From the IMG/VR virus record IMGVR_UViG_2563366806_000004, positions 1-44,644 of that record: a stretch of DNA of 44,644 nucleotides; one strand, written 5' to 3'. A model generated the notes under the pieces. It did no database searches and had not been told where the DNA came from. It was given only the letters and a program-made list of their open reading frames with translations. This DNA is from a virus (taxonomy: Duplodnaviria > Heunggongvirae > Uroviricota > Caudoviricetes). Positions 1 through 44,644 of the stretch are shown piece by piece; positions within the stretch are counted from its first letter, which is position 1; the number at the start of each line of letters is the position of its first letter. The position numbers and the translations under genes are program-made.

Positions 1-1284
1 TTACTTCTTCGCCTCTGCAACCACTTTACTACCCACGCCGCGGTTATTGTATTCCCACATGCGGTTGTAGTTAGTGTCATTCAGATTGCGCTGTATTTCG
101 TCGTTATCATCTACGCTGCCGGTATTACCCGCAAACGGACGATTAGAGATCACCGCATCGGCCCACGGTTTAGCCGTGTTAAAACCTTCGTTGATGGCGC
201 TATCACGGATCACCACCTGACCGTTGGTATTGGCATCAACATCCAGCGAGCGGCCCAGTTGCGCCACACCATCACCGAAAGCATTGAAACGGCTGTTTAC
301 GGCGAGGAAACCGTAGTAAATGTTGGACAGCGTAGCCGGTGCAAACACATACGCTTCTTGCTGAGTACGTGAGTTCACCACGCGGAATTCGGTGTTATCG
401 AACACCACTGCGCCGCGACCAGAAACGATATCCACATCCCCTTCAATGTAGCTGTTGGTCACCAGCGTACGCGGCTGACGATTCGTTTCCAGACGGTTCT
501 GCACACCGCTGTTGGTGACAAAGAAGGTGTTCTGACGACCGAGAATGTTAACGTTGTTAATCTGTACCTGGTCACCATCAGTACGCAGTGCCACCGCCGG
601 ATGGTTACCTGCATCTACGCTATCGCCCAGCGTGTTTTCGATGGTCAGATTTTGCAGTTGCAGGCCATTGTTTTGTGACCAGAAGACCGCAGAGCAGAGA
701 ACACCGATACTGTCGCTACGTTTGCTCTGGCAGCTATCGTACATATACCACGCTGGTTTACCTGGCATATATTTGCCGCGCGGGTTGACGTCGTGACGCC
801 AGTCGGCAGGGCTCATGCCACCATCAAGGGAAAGCCCAATCTTCACATCAATCGGTTTTTCACCTGTACCGTACAGAGTAATTCCACCCGGAGCGGCAGG
901 GACATATACCGTTCCCTGATACTCACCAGGCATCACGGCAATATACTGGCGCTTGTTGGTACGCTTGATAATTGCCGCATCTACCGCCGCCTGAATCGTG
1001 GTATGCGTTACACCTTGAGTGCCCGCCGGGCCGACAACAAATTCAGGTTGCGCAGGCAGGGTAATCGGGGAAGGATTCCACGCTGCAGCACCTGGTGTCA
1101 GGGATGCAAAATAGTGTTGAGCATCGAAATTCTGCGCTTCTTTTGCCGACAGAATCGGGCGAGAAGAGGTACCAGGCGCGGTTTGATCAGAAGGACGTTG
1201 ATCGGGCGGGGTTGAGCTACAGGCGGTCAGCGTCACGCCAAAAGCCAATGCCAGCGCCAGACGGGAAACTGAAAATGTGTTCAC
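1..1284 (-). CDS. ybhC: Pectinesterase-family lipoprotein YbhC (host chromosomal gene flanking attB-lambda)
   Basis: Complete 427-aa ORF with GTG start at 1284; N-terminal signal peptide with lipobox LTAC; sequence recognised as E. coli YbhC, the gene bordering the lambda attachment site. Confidence 0.8.
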   Translation of the reverse strand: MNTFSVSRLALALAFGVTLTACSSTPPDQRPSDQTAPGTSSRPILSAKEAQNFDAQHYFASLTPGAAAWNPSPITLPAQPEFVVGPAGTQGVTHTTIQAAVDAAIIKRTNKRQYIAVMPGEYQGTVYVPAAPGGITLYGTGEKPIDVKIGLSLDGGMSPADWRHDVNPRGKYMPGKPAWYMYDSCQSKRSDSIGVLCSAVFWSQNNGLQLQNLTIENTLGDSVDAGNHPAVALRTDGDQVQINNVNILGRQNTFFVTNSGVQNRLETNRQPRTLVTNSYIEGDVDIVSGRGAVVFDNTEFRVVNSRTQQEAYVFAPATLSNIYYGFLAVNSRFNAFGDGVAQLGRSLDVDANTNGQVVIRDSAINEGFNTAKPWADAVISNRPFAGNTGSVDDNDEIQRNLNDTNYNRMWEYNNRGVGSKVVAEAKK

Positions 1285-1330
1285 AGGTTGCTCCGGGCTA
1301 TGAAATAGAAAAATGAATCCGTTGAAGCCT

Positions 1331-1345
1331 GCTTTTTTATACTAA
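1331..1345. other. attL: attL core (15-bp lambda common core GCTTTTTTATACTAA)
   Basis: Exact lambda core sequence at the junction between host ybhC flank and the phage P' arm. Confidence 0.85.
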
Positions 1346-1425
1346 GTTGTCATTATAAAAAAGCATTGCTTATCAATTTGTTGCAACGAACAGGTCACTA
1401 TCAGTCAAAATAAAATCATTATTTG
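1346..1425. promoter_or_regulatory. Lambda P' arm with arm-type Int binding sites
   Basis: Sequence GTTGTCATTATAAAAAAGCATTGCTTATCAATTTGTTGCAACGAACAGGTCACTATCAGTCAAAATAAAATCATTATTTG recognised as the lambda P' arm, including tandem arm-type sites. Confidence 0.7.
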
Positions 1426-2489
1426 ATTTCAATTTTGTCCCACTCCCTGCCTCTGTCATCACGATACTGTGATGCCATGGTGTCCGACTTATGCCCGAGA
1501 AGATGTTGAGCAAACTTATCGCTTATCTGCTTCTCATAGAGTCTTGCAGACAAACTGCGCAACTCGTGAAAGGTAGGCGGATCCCCTTCGAAGGAAAGAC
1601 CTGATGCTTTTCGTGCGCGCATAAAATACCTTGATACTGTGCCGGATGAAAGCGGTTCACGACGAGTAGATGCAATTATGGTTTCTCCGCCAAGAATCTC
1701 TTTGCATTTATCAAGTGTTTCCTTCATTGATATTCCGAGAGCATCAACATGCAATGCTGTTGGGATGGCAATTTTTACGCCTGTTTTGCTTTGCTCGACA
1801 TAAAGATATCCATCTACGATATCAGACCACTTCATTTCGCATAAATCACCAACTCGTTGCCCGGTAACAACAGCCAGTTCCATTGCAAGTCTGAGCCAAC
1901 ATGGTGATGATTCTGCTGCTTGATAAATTTTCAGGTATTCGTCAGCCGTAAGTCTTGATCTCCTTACCTCTGATTTTGCTGCGCGAGTGGCAGCGACAGG
2001 GTTTGTTGTTATATGGCCTTCAGCTATTGCCTCTCGGAATGCATCGCTCAGTGTTGATCTGATTAACTTGGCTGATGCCGCCTTGCCCTCGTCTATGTAT
2101 CCATTGAGCATTGCCGCAATTTCTTTTGTGGTGATGTCTTCAAGTGGAGCATCAGGCAGCCCCCTCCTTATTGCTTTAATTTTGCTCATGTAATTTATGA
2201 GTGTCTTCTGCTTGATTCCTCTGCTGGCGAGGATTTTTTCGTAGCGATCAAGCCATGAATGTAACGTAACGGAATTATCACTGTTGATTCTCGCTGTCAG
2301 AGGCTTGTGTTTGTGTCCTGAAAATAACTCAATGTTGGCCTGTATAGCTTCAGTGATTGCGATTCGCCTGTCTCGGCCTAATCCAAACTCTTTACCCGTC
2401 CTTGGGTCCCTGTAGCAGTAATATCCATTGTTTCTTATATAAAGGTTAGGGGGTAAATCCCGGCGCTCATGACTTCGCCTTCTTCCCAT
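1419..2489 (-). CDS. int: Tyrosine integrase, lambda Int
   Basis: 356-aa ORF starting MGRRRSHERRDLPPNLYIRNNGYY, recognised as lambda Int; directly adjacent to attL. Confidence 0.95.
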   Translation of the reverse strand: MGRRRSHERRDLPPNLYIRNNGYYCYRDPRTGKEFGLGRDRRIAITEAIQANIELFSGHKHKPLTARINSDNSVTLHSWLDRYEKILASRGIKQKTLINYMSKIKAIRRGLPDAPLEDITTKEIAAMLNGYIDEGKAASAKLIRSTLSDAFREAIAEGHITTNPVAATRAAKSEVRRSRLTADEYLKIYQAAESSPCWLRLAMELAVVTGQRVGDLCEMKWSDIVDGYLYVEQSKTGVKIAIPTALHVDALGISMKETLDKCKEILGGETIIASTRREPLSSGTVSRYFMRARKASGLSFEGDPPTFHELRSLSARLYEKQISDKFAQHLLGHKSDTMASQYRDDRGREWDKIEIK

Positions 2490-2685
2490 TTCTGATCCTC
2501 TTCAAAAGGCTACCTGTTACTGGTCGATTTAAGTCAACCTTTACCGCTGATTCGTGGAACAGATACTCTCTTCCATCCTTAACCGGAGGAGGGAATATCC
2601 TGCATTCGCGCACCCATCGACGAACTGTTTCAAGGCTTCTTGGACGTCGCTGGCGTGCGTTCCACTCCTGAAGTGTCAAGTACAT
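2467..2685 (-). CDS. xis: Excisionase, lambda Xis
   Basis: 72-aa ORF MYLTLQEWNARQRRPRSLETVRRWVRE, overlapping the int start by 23 nt as in lambda. Confidence 0.9.
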   Translation of the reverse strand: MYLTLQEWNARQRRPRSLETVRRWVRECRIFPPPVKDGREYLFHESAVKVDLNRPVTGSLLKRIRNGKKAKS

Positions 2686-2900
2686 CGCAAAGTCTCCGCA
2701 ATTACACGCAAGAAAAAACCGCCATCAGGCGGCTTGGTGTTATTTCAGTTCTTCAATTCGAATATTGGTTACGTCTGCATGTGCTATCTGCGCCCACAGC
2801 ATCCAGTGGTCATAGCAGTCGTTGATGTTCTCCGCTTCGATAACCCTGTTGAATGGCTCTCCATTCCATTCTCCTGTGACTCGGAAGTGCATTTATCATC

Positions 2901-2929
2901 TCCATAAAACAAAACTCGCCGTAGCGAGT
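2901..2929 (-). terminator. Putative intrinsic terminator downstream of the 132-aa gene
   Basis: Hairpin ACTCGC-cgta-GCGAGT followed on the minus strand by TTTGTTTTATGG. Confidence 0.45.
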
Positions 2930-2992
2930 TCAGATAAAAGAAATCCCCGCGAGTGCGAGGATTGTTATTCACCTTTGACGGCAAGTTGCAGG

Positions 2993-3391
2993 TTAGCCAT
3001 GGTTAACCTCCTGCTCAATATTTTTAAGGTCATTTTCCGCATACAGTATTGCAGTCCTTGCTGCTCGCAACCGTGCTTTGGTGTTCTTTTCTTCGCGCTC
3101 AAGGTTGGCTACAGACTCGCGCAACTCATCACGGCGACGATGGAGTTGCTCAATCTCAGTGACGATATGCTCACCATCAGTAGCTACCTGCAGGATGTGC
3201 TCGAAGGGGTCAATAACGCAGCCGCACTTTGTGCAACGAACAACGCGATCAGTTTCACAAACCTCGATAGCCCGATGCTTACAGCTATGTTGTATGTAGT
3301 TTTTTCTGTCAGTTACAGTGATGTTCAGCAGTTTCTCTTCATTGCGCTTTGGCTGCACCAGAGAGATGACGTTGTCGCTTTCATTTTCCAT
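2993..3391 (-). CDS. Hypothetical protein with Cys/His-rich putative zinc-binding region
   Basis: 132-aa ORF; start overlaps stop of upstream gene (ATGA); CKHRAIEVCETDRVVRCTKCGC cysteine cluster. Confidence 0.55.
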   Translation of the reverse strand: MENESDNVISLVQPKRNEEKLLNITVTDRKNYIQHSCKHRAIEVCETDRVVRCTKCGCVIDPFEHILQVATDGEHIVTEIEQLHRRRDELRESVANLEREEKNTKARLRAARTAILYAENDLKNIEQEVNHG

Positions 3392-4191
3392 TACTTCGCC
3401 TCCAGCGGAGGTTCTGGTAGCGGCATCCAGTGAGTTGCTTGCTCAATACCATTACCCGGCTTAATCATTGCATCTCCGCGCCGAAAGGTGCTTCCGGTAT
3501 AGCGTGCGGAGCATATTAGCGGTTCAACCAGAGAGCTATCGAAATTCACCGAAATAAGCACGTTCTGGCCCTTTTCAGGCATTCGCTCACTACAGCTTAT
3601 CCAACCATCCGGAGTTAACGGAGAGTTGCCACCCTGAACAGTAGGCATATCCGGACCTTTGCGAATCGCCCTGGCAAGATCGATTTGGTCGTCGTACAAC
3701 CAGTCACCTGTTTGCGGATGATTGGCTTCTGCCAATTGTGCAGCCCATTCAAGGCCGTCTTTGTGACCTTGCAGATAGTCCAGCGGTAACTCATCACTAT
3801 TACTTACAGGTTCGGCCTGAAGCATGGCGGCGCGATAGGCGTTCCAGCCGACAGCTTTTCCGTGTTCAAACGCGCTGTCAAAGTCATCATCAATTTCCAT
3901 CGCAGCGGGCACAGATACCGGCGCTGGCGGGGAGGCGTAAAGCGGCGTTACTTCTCGCAGCGGGTCGGCATAAGCATTGCCACTATCGAAGCTGACGTTG
4001 TTTTTTGCCCCGCCTCCTGACAGCAACCACGCCACCGGCTCCGCTTCGAGCGATGCCAGTGCGATACGCGCATTATTAATCAGGAGGCTATCAGCAGGAG
4101 ATAAAACAACATGAGCGTTTCCCTCCGCATCAATTTCAGAATTCGTAATTTTTCTGAACAGCTTTGCCAGTTCTCTGGTAATAGTGCTCAT
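3391..4191 (-). CDS. DUF551-like prophage protein
   Basis: 266-aa ORF; C-terminal region DGWISCSERMPEKGQNVLISV...THWMPLPEPP resembles the DUF551 domain common in enterobacterial prophages. Confidence 0.55.
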   Translation of the reverse strand: MSTITRELAKLFRKITNSEIDAEGNAHVVLSPADSLLINNARIALASLEAEPVAWLLSGGGAKNNVSFDSGNAYADPLREVTPLYASPPAPVSVPAAMEIDDDFDSAFEHGKAVGWNAYRAAMLQAEPVSNSDELPLDYLQGHKDGLEWAAQLAEANHPQTGDWLYDDQIDLARAIRKGPDMPTVQGGNSPLTPDGWISCSERMPEKGQNVLISVNFDSSLVEPLICSARYTGSTFRRGDAMIKPGNGIEQATHWMPLPEPPLEAK

Positions 4192-4466
4192 GGGCGAATC
4201 TCCGTCCTGCCACCAAGTAAGCGGATTGCCACTCGTTCCCGGAAGGTAAGCGGTCGATGGTGTCCGCGGGCATTAACAATTTCAGGCTTTCCATTAGGCG
4301 GATAATTGACTCTGACCGATTGACCATCTAGCGCGTGAGAAGCCTCGAGTAGTGCTGACTTTAAGTGCGCAGGGCACTCTTTCTGCACCCGCTCGCCGTC
4401 TGAAATGACACCTGCAATCCCCTGAAGCATGCTGGCTAAATTGCTGAGATAATTTTTCACATTCAC
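4188..4466 (-). CDS. Hypothetical protein
   Basis: 92-aa ORF, start/stop overlap with neighbours in a tightly packed leftward operon. Confidence 0.45.
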   Translation of the reverse strand: MNVKNYLSNLASMLQGIAGVISDGERVQKECPAHLKSALLEASHALDGQSVRVNYPPNGKPEIVNARGHHRPLTFRERVAIRLLGGRTEIRP

Positions 4467-4903
4467 TCTCCTTTACCGGTGCCATAGGCAGATAAGCACT
4501 CTTCAAATCCAGCCTGATTATCCGTTTGACCAAAACTGAAGCCATGCTGAAGACCATGACGAAATGCGCTATCTTGCAATTTATCTGCGGTTTCGAGCTT
4601 CGCCTCCAGTTCTGCTATGCGCTCTTCATAGCGAGCACCAACCGATACGGCTTTATGGAAGGCTTCGCACCACTTTGACGATTGCGCCTGCGTCTTCTCC
4701 AGCTCATCCAGCAGCGCCAGCACGGTAGTGGGGTTTGCTGCGGAGTTCAGCGCGTTCAAGGCAGTGATATCTGCATCAAGCTGAGGTCCTTCTGCCAGTG
4801 AGATATCGAAAATGTCATCAGGCGGCATAACACTAAGGCGCTCATGTGCGCCAACTGCTGCCGCTGCGATTTCACGCAGCGCCTGTTTGTCGATGTTGCT
4901 CAT
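4463..4903 (-). CDS. Ead/Ea22-like protein
   Basis: 146-aa ORF starting [16 protein letters not shown], coiled-coil; resembles Ead/Ea22-like proteins of E. coli prophages. Confidence 0.5.
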   Translation of the reverse strand: MSNIDKQALREIAAAAVGAHERLSVMPPDDIFDISLAEGPQLDADITALNALNSAANPTTVLALLDELEKTQAQSSKWCEAFHKAVSVGARYEERIAELEAKLETADKLQDSAFRHGLQHGFSFGQTDNQAGFEECLSAYGTGKGE

Positions 4904-5655
4904 TGGACTGCCTCCTGGCGGTCTATGCGTTCAATTTCGGCCAGAATAAGTGCGCCAGCTTTCACCAGGTCACGGCGTGGATTTGTCGGCTTCCACCATT
5001 CTGGTGTCCACGGCCAGTCAAATGGAATGCGGTTAAATGGATGGATGGCATTCAGTACGTAGCATGAGGATGCCCACAGTAACTGCGATTTGCTGTACTG
5101 GTCATCATGCTCAGGCGTCCATCCCTCAGCTGATTGATGGCGTTGACGCTCTGCAATTACTGACTGAACGGCATTGGATAGCGATTTCACACCCTGCGCA
5201 CGCACTTCAGCCAGGAAAGCATCGGTGGCTGGGGTTTCTGGAATGGCGTCTGGAATAACCTCTGAGTAGACGCGTTCCATTGCCGACTCCCATCCGTAGT
5301 AACAAGCCGAATAGCCGTCGCGCTGGTAGCCGTGGTCTTCAACTCCACATCCCATGCCCTGGTCATGGTATTCAGGCTGATTGTCGGGATTAATGCAGTA
5401 TTCAATGACCGACTTCATCCCCGCATTCTCCGCTGCCAGCGCAGTGCACTTGGCCTCAAGGTTATCAATCGTGATTCCAGCAGAACGACACTCCCGCAAC
5501 GCCGTTTCTAGTTTTGATTCAAGTTCACCGAACTTACGGACAAGATATTCAGCGTTTGTTTCGTTAACCTTTAAATCTCGTGGGATGCATTTACCTTTCA
5601 GAAAACCATCCATCTCAATTAGTGACATTTGTTTCATTTTTTCCCACTCCGCCAC
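4900..5655 (-). CDS. DUF550-domain protein (Ea22-like family)
   Basis: 251-aa ORF; C-terminal [10 protein letters not shown]...[33 protein letters not shown] resembles DUF550. Confidence 0.5.
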
Positions 5656-5816
5656 ATCGCATTCAGATGTTTGTTTTGATTTACTGACGGAAAAGAATTT
5701 CTCTTAAGCAATTCCTCTCTCGATGGCATTGGCTTTACGCGTTGGCGAATAATCATTTCTGCCGGAAGAATGCCGGGATTGTATGCAAGTCCTCTCATGG
5801 TAAATTCCTCAGTCAT
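5634..5816 (-). CDS. Small hypothetical protein (start uncertain)
   Basis: 60-aa reading frame from internal ATG whose start overlaps the stop of the upstream 98-aa gene (ATGACTGA); alternative longer ORF 5634..5981 overlaps that gene. Confidence 0.3.
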
Positions 5817-6105
5817 TACTGATAGCGCCATAGCGTGAGCGGTAATTACGCAGGCGCGGGTCGATATATTCAGGGAAGTGGGTATATGTGGCTTTGCGGA
5901 ATGGTCGGATTGATGTCTGGTAAATTCGCTCGCGTTCTTCTTTCTCTGCAAGCCATATACAATGGCGAAATTCCTTTTCATCTTTCGTTTCCTGCGGTAG
6001 AGACATTATCTGGTCGTAGTTTTTCCTGAATTTATCCAGCACCTCCGATACGGAATTGCCGGAACAGCGGCGCGGGTCATCCGCACCATACTGAGGCGCT
6101 GGCAT
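5809..6105 (-). CDS. Hypothetical protein
   Basis: 98-aa ORF in leftward operon. Confidence 0.45.
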
Positions 6106-6118
6106 GATTTTCTCCTGA

Positions 6119-6598
6119 TTAAATTGCGTGAATAGCGTGACGAGGGAAGGGGAGAGTTACTGGCTCCTCGTCTGGGTAGATAGGTTTGTTATGTTTGTGC
6201 CACTCGACATGACATGACTTGCAGAGCCACATCACATCGGTTGGTTTACTGTAGTCGCAGTGGTGCGCCTGTGGTTTACATTCTGATCCGCAGCACTCAC
6301 ATTGTGGTGGTCGGATTAGCTTACCGTCGCGCAAAAAATTACCCACAATGATGTGGGCTTTTCTTTTCCATGGGTTGCTCTGAATGAACCGATTTTTGGC
6401 TGCGTTACACCGTTCTCTTCCGCGTTCCGATGATTGATATTCTCTCCTTGCTGATACTCGATGTGGCAATCCAGCGCGTTCTTTGTCGTATTCAGCCAGG
6501 CAAGCCCGGCAAGCGGCAGTTAATCCATCTCTGGATGCTCTTCTGATTTGAAAGTCCCTTTCTTCCTTCTGTTGATGGCATCTTGAGCAGATTTTCAT
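6119..6598 (-). CDS. HNH-motif endonuclease-like protein
   Basis: 159-aa ORF with Cys-rich N-terminus and C-terminal HHCDYSKPTDVMWLCKSCHVEWH HNH-type motif. Confidence 0.55.
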   Translation of the reverse strand: MKICSRCHQQKEERDFQIRRASRDGLTAACRACLAEYDKERAGLPHRVSARREYQSSERGRERCNAAKNRFIQSNPWKRKAHIIVGNFLRDGKLIRPPQCECCGSECKPQAHHCDYSKPTDVMWLCKSCHVEWHKHNKPIYPDEEPVTLPFPRHAIHAI

Positions 6599-6607
6599 AT
6601 TCAGCTC

Positions 6608-7081
6608 CTAGAACGGAATATCCGAATCGTCGAAGTTCATAGGTGGTTCGCTGTGATCCCCCTGCTGCTGAGGTTGCTGTCTTTGTTGCTGACCGCTATT
6701 TCGCTGAGGAGAAGACTGTTCATTGCCTCCTTGCTTGCCACCAAGCATTTGCATGGTTCCACCAACGCCCACGATGACTTCGGTAGTGAACCGATCCTGT
6801 CCGCTTTGATCCTGCCATTTTCTTGTCCGCAATTTGCCTTCAAGATAAACCTCAGAGCCTTTTCGCAGATATTCGCTGGCAATTTCTGCCAGTTTCCCGC
6901 TCATTACCACGCGGTGCCACTCCGTCTGCTCCTTTTGCTCTCCAGTTTGCTTATCACGCCATTGTTCTGACGTAGCAACTGTAAGGTTTGCAAATGCCGT
7001 TCCTGATGGTGAATATCTGATTTCTGGATCATGCCCAAGGCGACCAATAATGATCACCTTATTTACGCCTCTGCTTGCCAT
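6608..7081 (-). CDS. ssb: Single-stranded DNA-binding protein
   Basis: 157-aa [26 protein letters not shown]...TEWHRVV...DIPF; closely resembles E. coli SSB including the acidic C-terminal tail. Confidence 0.9.
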
Positions 7082-7789
7082 TTATGCCGCCTGTTTTAGT
7101 TCGTTAACTCTGATGTTCATTACCTGAACGCATTTAGCCTGCGCCTCCTCGTTGCCAGCCATTAATTGCCAGTCACGCTGATAACGCTCGATGAGTTTTT
7201 TCTTGTCAGTTTCTGTTGACGCATAATCGCTGAAGTCTTTCAGGATTTGTTCGCAGTCAACCGATGGAGATTTCTGGTTGATATTTTCTGGTGATGGTTT
7301 GTTATCTGATGCTGGGATTGCCCATCCCGGAAGCGATGGAGGGAGCCAGTAAAATCCTGTTCCATCTTTCAGTTTTGCCCTGTGCCATCCCTGCTTTTTA
7401 TCGAGAGATGTTTGTGCGAAACCTTCCTCAAGGTTATACAGATACCGACCGATTCCCCACTGAACGGCAGCGCGCTTCATTGCACCGGAACGACCACCTT
7501 TGACGGCTTCTACCTGCGTGTTTTCAGCAGCATCCCATTTGGTTACCCATTCGGAATCAATCTTGATTGATATGCCGCATTCAACTCCGCCGTTGTTGGG
7601 AATATCGCGGTATTCATTGCGCCATCCTGCTTTGCCGCAAACATCGTCCAGGCGTTTCATGATTGCCCGGTTCGTGACATAAGCCAGCACCATAGCCCAC
7701 ACCTTGCCATCGCGTGTTTTACCGCTTTGCTGTATTCGCCATTCGATATCTTCAGGGCTGAATGGCTCATCGAATTTATTCAAATCCAT
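7082..7789 (-). CDS. Rad52/Sak-like single-strand annealing protein
   Basis: 235-aa ORF; region GGVECGISIKIDSEWVTKWDAAE...GAMKRAAVQWGIGRYLY resembles Rad52-family annealing proteins; occupies the position of lambda bet. Confidence 0.55.
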   Translation of the reverse strand: MDLNKFDEPFSPEDIEWRIQQSGKTRDGKVWAMVLAYVTNRAIMKRLDDVCGKAGWRNEYRDIPNNGGVECGISIKIDSEWVTKWDAAENTQVEAVKGGRSGAMKRAAVQWGIGRYLYNLEEGFAQTSLDKKQGWHRAKLKDGTGFYWLPPSLPGWAIPASDNKPSPENINQKSPSVDCEQILKDFSDYASTETDKKKLIERYQRDWQLMAGNEEAQAKCVQVMNIRVNELKQAA

Positions 7790-7797
7790 AATTCACC

Positions 7798-7986
7798 TCA
7801 GAATGGTAATTCGGATGGGGAGGAAAGAAATTCGCGCTCATTCATGCGCTCTCTTTGTGCTTGCCATAAACAAAGTTGTTTCTTTGATTTATCTCCCGCT
7901 TTACGCCAGTAACGAGCCTCAGCAATGTGATATTCTCTTTTTAATCGACTTAACTCTGGAGTTTTCGCCAGCTCTACCGGAATCAT
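7798..7986 (-). CDS. Hypothetical protein
   Basis: 62-aa basic ORF between the annealing-protein gene and the kil-like gene. Confidence 0.4.
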   Translation of the reverse strand: MIPVELAKTPELSRLKREYHIAEARYWRKAGDKSKKQLCLWQAQRERMNEREFLSSPSELPF

Positions 7987-8096
7987 TTAGACCTCCATTT
8001 TCTGTAGGCTTCGACGGCCTCACGAAACATCTTTTCATCGCCAATAAAAGTGGCGATAGTGAATTTAGTCTGAATAGCCATAAGTGTTTTATCCAT
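7983..8096 (-). CDS. kil: Kil-like host-killing protein
   Basis: MDKTLMAIQTKFTIATFIGDEKMFREAVEAYRKW closely resembles the lambda Kil N-terminus (MDQTLMAIQTKFTIATFIGDEKMFREAV); an in-frame upstream ATG at 8186 would give a 67-aa form. Confidence 0.55.
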   Translation of the reverse strand: MDKTLMAIQTKFTIATFIGDEKMFREAVEAYRKWRSK

Positions 8097-8259
8097 TTTT
8101 TGGAACTCTTGGCTGATTAAGTACGTCGATGAGTCGTTTCCATCCGTCACGTAATTTACGGGTGATTCGTTCAAGTAAAGATTCATTTAGTTGGAAGGCA
8201 CCCATGCGAGCGCCTCCCGCGATTGCGTAAATCATGGGTGGTTCCTTATGTTGGTTTTA

Positions 8260-9228
8260 TTAGTAGGTTATTTTTGTTGCGAATACTTCGCCTTTTACGA
8301 TGGCTGTTATGATATTTTTAGCAACATCTTCTGATGCGCCAACCTTGATAAGGTCAGCAAGTATTTTGTTATTTACTTCTTTCCGGTGAGCTTTATCCTT
8401 TGCTCTACGCTCTTCTTCTTCCTTGATTCTTTTTTCTTCTGCTATTCTGGCTTGCTCTTTTGCTTCAGCCTCGCGCCGGATTCGTTCAGCCTCCTCCTGT
8501 GCTTTTCGGCGTTCTGCTTCAATTGCCGCCTGCTTTTCTCTTTCAGCTCGTTCTGCTGCCTCTTTTGCTTCGCGCTGTGCTCGTTGCTCGGCTTCAATGC
8601 GTTCACGCTCTGCACGTTCCGCTGCGGCCTTAGCTTCTGCTTCTCGCCTTGCTGCTGATTCAATTTCGGCTTTTGCCTTTGCTTCGGCTTCTGCTCTGGC
8701 TTTCTCTTCAGCTTCTCTTTTTAAGCGTTCTTCATGCTCTCGCTTTTCCTGCTCCGCTTTGAGTCTTGCCTCTTCTCTTTGGCGGTCAAATTCGCGATCC
8801 ATCAAAATAGCTATTTCATGATCAGACTCAATTTGCTTTGCGAGAGCTTCAGCTGCTGCCTTAGCTTCTTCTTCGGCTTTAATCCGCGCCTGTTCCTCCT
8901 CATAATCAGTAAGAGGCTGGCGAGCCTTGGCTTTCAGTTCATCAAGGCGATCGCGCACTGTCTTGCGGTTGGCATCAATTAGCTTTGGAATTTCCTTCAG
9001 TTCAGCAACAAGGTCTTTGCCAAGACCATCGAGATATGTTTTCGTCTGCGCAACTTTATACGCCAGAGAAGCGATCTCCTTTCTGCCCTTTGCCGTTGTG
9101 ATATCAGGCACAAAGGACATAACTTCACGTTCAACCTTTTGAAGGATTTCTTCAATCTGGTCTGCAGACTGAAATACAGTCATTGCATTTGCTTTTTCAA
9201 TAAAAACTAAGTCTGTTACTTCACTCAT
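8260..9228 (-). CDS. Lys/Ala/Glu/Arg-rich coiled-coil protein (TolA-like repetitive helical region)
   Basis: 322 aa from ATG at 9228 preceded by GGAGGA; the track ORF extends to 9282 but would run through a terminator hairpin; ~170-aa low-complexity stretch of EAKAKAE/ERAERE repeats. Confidence 0.6.
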   Translation of the reverse strand: MSEVTDLVFIEKANAMTVFQSADQIEEILQKVEREVMSFVPDITTAKGRKEIASLAYKVAQTKTYLDGLGKDLVAELKEIPKLIDANRKTVRDRLDELKAKARQPLTDYEEEQARIKAEEEAKAAAEALAKQIESDHEIAILMDREFDRQREEARLKAEQEKREHEERLKREAEEKARAEAEAKAKAEIESAARREAEAKAAAERAERERIEAEQRAQREAKEAAERAEREKQAAIEAERRKAQEEAERIRREAEAKEQARIAEEKRIKEEEERRAKDKAHRKEVNNKILADLIKVGASEDVAKNIITAIVKGEVFATKITY

Positions 9229-9240
9229 ATATCCTCCATC

Positions 9241-9267
9241 AAAAAAATCGCCCTCACATCGGAGGGC
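9241..9267 (-). terminator. Intrinsic terminator upstream of the coiled-coil gene
   Basis: Stem GCCCTC/GAGGGC with 6-nt loop followed on the minus strand by a run of seven T. Confidence 0.55.
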
Positions 9268-9362
9268 AAAGAAGATTTCCAATAATCAGAACAAGTCGGC
9301 TCCTGTTTAGTTACGAGCGACATTGCTCCGTGTATTCACTCGTTGGAATGAATACACAGTGC

Positions 9363-9575
9363 TTATTCGCGAGCTTTGAGCATGGCATCAGCAATAAAGT
9401 AGGCATCATCTGCTAATTCTTTGTACTGTGGTGAATTCTGTCCACCGCCAAAGGAATGTCCGTCCCATCTGCGCACTATTGCTGCCATAGCCTTAGCAGC
9501 GAAGTAATCACGTAATGTCGCATCACTTGCCATTTCTGGGCGTTTGATATCTGCTTCATAAAACTCGCACATCAT
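9363..9575 (-). CDS. Hypothetical protein
   Basis: 70-aa ORF, stop/start overlap with the upstream gene. Confidence 0.4.
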   Translation of the reverse strand: MMCEFYEADIKRPEMASDATLRDYFAAKAMAAIVRRWDGHSFGGGQNSPQYKELADDAYFIADAMLKARE

Positions 9576-9850
9576 TCACCTCCCAGAGCCTTGCTGATTG
9601 CTGCCTTGGCTCGTTTGTATTCGGTTAACTCTCTGCACCCTTCGTCATGCTCGTAAAGGAAGACAAGCTCTTGCAGTGCTTCAAGCAAATCAGGAGCTGC
9701 TGCTATCAGTAGCGCATCCTCCCTTTCATTTCTTGTTGCTGCTTCAATGTATGTGTCACCAATCGTCACACCATGGAACGTAGTCATCATCTCGTTGACG
9801 TTTCTAACCGTGTACTTCCATTTACCAGGCGTACCCTTAAACTCTTTCAT
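9572..9850 (-). CDS. Hypothetical protein
   Basis: 92 aa from ATG at 9850 with upstream GAGGTGGA; track ORF starts at GTG 9856. Confidence 0.45.
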   Translation of the reverse strand: MKEFKGTPGKWKYTVRNVNEMMTTFHGVTIGDTYIEAATRNEREDALLIAAAPDLLEALQELVFLYEHDEGCRELTEYKRAKAAISKALGGE

Positions 9851-9857
9851 ATCCACC

Positions 9858-9898
9858 TCTGTTGTTTATGCCAAAAATAAAGGCCGACTATGCGGCCT
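9858..9898. repeat. Direct repeat copy 1 (~40 bp, contains terminator hairpin)
   Basis: TCTGTTGTTTATGCCAAAAATAAAGGCCGACTATGCGGCCT, repeated with two differences at 10401..10439. Confidence 0.8.
9871..9898 (-). terminator. Intrinsic terminator after the 156-aa gene
   Basis: Stem AGGCCG/CGGCCT with loop ACTATG, followed on the minus strand by TTATTTTTGG. Confidence 0.55.
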
Positions 9899-10367
9899 AG
9901 TAGAATACCCAATTTTCTGTTTCTTGGTTGTGTCCAAAGTTATATTCAATATCTGGTGTTGATGTATCAATATTCTTCATCCCATCAACAAGAGTTGATA
10001 CAACAGCCAAATCTTGTTTGATTCTCATCAAATGGTATTTCTTCCGGCGCAATAAACTTTCAATGGCAAGTTTCTTCGTCGGGAACGCAAAAGATCTTTC
10101 TGCATTTTTTGCTACTTTCTTAATTGCATATCTATTTCTCCTTTGTTTCCATTCCTGTAACCACTGATTTGGTGCTGGTTTAAAATTAACAATCCAATGC
10201 GCAGGAACCAACCATGCATAATGCTCTGTCTGATGAAAAGCTATATATTGAAGTGCGAATATTTTGATTCCATCTTCTTCAACTGTCGCTTGGAATCTCC
10301 AGAAAACAGGCATTCCATCATGTTCAGTTTCTGATTCAGGAAAAGGTACGCTCCATGATTTTGTCAT
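9897..10367 (-). CDS. Hypothetical protein encoded by an AT-rich cassette
   Basis: 156-aa ORF with AT-rich codon usage unlike neighbours; own leader TTATTTGAGGTGAGATATG and own terminator; no recognisable motif. Confidence 0.55.
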   Translation of the reverse strand: MTKSWSVPFPESETEHDGMPVFWRFQATVEEDGIKIFALQYIAFHQTEHYAWLVPAHWIVNFKPAPNQWLQEWKQRRNRYAIKKVAKNAERSFAFPTKKLAIESLLRRKKYHLMRIKQDLAVVSTLVDGMKNIDTSTPDIEYNFGHNQETENWVFY

Positions 10368-10400
10368 ATCTCACCTCAAATAATTCAGTGCAGTGTTTAT

Positions 10401-10439
10401 TCTGTTGTTTATGCCAAAAGAAGGCCGACTATGCGGCCT
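10401..10439. repeat. Direct repeat copy 2 (contains terminator hairpin)
   Basis: TCTGTTGTTTATGCCAAAAGAAGGCCGACTATGCGGCCT. Confidence 0.8.
10412..10439 (-). terminator. Intrinsic terminator after the membrane-protein gene
   Basis: Same AGGCCG-actatg-CGGCCT hairpin as at 9881..9898, followed on the minus strand by a T-rich tract. Confidence 0.55.
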
Positions 10440-10443
10440 GAAA

Positions 10444-10893
10444 TTACTTAACCAATGATGCTGCATATTCGATAAGGTAAAGATTTGGGGTCAGCCAAAT
10501 TTTTAACCAAGTCATATTGGTTACTACACCAATAATAAAAATCCCCCACAGAGTCAAAACTACAACCAATGGCATGATAAGAAGATTAATATCACCTTTG
10601 CTATCCCAAACCATTGTCGGCCTGTATTTGGGATTTCCTTTCTCCCATGAATATCCTTCATCACCGATTTTACCTGTCTCAACTCTTTGGCACTGCTTCT
10701 TCATAAACCAGAAAACCAGTGGGATTGTTAGAATGGCCATTAATGTTTTAATCAGACTGTCAACCATATTCCATAGCAGCAACTGATGAACAACATCAGG
10801 AATCTGTGCCTGGCTAAATGAAACAGCCGCGTCTATTCCATTACTGGCTTTTTGCAGTAGTTCTACGAGAATCTTGTTTGCTTGTTCTTCCAT
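10444..10893 (-). CDS. Two-pass membrane protein encoded by an AT-rich cassette (possible superinfection-exclusion or abortive-infection function)
   Basis: 149-aa ORF; two hydrophobic helices (LIKTLMAILTIPLVFWFM and INLLIMPLVVVLTLWGIFIIGVV); leader identical to that of the 156-aa gene; position left of N is where lambda and P22 carry sieB. Confidence 0.55.
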   Translation of the reverse strand: MEEQANKILVELLQKASNGIDAAVSFSQAQIPDVVHQLLLWNMVDSLIKTLMAILTIPLVFWFMKKQCQRVETGKIGDEGYSWEKGNPKYRPTMVWDSKGDINLLIMPLVVVLTLWGIFIIGVVTNMTWLKIWLTPNLYLIEYAASLVK

Positions 10894-10947
10894 ATCTCAC
10901 CTCAAATAAGTGGTTTGCTGCGAAAGTAAATACGCTTAAGTTACCTG

Positions 10948-11085
10948 TTATTTATCCCACCAAGTTCCGTATCTATCTATCCAGTTACACCAATCATCGA
11001 CACTCCATTTTGTTGTGTCGCATTTTGGCAACTGGCATGAATATCTACCTTCTTTGTAAAGTCGGCGTTTGACTTTCTTGAGCAT
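10948..11085 (-). CDS. Small Cys-containing hypothetical protein
   Basis: 45-aa ORF MLKKVKRRLYKEGRYSCQLPKCDTTKWSVDDWCNWIDRYGTWWDK directly after the N stop codon with GAGGTGAG Shine-Dalgarno; below the ORF-track length cut-off. Confidence 0.4.
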   Translation of the reverse strand: MLKKVKRRLYKEGRYSCQLPKCDTTKWSVDDWCNWIDRYGTWWDK

Positions 11086-11093
11086 GGCTCACC

Positions 11094-11426
11094 TCAATCG
11101 TAATAAGCTGGAATTGATTTTCCGCGTTGCTTCTGGCGGCCTGAGCAGGTCAACCCCATTTCACTGCGTGGCTTGCTGTACCATGTGCGCTGATTCTTGC
11201 GCTCAATACGCTGCAGGTTGCTTTCAATCTGTTCGTGGTATTCAGCCAGCACCGTAAGGTCTATCGGATTCAGTGCGCTTTCTACTCGTGATTTCGGTTT
11301 GCGATTCAGCGAGAGAATAGGGCGGTTAACTGGTTTTGCGCTTACCCCAACCAACAGGGGATTTGCTGCTTTCCATTGAACCTGTTTCTCTGCGCGACGT
11401 TCGCGGCGGCGTGTTTGTGCATCCAT
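11094..11426 (-). CDS. N: Antitermination protein N
   Basis: 110-aa ORF MDAQTRRRERRAEKQVQWKAANPLLVGVSAKPVNRPILSL, recognised as lambda N; nutL lies upstream. Confidence 0.9.
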   Translation of the reverse strand: MDAQTRRRERRAEKQVQWKAANPLLVGVSAKPVNRPILSLNRKPKSRVESALNPIDLTVLAEYHEQIESNLQRIERKNQRTWYSKPRSEMGLTCSGRQKQRGKSIPAYYD

Positions 11427-11694
11427 CTGGATTCTCCTGTCAGTTAGCTTTGGTGGTGTGGTGGCTGGTAGTCTAGCTCCAGCTTGTTGAGTCTCATTCG
11501 GAGGGGTATAACCGGCACCCCAGCGATTTTTCCATGCGACAACGTGCGCGTTATGGCGGCCTTATCGCCCGCGGCTCCCCATCTCGTCCACGCTATTGCT
11601 AGCGTTGGGAGCGCTTCACCGCTCAACAGTAGGTAAGCACTTGCCAGTGACTAGCTGGCTTCACCACACCCCAAAGCCTTCTGCTTTGAATGCT

Positions 11695-11725
11695 GCCCTT
11701 CTTCAGGGCTAAATTTTTAAGAGCC
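11695..11725 (-). promoter_or_regulatory. nutL: nutL (boxB hairpin GCCCTGAAGAAGGGC plus boxA-like GCTCTTA)
   Basis: Reverse complement of 11691..11724 reads GCTCTTAAAAATTTAGCCCTGAAGAAGGGCAGCA, matching lambda nutL. Confidence 0.8.
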
Positions 11726-11764
11726 TCACCTTCATGGTGGTCAGTGCGTCCTGTTGATGGCTAG

Positions 11765-11828
11765 ATAATCACAAATTGTGTTCGTGCTGTCAACACGAAA
11801 TGTGATTGTTTTTATCACAACACGTGTT
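11765..11828 (-). promoter_or_regulatory. pL promoter with three operator sites (oL)
   Basis: Three 15-bp sites of form ATCACA-N3-YGTGTT at 11768..11782, 11792..11806, 11814..11828; minus-strand -35 TTGACA (11793..11788) and -10 GATTAT (11770..11765), 17-nt spacer. Confidence 0.65.
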
Positions 11829-11865
11829 TTCATTGATTTTTAAGGTAATTTAATTTTCTTTGGGC

Positions 11866-11889
11866 AACAAAAAACCCGCCGAAGCGGGT
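11866..11889 (-). terminator. Intrinsic terminator after the repressor gene
   Basis: Stem ACCCGC/GCGGGT with loop CGAA, followed on the minus strand by TTTTTTGTTG. Confidence 0.6.
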
Positions 11890-11914
11890 TTGATGTTTTT
11901 AAGTGGCGGGTATA

Positions 11915-12556
11915 TCAGGAGAATTTCATCATCATCTGCACTGCTACGCCGATTATCTTGCAGTTGCCGTCGATTGGGATCAACGGATAGGCAGGGTTAA
12001 GCCCTTTCAGGTATTTGTTACCGCCATCAATGATTAGCTTCTTGAACGTGGCTTCATTAGCATCTGTCAGCTTCGCAACTACCAGGCTTCCATTAACGGC
12101 TTCCTTTCCAGTGTCGAACAGAACCAGCATACCCTCAGGAACGCTAAGGCCGGTAGGAGCTGTCATTGAGTCGCCCTGAACCCTGAGCCAGAAGGCGTCA
12201 CCGACAACGTGACAATCTGATTCATACCACTCATCCACTGCCTGAGGGTTGTACGGCTCTACGGCCTCACTCCATGCACCTGCGCTAACCCAGCTAATCA
12301 ACGGAAACTTTTCCCCTGGCTTGTATTGTCCCTGATAGTTGTCGCCAAAAAGCAGTTCTGCCGGAGCGACGCCCAAAGCTTTAGCTATTACCTCTGCGTC
12401 ATCAACACTAACGCTTCTGGTTCCTGATTCATAGTTGCCGATCCGAGATTGTGAAGCCCAGCCGCAAAGCTCCGCCAGAGCCTTCTGTGAAAGCCCTTTA
12501 TCTTCCCGTAATCGCTTGATACGCGCGGCGATAGTTTCTGTTCTGTTCATGCGCAT
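11915..12556 (-). CDS. cI: CI-like prophage repressor (XRE-type HTH plus S24 LexA-like autopeptidase domain)
   Basis: 213-aa ORF; N-terminal HTH (LSQKALAELCGWASQSRIGNYESG); Ala-Gly cleavage site (SAGAW); GDSM serine motif and downstream Lys; flanked by oL and oR; not lambda cI. Confidence 0.8.
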   Translation of the reverse strand: MRMNRTETIAARIKRLREDKGLSQKALAELCGWASQSRIGNYESGTRSVSVDDAEVIAKALGVAPAELLFGDNYQGQYKPGEKFPLISWVSAGAWSEAVEPYNPQAVDEWYESDCHVVGDAFWLRVQGDSMTAPTGLSVPEGMLVLFDTGKEAVNGSLVVAKLTDANEATFKKLIIDGGNKYLKGLNPAYPLIPIDGNCKIIGVAVQMMMKFS

Positions 12557-12561
12557 TTTAT

Positions 12562-12627
12562 ATCACATTCCGTGGTTTAAGGCTTTACACGATTTGTGTT
12601 GACTATCAATCACAATATGTGTTTAAT
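12562..12627 (+). promoter_or_regulatory. pR promoter with three operator sites (oR)
   Basis: 15-bp sites at 12562..12576, 12586..12600, 12609..12623 matching ATCACA-N3-YGTGTT; -35 TTGACT 12599..12604, -10 TTTAAT 12622..12627. Confidence 0.65.
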
Positions 12628-12660
12628 AAAGACTGAGTGAACTAGCTCTTAAGGAAACCT

Positions 12661-12876
12661 ATGAACAACATTGCCAACGAACGGAAAAAGCTTGGCATCA
12701 CTCAATCTGCGTTAGCAGGCGCGTGTGGCTGGAACCAGTCCCGCTTAGCTAACTACGAGTCAGGTATCCGGACTCCAGATTTAGAGTCGTGCCGTCGCCT
12801 GGTAAAGGCGCTGAATAAATTGGGGAGCAAGACAACGCTAGATGGCTTGTTCCCGCCGGAACACAAAGCCGCTTAA
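12661..12876 (+). CDS. cro: Cro-like HTH regulator
   Basis: 71-aa ORF with XRE-type HTH (LGITQSALAGACGWNQSRLANYESG), first gene rightward of oR, RBS AAGGAAAC. Confidence 0.7.
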   Translation: MNNIANERKKLGITQSALAGACGWNQSRLANYESGIRTPDLESCRRLVKALNKLGSKTTLDGLFPPEHKAA

Positions 12877-12884
12877 GACATTCC

Positions 12885-12916
12885 CGCTCTTACACATCCC
12901 AGCCCTGAAAAAGGGC
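12885..12916 (+). promoter_or_regulatory. nutR: nutR (boxA CGCTCTTA and boxB GCCCTGAAAAAGGGC)
   Basis: boxA at 12885..12892 and boxB hairpin at 12902..12916 match lambda nutR. Confidence 0.8.
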
Positions 12917-12995
12917 ATCAAATTAAACCACACCTATGGTGTATGCATTTATTTGCATACATTCAATCAATTGTTATCTAAGGAAATACTTACAT

Positions 12996-13274
12996 ATGCA
13001 ACTTACAAGTACTCGCAAGAAAGCGAATGCAATTACAAGCAACATCCTGAATCGAATTGCTGTACGTGGTCAGCGAAAGGTTGCCGACGCGTTAGGGATT
13101 AATGAATCGCAAATTTCGCGATGGAAAGACAGCTTCATCCCAAAAATGGGAATGCTTCTGGCTGTTCTTGAATGGGGTGTTGAAGACGAGGAGTTGGCGG
13201 AACTGGCTAAGAAAGTAGCCAGAATGCTGACAAAAGAAAAAGCCCCGAAGAACGGCGAATTCTTCGAGGCCTGA
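12996..13274 (+). CDS. cII: Transcriptional activator CII
   Basis: 92 aa from ATG 12996 with the lambda cII leader TTATCTAAGGAAATACTTACATATG; KVADALGINESQISRWK...PKMGMLLAVLEWGV resembles lambda CII. Confidence 0.8.
   Translation: MQLTSTRKKANAITSNILNRIAVRGQRKVADALGINESQISRWKDSFIPKMGMLLAVLEWGVEDEELAELAKKVARMLTKEKAPKNGEFFEA
13231..13270 (-). terminator. Minus-strand intrinsic terminator overlapping the cII 3' end (oop-RNA-like position)
   Basis: 11-bp stem with one mismatch (GCCCCGAAGAA/TTCTTCGAGGC), 7-nt loop, followed on the minus strand by TTTTTCTTTTG. Confidence 0.45.
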
Positions 13275-13308
13275 TGTAGAAAGACTGGATCAATCCACAG
13301 GAGTAATT

Positions 13309-13953
13309 ATGACATACGAAAATGACAAATTCCAGGTTCTGAAGAGCATGAAGGTGCCAGATGATTTTAAATCAAATGGCTTTGTTTATGTGCTTTCTAA
13401 TGAGTGCATGCCAGGAATTTATAAGATTGGGATGACTAAGCATTCACCAGAAGTTAGGGCTAAAGAAATTTCAGCCTCTACTGGCGTTCCTAAGCCATTT
13501 AAGGTGATAGCAGCCTTTCATTCAAATAATCCCGCATCAGATGAAAAACTCATTCATAAAGCCTTTGCAAAAGAGAGGCTTAGTGATAATCGAGAGTTTT
13601 TCAAGCTTGAAGATAATGAGCTTTCTGAATCTCTAAATGAAATAAGGGCGCTGGTTGGCCCTGAAAGAAATGGCGAGACGGCAGAATACGCAATTTACGA
13701 CTCATTCATTTCTTTTCGCCATGAAAATGAGCTTGATCTTAATGAGGAGCTTATAGAGCAAGGTCTGGGTAGTGTAGTTGGTCATCTTCCTGCGGTGAAA
13801 AATTTCCTTATTCGCGCCGGAATTGATTACGCGAAGCAACTGATAAGCAAATATAACTCATCGATAGTTATTAATACAGATGGCAGTGTGGTGATGGTTA
13901 AGTCTCTTGAAGCCCAATGCTTTGATGCGGAGGTTGGAAATGAGCCTGGCTGA
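13309..13953 (+). CDS. T5orf172 / GIY-YIG-like domain protein (accessory gene between cII and O)
   Basis: 214-aa ORF, RBS CAGGAG; N-terminal NGFVYVLSNECMPGIYKIGMTKHSPEVRAKEIS...PFKVIAAFHSNN...REFFKL resembles the T5orf172 (GIY-YIG-like) domain; AT-rich; 3' end overlaps O start by 14 nt. Confidence 0.6.
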   Translation: MTYENDKFQVLKSMKVPDDFKSNGFVYVLSNECMPGIYKIGMTKHSPEVRAKEISASTGVPKPFKVIAAFHSNNPASDEKLIHKAFAKERLSDNREFFKLEDNELSESLNEIRALVGPERNGETAEYAIYDSFISFRHENELDLNEELIEQGLGSVVGHLPAVKNFLIRAGIDYAKQLISKYNSSIVINTDGSVVMVKSLEAQCFDAEVGNEPG

Positions 13954-14782
13954 AGTATTTTACCTGTCGAAGAGTGAACCTGTTGAACAGGAGCGAAGAG
14001 TGGCTGATATCGATGATGGTTACACCAGATTCGCTAACGAGCTGCTGGAAGCTATCGCAAGTGCTGATTTAACCGCTCGCCAGTTGAAAGTTATGCTGGC
14101 CTACGTCCGGAAAACATATGGATTCAATAAGAAAACAGATCGAATAGCCGATGAGCAAATTGCTCAGTTAACAGGACTGTCAAGGCAGAATGTTAACAAG
14201 GCTAAAAAAGAACTGATTTCAATGAATTGCCTGTTTATGGATGGAAATCAAATCGGTGTAAACAGTGAGGTATCTGCGTGGCAATTCAGCAAGTGTCTCC
14301 AAGTTAGCAACTTTGTCTCGAAGTTAGAGACAAAAAATGTCTCCAAATTAGAGACACTCAATGTCTCGAAGTTAGAGACACACAAAAGACATTCTTTAAA
14401 GACAAAAGAAAATATTAATAAACCCCCTATATCCCCCAAAAAAGTTTCTCAGAAGTTCGACCCGCTAGAAACAGAGTTGCCTGATTGGTTATCAGCAGAA
14501 ACATGGTTGTCGTGGGTTACCTATCGCAAGGAGATAGGTAAGTCGATCAAGTCTAAGCAAAGTGTCACTCAGGCTATCAACGTTCTAAGCAGAAGTCTGG
14601 AGAAGGGATATACACCTGAAGAAATTATAAACCAGAGCATCGCCAGTGGTTGGCAGGGGATTTTTGAACCCAAGACTCCAAAGGGGAAATCTCAACCGAG
14701 GCCGCAGCAGCGAGCTATGCAGGAAAACTTTGCCGCCAAAGATTACGGGCAAACTGAAATGCCTTCATGGGCGCAGGAGTGA
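13940..14782 (+). CDS. O: Replication initiator, lambda O-like (N-terminal iteron-binding domain)
   Basis: 280 aa from ATG 13940 (RBS GGAGG); ERRVADIDDGYTRFANELLEA...LKVMLAYVRKTYGFNK resembles lambda O N-terminus; iterons inside the gene. Confidence 0.75.
   Translation: MSLAEVFYLSKSEPVEQERRVADIDDGYTRFANELLEAIASADLTARQLKVMLAYVRKTYGFNKKTDRIADEQIAQLTGLSRQNVNKAKKELISMNCLFMDGNQIGVNSEVSAWQFSKCLQVSNFVSKLETKNVSKLETLNVSKLETHKRHSLKTKENINKPPISPKKVSQKFDPLETELPDWLSAETWLSWVTYRKEIGKSIKSKQSVTQAINVLSRSLEKGYTPEEIINQSIASGWQGIFEPKTPKGKSQPRPQQRAMQENFAAKDYGQTEMPSWAQE
14294..14380. repeat. ori: Replication origin iterons (four ~19-bp repeats at 20-24 bp spacing)
   Basis: TGTCTCGAAGTTAGAGACA-type repeats at 14294, 14314, 14338, 14362, followed by an A/T-rich tract 14390..14450. 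Confidence 0.75.
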
Positions 14783-14784
14783 AT

Positions 14785-15678
14785 ATGAATACGACAAATG
14801 GTTACAATCTGGCACTGCAAAGGCAACTTGTAGACTCAAAAATCAATGACATTTCTGATCTGAAACAGAAACTTGAGTTTAGCAAAATTGGATCAGCATC
14901 AGATGGAATGTCAGTTACCAGCACAGTGGAAGAGTGCGAGAAACACGGTAAATATACTTCCTATGAGAAATATCTGACCATCTCAGGAAAAAGAATTACT
15001 TCAAGTAAATCTGAGTGCCCACAGTGCCTTGAGGAGAAAATTCGTAAGAAAGAGATTGAACGTGAGCAGGCAGAACAAAGAGCAAGACAATCAAAAATTG
15101 AATATTTGTTGAATTCTCTCAATATTCCAGAGAGGTTCAAAAATTGCACTCTTCAGAATTATGAGCCTGTTAACGATGATGCAAAGCGAGTTCTTAAGGT
15201 ATGCCAGGCATATGCCAGTAAGTGGCCTGAACGCCTTCAGAAAGGTGGCGGACTGGTCATGTGTGGTAAGCCTGGAACTGGAAAGAACCACCTTGCACTG
15301 GCTATCGCTAGGCACGCCATTATCGAGCATCAAAGCTCTGTGATATTTACCACTGCGTTGAAAATTGCCAGAGAGTACAAATCAACATGGTCTAAGGCCG
15401 CAACCAGAACTGAAGAAGAAGTCATTAGGCAATTTACGCATCCTGACTTGTTAATAATCGATGAGGTTGGCGTGCAGTTCGGCAGTGATGCTGAAAAGCT
15501 AATCATGTTCGAAATTATCAACACCAGATATGAATACATGAAGCCAACAATCCTGATTAGTAATCAGAGCAAAGATGAACTTTCGGCATTCATTGGTGAG
15601 CGTGTTATTGACAGGATGAATGATGGCGGCGGATGCACCCTTGCGTTTACATGGGATAGTTACAGGAGCAGATCGTGA
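14785..15678 (+). CDS. DnaC/IstB-like AAA+ helicase loader
   Basis: 297 aa from ATG 14785; Walker A GKPGTGKNHLALAIA and Walker B LLIIDEVG; occupies the position of lambda P. Confidence 0.75.
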   Translation: MNTTNGYNLALQRQLVDSKINDISDLKQKLEFSKIGSASDGMSVTSTVEECEKHGKYTSYEKYLTISGKRITSSKSECPQCLEEKIRKKEIEREQAEQRARQSKIEYLLNSLNIPERFKNCTLQNYEPVNDDAKRVLKVCQAYASKWPERLQKGGGLVMCGKPGTGKNHLALAIARHAIIEHQSSVIFTTALKIAREYKSTWSKAATRTEEEVIRQFTHPDLLIIDEVGVQFGSDAEKLIMFEIINTRYEYMKPTILISNQSKDELSAFIGERVIDRMNDGGGCTLAFTWDSYRSRS

Positions 15679-15965
15679 CTGGAAAAGAAATCATCCTGGA
15701 ATATCTGAAAACTCATGAACAATTCTCCCCACATGAATTAGCTCTGATCACCGGAATACCAAATAACAGAATCGCTCAAGCAGCAAGGCATATGGTGAAA
15801 CAAGGGCATTTGAGTGTTGTTGAGCGTAAGTGGAAGACGGTTATTTATGCGAAACGCAAAGTGAAGAAGGAGCCAATTAAAAGAAATCCAGATGGTACGG
15901 GGTGGGGATGTGCAAATCCAATGACGGCGTTTATTAATAGGGCGCTTATGGAGGTAAGGCAATGA
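15675..15965 (+). CDS. Hypothetical protein with possible winged-helix DNA-binding fold
   Basis: 96-aa ORF with GTG start overlapping upstream stop; ELALITGIPNNRIAQAARHMVKQGHL resembles an HTH. Confidence 0.45.
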   Translation: MTGKEIILEYLKTHEQFSPHELALITGIPNNRIAQAARHMVKQGHLSVVERKWKTVIYAKRKVKKEPIKRNPDGTGWGCANPMTAFINRALMEVRQ

Positions 15966-16231
15966 ATAAAAAACAATTAGCCATTCTCGAAAAGGCATGG
16001 GATGCACAAATATCATGCGCTTTGAAAGAACAGGCACTACCAATAATCCAGACCAAATCGAAAATAGCCAGGCAGTTATGCGATGACGGATTCCTGAACG
16101 AAGTTGAGATTACGCGCCAGATGGTAACGTTCAAAGGGTATGAGATAAATCATCATGGTATAGCGGCGTATTGCTCCCACCTTCCTGATGACGTTGACAT
16201 TGATGAAATGGAAAGGGAGATGAAGCAATGA
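15962..16231 (+). CDS. Hypothetical protein
   Basis: 89-aa ORF, ATGA start overlap with upstream gene. Confidence 0.45.
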   Translation: MNKKQLAILEKAWDAQISCALKEQALPIIQTKSKIARQLCDDGFLNEVEITRQMVTFKGYEINHHGIAAYCSHLPDDVDIDEMEREMKQ

Positions 16232-16256
16232 CCATCTACATCACTGAGCTAATAAC

Positions 16257-16288
16257 AGGCCTGCTGGTAATCGCAGGCCTTTTTATTT
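16257..16288 (+). terminator. Intrinsic terminator in the early-right operon (tR2-like position)
   Basis: 8-bp stem AGGCCTGC/GCAGGCCT with loop TGGTAATC, followed by TTTTATTT. Confidence 0.55.
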
Positions 16289-16317
16289 GGGGGAGAGGGA
16301 ATTGGAGGCTTTAAGAA

Positions 16318-16533
16318 ATGAGTACGATAGCTGAGCTTGTCAGGGCTAATTTTCGTGAAGAGTTGGTGCGTTGGTATCGGTATCGTTCATCGTCCAGTTT
16401 GCCGATTGATGAGTTGTATGAGCATTCACCTGCTGCACGACGCTATCCGCGTGACCGTGTTCTTCGACGGTTGTCCAAACTCAACAATGAGTTTCAGCGC
16501 AACAGAATTATTCGGAGTCTGGATTTAAAGTAA
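16318..16533 (+). CDS. Hypothetical protein
   Basis: 71-aa ORF with RBS GGAGG upstream. Confidence 0.45.
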   Translation: MSTIAELVRANFREELVRWYRYRSSSSLPIDELYEHSPAARRYPRDRVLRRLSKLNNEFQRNRIIRSLDLK

Positions 16534-16543
16534 AGGAGTGAGC

Positions 16544-16750
16544 ATGACAAATCAGCAGCAAATAGAGTTCATCCTTGAGCAGATTCGAAAAATGCGAGAA
16601 AAGAACCAGCCAGACATGATGGAAATATGGAGACGCCAGCAGGAAGAATACCGCAAGCATATTTTTGGTGAGAGAAAACAGGATGACTGGAGCCTATATG
16701 GCTATGGCACCAGGACAAATAAAAACGGATATAGCCTTTACACATATTGA
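16544..16750 (+). CDS. Hypothetical protein
   Basis: 68 aa from ATG 16544 with RBS AAGGAG. Confidence 0.45.
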   Translation: MTNQQQIEFILEQIRKMREKNQPDMMEIWRRQQEEYRKHIFGERKQDDWSLYGYGTRTNKNGYSLYTY

Positions 16751-16758
16751 GGAATTCC

Positions 16759-17169
16759 ATGAAACAGACAATTTTCCTCAGGAGTAAGCAACAACAGCAA
16801 GCCGCAATCACCGCCATCCTCGCAACACCACTCGATAAAGACAAGCCAGTTACCATCCGCATTACTGACTACAAGCGCAACCTTGACCAGAACGCAAAAT
16901 TTCACGCGATGCTGGCGGATATCGCAAGTCAGGTTCAATGGTGCGGCAAATGGTTAAAACCAGAACAATGGAAGGTTTTGTTGATAAGCGGTCATGCAGT
17001 GGCAACAAAGCAGGAAGCTGATGTTTTGCCCGGGCTTGAAGGCGAATACGTCAACATTCGCGAAAGTAGCGCGCAGATGAGCGTGAAGCGCATGGCAAGC
17101 CTGATTGAGTACACGACAGCATGGGCTATTGGTCAGGGTGTCAGATTTACCGACAGGAGGTACGAATGA
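16759..17169 (+). CDS. ninB: NinB-like recombination protein
   Basis: 136 aa from ATG 16759; [39 protein letters not shown] resembles lambda NinB. Confidence 0.7.
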
Positions 17170-17348
17170 GACGACAGCGACGAAGCATCACCGACATCAT
17201 CTGCGAAAACTGCAAATACCTTCCAACGAAACGCTCCAGAAATAAACGCAAGCCAATCCCAAAAGAATCTGACGTAAAAACCTTCAACTACACGGCTCAC
17301 CTGTGGGATATCCGGTGGCTTAGAGAACGTGCGAGGAAAACAAGGTGA
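17166..17348 (+). CDS. ninE: NinE
   Basis: 60-aa [63 protein letters not shown], near-identical to lambda NinE. Confidence 0.8.
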
Positions 17349-17524
17349 TTGACCAAAATCGAAGTTACGAACAAGGAAGTGTCGAGCGAGCTTTAACGTG
17401 CGCTAACTGCGGTCAGAAGCTGCATGTGCTGGAAGTTCACGTGTGTGAGCGTTGTATATATGAATGCTTAAATATGGTGGAACATAATGAGAAATATAAG
17501 CAACATAGACGAATTAAGAAATAA
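17345..17524 (+). pseudogene. ninF: ninF, 5' fragment interrupted by an HNH-gene insertion
   Basis: GTG-start ORF encodes ...ESVERALTCANCGQKLHVLEVHVCE as in lambda NinF, then diverges into AT-rich inserted sequence and stops at 17522..17524. Confidence 0.65.
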
Positions 17525-17993
17525 ATTATCATATGATGATGTTTTAGGTGTACTTAGATGGAAAGTGTCTCCTTCTAATAATGTTAAGGTTGGCAGTGTT
17601 GCTGGTTACATTAGGAGTGATGGTTATAGGATGTTAACTATCGATGGTGTAATTACTTATGCTCACCACGTTATATGGATGATAAATAATGGTGAGATTC
17701 CATTAGGGTATAAAATTGATCATATAAATGGAGTAAGGTCAGATAATAGGCTATCTAATCTTCGATTGGTTACACACCAACAGAATGCACAGAACCAAAA
17801 GAGAAAAATAACAAATTCGTCAGGAGTGACTGGAGTATATTTCAATAAAGAGAGATGTAAGTGGATTGCGAATATATGCGTAGATGGGCGCACCAAATAT
17901 CTTGGAATATTTGCTAGCATCATTGACGCTATTACAGAAAGGAAGAGGGCAGAAAAAGAACTGGGTTTTCATGAAAACCATGGTAGACCATAA
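17487..17993 (+). CDS. HNH homing-endonuclease-like protein inserted in ninF
   Basis: 168-aa ORF; AT-rich; RBS GGTGGA; resembles free-standing HNH homing endonucleases; lambda-like ninF sequence is found on both sides. Confidence 0.65.
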   Translation: MRNISNIDELRNKLSYDDVLGVLRWKVSPSNNVKVGSVAGYIRSDGYRMLTIDGVITYAHHVIWMINNGEIPLGYKIDHINGVRSDNRLSNLRLVTHQQNAQNQKRKITNSSGVTGVYFNKERCKWIANICVDGRTKYLGIFASIIDAITERKRAEKELGFHENHGRP

Positions 17994-18054
17994 CTGCGCA
18001 GAACTGATGAGCGATCCGAATAGCTCAATGTACGAGGAAGAAGACGATGAGTGA
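17980..18054 (+). pseudogene. ninF: ninF, 3' remnant
   Basis: Encodes (MVDHN)CAELMSDPNSSMYEEEDDE matching the lambda NinF C-terminus; out of frame with the 5' fragment. Confidence 0.6.
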
Positions 18055-18556
18055 TGTTAAAGAAAAAGATATCCCCGGCTTTGAGGGTATATATAAAGTA
18101 ACTGAAAATGGAGACATCATTTCATGCCGTAAATCAAAAAAATTATCTCATGGCATTAAACCAGGAGGATATGCATTTGTCGGTCTGTATCCAGGTGGCG
18201 GGAAAAGACCATCATATAAAATGGTTCACAGAATTGTTGCAGAAGTATTTATTGATAACCCAGATGGCAAACCGGAAGTTAATCACAAGGATGGAAATAA
18301 ACTTAATAATAAAGTTGAAAATCTTGAGTGGGTAACGCGAACAGAAAATGCGAAACATGGATTTGATTCCGGATTGCTTGTTCATGGGTTTAATCATCAC
18401 TTCTGCAAACTAACGCCAGAACAAGTGAAATCAATATATAAATCAAAAGGCAAATACAGAGATATAGCCAAAGAATTTGGTGTTTGTGCGCAGACAGTGT
18501 GCAACATAAAAAACAAATCAGCGTACCGACGTTTTTTGGAGGGGATTGATGTTTAG
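18047..18556 (+). CDS. Second HNH homing-endonuclease-like protein
   Basis: 169-aa ORF; GFEGIYKVTENGDIIS N-terminal motif and HKDGNKLNNKVENLEWVTRTEN HNH core; AT-rich. Confidence 0.65.
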   Translation: MSDVKEKDIPGFEGIYKVTENGDIISCRKSKKLSHGIKPGGYAFVGLYPGGGKRPSYKMVHRIVAEVFIDNPDGKPEVNHKDGNKLNNKVENLEWVTRTENAKHGFDSGLLVHGFNHHFCKLTPEQVKSIYKSKGKYRDIAKEFGVCAQTVCNIKNKSAYRRFLEGIDV

Positions 18557-18824
18557 AAGCAAAAAATGGCTTCAGGCAGTCAGGGATATTGAATTTTGCG
18601 TTCTTTGCGGAAGATACGGAGTTCAGGCCGCTCATAGAAATGAAGGGAAGGGGGTTGGGATTAAAGTAGATGATTGCCTTACTGCTGCGCTATGTGTTGA
18701 TTGTCATTCAAGAATTGATAATGGGAGAGATATGAGCAGGGAAGAGCGAAGGGCTGAAATGGATCGGGCCATTGTGCTTACCCTTAAAAAATTGGTTAAC
18801 AATGGGAGGGTGTTTGTCCAATGA
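18546..18824 (+). CDS. DUF1364-like small Cys/His protein (YbcO-like)
   Basis: 92-aa ORF with CVLCG...AAH...CVDCH metal-binding pattern, immediately upstream of rusA as in DLP12-type prophages. Confidence 0.4.
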   Translation: MMFRSKKWLQAVRDIEFCVLCGRYGVQAAHRNEGKGVGIKVDDCLTAALCVDCHSRIDNGRDMSREERRAEMDRAIVLTLKKLVNNGRVFVQ

Positions 18825-19183
18825 ACGAATATCAGTTTGTGCTTCCATACCCGCCGTCGGTGAACACCTACTGGCGAAGACGGGGAAGCCAATACTACAT
18901 CAGCGATAAAGGCCAGAAATACCGAAAAGACGTTCAGCAAATCATCCGCCAACTCAAGTTAGACATTTTCACCAAATCACGACTCCGCATCAAAGTAATC
19001 GCAGACGTTCCAGACTCCCGCCGCCGCGACCTCGATAACATCCTGAAAGGTTTACTCGATTCCCTTATCCACGCAGGATTTGCGGAAGACGACGAGCAAT
19101 TCGATGACATTCGCGTAATTCGTGGTGTGAAAGTACCAGGCGGACGGCTTGGAATAAAAATCACCGAACTGGAGAACGTATGA
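18821..19183 (+). CDS. rusA: Holliday-junction resolvase RusA
   Basis: 120-aa ORF; YPPSVNTYWRR...RRRDLDNILKGLLDSLIHAGF...GGRLGIKITE resembles E. coli RusA. Confidence 0.85.
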   Translation: MNEYQFVLPYPPSVNTYWRRRGSQYYISDKGQKYRKDVQQIIRQLKLDIFTKSRLRIKVIADVPDSRRRDLDNILKGLLDSLIHAGFAEDDEQFDDIRVIRGVKVPGGRLGIKITELENV

Positions 19184-19368
19184 ACGCCACAATTCAAACG
19201 ATACCAGAGCTTCTTATCCAGACACGAGGCAATCAGACCGAAGTGGCAAGGATGCTTTCCTGCGCAAGAGGAACAGTGCTCAAGTACAACCGAGACAGTA
19301 AAGGCGAGCGTCACGTAATAGTTAACGGCGTCCTGAGGGTCAAACAGGGAAAAAGGGGAAGGCCATGA
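19180..19368 (+). CDS. ninH: NinH
   Basis: 62-aa ORF; GNQTEVARMLSCARGTVLKY resembles lambda NinH. Confidence 0.7.
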   Translation: MNATIQTIPELLIQTRGNQTEVARMLSCARGTVLKYNRDSKGERHVIVNGVLRVKQGKRGRP

Positions 19369-19988
19369 GACTCGAAAGCGTAGCTAAATTTCATTCGCCA
19401 AAAAGCCCGATGATGAGCGACTCACCACGGGCCACGGCTTCTGACTCTCTTTCCGGTACTGATGTGATGGCTGCTATGGGGATGGCGCAATCACAAGCCG
19501 GATTCGGTATGGCTGCATTCTGCGGTAAGCACGAACTCAGCCAGAACGACAAACAAAAGGCTATCAACTATCTGATGCAATTTGCACACAAGGTATCGGG
19601 GAAATACCGTGGTGTGGCAAAGCTCGAAGGAAATACTAAGGCAAAGGTACTGCAAGTGCTCGCAACATTCGCTTATGCGGATTATTGCCGTAGTGCCGCG
19701 ACGCCGGGGGCAAGATGCAGAGATTGCCACGGTACAGGCCGTGCGGTTGATATATCAAAAACAGAGCTGTGGGGGAGAGTTGTTGAGAAAGAATGCGGAA
19801 GATGCAAAGGTGTCGGCTATTCAAGAATGCCAGCAAGCGCCGCATATCGCGCTGTGACGATGCTAATACCCAACCTTACCCAACCAACCTGGTCACGCAC
19901 TGTTAAGCCGCTGTATGACGCTCTGGTGGTGCAATGCCACAAGGAAGAGTCAATCGCAGACAACATTTTGAATGCGGTCACACGTTAG
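19365..19988 (+). CDS. Q: Late-gene antiterminator Q (lambda type)
   Basis: 207-aa ORF MRLESVAKFHSPKSPMMSDSPRATASDSLSG..., recognised as essentially lambda Q. Confidence 0.9.
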   Translation: MRLESVAKFHSPKSPMMSDSPRATASDSLSGTDVMAAMGMAQSQAGFGMAAFCGKHELSQNDKQKAINYLMQFAHKVSGKYRGVAKLEGNTKAKVLQVLATFAYADYCRSAATPGARCRDCHGTGRAVDISKTELWGRVVEKECGRCKGVGYSRMPASAAYRAVTMLIPNLTQPTWSRTVKPLYDALVVQCHKEESIADNILNAVTR

Positions 19989-20030
19989 CAGCATGATTGC
20001 CACGGATGGCAACATATTAACGGCATGATA

Positions 20031-20059
20031 TTGACTTATTGAATAAAATTGGGTAAATT
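20031..20059 (+). promoter_or_regulatory. Late promoter pR' with Q-utilisation region
   Basis: TTGACTTATTGAATAAAATTGGGTAAATT matches lambda pR' (-35 TTGACT 20031..20036, -10 TAAATT 20054..20059). Confidence 0.8.
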
Positions 20060-20092
20060 TGACTCAACGATGGGTTAATGCCTTCGTTTCAA

Positions 20093-20120
20093 GCCCCGCG
20101 GATAACACCGTGGGGCTTTT
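20093..20120 (+). terminator. Intrinsic terminator ~30-55 nt downstream of pR' (tR'-like)
   Basis: 9-bp stem GCCCCGCGG/CCGTGGGGC (one G-U pair), loop ATAACA, followed by TTTT. Confidence 0.6.
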
Positions 20121-20163
20121 GCGTTTCTGGAGGTAACGGCGAGGCGCTACCCTCGCCTTAACA

Positions 20164-20580
20164 TTAAGGGAGGGTTTTCATTACGCTATCAATCTCCCTT
20201 CCTTCAAATCTTGAAGTCCAGCCGCAGGAGCCGCAATGGTAAGGAAAGTCATCGAACCCGCTACCGACCTGTTTAAGACAGTTGGGGCAATAAACCGCGC
20301 TGATATACCCACCCGCGGGATTTTTTCTAAAGGCCGCACCCATGTGCTCGACAAACTCATCCTTTGCCCGATAAGCCGCTATTTCCTTCTCAAGTTCTAC
20401 GTTCTTGGCTTTCGCCTCGGCAAGTTCTGCTATGGTGGCAGCATGGGCTTTTTGAAGTACGTCGATCTGCTCTCCAATGAAAGCGATGCGCTCGCGCAGG
20501 ACCTCGTTACTTTGCACAGCAGAAAGCGCGCCGATCCCGTTTTTAAGGGACGCGATAAGTAATCCTACATCCATGGTCAT
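20164..20580 (-). CDS. Hypothetical coiled-coil protein with C-terminal CxxC...CxxC zinc-ribbon motif (antisense accessory gene between pR' and S)
   Basis: 138-aa ORF; start overlaps the stop of an upstream small ORF (ATGA); N-terminal heptad-like helix; C-terminal CPNCLKQVGSGFDDFPYHCGSCGW. Confidence 0.55.
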   Translation of the reverse strand: MTMDVGLLIASLKNGIGALSAVQSNEVLRERIAFIGEQIDVLQKAHAATIAELAEAKAKNVELEKEIAAYRAKDEFVEHMGAAFRKNPAGGYISAVYCPNCLKQVGSGFDDFPYHCGSCGWTSRFEGREIDSVMKTLP

Positions 20581-20714
20581 TCCCTAATTGTCTGTGGAAT
20601 GACCAATTTAGCAATTTCCTTTGTCTGTGGAAAGCAGGGAAACCACGCGCCGGGCGTGGATAAATATCCCGGTATTGAATCGACTGTTGGCTGCCGCTTG
20701 GCGGCCTTTTTCAT
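20577..20714 (-). CDS. Small basic hypothetical protein (translationally coupled to the 138-aa gene; start uncertain)
   Basis: 45 aa from ATG 20714 (MKKAAKRQPTVDSIPGYLSTPGAWFPCFPQTKEIAKLVIPQTIRE); the longer track ORF runs antisense into the holin gene. Confidence 0.35.
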   Translation of the reverse strand: MKKAAKRQPTVDSIPGYLSTPGAWFPCFPQTKEIAKLVIPQTIRE

Positions 20715-20829
20715 TTCAGGCTCACGGGAATCATCCGCTACGTGCTTTGTTGATAAATCCAGCCCGTGAAGCCTGACCCTTTTCAAACACACACACACAG
20801 CGCCATCCGAAAAATCGGAGGTGAGGCCT

Positions 20830-21153
20830 ATGAAAATGCCATACAAACAAGATTTCATCGCTGCGCTACTTGCCGCCAAGGAGCAGGGTATTGGTGCAAT
20901 GCTGGCTTTTATCATGGCGTATCTGCGTGGTCGCTATAACGGCGGCGCGGTAACAAAAACGCTAATTGATGCGCTGATGTGCGCGATGATTGCCTGGTTC
21001 GTTCGTGACCTTCTGGACTTTATCGGCCTGAGCAGCAACCTCGCCTACATAGCCAGCGTCTTTATTGGATACATCGGCACCGATTCGATCGGCAATCTTA
21101 TTAAAAAACTTGCAGCAAAAAAGGCGGGAGTTGACGATGCAAACCAGTCCTGA
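20830..21153 (+). CDS. S: Holin S (lambda class I, dual-start MKM motif)
   Basis: 107 aa from ATG 20830; [27 protein letters not shown]... resembles lambda S. Confidence 0.9.
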
Positions 21154-21586
21154 CGGAATTGCTCTGATAAAAAAATTTGAAGGTTGTCGGCTGACTGCTT
21201 ACCCCGACCCCGGAACGGGAGATGCGCCGTGGACCATCGGCTATGGCTGGACCCATCCGGTTGACGGAAAGCCAGTAAAGCGCGGTATGACTATCGACCA
21301 GCAAACCGCTGACAGGCTTCTGAAAACAGGGCTTGTTGGTTATGAGAATGACGTGCTGAAAGTTGTCAGGGTGAAGCTGACACAAGGCCAGTTCGACGCA
21401 CTGGTGTCGTTCGCTTACAACGTTGGGTCGCGTGCTCTTTCCACATCTACACTGCTGAAAAAGCTGAATGCTGGCGATATAAAAGGCGCGGCAGATGAAT
21501 TTCTGCGCTGGAATAAATCAGGCGGAAAGGTGATGCCGGGGCTCACGAATCGCCGCAAGGCAGAGCGAGCTCTGTTCCTGTCATGA
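21137..21586 (+). CDS. Endolysin, T4/P22-type lysozyme (glycoside hydrolase family 24)
   Basis: 149 aa from ATG 21137 overlapping the S stop; [33 protein letters not shown] and C-terminal [12 protein letters not shown] resemble P22 gp19 lysozyme, not lambda R. Confidence 0.85.
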
Positions 21587-22050
21587 TTAGCGCACTGGTT
21601 AAGCGTTACTGGCTGCAGTTGCTGGTGCTGGCGTTAATCGGCGCACTGGCTTTCTTCGTGAACCACTACCGCGACAACGCCATCACTTACAGAGACCAGC
21701 GCGATAAGGCCACTGAGAAACTCCTCCTGGCGACCGCCACCATTAAAGACATGCAGACCCGCCAGCGTGATGTCGCTGCACTGGATGCCAAATACACCGG
21801 AGAACTGGCTGATGCGAAAGAAACCATTGAGCGTCTGCATAGCGATGTCATTGCTGGCCGTAAGCGGCTGCAAGTCGCCGCCACCTGTGCAAAGTCAACG
21901 ACCGGAGCCAGCAGCATGGGCGATGGAGAAAGCCCAAGACTTACAGCAGATGCTGAACTCAATTATTACCGTCTACGAAGTGGAATCGACAAGATAACCG
22001 CGCAGGTTAACTACCTGCAGGAATACATCAGGACGCAATGCCTGAAATAA
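21583..22050 (+). CDS. Rz: i-spanin Rz
   Basis: 155-aa ORF; N-terminal transmembrane helix ([16 protein letters not shown]) and coiled-coil periplasmic domain; follows endolysin. Confidence 0.8.
21812..21997 (+). CDS. Rz1: o-spanin Rz1 (lipoprotein embedded in Rz in the +1 frame)
   Basis: 61 aa from ATG 21812: [20 protein letters not shown] lipobox followed by proline-rich segment; entirely within Rz. Confidence 0.7.
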
Positions 22051-22083
22051 TTTTTTTGCAAATCACAAAGTCAATTTAATGAG

Positions 22084-22106
22084 CCTCGCGATGCGGGGCT
22101 TTTTTT
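22084..22106 (+). terminator. Putative intrinsic terminator after the lysis cassette
   Basis: Hairpin CCTCGC-gat-GCGGGG followed by CTTTTTTT. Confidence 0.45.
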
Positions 22107-22255
22107 ACATCTGAATTTCACAGCGCATCTCACGCGCATATTACATCACCCGAGCCTTTCAGAAAGTTGAGCCTGAGAACTGCCGTATATGGTGGCGACC
22201 ATCTCGGGGCGGCTTTTCTGTGAGACAGGCTCACTTTCTAAAAGGTAAAGACGCT

Positions 22256-22774
22256 ATGAATAATCCGTCAGTTATTCCGGCCTTCGACTTCCGCGAAATG
22301 GTCACGACCCTCGACAACAAGATAATCACCACATCACTCAAGGTGGCGGATTACTTTGGCAAGCGACACAAAGACGTTTTGCGTGCCATACGTAACCTGA
22401 AATGCTCCGATGACTTCACCCAGCGCAATTTTGCGCCCATTGATTTCATTGATAAAAATGGCGATGTTCAGCCTATGTATAACATCACCCGCGACGGATG
22501 CATGATGCTAGTGATGGGATTCACTGGCAAAACAGCTGCCGCAGTGAAGGAGTGTTACATCAATGCCTTCAACTGGATGGCCGAGCAGCTAAACCGGCGC
22601 ATGGCGATGGGTGAAGAATTGCAGCATCGCTACGCCATCAAAGAAACGCGCTCAAAGCTGAAAGGCACGATCGGAAGCCGTTTGATGAACGAGCGGAAGA
22701 AAGAGAAGCGCGTCCTGGAGCTCGAACATGAGCACATCATGCAGGTAACGCAGCCGGAATTACTTATTGGCTGA
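22256..22774 (+). CDS. Rha-family phage regulatory protein
   Basis: 172 aa from ATG 22256; ITTSLKVADYFGKRHKDVLRAIRNL resembles the Rha family N-terminus. Confidence 0.65.
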   Translation: MNNPSVIPAFDFREMVTTLDNKIITTSLKVADYFGKRHKDVLRAIRNLKCSDDFTQRNFAPIDFIDKNGDVQPMYNITRDGCMMLVMGFTGKTAAAVKECYINAFNWMAEQLNRRMAMGEELQHRYAIKETRSKLKGTIGSRLMNERKKEKRVLELEHEHIMQVTQPELLIG

Positions 22775-22834
22775 TCGCGGCATTACAGAAGCCCTTCATT
22801 GAGGGGCTTCGATAATGGAGCACTGGAATTATTC

Positions 22835-23455
22835 ATGAACAGACCACACCCACCAGCGCATTTTACGATGCCACCTGACCCGAAGCCGTACATCAGCATT
22901 ATGCCCGCTAATGACGTTGGCGAGTGGCTGAATCAGCACATCCTGAGCGATGAGGGTGACCTCTACAACCCTGACCACCAGCATTTGCTTGAAGCGGATC
23001 TGTGCTTTCTCTGGGCGTCGAACGCTTTCGAGAAGAAAGGGCGTTCCGTGCTGGGGCAGGCGGAAGAAGTGGCAATGCGTGCCGGAGGCTGGCAGAAAGC
23101 GCGGATGGAGCAGCAGATGTATGAATGGTTCGGCAGGGTGCCGCATTTCATCATCACGCTCGCCGCCGATTACTGTTCGCAATGTTCCGATCTGGAGTTC
23201 TGCGCGCTGATAGAGCACGAGCTTTATCACATCTGCCAGGCGACAGATGAGTTTGGCGCGCCGAAGTTCACGCAAGAGGGGCTGCCAAAGCTGAAGCTGC
23301 GCGGCCATGACGTGGAAGAGTTTGTGGGCGTGGTTCGCCGTTACGGTGCGAGCCGGGACGTGCAGGAAATGATTGATGCGGCGAATCAGCCAGCGGAGGT
23401 TGCTCATCTCGATATTGCCAGAGCGTGCGGGACGTGCATGCTGCGACTGGCTTAA
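22835..23455 (+). CDS. Putative zinc metallopeptidase-like protein (HExxH motif)
   Basis: 206 aa from ATG 22835; HELYH motif in ALIEHELYHICQATDEF. Confidence 0.45.
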   Translation: MNRPHPPAHFTMPPDPKPYISIMPANDVGEWLNQHILSDEGDLYNPDHQHLLEADLCFLWASNAFEKKGRSVLGQAEEVAMRAGGWQKARMEQQMYEWFGRVPHFIITLAADYCSQCSDLEFCALIEHELYHICQATDEFGAPKFTQEGLPKLKLRGHDVEEFVGVVRRYGASRDVQEMIDAANQPAEVAHLDIARACGTCMLRLA

Positions 23456-23486
23456 ATACTGGACTGTATAAGACGAATGGTGATTT

Positions 23487-23960
23487 ATGGCTGCATTAAA
23501 ACCTGATGTGAAAGCCTTCATCATTCAGTCGCTTGCGTGCTATGACACGCCATCGCAGGTGGTCGAGGCTGTCCAAAAAGAATTCGGGATCAGGATCACC
23601 CGCCAGCAGGCTGAATCTCACGACCCCACGAAGGCCAGCGGTAAGACGCTCGCCAAAAAGTGGATCGAGATGTTCCACGCGACGCGCGAACGGTTCCTGA
23701 CCGAAACCAGCGACATTCCGATAGCGAACAAATCCTATCGCCTCCGCGTGCTTGACCGCATGGCAACCAAAACCGAGGGGATGAAAAACTTCTCCCTGAC
23801 GGCGCAGCTTATCGAACAGGCCGCGAAAGAGGTTGGCGACGCTTACACCAATAAGCTGAAGGTTGAGAGCACTGGCAAGGATGGCGGCCCGATCAAGACC
23901 GAGACGACCAACCTCACCGCAGATCAGGCCGCAGAGATTTACCGCAAGATGATGGGGTGA
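23487..23960 (+). CDS. Putative terminase small subunit
   Basis: 157-aa ORF immediately upstream of and overlapping the terminase large subunit gene; assignment by position. Confidence 0.4.
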
Positions 23961-25585
23961 TCATGCCTCTCCCGTTTGAATTCGATTTCAGAAACCCTGA
24001 TTACCAGATGGTTTTTGAATGGCGGATGGAGCGCTTACAGCGCATTCGCCAGAACCCTGAAATGCTGCCAGCGCTAAAGCAGTTTTATCGCACCAACCCG
24101 GCACAGTTCATCATCGACTGGGGTATGACTACTGACCCGCGTAACATCGATTATGGCCTGCCGGTCACCATCCCTTTTCTGCTGTTCCCGAAACAGGAAG
24201 AGTGGATTCACTGGATCATGGAGCGGCGCGAACGACTGGAGAACGGCATCACCGAAAAGAGCCGCGAAATGGGGCTCAGTTGGACCGCGATCGGGCTGGC
24301 CTGCTCGCTTTGTCTCTTCAACAAAGAAATGGTTATCGGTTTCGGCTCCCGTAAAGAGGAATACGTCGACAGCACCGGTGACCCGAAGGCGCTGTTCTGG
24401 AAGGCGCGAAAGTTCGTGGAAACACTGCCCATCGAGTTTCGTGGTTCGTGGGACGAGAAGAAGCATGCGCCGTATATGCGCGTTGAGTTTCCCGATACTG
24501 GCGCGGTCATCAAAGGCGAGGCTGGCGACAATATCGGTCGTGGTGACCGTACCACGCTCTACCTGGTGGATGAAGCTGCATTCCTCCAGCGTCCTCTGTT
24601 GATTGATGCGGCGCTGTCGCAAACCACCCGTTGCCGTATTGACCTGAGCTCGGTTAATGGCATGGCGAACCCGTTCGCGCAGAAGCGTCACGGCGGGAAG
24701 ATACCGGTATTCACATTCCACTGGCGGGATGATCCTCGCAAGGATGAAGAGTGGTATCGCAGGGAGTGCGAGAAAATCGACAATCCGGTGGTGGTGGCGC
24801 AGGAACTTGACCTGAACTACAGCGCATCTGCGGAAGGCGTCCTGATCCCGTCCGACTGGGTACAGGCTGCCGTCGACGCGCATATCAAACTTGGTATTCA
24901 GCCAACGGGCAAGCGACTGGGCGCGATGGACGTCGCCGACGAAGGCCGGGACAAAAATGCCTTTTCGACCCGTCACGGCTTCCTTCTGGAGAACGTGCGT
25001 GAATGGTCCGGCGTGGGCAGCGACATTTACCAGTCCGTTGAGAAGGTCTTCGGCTTTTGCGAACAGGACAACCTCGAAGAATTTCGCTTCGACGAGGACG
25101 GCCTGGGCGCTGGCGTTCGCGGCGATGCACGCGCCATCAACGAACTGCGTAACGCTGCGCGCCGACCGTCAATACTCGCCACACCGTTTCGTGGTAGCGG
25201 CGCGGTATTTGATCCGGACGATGAAGCGGTGCGCGGGGACAACGGACAGGCCGCACGCCTGAACAAGGACTTCTTCGCCAACGCCAAGGCCCAGAGCTGG
25301 TGGTGGCTACGCAAGCTTTTCCAGAACACCTATCGCGCCGTGGTTGAGGGCATGGCCTACAACCCGGACGAAATCATCTCAATCAGCAGCGCCATGGCGA
25401 GCAAAGACAAACTCATCATCGAGCTGTCGCAGCCGACCTACTCCATTAATGGCGTGGGGAAAATCGTTGTTGATAAACAGCCTGATGGCACCAAGTCGCC
25501 GAACCTCGCCGACTCGGTGATGATCAGCTACGCGCCAATGAATTCAGCCCTGAACATCTGGGAGCTGCTAGGGAGACAGGCCTGA
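23957..25585 (+). CDS. Terminase large subunit
   Basis: 542-aa ORF; ATPase Walker B-like LYLVDEAAF; followed by portal gene. Confidence 0.75.
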
Positions 25586-34906: not shown

Positions 34907-37163
34907 CGCAGATACGATTAAAGATTTCCTTGTTTCGCTGGGATTCGATATCGATCAGGCTGGCGCTAATAAGTTTGAAGCCGTGCTGAAAGGCGTTACA
35001 GCTAACGTTCTGAAGGTCGGCGCGGTGGTGGAAGGCGCAGCGCTGAGCATTGTCGGATTTACCACTCAGATCGCGAACGGTCTGGATAAAATTTACTGGG
35101 CATCCCAGCGGACGGGGGCCAGTGTCCAGGGCATCAAAGCGCTGGGATACGCCGCATCGCAAACCGGTGCCAGCGCCGAGTCGGCTATGTCCTCCCTCGA
35201 AGGGCTGGCCGGTTTCATGCGTAGCAATCCGGGCGCGGAAGGCTTCCTGAACCGCCTGGGCGTCCAGACTCGCGATGCCAGCGGAAAGATGCGTGATACT
35301 GCGGCCATCTTTACTGGCGTTGGGCAAAAGCTCAACAACATGCCGTATTACCGCGCGAAACAATACGCGCAGATGCTTGGCATCGATGAAAACACGCTGA
35401 TGGCGATGCGGCGCGGCATGAATGGCTTTACCGCCGATTACCAGTCGATGCTGCAAAAGACAGGGTTCAACGCTGATAAAGCGGCTGTTCAGTCCAACAA
35501 ATTCATGACGTCCATGCGCGGGCTTACGTCGCTGTTCGGCATCATGCGGGACAAGATCGGCTCAAACCTCGCTGGTGGCCTGGCTGGTTCGCTGGACAGC
35601 CTGCGGCGGCGCATCCTCGACAATTTCCCGAAGATTGAAGAGACGCTGACCAGAGTTATTAAAGGCGTGATCTGGCTTGCGAACGCATTCACGAGAATGG
35701 CGTGGCGGCTGATACAGGGCGCTGGCTCTGTCATCGACTGGTGGAAGCGTCTTGACGATGGCAGTAAAAATCTGCTGAAAATATTCGGTGCTCTACTTGT
35801 CGCATGGCGTCTGCTTAATTCTGCGTTCCTGAAATCCCCGATTGGAATTATCACCACGCTGATTCTGGCGATCGGATTACTCTATGACGATTATCAGACG
35901 TGGAAAGAAGGCGGTAAAAGCCTGATTGACTGGTCCAAGTGGGAGCCTGCAATAGAAAAGGCGAAAAAGGCAATTCTCTGGCTGCGCGATAAGCTTCTGG
36001 GGCTGAAAGATTCTGTTGGTGGATGGCAGAACTCGCTGGAAATTTTGGCTACTTTCATCGCTGGGGTATGGGTAACAAAAGTATTGGGAGCATTCGCAAA
36101 AATATCCGGTCTTCCGATACCTCCATGGCTTAAATTATGGGGAGCGTATGCTGGTTACCTGGTTTCAGATCGTGAAAACATAAAAGCCAGTGCTAAATCA
36201 TCTTTGGACTATACCAAAAGGAACATTGGTGATGCTCTTGCTACGGTTGGCATCAAAACCGACCTTGGGCGAAAAGATGTTAGCGAGGTAAGAGAATGGC
36301 CCGCATGGATGGATTGGCTGCATGGTGGCCCAGGTAAGATTATTCGTCAGGCGCAAAGCAATGGCGTCGTTTATGGCGATAATGTTCAGCCTGACATTCC
36401 CGGGGCGGAACAGCATGTTCGTAGTAATGAAATTGCCCCGCATGAAAGAGATGAAATAAAAAACCGTCAGCAGGCTGCTAATGGTTATCTTGAAAAAATC
36501 TCAGACGGGATTGCCAAAATCGGTAATTTATTTTTCTCCCCGGCTGGAGCTGCTGAAATCTCTCCAAATATATCGGGTGACCCCTCCCAGTTTGCGCAAT
36601 CAGTCAAACGTCCACAGGCCACAGCCCAGGGCAAAGTATTGCTCGACTGGATGGGGCCAATGTTCAATAAACTTGAGTCGCTTTATCAACTTCCAGCTGG
36701 TCTATTGAAAAGTGTGGCGATAACCGAGTCAGGTGGTAACCAGTTCGCCATGTCCGGCGCAGGCGCGAAAGGTCTGTTTCAGTTTATGGATGGTACGGCG
36801 CGCGACATGGGCCTTCGCGGAAACGATGTATTCGACCCGCAAAAGTCAGCTCAGGCCGCAGCTAAGTACCTCAGCCAGCTGTTGCGGCAGAACGGCGGAG
36901 ACCTTAGCAAAGCACTGGCATCATATAACTGGGGGATCGGGAATGTTAAGCGCTATGGCATGGGGTTAATGCCGCAGGAAACGCGTAACTACATTCCGAA
37001 AGTAATGAGCAACATGCCCACCAGCGCCCCGGTGATTCAGCAGGAAACGAATATTAACATCCACGGCGTTTCCGATCCGCGCGAGGCTGCCCGTTTGACT
37101 GTTGATCGTCAAAAGGGCGTGAATTCACAGTTAACCCAGCAACTCCCCGCAGGACCGAGATAA
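34896..37163 (+). CDS. Tail tape measure protein with C-terminal lytic transglycosylase (SLT) domain
   Basis: 755-aa ORF after the frameshifted chaperone; C-terminal AITESGGNQFAMSGAGAKGLFQFMDGTARDMGL...YNWGIGNV resembles the SLT domain. Confidence 0.65.
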   Translation: MSGNADTIKDFLVSLGFDIDQAGANKFEAVLKGVTANVLKVGAVVEGAALSIVGFTTQIANGLDKIYWASQRTGASVQGIKALGYAASQTGASAESAMSSLEGLAGFMRSNPGAEGFLNRLGVQTRDASGKMRDTAAIFTGVGQKLNNMPYYRAKQYAQMLGIDENTLMAMRRGMNGFTADYQSMLQKTGFNADKAAVQSNKFMTSMRGLTSLFGIMRDKIGSNLAGGLAGSLDSLRRRILDNFPKIEETLTRVIKGVIWLANAFTRMAWRLIQGAGSVIDWWKRLDDGSKNLLKIFGALLVAWRLLNSAFLKSPIGIITTLILAIGLLYDDYQTWKEGGKSLIDWSKWEPAIEKAKKAILWLRDKLLGLKDSVGGWQNSLEILATFIAGVWVTKVLGAFAKISGLPIPPWLKLWGAYAGYLVSDRENIKASAKSSLDYTKRNIGDALATVGIKTDLGRKDVSEVREWPAWMDWLHGGPGKIIRQAQSNGVVYGDNVQPDIPGAEQHVRSNEIAPHERDEIKNRQQAANGYLEKISDGIAKIGNLFFSPAGAAEISPNISGDPSQFAQSVKRPQATAQGKVLLDWMGPMFNKLESLYQLPAGLLKSVAITESGGNQFAMSGAGAKGLFQFMDGTARDMGLRGNDVFDPQKSAQAAAKYLSQLLRQNGGDLSKALASYNWGIGNVKRYGMGLMPQETRNYIPKVMSNMPTSAPVIQQETNINIHGVSDPREAARLTVDRQKGVNSQLTQQLPAGPR

Positions 37164-37777
37164 TGGATATTTTATCAGCGATTTTTCGCCAGCAATCCCG
37201 GCGAATTGGAATATTAATCCCCAGCGTGGTTGTTTCTGAAAAGCATTCTGATGCGCTCGAAATTACTGAGCACCCGGTGGAGAAGCCAACAACGAATAGC
37301 GCTTCGGGCTTCATCGCCGATCATGCGTATAAGCGCCCAAGCGAAGTCACGATGGAATGCGGCTTCGCTGGTGGCGGTTCATTGCTGGACTTCATTGATA
37401 CATCGTCAATCGGCCTCAGCGCCGGACTTAGCCCGAAAGAGACATACCAAAAGCTGCTGGATATGCAGCTTGAGCGCGTACCGTTCGATGTGGTTACCGG
37501 GAAGAGGGTGTACACCAATATGCTGGTGCGTGCCATTGAGGTGACGACCGATAAAACCAGCGAGAACGTGCTGAACTGCACGCTTACCCTGCGTGAAGTG
37601 ATCATGTCGCAGACATTTAAAAAGCAGGTCGCAGATAAGTCGGATATGCAGGATGGTGTCAGTACGTCAGCAGTGCAGAATTCCGGGACGAAATCGGTTA
37701 CATCGGTGAATGATTCGCTCTTGGGGCAGGTCACGGGTGCGAGTAAGGTTGGCGGACGTTATCAGTTACCTTTCTAA
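37163..37777 (+). CDS. Putative tail/baseplate protein
   Basis: 204-aa ORF, ATGA overlap with the tape measure gene. Confidence 0.4.
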   Translation: MDILSAIFRQQSRRIGILIPSVVVSEKHSDALEITEHPVEKPTTNSASGFIADHAYKRPSEVTMECGFAGGGSLLDFIDTSSIGLSAGLSPKETYQKLLDMQLERVPFDVVTGKRVYTNMLVRAIEVTTDKTSENVLNCTLTLREVIMSQTFKKQVADKSDMQDGVSTSAVQNSGTKSVTSVNDSLLGQVTGASKVGGRYQLPF

Positions 37778-37787
37778 TGAGGTTTAT

Positions 37788-38093
37788 ATGCAGTTTAACG
37801 AAATACCGCTTTCTCCTGACAATCAGCAGTTCCGCGTTTTGCTGGGCAATACCACCTATACGCTCAGGATCATCTGGCGCGATGCGGCTGGCTGGATCAT
37901 GGACGTGATGGATAGCGGCGGTGCTGCGCTTCTTTCTGGCGTACCTCTACTGACCGGCGTGAACCTTTTACGACAATTTCCACAGCTTGGCATTGATGGT
38001 GCGCTGGTGGTGGCTACCGATAAGGGGGCACCAGACGAACCCACCAAAACCAACCTCGGCACATACAGCCACCTTATTTTCGTACAGGAGTAG
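37788..38093 (+). CDS. Putative tail/baseplate protein
   Basis: 101 aa from ATG 37788 with RBS upstream (track ORF begins at 37710). Confidence 0.4.
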   Translation: MQFNEIPLSPDNQQFRVLLGNTTYTLRIIWRDAAGWIMDVMDSGGAALLSGVPLLTGVNLLRQFPQLGIDGALVVATDKGAPDEPTKTNLGTYSHLIFVQE

Positions 38094-38095
38094 AA

Positions 38096-39157
38096 ATGTC
38101 TCTTAACTGGATGCGCCATTTTGAGCTGCAACTGTTGGACCAGAACGGGCAGGGCGTTTCCCTGTCTGACTTTAAGGTCACGTTCCAGATCGAGTGGGCA
38201 GACACACGCTGGCCGCGCGTGGCGAACGTGAAAATTTACAACCTTTCGACCGATACCACGAACAAGATACTGGGGCAGGAGTTTGCAAAAATTCGCATCA
38301 TTGCCGGGTATGACGGTATTGCGCCGGATGTTGATGCGAGCCAGGTTGGTGTCGCCCGGGAGATTTCACCAGACCAGGTAGGGCAGGTGAACGGTCAGAA
38401 CTACGGCCTGATATTTGACGGTGATATTCGCTTCACCGTCACCGGGAAGGACAACATTACGGATTCCTGGGTGCTGATTCAGGCCATCAGTAACCACGAA
38501 GCGTTCCTCTACGCGACTACCATCACCACGCTTGCCGCTGGCTATACCGTTGCGGATCTGCACCGGGCGACGATGCAGGATTTCAACGCGTTCGGCGTGA
38601 CGCAGGGCATTACCGGCGACTTTCCTGATACTGTGTTTCCTCGTGGCCGCGCGATTTACTCATCCACCCGTAACGTGATGGACAATATTGCTGCGCAGTG
38701 CAAAGCGACATGGCAGTTAGTGGATGGGCAGGTGCAGATGGTGCCGGAGGATAAATACATTCACGAAGCCATCGTGCTGAATGCCGATACTGGCCTGATC
38801 GGTATGCCGCAACAAACGATGGGCGGCGGAGTAAACGTGCGGTGCCTGATAAACCCAAACATCCGTATTAATGGTCTTATCCAGCTCGATCAGGCTTCGG
38901 TGTACCGCGCCGCGCTCGGCAATAGCGAAATCGCACAGTCGCCCGGGCGTATCACCGAAACAGAAGAGAACGGCAACCGTGTGCTGACCGGCACGACGTC
39001 ACAGGCTGCCAGCATTGCGACGGATGGCGTTTATATCGTCAAAGCTATCGACTATACTGGCGACACCAGAGGTCAGGCGTGGTACATGGATTTGATGTGT
39101 TTTGCGCGTGGCAGCCGCGATTTGCAGAGTAACGCATCACTTAACCGGACGTTTTAA
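38096..39157 (+). CDS. Putative baseplate hub-like protein
   Basis: 353-aa ORF in tail operon. Confidence 0.4.
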   Translation: MSLNWMRHFELQLLDQNGQGVSLSDFKVTFQIEWADTRWPRVANVKIYNLSTDTTNKILGQEFAKIRIIAGYDGIAPDVDASQVGVAREISPDQVGQVNGQNYGLIFDGDIRFTVTGKDNITDSWVLIQAISNHEAFLYATTITTLAAGYTVADLHRATMQDFNAFGVTQGITGDFPDTVFPRGRAIYSSTRNVMDNIAAQCKATWQLVDGQVQMVPEDKYIHEAIVLNADTGLIGMPQQTMGGGVNVRCLINPNIRINGLIQLDQASVYRAALGNSEIAQSPGRITETEENGNRVLTGTTSQAASIATDGVYIVKAIDYTGDTRGQAWYMDLMCFARGSRDLQSNASLNRTF

Positions 39158-39160
39158 AAA

Positions 39161-39511
39161 ATGAAAAAACTCATCCTGATGATTGCTTGCAGCTCTTTTG
39201 TCTTGGCGGGCGTGGCTCATGCTGATTCCCAGTGTGGGCCTTTCCACTTGGGCACGAGCCCGACAAATGATGGATGGGCACGCATTAACGGTGCGAAGCC
39301 TGAAAGTCAGAAGGTAACGTTCCTTAAGCAAAAAGAAGACTACGAGAACATTAAGATGGAATGGCGCATGGCTACTGACCAGCCTGGAAGATGGGTTGGT
39401 CTTGAGTACATCAAGCGCAACGGCAAAGCCATTCTCAACGCACAGTGGTTGCAAGCCAGCATGGATGCGCCGCGTCAGTATGCAACATACGACTGCGTGA
39501 AGGTGAAATGA
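39161..39511 (+). CDS. Secreted small protein (accessory gene inside the baseplate operon)
   Basis: 116-aa ORF with cleavable signal peptide MKKLILMIACSSFVLAGVAHA-DS; two Cys in mature part; no structural-protein features. Confidence 0.55.
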   Translation: MKKLILMIACSSFVLAGVAHADSQCGPFHLGTSPTNDGWARINGAKPESQKVTFLKQKEDYENIKMEWRMATDQPGRWVGLEYIKRNGKAILNAQWLQASMDAPRQYATYDCVKVK

Positions 39512-39540
39512 TGATCCGCATCCTTAAACATCAATAATCG

Positions 39541-39583
39541 TTGATCTCGCGTTTTTATTATGCACTAATCTGTACATGTACAG
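39541..39583 (+). promoter_or_regulatory. Putative promoter and palindromic operator of the toxin-antitoxin operon
   Basis: Perfect 14-bp palindrome CTGTACATGTACAG at 39570..39583 overlapping candidate -10 TAATCT (39566..39571) with -35 TTGATC (39541..39546). Confidence 0.5.
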
Positions 39584-39593
39584 AGAGGGTGCC

Positions 39594-40007
39594 ATGAAAA
39601 TCATTACTTACACGCAAATGCGATCGGATTTATCTGCAACGCTGGACTGTTTACGCTCTGGTGAAAGCGTCACAGTTACGCAGCGCGGAAAGCCCGACCT
39701 TGTCATCAGTGCAAAATCAGTTGATGAAATCGCTTCCGCAGATGAGGTAAAAACATCTGCGAAAACAATAGACACGCATCTTGCGCAATTAATTGCATCG
39801 AATTTGTCACCACAGATAACGGAGGGTGTCATGAAGCTTACTAAGCAATTGGATGCCCTTCTTCAGTCTGATGAGGCTCGCCAGACTATGATGAAGGCCA
39901 CTAATGCAGCAGTTGCTTTGCAGGGCGTGTCTGAGTCATTTATCAAAGCTCTGCAACATACTCAGACCAAGCATGCGGACATCATAAAAAAACTGGAAGA
40001 TAAGTAA
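39594..40007 (+). CDS. phd: Phd/YefM-like antitoxin with extended C-terminal region
   Basis: 137 aa from ATG 39594; N-terminal MKIITYTQMRSDLSATLDCLRSGESVTVTQRGKPDLVISAKSVDE resembles Phd/YefM; stop overlaps doc start. Confidence 0.6.
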   Translation: MKIITYTQMRSDLSATLDCLRSGESVTVTQRGKPDLVISAKSVDEIASADEVKTSAKTIDTHLAQLIASNLSPQITEGVMKLTKQLDALLQSDEARQTMMKATNAAVALQGVSESFIKALQHTQTKHADIIKKLEDK

Positions 40008-40414
40008 TGACTGAGATTACATTCCTTTCGGTAGATGAGGTCATCGCTATTCAGAAGAGCACATTGCCAAATAGCGGACAACCAGACCGGGGAAAACTCG
40101 AAGGTGCCCTCAATCGCGTCGATAACTTACGCATGTATGAAGGATGTGAGGATTTATTTAAATTTGCAGCTATGTACATGGTTGCGATAGCGAAGTCTCA
40201 CGCTTTTAATGACGCCAATAAGCGAACGGCTTTCCAGGCCGCCAGCGTGTTTTTGCTTTTGAATGGCTATGAACTGAATACCTCAATGGAGTTAGTCAAG
40301 CTGACCATCTTTGCTGCTACGGGAGAGGCCGACTGCGATAACACTGCTTTGGCGCTTAAACTTTTGTCAGATTATAAGAATGAGCTGCTGGCAGATACGA
40401 TAACTGGCTACTGA
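40007..40414 (+). CDS. doc: Doc (death-on-curing) Fic-family toxin
   Basis: 135-aa ORF; HAFNDANKRTAFQAASVFLLLNGYEL resembles the P1 Doc Fic-like motif (HIFNDANKRTALNSALLFLRRNG). Confidence 0.75.
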   Translation: MTEITFLSVDEVIAIQKSTLPNSGQPDRGKLEGALNRVDNLRMYEGCEDLFKFAAMYMVAIAKSHAFNDANKRTAFQAASVFLLLNGYELNTSMELVKLTIFAATGEADCDNTALALKLLSDYKNELLADTITGY

Positions 40415-40437
40415 TAGCAAAAAGTAAATTGTACACA

Positions 40438-40461
40438 ACCCGCCGCCGAGCGGGTTTTTTT
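40438..40461 (+). terminator. Intrinsic terminator after doc
   Basis: Stem ACCCGC/GCGGGT, loop CGCCGA, followed by TTTTTTT. Confidence 0.6.
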
Positions 40462-40472
40462 ATGGAGTTTTT

Positions 40473-41213
40473 ATGCCAATTCCAACTCAATCACAGATCG
40501 GCGGCGAGCAGCAGACCGCGCAGGCCATAGCCGATTCGGTGTCTACCCAGATGCGCGTAGCGATGCCAGGCATCATTCAGTCGTTCGATCCTGACGCTGT
40601 AACCTGCACAGTAGAAGTGGCGCTTCGCGGTATTGTTGGCGACGGCTCCACCGAATTAAAACCGCTGGTGGATGTTCCTGTCATCTTCCCGCGCGGCGGC
40701 GGCTGCACGCTGACCTTTCCGGTTAAAGAAGGCGACGAGTGCCTGCTGCTCTTTGCCGACCGTTGCATCGATTTCTGGTGGCAGAGCGGCGGCGTGCAGG
40801 AGACCGTCGACCCGCGCCAGCATGACTTATCTGATGCGTTCGCCATCGTTGGCCCACAGTCGCAAGCACGGAAAATCAGCGGTATCAGTACCAGCGCCGC
40901 GCAGCTGCGAACCGATGATGGTGCGGCGTTTGTAGAAGTCGCCGCAGGACATAACATCACCATTAAAACACCGGGCCAGCTTACAGCTACGGCTGAAGGT
41001 GGAACGACAATCACATCCCCGACTATCACGCTGAACGGCAACGTAACGATTAATGGCAACTTGTCTCAGGGAATGGGCGAAAGCGGCGGTACTGCGACGA
41101 TGCTTGGGCCGGTGACGGTAACGAATGACGTAACAGCTTCTGGTATCAGTGTCGCCACGCATAAACATGGCGGAGTACAGACTGGCGGGGGAACTACCGG
41201 AGGGCCGCAATAA
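40473..41213 (+). CDS. Baseplate central spike protein (Gp138 N-terminal-domain-like)
   Basis: 246-aa ORF; LVDVPVIFPRGGGCTLTFPVKEGDECLLLFADRCIDFWW resembles the Gp138_N domain; C-terminal Gly/Thr-rich repeats. Confidence 0.5.
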   Translation: MPIPTQSQIGGEQQTAQAIADSVSTQMRVAMPGIIQSFDPDAVTCTVEVALRGIVGDGSTELKPLVDVPVIFPRGGGCTLTFPVKEGDECLLLFADRCIDFWWQSGGVQETVDPRQHDLSDAFAIVGPQSQARKISGISTSAAQLRTDDGAAFVEVAAGHNITIKTPGQLTATAEGGTTITSPTITLNGNVTINGNLSQGMGESGGTATMLGPVTVTNDVTASGISVATHKHGGVQTGGGTTGGPQ

Positions 41214-41566
41214 TGCGATACCGTCGCGAAGATACTGAAGGCGATTACACTTTCGGCCAGGGTGACGATACTTTCCTTATCGACAGTCCGGAATGTGTCG
41301 CCCAGGCCGTAAAAACCCGTTTCGAGCTGTGGCGCGGTCAGTGGTTTCTCGATCTGACGGAAGGCACGCCGTATGTTCAGTCAGTGCTTGGGAAGCAGCG
41401 ATCAGATGTCTACATCCTGGCTATACGCGAACGCATACAGGATACACCGGGCGTTCTGTCGATTCTTTCCTTCGATACCAATTATGACGGCACCAGCCGA
41501 CGCGTCACTTTCACTTCCTCCATTGACACAATCTACGGCCAGACGACTGTAAAAAGCGAGGCATAA
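41213..41566 (+). CDS. Putative baseplate protein
   Basis: 117-aa ORF between spike and baseplate-J-like genes, ATGA overlap. Confidence 0.4.
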   Translation: MRYRREDTEGDYTFGQGDDTFLIDSPECVAQAVKTRFELWRGQWFLDLTEGTPYVQSVLGKQRSDVYILAIRERIQDTPGVLSILSFDTNYDGTSRRVTFTSSIDTIYGQTTVKSEA

Positions 41567-42766
41567 ATGGCTTTGAACCTCGACACGCTGGGGCTATCGG
41601 CAACGGTAACCGCCCAGGGGATTAGTGCGCCTGATTACCAGACAATCCTAGATACACTGACCAGCTATTTCAGGCAGATTTACGGTAGTGATGCCTACCT
41701 CGAACCAGACAGCAAAGACGGGCAGATGGTCGCGCTGGTGGCTCTTGCCGTGCATGACGCTAACAACACCGCTATCGGGATCTACAACTCTTTTTCACCG
41801 ACGACAGCGCAGGCCGCAGCGCTTAGCAGCAATGTGAAAATTAACGGGATCACGCGAAAAGTAGCGACAAACTCTACTGCTGACCTTCTGTTAACCGGTA
41901 CGGCAGGCACGACTATCACGAATGGCTCCGCACGGGATAAAAACGGCATTATCTGGAATTTTCCCGCAAGTGTAGCGATCGGCGTTGATGGTACTGTGCT
42001 GGTGACGGCCACATGTGCGAATAGCGGTTCGGTTGCTGCGATGGCCGGGACTATCACCACCATTAATACACCGACTCGCGGCTGGGTGTCGGTAACCAAC
42101 CCGGCTGCGGCTACTGTCGGATCACCAGCTGAAACCGACGCAGAGCTGCGCATTCGGCAGGGGCAAAGCGTCGCGCTACCATCGATCACACCGTTTGAAG
42201 GTGTCGACGGTGCAATAGCTAACGTTGCTGGCGTGACACGTCACAAGTTGTATGAGAACGACACAGGAACAACAGACAGCAACGGGCTGCCGCCGCACTC
42301 AATTTCCGCCATCGTCGATGGTGGGGATGTTACCGAAATAGCCCAGACCATCAGGGGGAATAAAGGACAGGGAACGGCAACCTACGGGACAACTTCTGTC
42401 ACGGTGCCGGATACTTATGGTAATCCTCACGTCATCAGTTTTTCGCGCTCTACCGACGTACCGATTTTCGTAGCCATTACCCTGAAAGTTTTTACCGGGT
42501 ATACCTCTCAAATCGGCGAGCAGATCAAACAGGCTGTTGCCGACTATATTAATGGCCTGACAATTGGCGACGACGTTCTGCTGAGCCGTATTTATTCCCC
42601 GGCAAACCTCGGCGTTGTGAGCGGCGGGAATGCCCGCTATTACGATATTACCGACCTGCTGATCGGTAAGTCGTCTGGCAGCGTATCGGCATCAAACATT
42701 GATATTGCCTATGATGCTTCAGCGTTCTGTAGCACCGCGAATATCAGTATCACGGTGACCTCATGA
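41567..42766 (+). CDS. Baseplate J-like protein
   Basis: 399-aa ORF in the position and size expected of baseplate J; followed by tail fibre genes. Confidence 0.45.
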   Translation: MALNLDTLGLSATVTAQGISAPDYQTILDTLTSYFRQIYGSDAYLEPDSKDGQMVALVALAVHDANNTAIGIYNSFSPTTAQAAALSSNVKINGITRKVATNSTADLLLTGTAGTTITNGSARDKNGIIWNFPASVAIGVDGTVLVTATCANSGSVAAMAGTITTINTPTRGWVSVTNPAAATVGSPAETDAELRIRQGQSVALPSITPFEGVDGAIANVAGVTRHKLYENDTGTTDSNGLPPHSISAIVDGGDVTEIAQTIRGNKGQGTATYGTTSVTVPDTYGNPHVISFSRSTDVPIFVAITLKVFTGYTSQIGEQIKQAVADYINGLTIGDDVLLSRIYSPANLGVVSGGNARYYDITDLLIGKSSGSVSASNIDIAYDASAFCSTANISITVTS

Positions 42767-43443
42767 GCAAATACACCGAACTGATCACTAACTACCACGC
42801 TACCAAGCCACTCTTTTTTGACCATATAGATCTGAGCACCCGCCCGCTGATTGATGTGTCCAGCACTATGTCAGGGCTTATAACAGCCTTCGATATCGAT
42901 ACTGCTGTCGGTGTACAGCTCGACATCCTCGGTCTGTGGATCGGACGCAGTCGCATAGTCAGCCAGCCAATTAGCGGAGTTTATTTCAGCTGGGACACTG
43001 ACGGGCTTGGGTATGACCAGGGCATCTGGCAAGGGCCATATGATCCTGATTCTGGCTATACGACGCTAAGCGATGAGACGTACCGCATCATTCTGAAAGC
43101 GAAAATCGCTATCAACAACTGGGACGGTCGGAACGACTCTCTGCCTCCCATCCTTGACGCTGCTACCGCAGGCTCAGGCCTGAGGATGCAGATCGTCGAC
43201 AACCAGGACATGACGATTTCGGTCTGGGTTTTCCCTGAAACTGATATTTCTGATGTGTCTCTCGAACTGATCGCCGCTATCAAACATGGCTATCTCACCG
43301 TTAAATCAGCTGGCGTATGGGCCGGTGATGTTGAAACGCCTTCGGTAGAAACACCGTCAGAAGGCTCTAAATTCTTTGGGTTTGATATGGATAACGAATA
43401 CATCGGCGGGTTCGATGTTGGAGCATGGGGGACAATACTCTAA
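42763..43443 (+). CDS. Putative baseplate/tail protein
   Basis: 226-aa ORF, ATGA overlap, immediately upstream of the tail fibre gene. Confidence 0.4.
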   Translation: MSKYTELITNYHATKPLFFDHIDLSTRPLIDVSSTMSGLITAFDIDTAVGVQLDILGLWIGRSRIVSQPISGVYFSWDTDGLGYDQGIWQGPYDPDSGYTTLSDETYRIILKAKIAINNWDGRNDSLPPILDAATAGSGLRMQIVDNQDMTISVWVFPETDISDVSLELIAAIKHGYLTVKSAGVWAGDVETPSVETPSEGSKFFGFDMDNEYIGGFDVGAWGTIL

Positions 43444-44207
43444 TGGCAATAAACAACTTTAAACCTTTCGCGCTTGATCCGAACGCTAACGTCACCTCAC
43501 AAGCTGACTGGGAAGCACTTCCGGCTCTGCTTTCAGGGTTTACGGCAGGTAAAGCATCCAGCGCACAGGTCAACAAAGCTATTCGGCAAGCCAGCTTTAT
43601 CGCGGCAGCGTTGGCGCAGTACACCGCCAACAAAAGCAGGCTGGATGTGCTTGATGATGGAGACCTGAACGGGTTTATATCCAAAATGGGGACCGCTTTC
43701 GGGAAAGATTTCCAGGCGCTTGACGCCACGCTGACGGCATTGGCTGGTCTAGCAACTGGTGCAAATAAACTCCCGTATTTCACTGGAACTGATAAAGCAG
43801 CTCAGACTGATTTAACTTCTGTTGGCCGTGACATTATTGGGAAAAATACTATTGCTGACATTCTCACATACCTTGGTTTGGGAGAAGCGGCGAAAAGGAA
43901 TGTGGGGACTGGGGCGAATCAGATACCTGATATGTCATCATATGCATCAGGTTCAGGCTGGCGAAAAATGCCAGATGGTTCAATTGAACAGTGGGGACGA
44001 ATTAATTTCCCGACTAACGCCGCGGCGGTATCTACAAATGTGACTTTCCCCATTCCTTTTACGCAGGAGCCAGACGTAGTGATTGTATATGACGGCGGTT
44101 TTGGTGGTGGGAATATGTGGGGCGCAACTAACTGGACGAAAACAGGTTTCGTTGCTCATTGTAACTATGGCTTTGAAGGTGGAGCCTTCTACGCGAAAGG
44201 GCGTTAA
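43443..44207 (+). CDS. Tail fibre protein
   Basis: 254 aa from ATG 43443 (overlaps upstream stop); MAINNFKPFALDPNANVTSQADW N-terminus; followed by assembly protein gene. Confidence 0.55.
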   Translation: MAINNFKPFALDPNANVTSQADWEALPALLSGFTAGKASSAQVNKAIRQASFIAAALAQYTANKSRLDVLDDGDLNGFISKMGTAFGKDFQALDATLTALAGLATGANKLPYFTGTDKAAQTDLTSVGRDIIGKNTIADILTYLGLGEAAKRNVGTGANQIPDMSSYASGSGWRKMPDGSIEQWGRINFPTNAAAVSTNVTFPIPFTQEPDVVIVYDGGFGGGNMWGATNWTKTGFVAHCNYGFEGGAFYAKGR

Positions 44208-44209
44208 TT

Positions 44210-44644
44210 ATGAAATATTTGTATGTTGATAATCTGGCGTACCCTTATGCCCTCCAGTCTGTTTACGCTGCAAAAGGCCAATGGCCCGAAGGTAAAGGCG
44301 TGGATATAGACGAAGCTATTTTCAGGGAATATTTCCATGATACGCCGCCTGACGGTAAGTACAGAATTACCGGAGACGATGGAATGCCAGCATGGGCAGA
44401 TGTTCCACCGCCAACACGTGAAGAACAAATTGCATCAGCCGAAACTAAAAAGCAGCAATTGATTAATCAGGCCAACGATTATATGAACAGTAGACAATGG
44501 GTTGGTAAAGCGGCTATTGGTCGTCTGAAAGGTGAGGAACTGGCGCAATATAATTTGTGGCTGGATTATCTGGACGCACTGGAGCTGGTCGATACTTCCA
44601 GTGCACCAGATATTGAATGGCCGGAAGAACCAGACACAATGTAA
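44210..44644 (+). CDS. Tail fibre assembly protein (Tfa-like)
   Basis: 144-aa ORF directly after the tail fibre gene; ends with stop at the window edge. Confidence 0.55.
   Translation: MKYLYVDNLAYPYALQSVYAAKGQWPEGKGVDIDEAIFREYFHDTPPDGKYRITGDDGMPAWADVPPPTREEQIASAETKKQQLINQANDYMNSRQWVGKAAIGRLKGEELAQYNLWLDYLDALELVDTSSAPDIEWPEEPDTM

Follow-up and report, generated by a model that had tools for sequence, protein, structure and literature searches.

In lytic phages (T4, SPO1, ICP1), homing endonuclease genes have been studied thoroughly; they have received much less attention in temperate lambdoid phages, the mosaicism of which is usually credited to general or Red-type recombination. Phage introns often sit in conserved genes and carry HNH genes; a structurally characterized product is I-HmuI (PDB 1U3E), an HNH homing endonuclease that nicks DNA and is encoded in an intron of Bacillus phage SPO1. 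Free-standing endonuclease genes are also known to split phage genes, as seen with mobE in nrdA of Aeromonas phage Aeh1 and mobA between T4 genes 39 and 60 (PMC2988022, PMC3045599), and in Felix O1-like phages an endonuclease gene lies within nrdD (PMC4837284). The T4 seg/mob enzymes cut hundreds of bp away (PMC2988022). Endonucleases combining HNH and AP2 domains are exemplified by those of the Xanthomonas phages Xp10, OP1, and Xop411 (PMC2248197), and nuclease genes have been described at boundaries of genetic exchange as "HEG islands" (Barth, Dunham & Seed 2023, PMC10448857). In the literature, we found no paper that deals with the element described here or connects ninF with any HNH or homing endonuclease.

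The stretch of DNA analyzed here (44,644 nt; henceforth the window, with all features given on its plus strand) probably presents a case of a free-standing HNH homing endonuclease gene, HNH1, that has entered the non-essential lambdoid gene ninF, separating its codons 37 and 38. Downstream of its neighbor ninE (17166..17348; Pfam NinE, E 3e-43), ninF starts with the GTG at 17345, and its match to intact ninF runs to 17449/17454 (...VHVCE). This 5' part (17345..17454; Pfam NinF, E 6e-12) comprises nt 1-110 of the 171-nt gene, i.e., codons 1-36 and two bases, scores 45.7 bits against Pfam NinF (PF05810; curated cut-off 27.5), and keeps both CxxC pairs (C19, C22, C34, C37). The 3' part (17994..18054; nt 111-171) begins with CTGCGCAGAACTG at 17994 and ends with the stop at 18054 (..CAELMSDPNSSMYEEEDDE); it encodes C38 AELMSDPNSSMYEEEDDE followed by the stop, in a frame different from that of the 5' part because 539 = 3x179+2. 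The flanks of 110 and 61 nt sum to the intact gene, with the break after nt 110/111. In an alignment with Dewey, Louie, and HK620, the intact junction is GTGTGTGAGCACTG|CTGCGCAGAACTG, and that of the window is GTGTGTGAGCGTTG[TATATATG...GACCATAA]CTGCGCAGAACTG, which delimits a 539-bp insertion with a one-base ambiguity (17455-17993 or equally 17456-17994). Thus, the claim of the first-pass annotation that an HNH gene splits ninF holds to the base on alignment, ORF list, and Pfam evidence, and the C terminus, which it saw resuming at about 17995 in another frame, does so at 17994. Rather than being native to the relatives, an outcome against which the same annotation had set its claim, the intervening sequence is missing from most ninF carriers, with exact flanks on both sides.

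Immediately to the left of the junction are two substitutions, AC to GT at 17451..17452 (His36 to Arg), plus a possible TGC to TGT change. The AC to GT change always accompanies the insertion, being present in 28/28 insert-bearing loci versus 0/123 empty sites in the first scan, and none of the empty sites in IMG/VR has CGN at codon 36. With its native start, the 5' fragment forms a chimeric 59-aa ORF (17345..17524), in which NinF residues 1-37 are followed by a 22-aa tail encoded by the insertion (IYECLNMVEHNEKYKQHRRIKK); an identical protein exists in public databases under the plain name "protein NinF." The 3' fragment has in-frame ATGs at 17971, 17980, and 18006 without a Shine-Dalgarno sequence, and a longer ORF overlapping it is not conserved in the divergent locus L154 considered below. 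As this piece of 20 codons has no evident ribosome-binding site, ninF is probably truncated rather than retained as two working pieces.

The insertion itself (17455..17993), recognized as the mobile unit by empty-site alignment, low GC, and constant junctions, is AT-rich: across both HNH genes of the region, GC is 26-42%, versus about 47-54% in ninB-ninE and rusA-Q (100-nt windows). It consists of a 32-nt leader with GGTGG 5' of the ATG and the endonuclease ORF, the stop codon of which touches the right junction. The 168-aa HNH endonuclease gene that had been placed at 17487..17993 in AT-rich DNA is indeed recovered: HNH1 matches Pfam HNH_3 (E 1.2e-19; 70.1 bits, cut-off 24.8) and phrog_99 (1.9e-69), and, in a set of 59 homologues, its catalytic D78-H79, N87, and N100 are conserved. 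The AF2 model (pLDDT 90.9) has I-HmuI (1u3e) as its best Foldseek match (prob 1.0), and residues at about 112-160 of this predicted model match the AP2 domains 1gcc and 7et4 (prob about 0.99). Among the domains earlier proposed for a search (HNH_3, NUMOD, AP2), HNH_3 is found in both genes of the region and NUMOD4 in the second; AP2 falls below the Pfam threshold in HNH1 (E 0.008-0.026) and has a Pfam match in several of its homologues. HNH1 is hence predicted to join an I-HmuI-like HNH_3 N-terminal half to an AP2-like C-terminal DNA-binding domain. No promoter or terminator of the insertion's own rises above shuffle expectation, and a candidate hairpin sequestering the ribosome-binding site at the HNH1 start was rejected (z is -1.8 for the window and +0.6 for the relative in L154). 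Some fragments of the endonuclease carry the wrong database name "serine/threonine protein phosphatase."

HNH genes being common in phage introns, and the closest solved structure, I-HmuI, being intron-encoded, one could envisage a self-splicing group I or group II intron (or an intein) that carries the endonuclease and leaves ninF to be made intact. We regard this as improbable in the extreme. The endonuclease ORF leaves just 32 nt of the insertion free on its 5' side and none on its 3' side; Rfam searches for a catalytic RNA core over 17100-18700 return no family even at E<=5, and local folding of the region is no better than that of shuffles. The intein version was rejected in its turn, as the 539-nt insert shifts the frame, runs into stops in the ninF frame, at 17522, and contains no Hint or intein domain detectable by Pfam. 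An IS element or transposon was likewise rejected: the HNH gene is the insertion's only ORF, with no transposase, and there is neither a target duplication at the junctions nor a convincing terminal inverted repeat, the best near-terminal one being 13 nt at 77%. An 8-nt repeat, TAACTGCG, considered as a terminal repeat or target duplication, is at chance level.

Across genomes, the insertion shows a presence/absence polymorphism at one fixed site of ninF. It was found in 44/5426 complete E. coli genomes, including EPEC E2348/69, in 28 IMG/VR contigs, and in 4 other metagenome contigs. Its junctions are identical in every locus that contains the insert from end to end (27 from IMG/VR, and the window), with 123 and more empty sites examined; a single junction is visible in each of two truncated IMG/VR loci, and the loci from other metagenomes are part of a further comparison set. 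The ninF alleles that bear the insertion have lambda-type or P22-type N-termini and include both SMY and SMH types, and at least 6 different genes are found downstream of it; insert-bearing genomes also hold further ninF copies, at 3-6 places per record. Empty sites predominate, with 1650 of the 1694 ninF-carrying E. coli genomes (carriers being 2.6%) and about 94% of the IMG/VR sample being without the insertion. It is absent from all 421 phage records with ninF-region matches and from all 50,697 sequenced phage records, and a scan of one-genome-per-species contigs and representatives for the element and its close relatives returned nothing relevant; the element is therefore not sweeping.

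The diversity of the insert is at odds with that of its surroundings. Within it, pi is 0.005, versus 0.050 in the left flank and 0.020 in the right, a 4- to 10-fold reduction relative to flanks that lie just tens of nt away, and the flank pi of insert-bearing alleles equals that of the empty alleles (0.053 left, 0.022 right). Near-isogenic pairs of insert-bearing and empty loci, which differ by the insert and 2-12 adjacent nucleotides alone, indicate its recent gain or loss. In one (L164/L181), about 2 kb compared on each side yields 1 mismatch beyond the site; in another (L015/L189), both members share a rare variant at a distance of 7 nt from the AC to GT change. The AC to GT change belongs to the minimal co-transferred segment in these pairs. 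Together, these patterns point to spread of the insert among alleles with co-conversion of adjacent flank. They also bear on whether the element might be what remains of a homing endonuclease gene, a degenerate or inactive relic drifting late in the homing cycle. One of the 28 copies (L031) is frameshifted, and the relative in L154 has decayed, as would suit a relic; yet the ORF is intact and full length in 27/28, its variable sites comprise 13 synonymous versus 8 non-synonymous changes against a neutral expectation of about 1:3, the catalytic D-H...N...N residues are in place, and the gain/loss pairs point to recent movement. A relic is accordingly very unlikely in our estimation, and the substitution pattern suggests that the nuclease ORF is under purifying selection.

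In L154, a divergent ninF carries an endonuclease of 84% identity at the same junction (TGT|ATATATG); the stop codon of this relative is gone, and 31 nt are missing at the right junction. It reads as an older association of this type of endonuclease with the same ninF site. The 3' end of the insert (GGTAGACCATAAC), when set against GGCAGATCCCAAC of L154, could be taken for the vestige of a foreign ninF. This was rejected because GR(P/S) is the conserved C terminus of the endonuclease family, and L154 is explained more simply as a derivative with a deletion of 31 nt. Among sequenced phages, the closest relatives of HNH1 have only about 50% identity (in Klebsiella siphophages) and are free-standing between genes, outside ninF; the family is a very common one, with 3802 phage records matching at under 60% identity.

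In the window, the DNA to the left of the insert is that of phage CurroJimenez (0/1852 mismatches, identical up to 17451), and the DNA to the right is that of phage Dewey (0/1042 mismatches, 17994 to 19035), such that the insert lies exactly at the joint of a CurroJimenez-like and a Dewey-like block. The CurroJimenez-type site is essentially absent from the 5426 E. coli genomes. Empty ninF alleles are equally recombined around the site, with all four gametes present, and the discordance of left and right nearest neighbors is 0.64 in insert-bearing and 0.65 in empty alleles. An enrichment of the insert at recombination breakpoints was therefore rejected as without population-level support, and ordinary lambdoid recombination could explain part of the spread. 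An alternative is that the HNH gene entered ninF once by illegitimate recombination and has since been carried passively by general homologous recombination, serving some other role (exclusion of competing phages, defense) or none. Such carriage would fit the shuffling of haplotypes in empty alleles as much as in insert-bearing ones, the fact that the 3' end of ninF is a module boundary anyway, and the low frequency among ninF-carrying E. coli genomes. However, it sits poorly with the depressed diversity of the insert, with purifying selection on its ORF, with the L154 relative at the same site of a divergent ninF, and with an architecture that is that of characterized homing enzymes. Moreover, exchange end-points 2-12 nt from a 539-bp heterology are expected of break-initiated conversion and not of random crossovers. 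Hence, we hold passive carriage to be unlikely. The reading of the first-pass annotation, a free-standing homing endonuclease gene inserted into a conserved phage gene, is instead supported by the polymorphism, the population data, and the lack of intron, intein, or transposon features, and from these we infer that HNH1 is active, or was so recently, in homing.

Under the homing model, HNH1 would be transcribed along with the nin region from pR in lytic growth, and its product would recognize and nick or cut insert-free ninF in a co-infecting phage or a co-induced prophage. Cleavage is placed near the insertion point because the transferred flank is so short. Recombination functions of the phage (Red/Erf/RecT, NinB, RusA/Rap) or of the host would then repair the break with the insert-bearing copy as template, copying the gene and a few neighboring bases (TGT GAG CGT TGT) into the recipient and at times swapping flanking modules. 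The insertion would destroy its own target. The remaining 59-aa NinF would keep its four-cysteine zinc ribbon and have its acidic tail replaced by the 22 insert-encoded residues. The nin region of lambda is dispensable (as in lambda nin5), and the truncated NinF would be tolerated for this reason.

The region contains a further endonuclease gene, HNH2 (18047..18556; 169 aa), which overlaps the ninF stop by 8 nt. The second AT-rich HNH gene announced directly downstream by the first-pass annotation is thus confirmed: it combines NUMOD4 (29.2 bits; cut-off 23.4) with HNH_3 (42.2 bits) and is a clear homologue of I-HmuI (PDB 1u3e, E 9e-19). HNH2 is predicted to be a second, unrelated free-standing endonuclease of the homing type. 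It is present in 34/5426 E. coli genomes and stands beside ninF in 24 of the 25 records listed. The gene order given earlier, with a "DUF1364-like" gene and rusA following HNH2, stands; the DUF1364 label itself fares less well, as the 92-aa YbcO/DUF968/DUF1364-like putative nuclease gene (18546..18824) has only sub-threshold DUF968/YbcO matches in Pfam and is assigned by PHROGs to phrog_131, "HNH endonuclease." This gene is a divergent allele that adjoins HNH2 in all three records examined (the window, Dewey, and Louie), being identical in Dewey and having one mismatch in Louie. HNH2 interrupts no gene; together with the 92-aa gene, it occupies a variable slot extending from the ninF stop to the start of rusA (18821..19183; Pfam RusA, 1e-16), the right-hand edge at which mEp043 and HK620 homology picks up again exactly at the rusA ATG.

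Some further roles may be considered. The endonuclease may be a break-making engine that helps to form mosaic joints of the lambdoid nin region, of which the window, with its CurroJimenez and Dewey blocks, may be a fresh product. It may also drive an arms race at its target site: the variability of ninF is by far highest at the two codons within the second CxxC knuckle, which lie 2-8 nt from where the insert begins and vary as multi-nucleotide patches (GAGCAC, TCCGAT, GAAGCG, GAGCGC...) that shift between backgrounds. Finally, the in-frame ATGs to which the conserved HENHG codons give rise may still allow the short acidic tail of NinF to be produced. That all three (the making of mosaic joints, the arms race, and a two-piece NinF) should hold jointly is a tentative proposition and, on balance, a doubtful one.

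The ninF insertion offers a compact and genetically tractable natural system in lambda-type E. coli phages, for which otherwise identical insert-bearing and insert-free partners exist already in culture collections or genomes. With this locus, homing could be quantified between co-infecting phages or co-resident prophages, as could co-conversion and break-induced module exchange. The locus also calls for a correction of annotation, as many E. coli and Salmonella records list as "protein NinF" what is a truncated chimera of 59 aa.

In its relation to HEG islands, the endonuclease of the window resembles them in standing at the joint of two blocks that have 100% identity to different contemporary phages; it differs in that this placement is a single case, sample-wide discordance being no higher in insert-bearing alleles. 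Both endonucleases of the region can be compared to I-HmuI, although neither lies within an intron. HNH2 matches it over residues 6-121 and shares its NUMOD4-type N-terminal sheet and HNH core. In HNH1, the likeness is structural, with the DH..N..N motif aligning; the sequence match is weak (E 0.07), and the AP2-like domain replaces the C-terminal helix-turn-helix. This two-domain architecture HNH1 shares with the HNH-AP2 endonucleases of phages and cyanobacteria (PHROG 99). Its very short transferred flanks imply cleavage beside the insertion point, as with intron-encoded enzymes and unlike T4 seg/mob. The closest parallels are Aeh1 mobE, T4 mobA, and the Felix O1-like nrdD endonuclease: here too, an HNH-family ORF without an intron or intein divides into two collinear pieces a gene that is contiguous in relatives, and, as in Aeh1, sequence of the element is appended to the fragments of the host gene. 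In contrast to these lytic-phage cases, the host is a temperate lambdoid phage or prophage, and ninF, the gene that is split, is a dispensable one of just 56 codons and unknown function. Both the class of mechanism and the gene-splitting outcome are already known, and the concepts stand unchanged; the ninF element is a clear but ordinary case of a well-known kind of mobile element, one that has recently spread over many versions of ninF.

The ninF gene of the window is, with near certainty, split by an insertion that carries an HNH endonuclease gene, HNH1. Alignment with the intact ninF of phages Dewey, Louie and HK620, which reads ...GTGTGTGAGCACTG|CTGCGCAGAACTG... at the site, set the junctions to the base, the window reading ...GTGTGTGAGCGTTG, then the insertion (TATATATG......GACCATAA), then CTGCGCAGAACTG... 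The insertion is 539 bp long (17455-17993 or, given a one-base ambiguity, 17456-17994) and therefore lies between Cys37 and Cys38 of NinF; its ninF flanks of 110 and 61 nt make up the 171 nt of intact ninF, with the 3' part in a different frame from the 5' part. It begins with a leader of 32 nt, in which GGTGG stands about 10 nt ahead of the ATG, and the 168-aa HNH1 ORF (17487-17993; Pfam HNH_3, E 1.2e-19) makes up the rest; the TAA of this ORF is the final triplet before ninF picks up again. The 5' ORF (GTG start at 17345; Pfam NinF, 45.7 bits) extends to 17524 and encodes a 59-aa chimera that retains all four zinc-ribbon cysteines and takes its last 22 residues from the insert. In the 3' frame (17971-18054), the codons for the conserved HENHG supply in-frame ATGs (17971, 17980), and a peptide MKTMVDHNCAELMSDPNSSMYEEEDDE is therefore possible (its equivalent in L154, a metagenomic contig with a related endonuclease, is MKTMADPNGQMLEKDDG); no Shine-Dalgarno sequence was seen for it, and the longer ORF that overlaps it (17884-18054) has no conserved counterpart in L154.

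The genes around the insertion, all on the plus strand, are ninB (16747-17169) and ninE (17166-17348) upstream and, downstream, a second endonuclease gene, HNH2 (18047-18556; 169 aa, NUMOD4 and HNH_3), a 92-aa YbcO/DUF968-like gene (18546-18824; Pfam matches below threshold only), rusA (18821-19183), a gene named ninH by position only, as in HK620 (19180-19368), and a lambda-type Q named from the Dewey and HK620 annotation (19365-19988); the other names come from Pfam. The GC content falls to 26-42% in the two HNH genes, as against about 47-54% in their surroundings. The first-pass annotation, which had described a ninF split by a 168-aa HNH gene, its C-terminus resuming in another frame, and a second AT-rich HNH gene 5' of a DUF1364-like gene and rusA, was right in every element, as judged by the ORFs, Pfam, base composition and the alignment with intact ninF that it had proposed.

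Other kinds of insertion fit poorly. The intron reading is out: there is essentially no inserted sequence outside the ORF, and a search of 17100-18700 against Rfam, its intron families included, gave no match even at E<=5; folding of the HNH1 start region is no better than that of shuffles. An intein is precluded by an insert that shifts the frame and contains stops, and a transposon by the lack of a transposase, a target duplication and convincing terminal repeats. Nor is the insert an independent transcription unit, since neither a promoter nor a terminator within it rose above chance; from established lambda biology, HNH1 is expected to be expressed from pR together with the rest of the nin region.

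HNH1 belongs to PHROG 99 (E 1.9e-69). Its AlphaFold model (pLDDT 90.9) is most similar to I-HmuI (1u3e, probability 1.0), and aligning HNH1 with 58 homologues showed conservation of D78-H79...N87...N100, the residues that line up with the active site of I-HmuI. The C-terminal three-stranded sheet and helix of the model match plant and Plasmodium AP2 domains (probability about 0.99); Pfam AP2 is below threshold for HNH1 itself and on record for several homologues. The family is huge in phages (3802 matching records, all below 60% identity), and relatives of about 50% identity are free-standing between unrelated genes of Klebsiella and Citrobacter phages. Close copies (>=98%) fall into a single tight cluster of 369 sequences; after them comes one relative at 84% identity, and all others are at 51% or less. 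Proteins of the locus are already in databases under generic names: partial HNH1 copies appear at NCBI as "serine/threonine protein phosphatase, partial", and truncated chimeras of 59 aa (E. coli) and 61 aa (Salmonella enterica) as plain "protein NinF". Public protein records also place HNH1 in Escherichia albertii. A perfect 16-bp palindrome, GGTTTTCATGAAAACC (17964-17979), codes for GFHEN, a family-invariant motif close to the end of HNH1, and is identical in L154; it may be mere codon choice or a DNA or RNA element.

The insert was found in none of the sequenced phages of a 50,697-record collection, in 28 IMG/VR loci and four more from other metagenomes, and in 44 of 5426 complete E. coli genomes (>=98% identity, >=80% coverage), including EPEC E2348/69, where PGAP annotates an HNH gene flanked by two NinF pieces. 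A further 1650 of these genomes have ninF without it, which disposes of the reading, raised in the first-pass annotation, that the intervening sequence is native in all relatives. The window and the 27 IMG/VR loci whose sequence covers the entire insert all have the same left and right junctions; two truncated IMG/VR loci show one junction each. The insert nevertheless sits on lambda-type and P22-type (MLSPSQSLQYQ...) ninF alleles, with both SMY and SMH C-terminal alleles, and the gene downstream of it varies, at least six having been seen (ninG, roi, HNH2 and three others). Its nucleotide diversity is 0.005, against 0.050 in the left flank and 0.020 in the right (0.053 and 0.022 in empty alleles, those without the insert); it is therefore much younger than the surrounding polymorphism. 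Of 28 copies of the ORF, 27 are intact, and its 13 synonymous and 8 non-synonymous segregating sites point to purifying selection. L154 (Logan SRR25288770, 909 nt) carries the 84% relative at 1-600, joined on its left at the same point (TGT|ATATATG) to a divergent ninF (IHVCEKC...), and the association of this endonuclease lineage with ninF is therefore more than a single recent event. Next come a recognisable ninF tail (ADPNGQMLEKDDG*) and ybcO; the right junction is 31 nt shorter, so that the endonuclease ORF reads on for 8 codons into the tail.

Four near-isogenic pairs were found. L164, with the insert, and L181, without it, are identical for about 2 kb on either side save one distant mismatch, and their only local differences are the insert and the change TGC TCC GAT TGC -> TGT GAG CGT TGT. 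Between L015 and L189, which have in common a rare variant 7 nt from the AC->GT change, that change and the insert are the only differences. Exchange end-points so near a 539-bp heterology are a prediction of break-initiated gene conversion, and they suggest cleavage adjacent to the insertion site; the population evidence lends good support to homing as the probable mechanism.

A less biased sampling of IMG/VR gave 79 ninF loci, of which 5 bear the insert. Within the 74 empty alleles, per-site diversity is 0.455 and 0.37 at the two codons that separate Cys34 from Cys37, 2-8 nt 5' of the insertion point (window 17444-17452; empty loci L034-L240), against at most 0.18 for all other codons. The variants of this second CxxC are multi-nucleotide patches (EH, SD, EA, EY, ER and others) on different ninF backgrounds: CEHCC (about 51%) and CSDCC (about 28%) prevail over CEACC, CEYCC and others, and CSDCC occurs on lambda-type and P22-type backgrounds alike. 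The L164/L181 pair shows that a CSDCC background can partner a gain or loss event. Phage CurroJimenez_Bas106 has a very rare empty variant (1854-1880 of its locus; GAG CGC TGC TGT ACA ... AGT, CERCCTELMS), which has four substitutions within the 26 nt surrounding the site; the IMG/VR scan had no CERCCT, and the E. coli genomes have essentially none.

The window matches CurroJimenez_Bas106, in which the gene downstream of ninF is ninG, without a mismatch at all 1852 nt compared left of the insert (15600-17451), and Dewey, likewise without a mismatch, for 1042 nt right of it (17994-19035); the Dewey left flank has 12 mismatches in 285 nt. The insert thus lies exactly at a fresh mosaic joint, resembling an earlier report of nuclease genes at boundaries of exchange (PMC10448857). 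A population test did not extend this pattern beyond the window: left/right discordance is as high in empty as in insert-bearing alleles, probably because the ninF 3' end forms a module boundary anyway. The window as a whole is a mosaic lambdoid genome, its early region (2698-22265) about 99% identical to CurroJimenez_Bas106 in aligned blocks; the late region (about 20.8-44.6 kb), which has structural genes of the vB_EcoM type, shares 96% identity with Citrobacter phage Omnitron.

HNH2, a straightforward I-HmuI homologue (E 9e-19) present in 34 of the 5426 E. coli genomes, occupies a variable slot as a free-standing endonuclease gene rather than being inserted into a gene. It adjoins ninF in 24 of the 25 listed records; its other neighbour is usually a hypothetical gene, in Dewey and Louie the 92-aa gene. 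Homology to HK620 and mEp043 stops at the ninF stop and returns exactly at the rusA ATG, the block of HNH2 and the 92-aa gene taking the place of roi and hkbD (HK620) or of a small ORF and a DUF1364 gene (mEp043). The 92-aa gene, directly 3' of HNH2 in the three records examined (window, Dewey and Louie), is a strongly divergent allele of the HK97 gp66/HK620 HkbD slot (DUF1364, "HNH endonuclease"). HNH1 and HNH2 occur together in none of the complete E. coli genomes and in one IMG/VR contig (L013). Another variable slot lies directly upstream of ninF, where Louie has an additional 135-aa ORF (1689-2096 of its locus) between ninE and a P22-type ninF.

HNH-AP2 and I-HmuI-like enzymes are known families, and free-standing endonuclease genes are known to split phage genes, as in Aeh1 nrdA/mobE and T4 39-60/mobA (PMC2988022) and the nrdD of Felix O1-like phages (PMC4837284). 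Our literature search found no paper on the ninF arrangement. It differs from these cases in its setting in temperate lambdoid phages and in its target, the tiny, dispensable ninF; natural isogenic partners exist for it, and its conversion tracts are intron-like in their shortness.

Follow-up and report, generated by a model that had tools for sequence, protein, structure and literature searches.

A probable short-leader form of the lambda-type Q-dependent late-gene switch at a mosaic junction in a lambdoid prophage

Short terminated RNAs made from late promoters are known from lambda (the 6S RNA), 21, phi80, 82 and P22, and tandem terminators 3' of lambda pR' were reportedly described by Luk and Szybalski in 1983. 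In the late switch of lambda a promoter is constitutively active, an intrinsic terminator stops transcription early, and polymerase loaded with Q reads through to S-R-Rz (PMC9388147), and both the steps of Q action and the roles played at lambda PR' by the -35-like TTGACT and by AACGAT have been described (PMC9388147, PMC9191641). For the stable scrunched paused complex the consensus T+14 N+15 Y+16 G+17 has been given (PMC9191641). In Stx phages, the constitutive and prematurely terminated late-promoter transcript of lysogens, which ends at tR', gives rise to StxS, an Hfq-bound RNA with known targets that is cut by RNase E from a 258-nt precursor to 74 nt (PMC7547250).

Here we describe the corresponding region of a 44,644-nt stretch of viral DNA (IMGVR_UViG_2563366806_000004, positions 1-44,644; this whole stretch is referred to as the window). 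We consider it very probable that this region serves a lambdoid prophage as its Q-dependent late-gene switch, with a short leader; the element is real, and represents a common and little-discussed version of an ordinary lambda-like late on/off switch (Q gene, always-on promoter and early terminator), built on the same logic as that of lambda itself. Its components are listed in Table 1. The protein predicted to be encoded immediately 5' of the promoter belongs to the lambda Q family (206 of its 207 residues are identical to lambda Q in the protein alignment), and the window is identical to lambda base-for-base over 19989-20079 (end of Q, -35 and -10 of pR', qut/QBE and the transcript to +14), the identity being unbroken from the Q stop codon to the end of GGGTTAAT at 20079. 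The match of pR' and of the Q-utilisation region to lambda, which had been noticed in a preliminary description of this DNA, is thereby borne out. The putative Q-binding element (QBE) lies between the -35 and -10 hexamers, and hence within a predicted sigma-70 promoter, and the same qut string is annotated in the GenBank records of mEp235 and HK544. The transcription start (+1) was set at A20066 by homology with the start of the lambda 6S RNA (lambda 44587-44780), and in this register a -10-like hexamer at +1..+6 adjoins the -35-like TTGACT, as would be expected of a sigma-dependent pause element.

Table 1. Predicted features of the late-switch region (window coordinates) and contents of the variable slot in the window and its relatives.
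Feature	Coordinates	Strand	Basis or remarks
Q antiterminator gene, lambda type, 207 aa	19365..19988	+	Pfam PF03589, E = 1e-57
Late promoter pR'	20031..20059	+	promoter scan; identical to lambda
-35 TTGACT	20031-20036	+	promoter scan
Q-binding/qut TATTGAATAAAATTGGGTAAA, 21 nt	20037-20057	+	0 mismatches vs lambda
-10 TAAATT	20054-20059	+	promoter scan; 17-bp spacer to -35
-35-like TTGACT	20059-20064	+	identical to lambda
Sigma-dependent pause element AACGAT, +1..+6	20066-20071	+	identical to lambda
23-nt initial transcribed region AACGATGGGTTAATGCCTTCGTT, HK225 type	20066..20088	+	sequence, folds
Pause-site context T+14 G+15 C+16 C+17	20079..20082	+	sequence
First terminator tR'1	20091..20126	+	terminator scan, folds, conservation, compensatory changes, HK225 annotation
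Hairpin GGCGAGG/CCTCGCC, without U-tract, just past antisense stop	20138..20157	-	minus-strand fold
Antisense ORF, 138 aa	20164..20580	-	PHROG 1244 (unknown function), E = 6e-26
Second terminator tR'2: GGCUGCCGC-UUG-GCGGCC then UUUUUCAUUU (= GGCTGCCGCTTGGCGGCC + TTTTTCATTT)	20689..20716	+	terminator scan; hairpin -12.8 kcal/mol
Conserved pre-S leader ATTTCAGGCTCACGGGAATCATCC...	20713..20829	+	common to prophages without the cassette; fold
Holin S, lambda family, dual start Met-Lys-Met	20830..21153	+	Pfam PF05106, E = 8.5e-30
Slot content: nothing, tandem terminators			ET846
Slot content: ~300 bp non-coding DNA			H5
Slot content: 189-aa ORF		sense	W619, LR-33
Slot content: antisense ORF		antisense	window, Louie, HK225, ET245

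Relatives recovered by megablast against phage records were of three kinds. Phage HK225 (JQ086371) resembles the window at 98.2% DNA identity from +1 through tR'1, the antisense ORF, tR'2 and the pre-S leader; its antisense ORF (HK225_067) is 100% identical to that of the window at the protein level, and the same hairpin is already annotated in its record as a 'rho-independent terminator' (42934-42960). Unlike the window, HK225 encodes a 271-aa Q (same Pfam family, ~50% identical to lambda Q over the N-terminal 125 aa) and its promoter/QBE reads TTTACT-TTTCCCGAATCTGTGT-TAATTT, yet its transcript starts with AACGATGGGTTAATGCCTTCGTT, identical to the window. The HK97 type (HK97, HK544, HK140, mEp235, mEpX1, N7, Gally and others, found also in many Salmonella and Klebsiella phages) shares with the window a lambda-type Q and pR' and a homologous terminator, AAAGCCCUGAG-UUAAUAG-CUCGGGGCUUUUUGCGUUUU (AAAGCCCTGAGTTAATAGCTCGGGGCTTTTTGCGTTTT), placed at the same distance and nearly identical in 3' arm and U-tract, but differs in its inner stem and loop, in its initial transcribed region (AACGATGGATAAATGCACTCGTT), in the one additional base between -10 and +1 and in having, without any antisense cassette, a lambda-like non-coding leader up to S. 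Phage Louie, a plaque-forming isolate from sewage, is 99.7% identical to the window over 19950-20850. Two adjacent ORFs of ~168 aa each, located in the nin region (window 17487-18556, 5' of rusA and Q), have counterparts in Louie that carry an HNH endonuclease annotation.

From these comparisons the window emerges as lambda Q and its promoter joined, from +15 on, to a transcribed region, a terminator and an antisense cassette of the HK225 type, the predicted crossover being situated inside the shared AACGATGGGTTAAT. Since the viable phage Louie has the region at such high identity, the hybrid arrangement works; this particular combination is rare, its parts being common, because the full hybrid was detected in only 1 of 5,426 complete E. 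coli genomes (94.8% identity). The reciprocal hybrid was also observed: in L331 (IMG/VR UViG_2690316028_000001), 3' of its Q, an HK225-type promoter/QBE is joined at AACGATGGGTTAAT to the lambda transcribed region and long leader.

The context of the pause site differs from that of lambda. At +14..+17 lambda reads TTCG, a perfect T-N-Y-G, whereas the window (T-G-C-C) has C in place of G+17 and departs from the strict lambda PR' pause site; G+17 is likewise missing from HK97-type leaders (T-G-C-A). We regard the T-N-Y-G consensus as a modulating feature of the cassette and not as a defining one, and consider that with the loss of G+17 both pausing and Q loading may differ quantitatively from lambda. 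A TTCG motif is present instead at +18..+21 of the window. The preliminary description had placed the divergence from lambda right after GGGTTAAT; the break is not abrupt there, as +1..+23 still matches lambda at 20 of 23 positions (with differences at +15, +17 and +18) and all similarity ends only past TCGTT (+23, 20088).

A strong hairpin followed by a U-tract had been reported at 20093..20120, and these coordinates proved correct: the stem delimited by the terminator scanner (20091-20101 / 20108-20118) comprises 11 pairs, 8 of them G-C by scanner count, around a 6-nt loop (ATAACA), and is followed by the tail UUUUGCGUUU, within TTTTGCGTTT, with T-runs at 20117-20120 and 20124-20126. Folded as a hairpin only, tR'1 of the window reaches -21.1 kcal/mol, as compared to -26.3 for lambda tR' and -18.6 for the HK97 equivalent. 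The +1..+61 RNA as a whole folds into a 5' hairpin and the terminator hairpin (-29.2 kcal/mol, z = -4.3), with none of 200 shuffles being as stable. With the 3' end taken to lie 3-9 nt past the G-C stem, RNA ends are predicted at ~20119-20125, which corresponds to a leader of ~54-60 nt from 20066 versus 194 nt in lambda; the terminator ends at ~+53, and the earlier expectation of a terminated transcript much shorter than the 6S RNA agrees with this at the sequence level. The window differs further from lambda by the antisense gene and the second terminator that lie between tR' and S. The alignments and pair counts show the traits of the short-leader tR' (a hairpin running from +26..+30 to +52..+56, a U-tract, and a 3' arm GGGGCUUUU(U)GCGUUU), while the homology to lambda +24..+194, up to lambda tR', that would identify a lambda 6S RNA is lacking, no similarity being found past +23; no Rfam family matched anywhere in the window at gathering thresholds. 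A putative intrinsic terminator thereby lies 3' of the pause site and 5' of the late genes. The U-tract of tR'1 is interrupted (UUUUGCGUUU), its termination efficiency being uncertain, and, with a second terminator present, the first may leak.

To what extent such a leader is peculiar to the window can be judged from its distribution. Among 122 loci with a lambda-type -10/pause motif, 72 had the short terminator and 49 the lambda 194-nt leader. Loci were also selected by the Q protein alone, a choice that is unbiased as to leader: 80 IMG/VR loci with lambda Q (at least 99% identity) included 38 with the HK97-type short terminator and 33 with the lambda 194-nt leader, and in 80 loci with HK225-type Q (76-100% identical) AACGATGG was found at +1 in 78 and a terminator at +26..+56 in ~70. 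The position of the hairpin was kept in all 69 distinct short-leader variants, and hundreds of related phage contigs have a U-tract hairpin, homologous or analogous, equally far from +1, on account of which the tR'1 hairpin cannot be attributed to chance. Over 36 variants 98.7% of the terminator helix was paired, and in 3 of its pairs both bases had changed; its covariation score was reached by none of 500 shuffles, and registers slid along the alignment were 38-59% paired. In the L289 subgroup, in which the transcribed region is different, an unrelated hairpin (AAAAAACCCGC..GCGGGUUUUUU; AAAAAACCCGCCACCGAGCGGGUUUUUU) occupies the position of tR'1. That the position is conserved although the sequence has been replaced strongly supports a function of the hairpin in terminating pR' transcription, and the short leader appears to be a widespread standard form (of HK97 and HK225 types). 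The preliminary description missed this wide distribution, together with the homology reaching +23 and the second plus-strand terminator past the cassette.

The same observations bear on the idea that the promoter is a dead relic of recombination, with a chance or unrelated hairpin behind it and late genes that are driven otherwise. The locus is indeed a mosaic junction at which G+17 of the pause consensus was lost; however, its Q ORF is intact (206/207), its promoter and qut are perfect, viable Louie carries the region nearly unchanged, the +15..+23 sequence of the window serves ~50 HK225-type loci, and the hairpin is conserved with compensatory changes. A dead relic is in our opinion scarcely credible, and we retain the interpretation of a working switch with tR'1 as its first terminator.

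Upstream of tR'1, folding predicts a 5'-terminal RNA hairpin in which AACGA (+1..+5) pairs with UCGUU (+19..+23) (-7.4 kcal/mol). By scanning, the 23-mer of the window was recovered from 68 IMG/VR contigs and from only 4 loci in the scanned species-representative genomes, and it occurs behind at least 4 unrelated promoter/QBE types, the lambda or HK97 type preceding it in only five loci. The TCGTT that forms its end is kept in ~138 of 151 unbiased loci (~90%), which makes it as conserved as the pause element, whereas +9..+18 vary; the motif was noted likewise in lambda (L005, 788-810) and HK97 (L004, 1618-1640). In the L289 type, with its unrelated transcribed region, the 5' end is again paired (+2..+26). 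The 5' hairpin does not lend itself to validation by covariation, as the pause element dictates the sequence of its 5' arm, and the only changes seen in it were uncompensated breaks in 2 of 36 aligned variants. The conservation of TCGTT may reflect an RNA feature (stability, pause escape) or one acting at the DNA level.

The DNA that follows tR'1 is variable. Complete E. coli genomes match the tR'1-containing leader (20065-20120) and the pre-S region (20689-20827) separately, with differing intervening DNA, and among relatives the slot between tR'1 and tR'2 measures 32-1035 nt and has at least 8 different contents (examples in Table 1). Its 3' end is always formed by a hairpin and a T-run, followed by the conserved ATTTCAGGC(T/C)CACGGGAATCATCC, with at least 9 different hairpins found at this place. 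The two predicted terminators appear to form a frame round the variable slot, which tR'2 would close ahead of holin S. In the window the slot holds the antisense cassette that had been noted just downstream of the hairpin, and the ORF is real. The polymorphism of the slot among related genomes amounts to the presence or absence of a gene at a fixed site, as in a moron (accessory gene), and it is like a moron that the antisense gene appears to behave.

A hairpin bordering a convergent gene might be thought to belong to that gene, and we asked whether the structure at 20091-20118 could mainly be a terminator or 3' stabiliser of the antisense gene, acting bidirectionally and acquired with the cassette, and not the terminator of pR'. 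The antisense ORF stops at 20164 without a canonical terminator, the hairpin at 20138-20157 (which travels with the cassette in HK225 and E. coli ET245, and is possibly the 3'-end structure of the antisense mRNA) lacks a U-tract, and a minus-strand A-run (AAAAG) precedes the tR'1 stem. Moreover, in ET245, behind an unrelated PF06323 Q, the cassette is accompanied by the 3' arm and U-tract of the tR'1 hairpin. Against this, the tR'1 stem is not followed by a U-run on the minus strand either (fold and sequence), giving way there to UUGAAACG, with only two U; the hairpin lies equally far from +1 whether the slot is empty, non-coding or filled by a sense-strand gene, and it is present in ~70 of the 80 HK225-type loci, whatever comes next. 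As the same hairpin is kept 3' of pR' in prophages without the antisense gene (ET846, H5, W619 and LR-33), we assign it to pR' rather than to the cassette. We consider the alternative very improbable, a role as antisense terminator being at most secondary, and hold to tR'1 as the terminator of pR'. The ET245 locus itself (L130, 1166-1232) has a Q of another family and its own promoter, and its terminator, after which the same cassette follows, has nothing but its 3' arm and U-tract in common with the window, for which reason a recombination breakpoint can be placed within the terminator stem.

The antisense ORF found no match in Pfam, NCBIfam, PADLOC or PDB sequences. In a single-sequence AF2 model (pLDDT 76) the protein consists of one long helix and a small C-terminal domain, the latter bearing two CxxC pairs. 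Phages of Cronobacter, Providencia and Pasteurella carry homologues (41-80% identity) at other genome positions, always opposed to their neighbours. The promoter scan found no minus-strand promoter for the gene; the best manual sigma-70-like candidate on that strand (TTGCTA-16-GACAAT, 8/12 consensus) is weak, and the mRNA starting from it would be nearly leaderless. Just 5' of the antisense start, TTGTCTGTGGAA is present as a direct repeat (20588-20599 and 20621-20632, 33 bp apart), a candidate operator or promoter-associated repeat. The 75-aa ORF that was called in Louie (CDS0060; window 20577-20804, minus strand) is probably spurious, as it overlaps tR'2 and the pre-S DNA of cassette-less prophages, and it is unrelated to the Arc-like ribbon-helix-helix gene that precedes the 138-aa homologue in Cronobacter phage ES2. 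A comparable arrangement is seen in DLP12 of E. coli K-12, where nmpC, too, is an antisense accessory gene located between Q and holin and opposed to the late operon; unlike the window, DLP12 has an unrelated Q family, promoter and cargo (a porin versus a 138-aa protein) and no homologous leader, and it was ruled out as an experimentally mapped homologue, its Q and leader being unrelated.

Past tR'2, the conserved pre-S leader is predicted to fold into a long hairpin, followed by a (CA)6 run and by a small hairpin that covers the ribosome-binding site of S. The long hairpin pairs CAGGCUCACGGG (20717-28) with CCCGUGAAGCCUG (20763-75) and is followed by ACCC and by UUUU (20780-83); it is common to prophages with differing slots. 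A third structure of terminator type, or else an element of mRNA structure, may be present here. The (CA)6 run (20788-20799) falls in the 5' untranslated region of S, is shorter in E. coli H5 (L126), and may be a slippage-prone tract. Holin S is the predicted first late gene served by the switch, and S, lysozyme, Rz and terminase, all encoded on the plus strand, lie downstream. The terminase genes are preceded, 3' of Rz, by a further plus-strand terminator (22081-22101) and by an inserted 184-aa ORF (22220-22774), the Louie counterpart of which is annotated as 'anti-CRISPR protein'.

From the identity with lambda and the conservation described above we infer a constitutive pR' and Q-dependent read-through of tR'1. 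In the lysogen, as the lambda identity suggests, host sigma-70 polymerase would start constitutively at pR', AACGAT would capture sigma, and the polymerase would scrunch and pause near +16. Without Q, transcription would terminate at tR'1 with the release of the ~54-60-nt RNA carrying its two hairpins, and any read-through past tR'1 would meet tR'2 as a back-stop; tR'1 might in addition shield the antisense gene from convergent pR' transcription. Upon induction, the lambda-type Q would bind the QBE and load onto the paused polymerase, and Q together with NusA would form a nozzle on the RNA exit channel, so that the polymerase would ignore both hairpins and pass through the antisense gene and on to S, R and Rz. 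A literature search that covered HK97 late-terminator and RNA-seq work as well as AACGATGGGTTAAT found no published RNA data or mapping for any short-leader phage. The study of NusA and nascent RNA length (PMC4914094) was set aside as not applicable, as it deals with the RNA length at which Q engages and not with the distance between promoter and terminator.

A further question is whether the short RNA has a function of its own, either as an Hfq-type trans-acting sRNA like StxS or as a cis-antisense partner of the convergent mRNA 3' end. Like StxS, the proposed RNA would be a constitutive, prematurely terminated late-promoter transcript of lysogens that ends at tR', and the authors of the StxS study considered that this behaviour may be general (PMC7547250); unlike StxS, with its defined processing, Hfq binding and targets, it is an RNA predicted from sequence. 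It ends in a Rho-independent terminator and U-tail (the usual Hfq module), its +1..+23 is strongly conserved across promoter types, and an antisense mRNA that remained unterminated before 20126 would be perfectly complementary to it. On the other hand, the RNA is almost fully structured in the fold (two hairpins with a 2-nt joint and no obvious single-stranded seed), its longest complementarity to other plus-strand sequence of the window is 10 nt, i.e. at chance level, and DNA-level constraints of pausing and Q loading explain the conservation of +1..+23 at least in part. A regulatory RNA of this kind seems to us quite unlikely, and can in any case coexist with the late-switch explanation, which we continue to favour. 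Loci with at least 4 different Q-binding sites retain the AACGA-UCGUU pairing, and an unrelated transcribed region has such a pairing anew. More broadly, it is unlikely as well that the ~54-60-nt pR' RNA of short-leader prophages has been selected for a function rather than being just a by-product; if it were the case, the 5' hairpin could guard both the late mRNA and the short RNA against 5'-end-dependent decay, or could help the polymerase to escape from the pause or the RNA to be threaded into the Q nozzle, and the short RNA could behave as StxS does or base-pair with the mRNA of a convergent accessory gene at the 3' end of that mRNA.

Taken together, the window represents a rare hybrid of the textbook Q antitermination cassette, both halves of which are already present in public phage annotations. 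Leaders occur naturally in several forms; the 6S leader of 194 nt is just one of them, and that of ~57 nt is at least as common, a point to be borne in mind when pR'/tR' are annotated in prophages or when prophage genes are judged to be silent in lysogens. Natural hybrids (the window, without G+17, and the reciprocal L331) provide material for testing how far Q loading depends on sequence past +14. Furthermore, the two-terminator slot offers a clean example of where accessory genes enter the late operon without switching the operon on.

Follow-up and report, generated by a model that had tools for sequence, protein, structure and literature searches.

Organization of the locus

The window analyzed here is the whole 44,644-nt stretch of DNA. 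Within it, Q and the holin, lysozyme, and Rz spanin genes lie 5' of an intrinsic-terminator-like hairpin, which is followed in order by rha, the gene for a 206-aa protein (hereafter MP), a DUF2280 gene, the large-terminase gene, and the portal gene. The features of the locus are as follows.

22081–22108, + strand: intrinsic-terminator-like hairpin with T-run, 3' of the Rz spanin gene, bounding the rha cassette on its left
22256–22774, + strand: rha, encoding a 172-aa Rha-family DNA-binding regulator (PF09669 Phage_pRha, TIGR02681, phrog_518)
22781–22817, + strand: conserved junction hairpin (CATTACA, a 10-bp stem with a 3-nt loop, GATAATG), where the variable slot meets the packaging module at a mosaic joint
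22835–23455, + strand: gene for MP, a PF18894 metallopeptidase-like protein of predicted zincin fold; first gene of the packaging module
23216–23230, + strand: HELYH codons (H128-E129-L-Y-H132), putative catalytic zinc-binding motif, as read from the sequence
23487–23960, + strand: gene for a DUF2280 protein, 157 aa, small terminase subunit (PF10045 at 8.7e-50)
23957–25585, + strand: gene for the large terminase subunit, 542 aa (phrog_2 “terminase large subunit”, 1.1e-31)
25585–27054, + strand: gene for the portal protein (PF06381 Phage_portal_3 at 2.7e-105; phrog_146)

The initial annotation had placed a Rha-family gene and a HELYH protein of 206 aa, after a terminator-like hairpin, between the lysis genes and the terminase genes, and our analysis bears out this layout. 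Specifically, the GC-rich stem-loop at 22081–22101 has 9 pairs (6 of them GC) and a 3-nt loop, runs directly into TTTTTTT, and is part of the minimum-free-energy fold of the region; the homologous site in the phi80 record is annotated as “putative rightward transcription terminator.” Neither hairpin of the locus has a match in Rfam. Further downstream, the DUF2280 gene overlaps the start of the large-terminase gene on the same strand (23957–23960), and the large terminase, which has no Pfam-A match at E ≤ 0.01, shares 96% identity with the protein annotated as large terminase in phage 606R2. E. coli genomes and Citrobacter phage Omnitron contain sequences nearly identical to rha and MP alike.

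Rha corresponds to the known regulator of phi80

The predicted Rha protein scores well above the cutoffs of PF09669 Phage_pRha (E = 6.4e-31; 107.2 bits against 29.9) and TIGR02681 (6.9e-30; 103.3 bits against 45.95), the latter search, of NCBIfam with the proteins of the locus, having Rha as its sole match, and it also matches phrog_518 (1.2e-76). All 172 of its 172 residues are identical to those of phi80 Rha (AFV29199), and an alternative GTG start at 22220 would extend it to 184 aa, as in the phi80 annotation. At the sequence level, we identify the gene as that of the already-known phi80 Rha regulator, the founding gene of the family. The resemblance extends to the surroundings, since in both phages rha follows Rz and a terminator, precedes the right end or the packaging genes, and has the same upstream leader and downstream hairpin. 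What comes after rha in phi80, however, is other small genes and cos instead of MP and a DUF2280 terminase.

The phi80 record describes the effect of Rha as “DNA synthesis inhibition in IHF- hosts,” and the only phenotype established in the phi80 and P22 literature is a block of lambdoid phage growth in hosts lacking IHF (PMC4936722). We found no perfect match to the IHF consensus WATCAANNNNTTR 5' of rha; elsewhere in the window there are three matches, against two expected. A promoter scan from the terminator to rha revealed no convincing sigma-70 promoter, so that independent (lysogenic) expression of rha is unsupported, and the scan gave no convincing promoter of its own for MP either. The position of rha and MP suggests that both are expressed late.

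The initial annotation had further suggested that Rha and its protease-like neighbor are possibly a regulatory or anti-immunity pair. Such a pair could, for instance, consist of an anti-repressor and a protease that destabilizes the repressor of the phage itself or of a heteroimmune phage. In favor of this proposal, pRha domains do occur in some anti-repressor-type proteins (phrog matches; PMC9043618). Ant of P22/P1 and AriS of Listeria phage phi10403S are two-domain regulators of this type, whose N-terminal DNA-binding modules belong to the same class (pRha, Bro-N, AntA/B, or KilA-N), and a KilA-N protein is an alternative occupant of the rha slot in sister phages. Rha of this locus, however, lacks their C-terminal ANT/KilAC domain, which in Listeria AriS carries the SOS-inhibiting activity (PMC9043618): we found neither ANT/KilAC (PF03374) nor any other Pfam domain besides Phage_pRha at E ≤ 0.01, and its 60-residue C-terminal tail has no domain match.

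MP is a predicted zincin-fold metallohydrolase

MP runs from the ATG at 22835 to a stop at 23455, with HELYH at residues 128–132, and matches PF18894 (“Putative phage metallopeptidase”, PhageMetallopep) at 9.5e-43, with 145.9 bits against a cutoff of 23.7, over positions 2–134 of the 134 in the profile. Among 86 representatives that are 33–53% identical to MP, residues H128, E129, H132, H158, G171, C198, and G199 are invariant. Since the protein matches PF18894 and H128, E129, and H132 never vary, its HExxH is not a chance occurrence, and the zinc-metallopeptidase-type motif noted by the initial annotation holds up. The dN/dS ratio of MP is about 0.08.

Structure prediction yielded a confident model, and structure comparison points to a zincin, in which the active-site helix with HExxH is packed on a mixed beta-sheet. 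The closest structural matches of the model are peptidases. A Foldseek search of the PDB gave no significant match, and a structure search of BFVD yielded weak SprT-like matches besides other PF18894 proteins and nothing else. When PDB sequences were searched by sequence and by profile, neither MP, its alignment, DUF2280, nor Rha gave a usable match. From the model, MP is predicted to be a zinc-metallohydrolase of compact build, in which a zincin core carries an intact HExxH...H site whose third zinc ligand is probably H158, 26 residues past the motif. The initial annotation had set its proposal against a virion or packaging family with no peptidase fold; since the predicted fold of MP is a zincin, this counter-case does not apply.

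We compared MP with several known groups of HExxH proteins. The minigluzincins (projannalysin, proabylysin, and selecase) and the M48/M56 catalytic cores are just 12–15% identical to MP and give no Pfam cross-hit; MP has about 110 additional residues, including an N-terminal RPxPP, a DHxH, and a C-terminal CGTC, and the minigluzincins are archaeal stand-alone proteins, not phage ones. The DNA-dependent metalloproteases SprT/Spartan and Wss1 and the C-terminal domain of ArdC have accessory elements that differ from those of MP, and a profile search with MP matched no PDB sequence, Spartan and Wss1 included. Finally, the ImmA/IrrE repressor-cleaving metalloproteases (M78, COG2856) share with MP the HExxH motif, a similar size, and an occurrence in temperate phages. 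The neighbors of MP, however, are rha and a DUF2280 terminase subunit instead of an XRE repressor, and its gene lies in the late region and not in the immunity region, where a close relative has its CI-like repressor, about 9–10 kb upstream. Phage_pRha, which the initial annotation had named, was recovered, with PF18894 in addition, whereas MP has no Pfam match to ImmA/IrrE (PF06114), SprT-like (PF10263), or WLM (PF08325) at E ≤ 0.01.

An N-terminal helix-turn-helix is present in about one-quarter of the best 150 family representatives of MP, and one such form reaches the gathering score of HTH_Tnp_1. We considered whether this domain of the long forms is a copy of the N-terminal domain of DUF2280, which would have tied the two families together in the Rosetta-stone manner, and rejected the idea (hhalign probability of 1%). 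We also rejected a role as prohead (capsid maturation) protease. Genes for such proteases lie between the portal and major capsid genes, and the enzymes are of serine or herpesvirus-type families; the gene for MP lies 5' of the small terminase, and its predicted fold is a zincin. The few proteins detected in virions of phage AH14a do not include MP, a result that counts neither way for an enzyme left out of the particle.

rha and MP assort independently across a recombination joint

Between rha and MP lies the junction hairpin, which has a fold energy of −24.9 kcal/mol (z = −3.4) and occurs once in the window, against 0.01 occurrences expected. Three classes of stem sequence were found, with the pairing kept in each. 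In phi80, the hairpin is likewise 3' of rha, and in phages that lack MP, it lies directly 5' of the small-terminase genes. Homology breakpoints fall at 22781 and 22817, and in 40 of the 80 related loci listed, homology starts exactly at 22781. Because nucleotide homology to phi80 stops just past the rha stop codon, while loci without Rha are homologous from 22781 onward, a mosaic joint lies between rha and MP, and the junction hairpin marks this recombination joint.

This bears directly on the proposed pair. In its favor, rha and MP stand next to each other in one orientation, 60 nt apart, and MP, if the model is right, has a genuine metallopeptidase fold. Nevertheless, the genes assort independently. 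In a census of 80 listed loci with an MP at least 80% identical, Rha lies 5' of MP in only 15; a KilA-N protein takes that place in 11, the nearest ORF called 5' of MP is spanin-like in 27, and unrelated genes precede MP in the rest. Similarly, among 5,426 complete E. coli genomes, MP is found in 28 and rha of this type in 108, but the adjacent arrangement in only 4. Conversely, phi80 has the identical Rha and no MP, and phages of Pseudomonas, Acinetobacter, Vibrio, and Rhizobium keep MP with no Rha adjoining. Rha therefore occupies a swappable, variable slot. Together with the mosaic joint, the missing ANT/KilAC domain of Rha, and the absence of both an ImmA/IrrE match and an adjoining XRE-type repressor gene for MP, these co-occurrence data largely refute the pair, which we now regard as highly improbable; rha and MP are real genes, but they are not supported as a functional pair.

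MP is linked to the DUF2280 small-terminase gene

The partner to which MP is tied lies on its other side. In 161 of 165 loci, MP is followed by a co-oriented DUF2280 gene, at a distance of at most 150 nt in 132 of them; three of the four exceptions, which represent two distinct gene sets, have another small unclassified ORF in the small-terminase position, before a large ORF. Among the 80 close loci listed, the interval from the MP stop codon to DUF2280 is a constant 31 nt in 71. The pairwise identities of MP and DUF2280 are strongly correlated (r = 0.94 over 12,880 pairs), indicating co-divergence, and in the phage database, the genus counts for the two are almost equal. The gene order is the same in the phages of Pseudomonas, Acinetobacter, Vibrio, and Rhizobium, MP retains 45–70% identity across phages of Alpha-, Beta-, and Gammaproteobacteria, and the two genes occur together with at least seven large-terminase clusters that BLAST does not link. 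Altogether, MP is locked to the downstream DUF2280 small-terminase gene and not to rha.

Over its last 39 aa, DUF2280 shares 64% identity with the C-terminal end of the Terminase_2 small subunit that phage 606R2 encodes. It is only in these C-terminal 39 aa that the two small subunits are alike, and 606R2 combines its Terminase_2 subunit with the 96%-identical large terminase and has no MP. By sequence and position, DUF2280 is identified as the small terminase of the packaging module. In 181 Salinibacter phages, DUF2280 and a large terminase occur without MP, and no HExxH ORF was found near DUF2280; MP is therefore not universally needed by DUF2280 terminases. Synteny and co-divergence such as those of MP and DUF2280 can come from co-inheritance alone.

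HNH endonucleases are encoded beside the terminase genes of HK97-like cos phages, and the comparison raises the alternative that MP, instead of being a peptidase, serves the terminase as a metal-dependent nuclease or as a cofactor in DNA processing, a functional analogue of these enzymes. In both systems, a gene for a small metal-binding protein lies just 5' of the small terminase and is inherited together with the packaging module. Moreover, the helix-turn-helix fusions imply contact with DNA, and H48, H50, and C198, conserved beyond HExxH in the alignment of 86 representatives, suggest a second metal site. On the other hand, the HNH proteins have a beta-beta-alpha-Me fold in place of the zincin HExxH predicted for MP, in which no HNH or His-Me motif was found, and the best structural matches of the MP model are peptidases. 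The invariant Glu of HExxH is a peptidase hallmark, one that the HxxxH-type site of YbeY lacks. Lastly, the HNH proteins serve cos packaging, whereas AH14a, a relative of the module, packages by a headful mechanism, for which no HNH-type helper is known to be needed. We accordingly give the nuclease alternative little credence.

A candidate packaging-associated metallopeptidase

The explanation that we favor, and hold to be probable though well short of certain, is that two unrelated units were joined by mosaic recombination and that MP acts with the small terminase late in infection. In a lambdoid prophage, such recombination would have set the units side by side. The first unit (22051–22780) would be an optional cassette with the phi80 rha gene, whose product, a single-domain pRha DNA-binding regulator, would belong to the late transcription unit after the lysis genes; Q-modified RNA polymerase should pass the terminator before rha. 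The second unit would begin at the junction hairpin (22781), with MP as its first gene, inherited together with the DUF2280-type small terminase. MP would then be made late with the terminase and most likely work with the small terminase, at or with the complex that this subunit forms with DNA at initiation. Its activity in packaging would most probably be that of a peptidase, with either a packaging component to be processed or turned over, or a DNA-bound protein to be removed, as its possible target. Its role would be specific to DUF2280-type small terminases, with the same large terminase working without MP beside a Terminase_2-type subunit.

Alternatively, MP could be an accessory protease for host takeover or counter-defense, degrading, for instance, a host sensor or a satellite factor, and would then be a hitch-hiker at the front of the late packaging operon, with no mechanical role in packaging. 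Its place at a module boundary, beside a slot that gathers optional genes, would fit such a role, as would the Salinibacter DUF2280 terminases and the large terminase of 606R2, which do without MP. In addition, satellite-like elements with a DUF2280 of their own have invaded these prophages repeatedly. However, the adjacency, constant spacing, co-divergence, and degree of identity described above are rare for optional genes, and homology among related loci starts 5' of MP, which makes MP part of the packaging block. PADLOC gave no match for Rha, MP, DUF2280, or the reverse-strand ORF. We consider this alternative unlikely, although it deserves more weight than the nuclease one, and return to MP as a partner of the small terminase.

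The original observation is an ordinary one: its Rha gene is a textbook case, and MP belongs to a family already catalogued. What merits attention is that a strongly conserved and, to judge from its residues, apparently catalytically intact zincin is tied to one small-terminase class in phages of three proteobacterial classes, and we found no work in the literature on such a link. Should the link prove functional, phage DNA packaging would gain a protease-type accessory factor, PF18894 and DUF2280, two families so far without a role, would each receive one, and the widespread labeling of PF18894 proteins as “transposase” would be corrected.

The satellite-like insertions offer an independent parallel: they carry a DUF2280 lineage without MP, and in five loci, a protein with a HEAGH motif (FtsH/M41-like) is encoded 5' of DUF2280 in its stead. 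We considered whether it is a divergent PF18894 member, but hhalign gave a probability of 0.4%, indicating an unrelated family. It is conceivable, and we offer it tentatively, that small terminases of the DUF2280 type each have a metalloprotease-like protein as their habitual, dedicated partner: PF18894 proteins in phages of Alpha-, Beta-, and Gammaproteobacteria and the HEAGH protein in satellite-like elements. If so, a zincin enzyme would be a previously unrecognized accessory of the machine that packages phage DNA, much as the HNH proteins are for HK97-type terminases. A point against a packaging role is that lytic Bordetella phage PHB04 encodes its distant MP homologue in a group of small genes, some 2 kb away from the large terminase.

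Layout of the lysis-to-packaging interval

The window is a lambdoid prophage. The initial annotation described a terminator-like hairpin, a Rha-family gene and a 206-aa protein with an HELYH motif just ahead of the terminase genes, and every one of these details is correct. The interval is organized as follows, with MP denoting the HELYH protein and DUF2280 a protein of Pfam family PF10045:

19365-19988, + strand, Q antiterminator
up to 22050, + strand, holin, lysozyme and Rz spanin
22081-22108, + strand, GC-rich hairpin with a T-run
22256-22774, + strand, rha
22781-22817, + strand, 37-nt hairpin (the junction hairpin)
22835-23455, + strand, MP (206 aa, HELYH)
23487-23960, + strand, DUF2280 protein
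23957-25585, + strand, large terminase
25585-27054, + strand, portal
after the portal, + strand, MuF-like head protein

The GC-rich hairpin was detected by a consensus scan, and the homologous site in phage phi80 is annotated as a terminator. Over the 1.4-kb interval carrying rha and MP, identity is 99% with a prophage beside torS in the E. coli strain ECONIH5 and 97% with Citrobacter phage Omnitron; by sequence comparison, each of the two genes falls into a known family and has a near-identical counterpart among deposited sequences. The large terminase carries the RefSeq label “hypothetical protein” and has no Pfam-A or NCBIfam match at E<=0.01; only PHROG phrog_2 identifies it.

Two minor features lie between Q and the holin gene, the region that holds the toxin genes in Stx phages. 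A reverse-oriented 138-aa ORF (20164-20580, - strand) matches phrog_1244 (unknown function), with a coiled-coil N-terminus, C-terminal cysteine pairs (CPNC...CGSC) and no Pfam or PADLOC match. At 20634-20711 (+), a match to the Hfq-binding sRNA isrK (RF01394), ending at a terminator-like hairpin (20689-20706), is weak and probably not significant (21.2 bits against a gathering score of 50, E 0.17).

Rha and MP are separable modules

Rha scores far above the cutoffs of both Phage_pRha and TIGR02681 in profile searches, and all of its 172 residues are identical to the Rha of phi80, whose rha gene gave the family its name. Rha here is the phi80 protein. The nucleotide match to phi80 starts just after the Rz stop, runs past the rha stop and ends at 22817. 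The phi80 record annotates rha with “DNA synthesis inhibition in IHF- hosts”. This record and the literature reviewed in PMC4936722 (Mozola and Friedman 1985; Henthorn and Friedman 1995) place rha in the late operon and report that its product stops lambdoid phages from growing in hosts without integration host factor (IHF). The pRha DNA-binding domain is the sole domain that Pfam detects in Rha; the ANT/KilAC domain, to which the SOS-inhibiting activity of Listeria AriS belongs (PMC9043618), is absent.

Since no promoter of its own stands out in a scan from the terminator to the start codon, rha is likeliest to be transcribed from the Q-dependent late promoter. Its leader (22150-22250) forms a long imperfect hairpin reaching almost to the start codon, and folding of 22051-22260 (210 nt, upstream terminator hairpin included) gives a z of -4.1 against shuffles. 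This fold may be relevant to the IHF-dependent control reported for rha, but a search upstream of the gene gave no IHF consensus site.

The initial annotation had further proposed that Rha and MP form a regulatory or anti-immunity pair. Among 80 viral contigs with an MP at least 80% identical to that of the window, Rha lies upstream of MP in only 15. In 27, MP follows a spanin-like ORF with no further ORF called in between, a KilA-N domain protein fills the slot in 11, and the remaining occupants are a long list of unrelated singletons. The KilA-N protein of a sister prophage (175 aa, PF04383 1.6e-15; L003 5368-5895, with 10 further loci) consists of one DNA-binding domain, of a class that anti-repressor-like proteins use in alternation with pRha. 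Within 5426 complete E. coli genomes, MP occurs in 28 and the window rha allele in 108, many of them laboratory strains with phi80 remnants, and the two genes are adjacent in 4. These co-occurrence data speak so strongly against a functional pair that they leave that reading almost no room; the initial annotation was right in its description and wrong in its pairing, and rha and MP are separable modules.

The joint between the two is sharply defined. In 40 loci lacking Rha, nucleotide homology to the window begins exactly at 22781, the first base of the junction hairpin (CATTACA, a 10-bp stem with a 3-nt loop, GATAATG). Further copies were located at L001 4724-4760 and at position 2501-2537 of both L169 (Escherichia phage vB_EcoM-606R2) and L170. 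The stem occurs in three sequence versions, all of which keep the pairing. The hairpin is also found 3' of rha in phi80 and, in E. coli and Klebsiella phages without MP, directly 5' of unrelated small-terminase genes; in some loci (L022, L027, L073), two copies flank a variable gene. A T-run is absent from it, and it matches no Rfam family. It lies on the mosaic joint just ahead of the packaging genes, has the rha cassette on its left and MP on its right, behaves as a boundary between the lysis and optional-gene region and the packaging module, and could be a module-boundary, RNA-processing or RNA-stability element.

MP has a predicted metallopeptidase fold

MP is a full-length member of PF18894 by Pfam profile, a family with 863 representatives at the 50% identity level in a large protein library, for which we found no experimental literature. 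In an alignment of 86 representatives (33-53% identical to MP), H128, E129, H132, H158, G171, C198 and G199 are invariant, and H48, H50, W60, W86, D159 and E161 nearly so. The median dN/dS against 57 distinct close relatives is 0.08. These data indicate, at the sequence level, that a zincin active site is conserved under purifying selection.

An AlphaFold2 model built with this alignment is very confident (pLDDT 93.7, pTM 0.87). Its structure matches are projannalysin (7.8), selecase (6.9), the SprT domain of Spartan (6.8), proabylysin (6.3), BepA (6.3), YbeY (5.9) and Wss1 (5.2), with about 110 residues lacking a structural match. Together with the conserved residues, these matches predict a genuine metallopeptidase-type fold whose active site is intact, in agreement with the zinc-metallopeptidase-type motif initially annotated; the lack of a peptidase fold, which would have spoken against that annotation, is not what the comparison shows. 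MP matches no ImmA/IrrE, SprT or WLM profile in Pfam, no defence-system model in PADLOC and no PDB sequence.

About one quarter of the 150 best PF18894 cluster representatives (proteins P0130-P0268, alignment A2) have an N-terminus 50-120 residues longer. In this extension, a conserved helix-turn-helix (Y-S/T-x-x-D/E...AL...GD...AAK...VP...L..W) leads through an acidic linker to a nearly invariant RPxPP that opens the core. One extension attains the HTH_Tnp_1 gathering score, the probable reason for the frequent annotation of PF18894 proteins as “transposase” (a legacy label, phrog_513). Such a DNA-binding fusion would fit an enzyme working on or beside DNA. That MP is a nuclease-type helper, analogous to HNH proteins, seems improbable beside the predicted peptidase fold.

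MP is linked to the DUF2280 small terminase

DUF2280 is the next gene after MP in all 80 close contigs, with a spacer of 30-32 nt. We extended the comparison to 165 loci by adding 80 that were selected with a divergent alignment, as well as records of Pseudomonas, Acinetobacter, Vibrio and Rhizobium phages. DUF2280 lies downstream of MP on the same strand in 161 of these, in 132 of them at a distance of no more than 150 nt. Of the four exceptions, three (two distinct gene sets) have a small unclassified ORF in the small-terminase position and a large ORF next; the fourth, from a lytic Bordetella phage, is a distant MP homologue. Across the 161 loci, the pairwise identities of MP track those of DUF2280 (r = 0.94), which partly reflects shared ancestry. 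Per host genus, phage records with MP and with DUF2280 are almost equally numerous: 62 and 62 for Acinetobacter, 44 and 44 for Pseudomonas, 8 and 8 for Vibrio, 7 and 7 for Burkholderia, and 8 and 9 for Klebsiella. At least seven large-terminase clusters, unconnected by BLAST, follow MP-DUF2280; therefore, MP-DUF2280 is a tighter unit than DUF2280 with any given type of large terminase. Altogether, these comparisons show that MP and the DUF2280 small terminase are co-inherited as a unit, and this partnership is the part of the finding that merits an experiment.

Phage 606R2 illustrates the unit through a natural exchange (L169 2559-4756). Its large terminase is 96% identical to that of the window, and its Rz-to-large-terminase interval holds the junction hairpin and then a single Terminase_2 (PF03592) small-subunit gene, with no MP. 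The Terminase_2 protein resembles the window DUF2280 only in its last 39 residues (64% identity). We read this as a swap of MP plus the N-terminal part of DUF2280 for the N-terminal part of Terminase_2, in which the C-terminal tail, the presumed docking segment for the shared type of large terminase, was kept. The swap shows that DUF2280 fills the small-terminase role and that MP goes with its DNA-recognition part, not with the motor or head. Given another small subunit, the same large terminase can dispense with MP. Speaking against a universal requirement for MP, DUF2280 and a large terminase also occur in 181 Salinibacter phages, where a membrane protein is encoded upstream and the neighbourhood lacks any HExxH ORF.

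We propose that rha and MP would both be expressed late, from a Q-dependent transcript, and that MP, most probably a peptidase, would act at the complex of small terminase and DNA. Its target there could be a packaging protein, which it would process or turn over, or else a DNA-bound obstacle, which it would clear. Phage AH14a, which shares the gene order MP-DUF2280-terminase with the window, packages by a headful mechanism, and the proteins that LC-MS/MS detected in its virion are the major capsid protein, the portal (p62), p63 and one other (PMC4936722).

Satellite-type DUF2280 genes and a second HExxH family

The ECONIH5 prophage, otherwise 99% identical to the window, has a satellite-like insertion of 13.7 kb within its head module (L002 26894-40627; the insertion point corresponds to window 28921-28931). 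The insertion encodes integrases, a TOPRIM/DUF927 primase, Icd-like and ash proteins, a TumE-family toxin-antitoxin protein and IS5, and at its end a second DUF2280, 65% identical to the phage copy and from a lineage without MP. Several viral contigs show this double arrangement as well (L034/L172, L045/L173, L018/L175, L056/L176). MP might also be a hitch-hiking protease for host takeover or against satellites; beside its linkage to DUF2280, we regard this as unlikely.

In five loci (L173 4201-4917, L171, L172, L174 4336-4908, L179 4212-4916), the gene directly upstream of the satellite-type DUF2280 encodes another kind of HExxH protein, whose HEAGHA motif is FtsH-like. These proteins (190-238 aa, HEAGHA[IVM]AAW) share only 21-44% identity with one another, score 25.7 bits against Peptidase_M41, just under the cutoff, and are unrelated to PF18894 by profile comparison. 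The presence of two unrelated metallopeptidase-like genes in the same position beside DUF2280 argues, from only one additional lineage, for a functional link between DUF2280 and such genes.

Follow-up and report, generated by a model that had tools for sequence, protein, structure and literature searches.

A predicted exported protein family encoded directly after the baseplate hub gene, beside a cargo hotspot, in an enterobacterial myophage tail module

Several phages encode small accessory proteins that act in the bacterial envelope, and these are the closest described systems for the gene considered here. Llp of phage T5 and Cor of phages phi80 and N15 are outer-membrane lipoproteins that inactivate the phage receptor FhuA. 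In phage P1, the periplasmic protein Sim stops the entry of superinfecting phage; Llp and Sim are both precedents for exclusion proteins. The Sp (spackle) protein of phage T4 is helical. Like Sim, it is a small periplasmic phage protein with a signal peptide that acts on incoming phage. Cor is classed among the proteins that inactivate a receptor, Sp and Imm are named as exclusion proteins, and Cor, Sp, Imm and SieA are precedents for exclusion from the periplasmic side (PMC11436027). A further comparison is offered by the classical morons, such as lambda lom and bor and gp15 of HK97, which are accessory non-structural genes inside a late structural operon. Morons are independent transcription units of deviating base composition (PMC3594210), and HK97 gp15 is a precedent from this class (PMC11364771, PMC3594210). 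The tail operons of temperate phages are known for such envelope-directed additions (lom, cor, HK97 gp15), all of which are independent units. The small gene described below has a predicted exported product and yet behaves as if it belonged to the core of a single, widespread tail module of enterobacteria: it directly adjoins the hub gene and is kept when no cargo is present, and still it is exchanged between near-identical modules.

The window, by which we mean the whole stretch of 44,644 nucleotides that was analysed, is a lambdoid-regulated temperate myophage in E. coli. It carries a CI-type repressor, a replication protein O, a Q antiterminator, and a cassette of holin, endolysin and Rz. 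Positions 1-2489 hold a ybhC-like chromosomal gene, similar to pectinesterase genes, and after it a lambda-type integrase that has an arm-binding domain; from these two genes, the prophage presumably lies in or close to the lambda attachment region. Three consecutive HNH-endonuclease-like ORFs (17487-18824; 168, 169 and 92 aa) come right before RusA and the Q antiterminator.

The ORF list and the sequence bear out the exact boundaries that the initial annotation had given to the small gene, which encodes 116 amino acids between an ATG start and a TGA stop (Table 1). The setting in a baseplate operon was also read correctly. By Pfam and PHROG matches, the genes upstream encode a Dit-like protein, a plug like Pam3 gp18 and the hub, and those downstream a gpV-type spike, a sheath initiator, baseplate J, a gpI-like wedge protein and a tail fibre. 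As a side observation, the mechanically called ORF at 37710-38093 (127 aa) overlaps the Dit-like gene, and its Pam3 gp18-type plug domain begins at residue 30; its relatives are annotated at about 101 aa, so that the true start is probably the ATG at 37791.

Table 1. Positions of the small gene, its parts and its neighbours in the window.
Feature	Position	Strand	Basis or remark
Baseplate hub gene, 353 aa, upstream neighbour	38096..39157	+	PHROG 196 at 3e-84; Pfam E217_GP41
Gene for the predicted exported small protein, PHROG 3443 family	39161..39511	+	ORF list and sequence; stop codon counted in
Predicted signal peptide, residues 1-21, MKKLILMIACSSFVLAGVAHA	39161..39223	+	Read from the sequence; n/h/c layout in 61/61 aligned homologues
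Mature protein, predicted 8-stranded up-and-down beta-barrel	39224..39508	+	95 aa, 10.9 kDa, pI about 9, hydrophilic
Cys25 codon, invariant, first barrel strand	39233..39235	+	Column invariant in 61 sequences; residue retained by distant and fused relatives
Cys112 codon, invariant, last strand, proposed disulfide partner of Cys25	39494..39496	+	Invariant column; disulfide inferred
Variable cargo slot	39512..40472	+	Phd/Doc here; other genes or nothing in relatives
Apparent promoter and operator of Phd/Doc	39541-39583	+	Promoter and palindrome read by eye
Phd/YefM antitoxin	39594-40007	+	Pfam and PHROG matches
Doc toxin	40007-40414	+	Pfam and PHROG matches
Strong terminator of Phd/Doc	40437-40456	+	Terminator call
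gpV-type baseplate spike gene, downstream edge of the cargo slot	40473..41213	+	Pfam N-terminal spike domain 2.6e-41; GpV Apex motif

The protein begins with MKKLILMIACSSFVLAGVAHA, followed by DSQ, and thus shows a basic n-region, then a hydrophobic core of 14 residues, and an A-x-A motif for cleavage. A signal peptide for signal peptidase I is defined by a basic n-region, an h-region of about 7-15 residues and small residues at -3 and -1, and the small protein has all three (MKK, then LILMIACSSFVLAGV, then AHA before D). Cleavage is predicted between A21 and D22, after AHA21, and the precursor would be exported by Sec. A basic start, a hydrophobic core and an A-x-A|D-type end are kept in 61/61 aligned homologues while the residues themselves vary, which is the pattern expected of a signal peptide. 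The cleavable signal peptide that the initial annotation had proposed therefore has a typical Sec layout that is common to the alignment. "Secreted protein" is also the automatic UniProt name for members of the 90% cluster of the small protein. The earlier count of two cysteines holds for the mature protein, where C25 and C112 are the only ones and are invariant in the 61 aligned sequences, but the precursor has a third, C10, which is not conserved and falls within the signal peptide. C25 and C112 are also found in the most distant relatives recovered.

Two other readings of the envelope location were tried and rejected. The string MIAC (residues 7-10) could suggest a lipoprotein; it lies too near the N-terminus, and its cysteine is the non-conserved C10. 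The small protein lacks a conserved lipobox, [LVI][ASTVI][GAS]C, at the end of its signal peptide, and a lipobox-like string occurs in 5/61 of the aligned homologues. An outer-membrane beta-barrel is contradicted by a mature part of 95 hydrophilic residues (GRAVY -0.87, 25 charged) with several strands of just 3-6 residues and no C-terminal aromatic residue.

A homology search, one of the checks proposed with the initial annotation, placed the small protein in PHROG 3443, a family listed with unknown function (E = 7.2e-46; residues 3-116 on profile positions 3-114 of 115). With 112/115 profile positions covered, it is a full-length member. For this PHROG, no described function or structure and no paper was found. 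A word-indexed search gave 169 homologues at E <= 1e-3, every one of them named "hypothetical", and when 1.84 billion representatives were searched exhaustively with a profile, just 64 came up. Matches in very large multi-repeat proteins (632-2470 aa) were rejected: those checked against Pfam were Listeria-Bacteroides repeat or other surface-repeat proteins, and these together with the similar unchecked ones were set aside as composition or repeat artefacts. The family is small, and was seen here only in Enterobacterales. Searches of the small protein in Pfam, NCBIfam, PADLOC and PDB sequences gave nothing informative, Rfam and repeat scans of the region gave nothing relevant, and a literature search by phage names, locus tags and accession numbers returned nothing on it. 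The gene is retained in at least ten genera of Enterobacterales and is under strong purifying selection, with a dN/dS of 0.06-0.08 against two close alleles and similar values for neighbouring tail genes. Across the 61 aligned sequences 15 columns are invariant, and one stretch, R41-I-N-G-x-K-P-x-S-Q-K-x-T-F-L-K56, is nearly so, which suggests that the protein may recognise a conserved target.

AlphaFold2 confidently predicts the small protein as an 8-stranded streptavidin-like beta-barrel. The nearest fold type is that of the streptavidin-like 8-stranded meander barrels, which include the avidins, the C-terminal domains of D-aminopeptidase-type enzymes and PDB 5hal. The structural matches to the predicted barrel are generic and at the level of the fold only, and no homology to the avidin/streptavidin family beyond the common barrel topology was found. 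Barrels of this type often serve as binders or inhibitors, which may offer a hint of what the modelled protein does. In the strand order of the model, the first and last strands close the barrel and both carry the invariant cysteines; since the strands with C25 and C112 meet there, a Cys25-Cys112 disulfide that closes the barrel is plausible.

The coupling of the gene to the hub is tight. Its ATG begins 3 nt 3' of the hub stop codon, and the gap between hub stop and small gene start has a median of 0 nt and is <=12 nt in 29/31 loci, so that the two genes are probably co-transcribed and translationally coupled. With a GC content of 50.7% and a GC3 of 0.59, the small gene resembles the flanking tail genes (51-58% and 0.56-0.66); Phd/Doc is at 45%. 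One promoter-like site, sigma-70-like, lies upstream at 39030-39058. As an internal promoter for expression in the lysogen it was rejected: it coincides with the conserved hub motif DGVYIV..IDYTGDTRGQ, recurs in many relatives and persists in a phage that does not have the small gene. No promoter of its own could be shown for the small gene, the upstream site being this conserved hub peptide motif, and no terminator was called directly after it. Compared with a classical moron, the gene has neither a demonstrable promoter and terminator of its own with intergenic spacers nor a deviating base composition.

A very different picture is seen just downstream. After a 65-nt spacer the small ORF is followed by a Phd/YefM-Doc pair and then by the spike gene. 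By eye, the pair has a likely promoter (TTGATC-17-ACTAAT, 39541-39569) and a perfect 14-nt palindrome, CTGTACATGTACAG, at 39570-39583 as the probable operator; the true start of the antitoxin is probably the ATG at 39594 and not that at 39576. This self-contained unit (39541-40456) fits the definition of a moron and is the real moron of the locus. The distance from the small gene stop to the spike varies from 1 to 2348 nt among the loci examined, and what fills it varies as well: Phd/Doc here and in two E. coli strains, and elsewhere a zinc-ribbon membrane protein, a DUF4236 protein or several unknown proteins. The slot is a hotspot in the window and in L001-L009, L011, L012, L016 and L026-L048, and its contents differ even between near-identical phages; in three loci (L019, L032, L042) the slot is empty and the small gene is present. 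Many of the cargo proteins have signal peptides or membrane anchors; PADLOC gave no match among them save Doc, weakly. The initial annotation had thought the signal peptide and cysteines unexpected for a baseplate component and had suggested, among other roles, a lysogenic-conversion factor. An odd insertion or a classical moron for lysogenic conversion is not supported, as the gene is a constant of its lineage, abuts the hub, has the GC content of tail genes, is kept without cargo and has no promoter that could be shown. It is the constant left edge of a cargo and recombination hotspot and not a classical moron. The hub-spike junction is a previously unremarked hotspot for toxin-antitoxin units and for exported and membrane proteins, and could be mined for defence genes.

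It is worth noting that the two E. coli strains with the same Phd/Doc cargo, ABWA45 (L027) and ECONIH5 (L028), also have a closely similar tail module. Their element carries a TOPRIM/DUF927 primase, an Icd-like protein and a second integrase. In the stretch examined, the PGAP annotation includes neither a terminase nor a portal gene, and in ECONIH5 an IS5 copy has inserted there; the element may be a degraded or chimeric prophage. Further downstream there is a recombinase gene together with tail-fibre assembly genes in the opposite orientation, an arrangement suggestive of an invertible fibre segment.

The distribution of the small gene was followed in about 30 loci, taken from 20 phage records, E. 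coli prophages and 20 loci from species-representative genomes (Pantoea, Rahnella, Yersinia, Serratia, Erwinia, Klebsiella, Kosakonia, Trabulsiella, Phytobacter and others). Its presence in related tail modules, another check that had been proposed, proved to be a constant of this lineage: in the about 30 loci it lies directly 3' of the hub gene, and PHROG 3443 members in phages of Citrobacter, Klebsiella, Escherichia, Salmonella and Yersinia occupy the same site. Nearly all modules with a hub identity of >= 52% have it, with or without cargo. It is missing from phages that match in baseplate gene order but have more distant hubs. As an example, in Providencia phage PSTCR3 the gene is absent and hub and spike genes stand back to back, and in Hafnia phage yong1 and Burkholderia phage BgManors32 unrelated genes take its place. 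Outside the one tail-module lineage only a few orphans were found. These are stand-alone chromosomal homologues with 27-35% identity (L015 5001-5339, L018 5001-5342, L023 5001-5402), located beside a LysR regulator, in the vicinity of an Hcp gene and immediately behind fliE; within 5 kb of them, none of the tail proteins of this window had a match.

Some relatives at the same site are longer, with 287-299 aa, and consist of a lipoprotein signal, a helical domain and then the barrel. A lipobox is present in 9/12 of these, with T, A or V at the +2 residue. A +2 residue other than Asp after the lipobox means sorting to the outer membrane, and by this rule the fused relatives are predicted to be anchored there. 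Such versions are found in L012 (6001-6879) and in L043 and L046 (about 9400-10290), with an SGC lipobox. Their helical domain, of ~165 aa, has an invariant motif FYAAYHEYG and a cysteine pair; it was not found outside the fused form, and no structural neighbour was found for it.

The alleles of the small gene are exchanged between modules. Modules that agree to 96-99% in hub, spike, sheath initiator and baseplate J show only 65-75% identity in the small protein, and in the comparison with phage Omnitron the nucleotide identity drops from ~95% to ~60% precisely where the hub gene stops and rises again shortly before the spike. The central part of the tape measure (34896-37163, 755 aa) is the other poorly conserved stretch in this comparison. 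Diversifying selection as the cause of the allele divergence was rejected on the low dN/dS and the coincidence of the identity break with the gene borders, and the same two observations point to allele exchange by recombination and not to co-evolution with a structural partner. The pairwise divergence of the small protein goes with that of the hub (rho 0.69), and no co-variation with the tape measure (0.28), the spike (0.22) or the tail fibre (-0.07) was found. The link to the hub may be plain linkage.

Taken together, conserved export signals, fusions, orphans, absences and allele swaps make it very unlikely that the small protein is a building block of the baseplate. The initial annotation had already doubted this role on the basis of the signal peptide and the two cysteines, and the doubt is strengthened by the conservation of that peptide, the invariant cysteine pair, the lipoprotein fusions, the chromosomal orphans and the absence from distant phages. 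With high probability the small protein is an exported accessory protein outside the virion. By its sequence, it belongs to an uncharacterised, lineage-restricted family of predicted exported proteins that borders a cargo hotspot.

What such a protein might do is a harder question. The account that we prefer, which we hold tentatively and at somewhat short of an even chance as a whole, is a periplasmic non-virion barrel, made late along with the tail proteins, with a block of phage entry as the guess at its function. From the gene arrangement, the protein would be made from the late, Q-antiterminated transcript along with the baseplate proteins, and translational coupling to the hub would probably drive its synthesis. 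After export and removal of the signal peptide at Ala21, the 95-residue mature part would fold in the periplasm as an 8-stranded barrel with a Cys25-Cys112 disulfide. The barrel could then bind a conserved envelope component through its R-I-N-G-x-K-P-x-S-Q-K-x-T-F-L-K segment and, once bound, might act from the periplasm to keep the tails of related phages from penetrating or their DNA from entering. In this way the infected or lysogenic cell would be protected, and released progeny would be spared wasteful ejection into sister cells or debris.

The entry block itself is the favoured guess at the function, at well short of an even chance. Its surroundings count for it, since the adjacent slot is rich in exported and membrane cargo. 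By this analogy the small protein would be a soluble counterpart of T5 Llp, Cor of phi80 and N15, P1 Sim or T4 Sp. It shares with Llp and Cor that it is a small phage envelope protein encoded beside tail genes, and its rare fused relatives have a lipobox with a +2 residue other than Asp; in contrast to them, however, it appears from its sequence to be a soluble protein of the signal-peptidase-I type and not a lipoprotein, and its alleles do not track the tail fibre. Sp and Sim show no homology to it and lie outside baseplate operons, and Sp is helical where the small protein is predicted as a beta-barrel. No sequence or specific structural relation to Llp, Cor, Sim or Sp was found, and the literature yielded no report of an exclusion phenotype, a binding partner or expression for any family member. 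The initial annotation had also put forward receptor blocking. A blocker matched to the receptor of the fibre is contradicted by allele divergence that does not track the fibre (rho -0.07), and a general block of receptor or entry stays as conjecture. A late-only gene would be poorly placed to protect a lysogen; the constant presence and tight hub coupling could instead reflect a role in the lytic cycle of the phage itself. If the entry block is true, the small protein would represent an exclusion family that is both new and common in E. coli, Salmonella, Klebsiella, Serratia and their relatives, with a bearing on prophage competition and on host range in phage therapy.

A factor that benefits the host, or lysogenic conversion without a link to phage exclusion, is an unlikely alternative that deserves some weight. 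It could be an immunity-type protein in the periplasm that counters a toxin acting there (a bacteriocin or a type VI effector), or it could bind a small ligand and so alter the properties of the envelope. The stand-alone chromosomal homologues, one of them close to an Hcp gene, would fit, as would the accessory cargo collected by the neighbouring slot. However, no promoter was shown, the gene abuts the hub and has tail-gene composition, the fold matches are generic, and the family is found only in one tail-module lineage plus a few orphans. Rather improbable is a protein that regulates cell-wall breakdown from the periplasm during the cycle of the phage itself, for instance an inhibitor of the lytic transglycosylase domain of the tape measure, or an endolysin or spanin modulator that tunes lysis or prevents lysis from without. 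From the gene arrangement the protein would be co-expressed with the tail genes, and the tape measure does carry an SLT lytic transglycosylase domain (residues 589-689). The existence of small periplasmic beta-barrel lysozyme inhibitors (MliC/PliC) counts for such a role; the small protein showed neither a match to the MliC/PliC family fold nor its conserved inhibitory loop motif. T4 Sp is also a case in point, as it inhibits a tail lysozyme (PMC11436027). Against this stand the complete holin, endolysin and Rz cassette elsewhere in the window and the low co-variation with the tape measure (rho 0.28).

A virion or assembly component is very improbable. In this case either the hydrophobic N-terminus would not be a signal peptide and the protein would have a seat in the baseplate, or the periplasmic protein would attach to particles after lysis. 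Its constant presence in the lineage, its tight coupling to the hub gene and a divergence that correlates best with the hub (rho 0.69) would all suit a structural part. But cleavable-type signal peptides are conserved, with an h-region of only 14 residues, lipoprotein-fused versions occur at the same site, chromosomal orphans exist, alleles differ by 25-35% between modules with 96-99% identical hub and spike, and the gene is absent from PSTCR3 and yong1. The hub of this type does not require such a subunit, as PSTCR3 passes directly from hub to spike. The same conclusion comes from solved baseplates with this hub type, which need no such protein (PMC10329688, PMC11456595). [quoted passage not shown] No virion proteome for any phage carrying the small gene was found in the literature. 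A more specific version has only an outside chance: the protein would mature in the periplasm, with the signal peptide removed and the disulfide formed, meet the particles at lysis, and bind the hub/spike region to tune triggering or host range. If true, this would be an undescribed way of completing a tailed-phage virion, and would explain the constant presence, the hub coupling and the hub-linked divergence at once. Finally, the ORF might be in decay or without a function and simply travel with the tail operon, which would suit the want of a known function and of a Pfam family match; this can practically be dismissed given the purifying selection (dN/dS 0.06-0.08), the 15 invariant columns in 61 sequences and the retention in at least ten Enterobacterales genera.

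A comparable gene position is seen in E217 itself. Its gp42 (L049, 9595-10128) lies between the hub gp41 and the tail tip gp43, with its start on the hub stop codon and with no signal peptide, and it is not listed among the baseplate proteins built in the structure paper (PMC10329688). A non-structural gene at the hub-tip junction may be a wider habit of myophages with simple baseplates.

Follow-up and report, generated by a model that had tools for sequence, protein, structure and literature searches.

A probable Phd/Doc toxin–antitoxin operon with an internally lengthened antitoxin and a single compact predicted operator, carried in a tail-module cargo slot of a temperate prophage

The closest described systems to the locus analysed here are the Phd/Doc modules of phage P1 (PDB 3k33, 3dd7, 4zm0) and Salmonella Typhimurium (PMC9207808), the YefM-YoeB and Axe-Txe modules (PMC1802561), and the Phd-Doc pair of Enterococcus faecalis (PMC13034048, PDB 9vzc). 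P1 Phd is a protein of 73 aa encoded by a module that lies outside the tail genes of a plasmid prophage, and its operator consists of two 8-bp palindromes whose centres lie 13 bp from each other (PMC1802561). The operators of YefM have TGTACA cores and those of Phd have GTAC cores, and in yefM-yoeB a 6-bp spacer separates the paired 5′-TGTACA-3′ hexamers near the start codon, so that their centres are 12 bp apart (PMC1802561). The Salmonella module is chromosomal and encodes an enterobacterial Doc kinase that is neutralised by the C-terminal helical peptide of its antitoxin, which is again 73 aa long, and in the Phd proteins of both P1 and Salmonella, the last 22 residues are enough to neutralise Doc (PMC9207808). 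The E. faecalis system also has a Doc-family toxin, together with an antitoxin whose N-domain is AbrB/MazE-like, and it uses a single palindromic operator rather than the dual sites of P1.

The 44.6-kb window (the whole stretch of viral DNA that we analysed) very probably carries a functional, autoregulated type II Phd/Doc toxin–antitoxin operon, present as moron-type cargo of an integrated temperate prophage, in a recombination slot of its tail module. A sequence-only reading of the same DNA had proposed the core of this, namely a Phd/Doc operon with a palindromic operator that forms an autonomous cassette inside the tail module, and we find all of these features in place. The antitoxin gene comes first and is followed by the coupled toxin gene, with the stop codon of the one and the start codon of the other sharing one base, as had been noticed (TAATG at 40005-40009), and an overlap of 1 or 4 nt is found in 16 of 16 antitoxin-Doc pairs of the family. 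By this overlap the two genes are coupled in translation, and by dN/dS purifying selection acts on both. The antitoxin-first, translationally coupled order is shared with P1, as are the length class and catalytic motif of Doc, the N-terminal fold of the antitoxin, GTAC-core palindromic DNA upstream and carriage by a temperate phage, whereas the P1 prophage is a plasmid and the one studied here is integrated, with the cassette inside its tail module. Automated RefSeq annotation has already labelled the two proteins a Phd/Doc pair, so this kind of system is known, and as a Phd/Doc module the cassette adds little; the architecture of its antitoxin and its single compact operator make it an uncharacterised variant of Phd/Doc. 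Our literature search found no experiment on this cassette.

We propose that a dimer of the antitoxin would bind TGTACATGTACA through its N-domain and so repress a weak promoter immediately upstream, while its conserved C-terminal helix (residues about 113-137) would bind and block Doc. Free Doc would phosphorylate EF-Tu, as P1 Doc does on Thr382, and translation would stop. In a lysogen, the cassette would be transcribed independently and its transcript would end at a hairpin, so that the tail genes would remain silent, and during lytic growth polymerase modified by the prophage Q antiterminator would read through that hairpin. The cassette most likely pays off by securing its own retention and that of the prophage, through the killing or arrest of cells that lose them, and abortive infection of superinfecting phages is nearly equally likely as an additional or alternative benefit.

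The toxin gene (40007-40414, + strand) encodes a death-on-curing (Doc) kinase toxin of 135 aa with a Fic fold. The protein scores 45.4 bits against Pfam Fic PF02661 (cutoff 24) and 81.3 bits against TIGR01550 DOC_P1 (cutoff 38.65), and it matches P1 Doc (3k33_A) at E = 7.3e-20, with residues 7-119 aligned to chain residues 4-120, which bears out the earlier assignment to the Doc family (Fic-like); it also matches E. faecalis 9vzc at E = 3e-10. That assignment had been said to stand or fall with the conserved Fic motif residues, and these are intact, because the catalytic motif H65-A-F-N-D-A-N-K-R73 (HAFNDANKR; 40199-40225, + strand) fits the pattern HxFx(D/N)(A/G)NKR and aligns with HIFNDANKR of P1 Doc. 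All 16 Doc proteins of the family that we examined carry the pattern H.F..[AG]NKR, and dN/dS for Doc is 0.02-0.05. The protein is closely related to P1 Doc in structure and sequence and retains the catalytic motif, and we predict that it is toxic.

The whole cassette lies inside an exchangeable cargo segment of ~937 bp (39512-40448, + strand) that is marked by homology breakpoints and a dip in GC. When the same baseplate interval is compared in related phages, it shows a presence/absence polymorphism with sharp breakpoints at 39511 and 40449: homology to relatives with other cargo ends at 39507-39511 and restarts at 40449/40450, and GC is 0.44-0.46 inside the cassette versus 0.50-0.60 in the flanking tail genes, or roughly 45% versus 55%. 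On the left, the backbone encodes a 116-aa protein with a signal-peptide-like N-terminus (39161-39511, + strand) that belongs to no Pfam, NCBIfam or PADLOC family. This protein is kept in relatives without the toxin–antitoxin cassette (L003, L004 and L005), where homology stops at its stop codon, and because of this retention we ruled it out as a third component of the system. On the right, the backbone continues with a baseplate spike protein (40473-41213, + strand), recognised by a Pfam spike N-domain at 140 bits and an Apex motif, and the DNA of this gene is 92-95% identical to that of relatives lacking the cassette. The slot has the baseplate hub region on one side and the spike gene on the other, within a myovirus tail module of the SEN34 (Brunovirus)-like type. 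Its cargo is a 210-aa ORF in 730V1, a reverse-strand DUF4236 gene in TOK-001, a 128-aa secreted-type ORF in the isolated Citrobacter phage Omnitron and two small ORFs in SEN34, and the cassette described here occupies the same slot in prophages of E. coli, Serratia, Pantoea and Pectobacterium. The location between baseplate genes had been called unusual; it is indeed inside the tail module, but it is a recurrent cargo slot of this phage lineage and not a one-off.

Phage morons and prophage accessory-gene hotspots are a concept that comes from HK97/lambda-type phages and from P2-like defence hotspots. Like a moron, the cassette is inserted between two late genes that are essential, has a base composition of its own and ends in a terminator; it is presumably regulated independently, and some relatives have it where others have different genes. 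Unlike the known moron and defence hotspots, this one is the hub-spike slot of a SEN34-like tail module, and its other cargoes have no match to a known defence family. The intrinsic terminator at its end (40437-40463, + strand), which was called by a scan and by folding, reads AACCCGC-CGCCGA-GCGGGTT followed by T7, that is, a 7-bp GC-rich stem, a 6-nt loop and a T7 run, and it ends 9 nt before the spike start codon. A hairpin is found here in every slot variant, with a different stem sequence and the same T-run and spike ribosome-binding site, and hence it is a feature of the slot and not unique to the toxin–antitoxin cassette. The sequence-only reading had the terminator right but called it strong, and the fold, at -11.2 kcal/mol, is of modest stability. 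The same hairpin accounts for the only Rfam match, a sub-threshold one to Trp_leader (28.4 bits vs 41).

The composition of this slot bears on whether the same molecular device serves mainly in anti-phage abortive infection, which we regard as a real possibility though not the favoured one. A superinfecting phage would shut off host expression, the labile antitoxin would decay and the freed Doc would arrest translation, leaving the cycle of the invader incomplete and the lysogen population protected. Other toxin–antitoxin families act in phage defence, and several features of the locus fit such a role: the cassette occurs at two or more different prophage positions (at least), the slot holds diverse small accessory genes in relatives, and Doc gives weak PADLOC matches to candidate-system models, including the candidate defence model PDC-M59B (E = 1.9e-6). 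However, none of the alternative cargo proteins matches a PADLOC defence model, so that a defence hotspot is not demonstrated here and we rejected that view of the slot; the antitoxin has no PADLOC match, and our literature search gave no report of Doc-mediated phage defence.

The antitoxin that would keep Doc in check is a Phd-type protein of 137 aa starting with MKIITYTQMR (39594-40007, + strand); if translation began instead at the ATG at 39576, within the palindrome, the product would have 143 aa. Residues 1-40 form a Phd/YefM domain, with predicted DNA binding, according to PF02604, the P1 Phd profile match, Foldseek and AF2. On its own, PF02604 covers residues 1-38 only, at 28.5 bits and just under its cutoff of 29.8, and TIGR01552 is likewise just under its cutoff (20.2 bits vs 20.8); precomputed Pfam assigns PF02604 to the identical protein, and the profile of the antitoxin family matches P1 Phd at E = 5.5e-5. 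In the AF2 model, pLDDT is about 87 for residues 1-40 and <50 for residues 45-57, with helices at 73-136. The best Foldseek matches of this model are all P1 Phd (3hs2, 4zm2, 4zlx) and YefM comes next, with TM values of 0.68-0.78 to the P1 Phd N-domain targets, including the DNA-bound forms 4zm0/4zm2, and with an rmsd of 2.2 Å over 45 columns for 4zlx. The modelled N-terminal domain thus has the Phd fold, as the Phd/YefM-like N-terminus of the earlier reading implied, and this sets it in the same superfamily as the YefM N-domain and apart from the AbrB/MazE-like domain of E. faecalis.

A long C-terminal extension, which had also been proposed, is not what we find, as the extra length sits internally, before a conserved C-terminal tail. 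Conservation across the subfamily, whose members range from 94 to 214 aa, points to a variable-length insertion between the conserved N-terminal Phd domain and this tail; in comparison with P1 Phd, the insertion comprises ~70 residues of linker and helices, and the Salmonella antitoxin is shorter by the same measure (73 aa vs 137 aa). Residues 41-65 are a hypervariable disordered linker by conservation, AF2 and dN/dS, residues 66-112 are helical and moderately conserved by conservation and AF2, and residues 113-137 are the near-invariant tail SFIKALQHTQTKHADIIKKLEDK, a presumed Doc-binding helix, by conservation and dN/dS. The dN/dS values are 0-0.07 in the N-domain, 0.02-0.08 in the tail and 0.11-0.54 in the linker. 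The sole match of the middle segment is a sub-threshold one to HTH_40, and although the profile of the C-terminal half also matched very long proteins of repetitive sequence (P0075, P0076), we set these matches aside since they look compositional.

From the conservation of the tail and from the existence of tail-only ORFs beside Doc, we infer that the tail is a Doc-binding module and the functional equivalent of Phd 52-73. In Xenorhabdus, ORFs of ~56 aa retain only the antitoxin tail and lie directly upstream of Doc. Alignment by hhalign of the profile of the C-terminal half with the Doc-binding segment of P1 Phd (52-73) gave no detectable homology (probability 0.3%), and local alignment of the tail to the P1 and Salmonella neutralising peptides was no better than with shuffles. 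Salmonella Phd and the antitoxin described here both end in H-x-x-x-(L/I)-x-x-L-x-D-K, but this tail likeness is not significant, and we rejected homology of the tail to the hot spots of Salmonella Phd52-73 (H63/L67/L70 vs H127/I131/L134), as 434 of 5000 shuffles scored at least as well. The hot-spot likeness is attractive by eye and is kept as a lead only.

The predicted operator is a perfect 14-bp palindrome, CTGTACATGTACAG (39570-39583), which lies upstream of the antitoxin gene as the earlier reading had it, and its core is the dodecamer TGTACATGTACA (39571-39582), made of two abutting TGTACA hexamers. CTGTACATGTACAG is unique in the window, where 0.08 matches are expected even if 2 mismatches are allowed; the lone hexamer TGTACA is not enriched there (7 found vs 6.2 expected), and there is no second TGTACA within 110 nt upstream of the site. 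The two separate operator sites 12-13 bp apart centre to centre that are seen in P1 phd-doc and yefM-yoeB are therefore not present here. Unlike P1 but like E. faecalis, the locus has just one site; this spans 12-14 bp, and its two GTAC cores are separated by only 6 bp. In contrast to yefM-yoeB, with which the locus shares the paired hexamers near the start codon (their recognition here being predicted), the hexamers abut at 6 bp and the toxin partner is Doc instead of YoeB. The two GTAC cores lie on opposite helix faces. Between copies that are ~82% identical in coding DNA, 25 bases at the operator are invariant. In the ~297 kb examined, 20 of 20 occurrences of the dodecamer stand 10-18 nt upstream of an antitoxin with the N-domain and nowhere else, such loci retain the dodecamer even where antitoxin identity falls to 33%, and all 9 loci with a tail-only ORF lack it upstream. 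The 12-bp upstream site thus co-occurs strictly with the antitoxin N-domain.

We consider it quite unlikely that the palindrome acts instead as RNA, as a hairpin in the mRNA leader beside the ribosome-binding site that tunes antitoxin translation or mRNA stability. The leader (39560-39600) does fold at -12.8 kcal/mol with a z-score of -2.7, 2 of 200 shuffles being as stable, and the outer stem extends into the Shine-Dalgarno region. However, the outer stem is not kept in two relatives (L008 and L023), the invariance of the dodecamer means that there is no covariation to support an RNA stem, and the site is found only where the DNA-binding N-domain is found. In addition, the TGTACA/GTAC cores match operators experimentally bound by YefM and Phd (PMC1802561). 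RNA-level and protein-operator roles of the palindrome are not mutually exclusive, and binding by the antitoxin is the role that we prefer.

The operator is well supported by its conservation, but the consensus scan lends the promoter no support. A sigma-70 consensus scan of 39100-40800 called no promoter, and the promoter that the palindrome had been predicted to overlap was accordingly not confirmed. A candidate weak promoter was picked by hand (39541-39569, + strand), with -35 TTGATC at 39541-46, a 17-nt spacer and -10 ACTAAT at 39564-69; it scores only 8/12, and the second position of its -10 is not the conserved A. Its register recurs in four relatives (L002, L008, L023 and L024) as TTGCTC/TTGCCT-17-GCTAAT, and the block ATG.GCTAAYC adjoining the operator is conserved family-wide. 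Because no promoter passed the consensus scan, independent transcription in the lysogen is something that we infer.

The lack of a strong promoter of its own in the consensus scan would also suit a cassette whose Doc is used by the phage in lytic growth, for example in late shut-off of host translation, through read-through from the late tail operon and with no role in addiction or defence. The cassette is co-oriented with that operon, and the prophage, which encodes an integrase and a CI-like repressor, has a Q antiterminator that can read through terminators. Even so, this is very unlikely, because a translation-arresting kinase made alongside the tail genes would block the late protein synthesis of the phage itself, a conserved operator and antitoxin are typical of autoregulated toxin–antitoxin operons expressed in lysogens, the cassette is dispensable and missing in close relatives including Omnitron, and the same cassette is found in Serratia bockelmannii at a different prophage position, outside any tail operon. 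That the cassette is a remnant, inert or decaying and now without function, is scarcely credible, since its rarity (6 of 5,426 complete E. coli genomes, and the antitoxin in 0 of 50,697 deposited phage genomes) is outweighed by two intact ORFs, a catalytic motif intact in 16 of 16 homologues, dN/dS of 0.02-0.17, an identical antitoxin on 506 contigs across Enterobacteriaceae and a non-coding operator that is better conserved than coding DNA. We also rejected a plasmid origin of the cassette, as there was no plasmid match even at distant sensitivity.

The cassette defines an uncharacterised antitoxin subfamily in which a DNA-binding head and a toxin-binding tail (both functions predicted) stay constant around a middle that can vary freely. 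Doc genes that are paired with the tail alone provide a natural dissection of DNA-binding versus toxin-binding functions, and the invariant 12-bp operator, with a layout unlike the P1 and YefM paradigms, could test the generality of conditional cooperativity. The hub-spike slot offers natural variants of near-identical prophages with the toxin–antitoxin cassette, with other cargo or with different cargo, and this is a clean system for asking whether a prophage-borne toxin–antitoxin pair serves addiction or phage defence. A more speculative reading, which we think unlikely, is that the long, hypervariable central part of the antitoxin, far from being a passive spacer, serves in sensing or assembly, for example by binding a protein of the incoming phage or by bridging Doc molecules, and that together with the compact operator it gives a trigger and repression stoichiometry other than those of P1; if true, the subfamily would depart in both from the conditional cooperativity of P1. 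In a related reading, the orphan tail-only ORFs, found in Xenorhabdus and on viral contigs without a Doc gene, would be phage-encoded anti-Doc counter-defence peptides.

We also considered an internal translation start at Met80 of the antitoxin (GGAGGGTGTCATG, 39822-39833). Such a start is not general, as several members of the family have V, K or A at this residue, and the bases that resemble a Shine-Dalgarno sequence encode the conserved residues T-E-G, which counts against it. Database ORFs of 56-58 aa that begin at Met80 (P0069, P0071) may be gene-calling artefacts on short contigs. The region of the Met80 start is conserved in DEC5A.

The cassette comprises an antitoxin ORF of 137 aa (39594-40007) and a toxin ORF of 135 aa (40007-40414), whose start overlaps the last base of the antitoxin stop codon (TAATG). 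The perfect 14-bp palindrome CTGTACATGTACAG (39570-39583) lies 10 nt 5′ of the antitoxin start codon and is present in a single copy in the window, where 0.08 matches would be expected even at ≤2 mismatches, and a terminator made of a hairpin and a T7 run follows the toxin gene (40437-40463). The sequence-only reading had placed all of these elements in the interval 39541-40461, and they are present as described. The promoter it also predicted was not confirmed: a consensus scan of the cassette region found none, and TTGATC-17-ACTAAT (39541-39569), the best candidate, is weak, but relatives show the same register. A second in-frame ATG for the antitoxin, upstream at 39576 within the palindrome, would give a 143-aa form that some databases call. 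An Rfam Trp_leader match at 40380-40463 was sub-threshold (28.4 bits; gathering score 41) and does not mark a true leader; it arises because the cassette terminator hairpin resembles the trp attenuator terminator.

Both proteins are already labelled in RefSeq, as a Phd/YefM antitoxin and a death-on-curing toxin, and the kind of system is thus known and the finding largely ordinary. By every computational test available, the 135-aa protein is a Doc toxin. It scores 45.4 bits against Pfam Fic (cutoff 24) and 81.3 bits against TIGR01550 DOC_P1 (cutoff 38.65), and its residues 7-119 match P1 Doc crystal-structure sequences with E = 7e-20, all in agreement with the Doc-family (Fic-like) identity first proposed. 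The Doc-specific catalytic motif H65-AFNDANK-R73 (40199-40225) is unbroken and is kept in all 16 family homologues extracted, and therefore the missing Fic residues that were to count against this identity are in fact present. Against three diverged copies, dN/dS of Doc is 0.02-0.05.

The resemblance of the antitoxin to Phd is limited to residues 1-40, and the protein falls slightly under the curated cutoffs (28.5 bits versus 29.8 for PF02604; 20.2 versus 20.8 for TIGR01552). A profile of 21 antitoxin family members matches P1 Phd (E = 5.5e-5). In the AlphaFold model the N-domain is confident (pLDDT about 87), and the top structural matches are all to the N-domain of P1 Phd, some of them in DNA-bound form, with YefM next. 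Family members range from 94 to 214 aa; they are nearly invariant at both ends, in the N-domain and over the final ~25 residues (F116..AL..T..HA.II..LEDK137), and highly variable in length and sequence in the middle. The dN/dS by segment agrees with this pattern (N-domain 0-0.07, tail 0.02-0.08, linker 0.11-0.54), and the model shows disorder at residues 45-57 and three helices over 73-136. Of the long Phd-like antitoxin originally described, the Phd-like N-terminus is thus borne out, and what was taken for a C-terminal extension is a variable middle between conserved N-domain and tail. In P0083, a 214-aa homologue, the middle consists of tandem helical repeats (…ELVEQ.RKSGVFELQKQL.ATGVAR…), and the head-tail spacer can evidently grow by internal duplication. 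A Shine-Dalgarno-like GGAGGG with an ATG at antitoxin Met80 (39822-39833) is kept in the O55:H7 DEC5A copy, and metagenomic gene calls of 56-58 aa (P0069, P0071) start there or close by; conservation of Met80 does not extend to the whole family, and therefore there is probably no regulated internal start.

Homology between the antitoxin tail and the Doc-binding segment of P1 Phd was not detectable, and a resemblance, noted by eye, to hot-spot residues in the Salmonella Phd neutralising peptide (PMC9207808) was not significant. Independent genomic evidence, namely ~56-aa tail-only ORFs directly upstream of Doc genes in Xenorhabdus, points to the tail as a Doc-neutralising module. Orphan tail-only short ORFs (...EAFKKALLHTQ.K.ADIIKALEDK), with no Doc gene detected nearby, occur in the loci L032 (3839-4078), L016/L031 (3929-4156) and L019 (3923-4159), and could be remnants or phage-encoded anti-Doc peptides. 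In L032, a viral contig, the ORF is just upstream of a baseplate hub gene; in L019 it comes after two small ORFs, HicB/HicA-like by eye, next to a spike gene.

Coding DNA of the DEC5A copy is about 82% identical to that of the window, yet an uninterrupted stretch of 25 bases around the palindrome shows no change. Thirteen distinct upstream regions were aligned, from loci with antitoxin identities down to 33-39% (in Morganella, Enterobacter mori, Lelliottia, Gilliamella and uncultured viral contigs), and the dodecamer TGTACATGTACA is found in every one, 10-18 nt 5′ of the start codon, with diverging flanks. It occurs 20 times in about 297 kb of sequence, always at this position; we estimate that chance would give about 0.02 occurrences of a 12-mer over such a length. 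It is absent from nine loci encoding the tail alone, so site and DNA-binding domain travel together. This conservation is strong evidence for a putative operator, and action of the palindrome as an RNA hairpin is less well supported. By experiment, YefM recognizes TGTACA cores and Phd GTAC cores (PMC1802561); whereas each of these has two sites 12-13 bp apart, the layout here is a single site in which two hexamers abut, their centres 6 bp apart.

The window has the sequence of an integrated temperate prophage. At its left end (1-2489), a host pectinesterase-like gene, cut off by the edge of the window, adjoins a lambda-type integrase with an arm-binding domain (1419-2489), so the window begins at the prophage-chromosome junction. 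A CI/LexA-like repressor (11915-12556), O/DnaC-like replication genes, a Q antiterminator (19365-19988) and lysis genes are present, and after them comes a myovirus tail module in the order Dit-like protein, plug, hub, spike, an ORF of 117 aa (in related loci, its counterpart matches the sheath-initiator family) and baseplate J. Between hub and spike, homology to relatives ends at the stop codon of a 116-aa ORF (39511) and restarts at 40449, within the 3′ arm of the terminator, and GC drops to about 45% in the cassette. Relatives carry other cargo in this slot: 730V1 has a 210-aa ORF, TOK-001 a DUF4236 gene on the reverse strand, Citrobacter phage Omnitron a 128-aa ORF of secreted type, and SEN34 two small ORFs. 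Each variant is closed by its own GC-rich hairpin (40437-40463 here; equivalents in the related loci L002-L007), including phage SEN34 and the opposite-strand TOK-001 cargo; the hairpins differ in stem sequence but keep the T-run and spike RBS, so the late tail operon has a built-in terminator, presumably needing Q-mediated read-through. The 116-aa ORF itself (39161-39511), which separates the hub from the cargo slot, has a signal-peptide-like N-terminus (MKKLILMIACSSFVLAGVAHA), is 46-100% identical across the lineage and matches no Pfam, NCBIfam or PADLOC family.

The same slot holds the cassette in E. coli ABWA45 and ECONIH5 (100% and 99.9% identity over the cassette itself) and in the diverged DEC5A prophage, Serratia sp. 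Ag1, viral contig L023, Pantoea ananatis and Pectobacterium actinidiae, and at these last five loci Doc shows far higher conservation than the structural genes do. The Serratia bockelmannii copy of the cassette instead sits in a prophage of another type, between its antiterminator and terminase genes. The cassette is rare: 6 of 5,426 complete E. coli genomes have it, each time on the chromosome, and no plasmid or deposited phage genome does; despite this rarity, the identical antitoxin is on 506 contigs of a large collection. Our literature search found no description of the antitoxin architecture (head, variable middle, tail), of a single compact invariant operator such as the putative one here, or of a recurrent hub-spike cargo slot.

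The analysis shows what the two proteins are, that their genes are coupled and under selection, that the dodecamer occurs together with the DNA-binding domain, and where the cassette begins and ends. To this we add a mechanism inferred from what is established for P1 Phd/Doc and YefM/YoeB. An antitoxin dimer at the dodecamer would repress the operon, and the antitoxin C-terminal helix would block Doc; free Doc would phosphorylate EF-Tu and stop translation. In the lysogen the cassette transcript would stop at the hairpin, which Q-modified polymerase would read through in lytic growth. Of the possible biological payoffs, we rank retention of cassette and prophage slightly above abortive infection, against which it counts that the other cargoes of the slot match no known defence family; the literature searched held nothing on Doc-based defence.

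Elsewhere in the window, a pair of minus-strand ORFs (20164-20915) of 138 and 112 aa, without Pfam matches, separates the Q antiterminator from the lysozyme gene. The interval downstream of Q is a classic position for accessory genes, and this may be a further slot of that kind. A 214-aa T5orf172/MUG113-domain protein is encoded between the immunity region and the replication O gene (13309-13953), and a little beyond it are two tandem HNH endonuclease genes (17487-17993 and 18047-18556).
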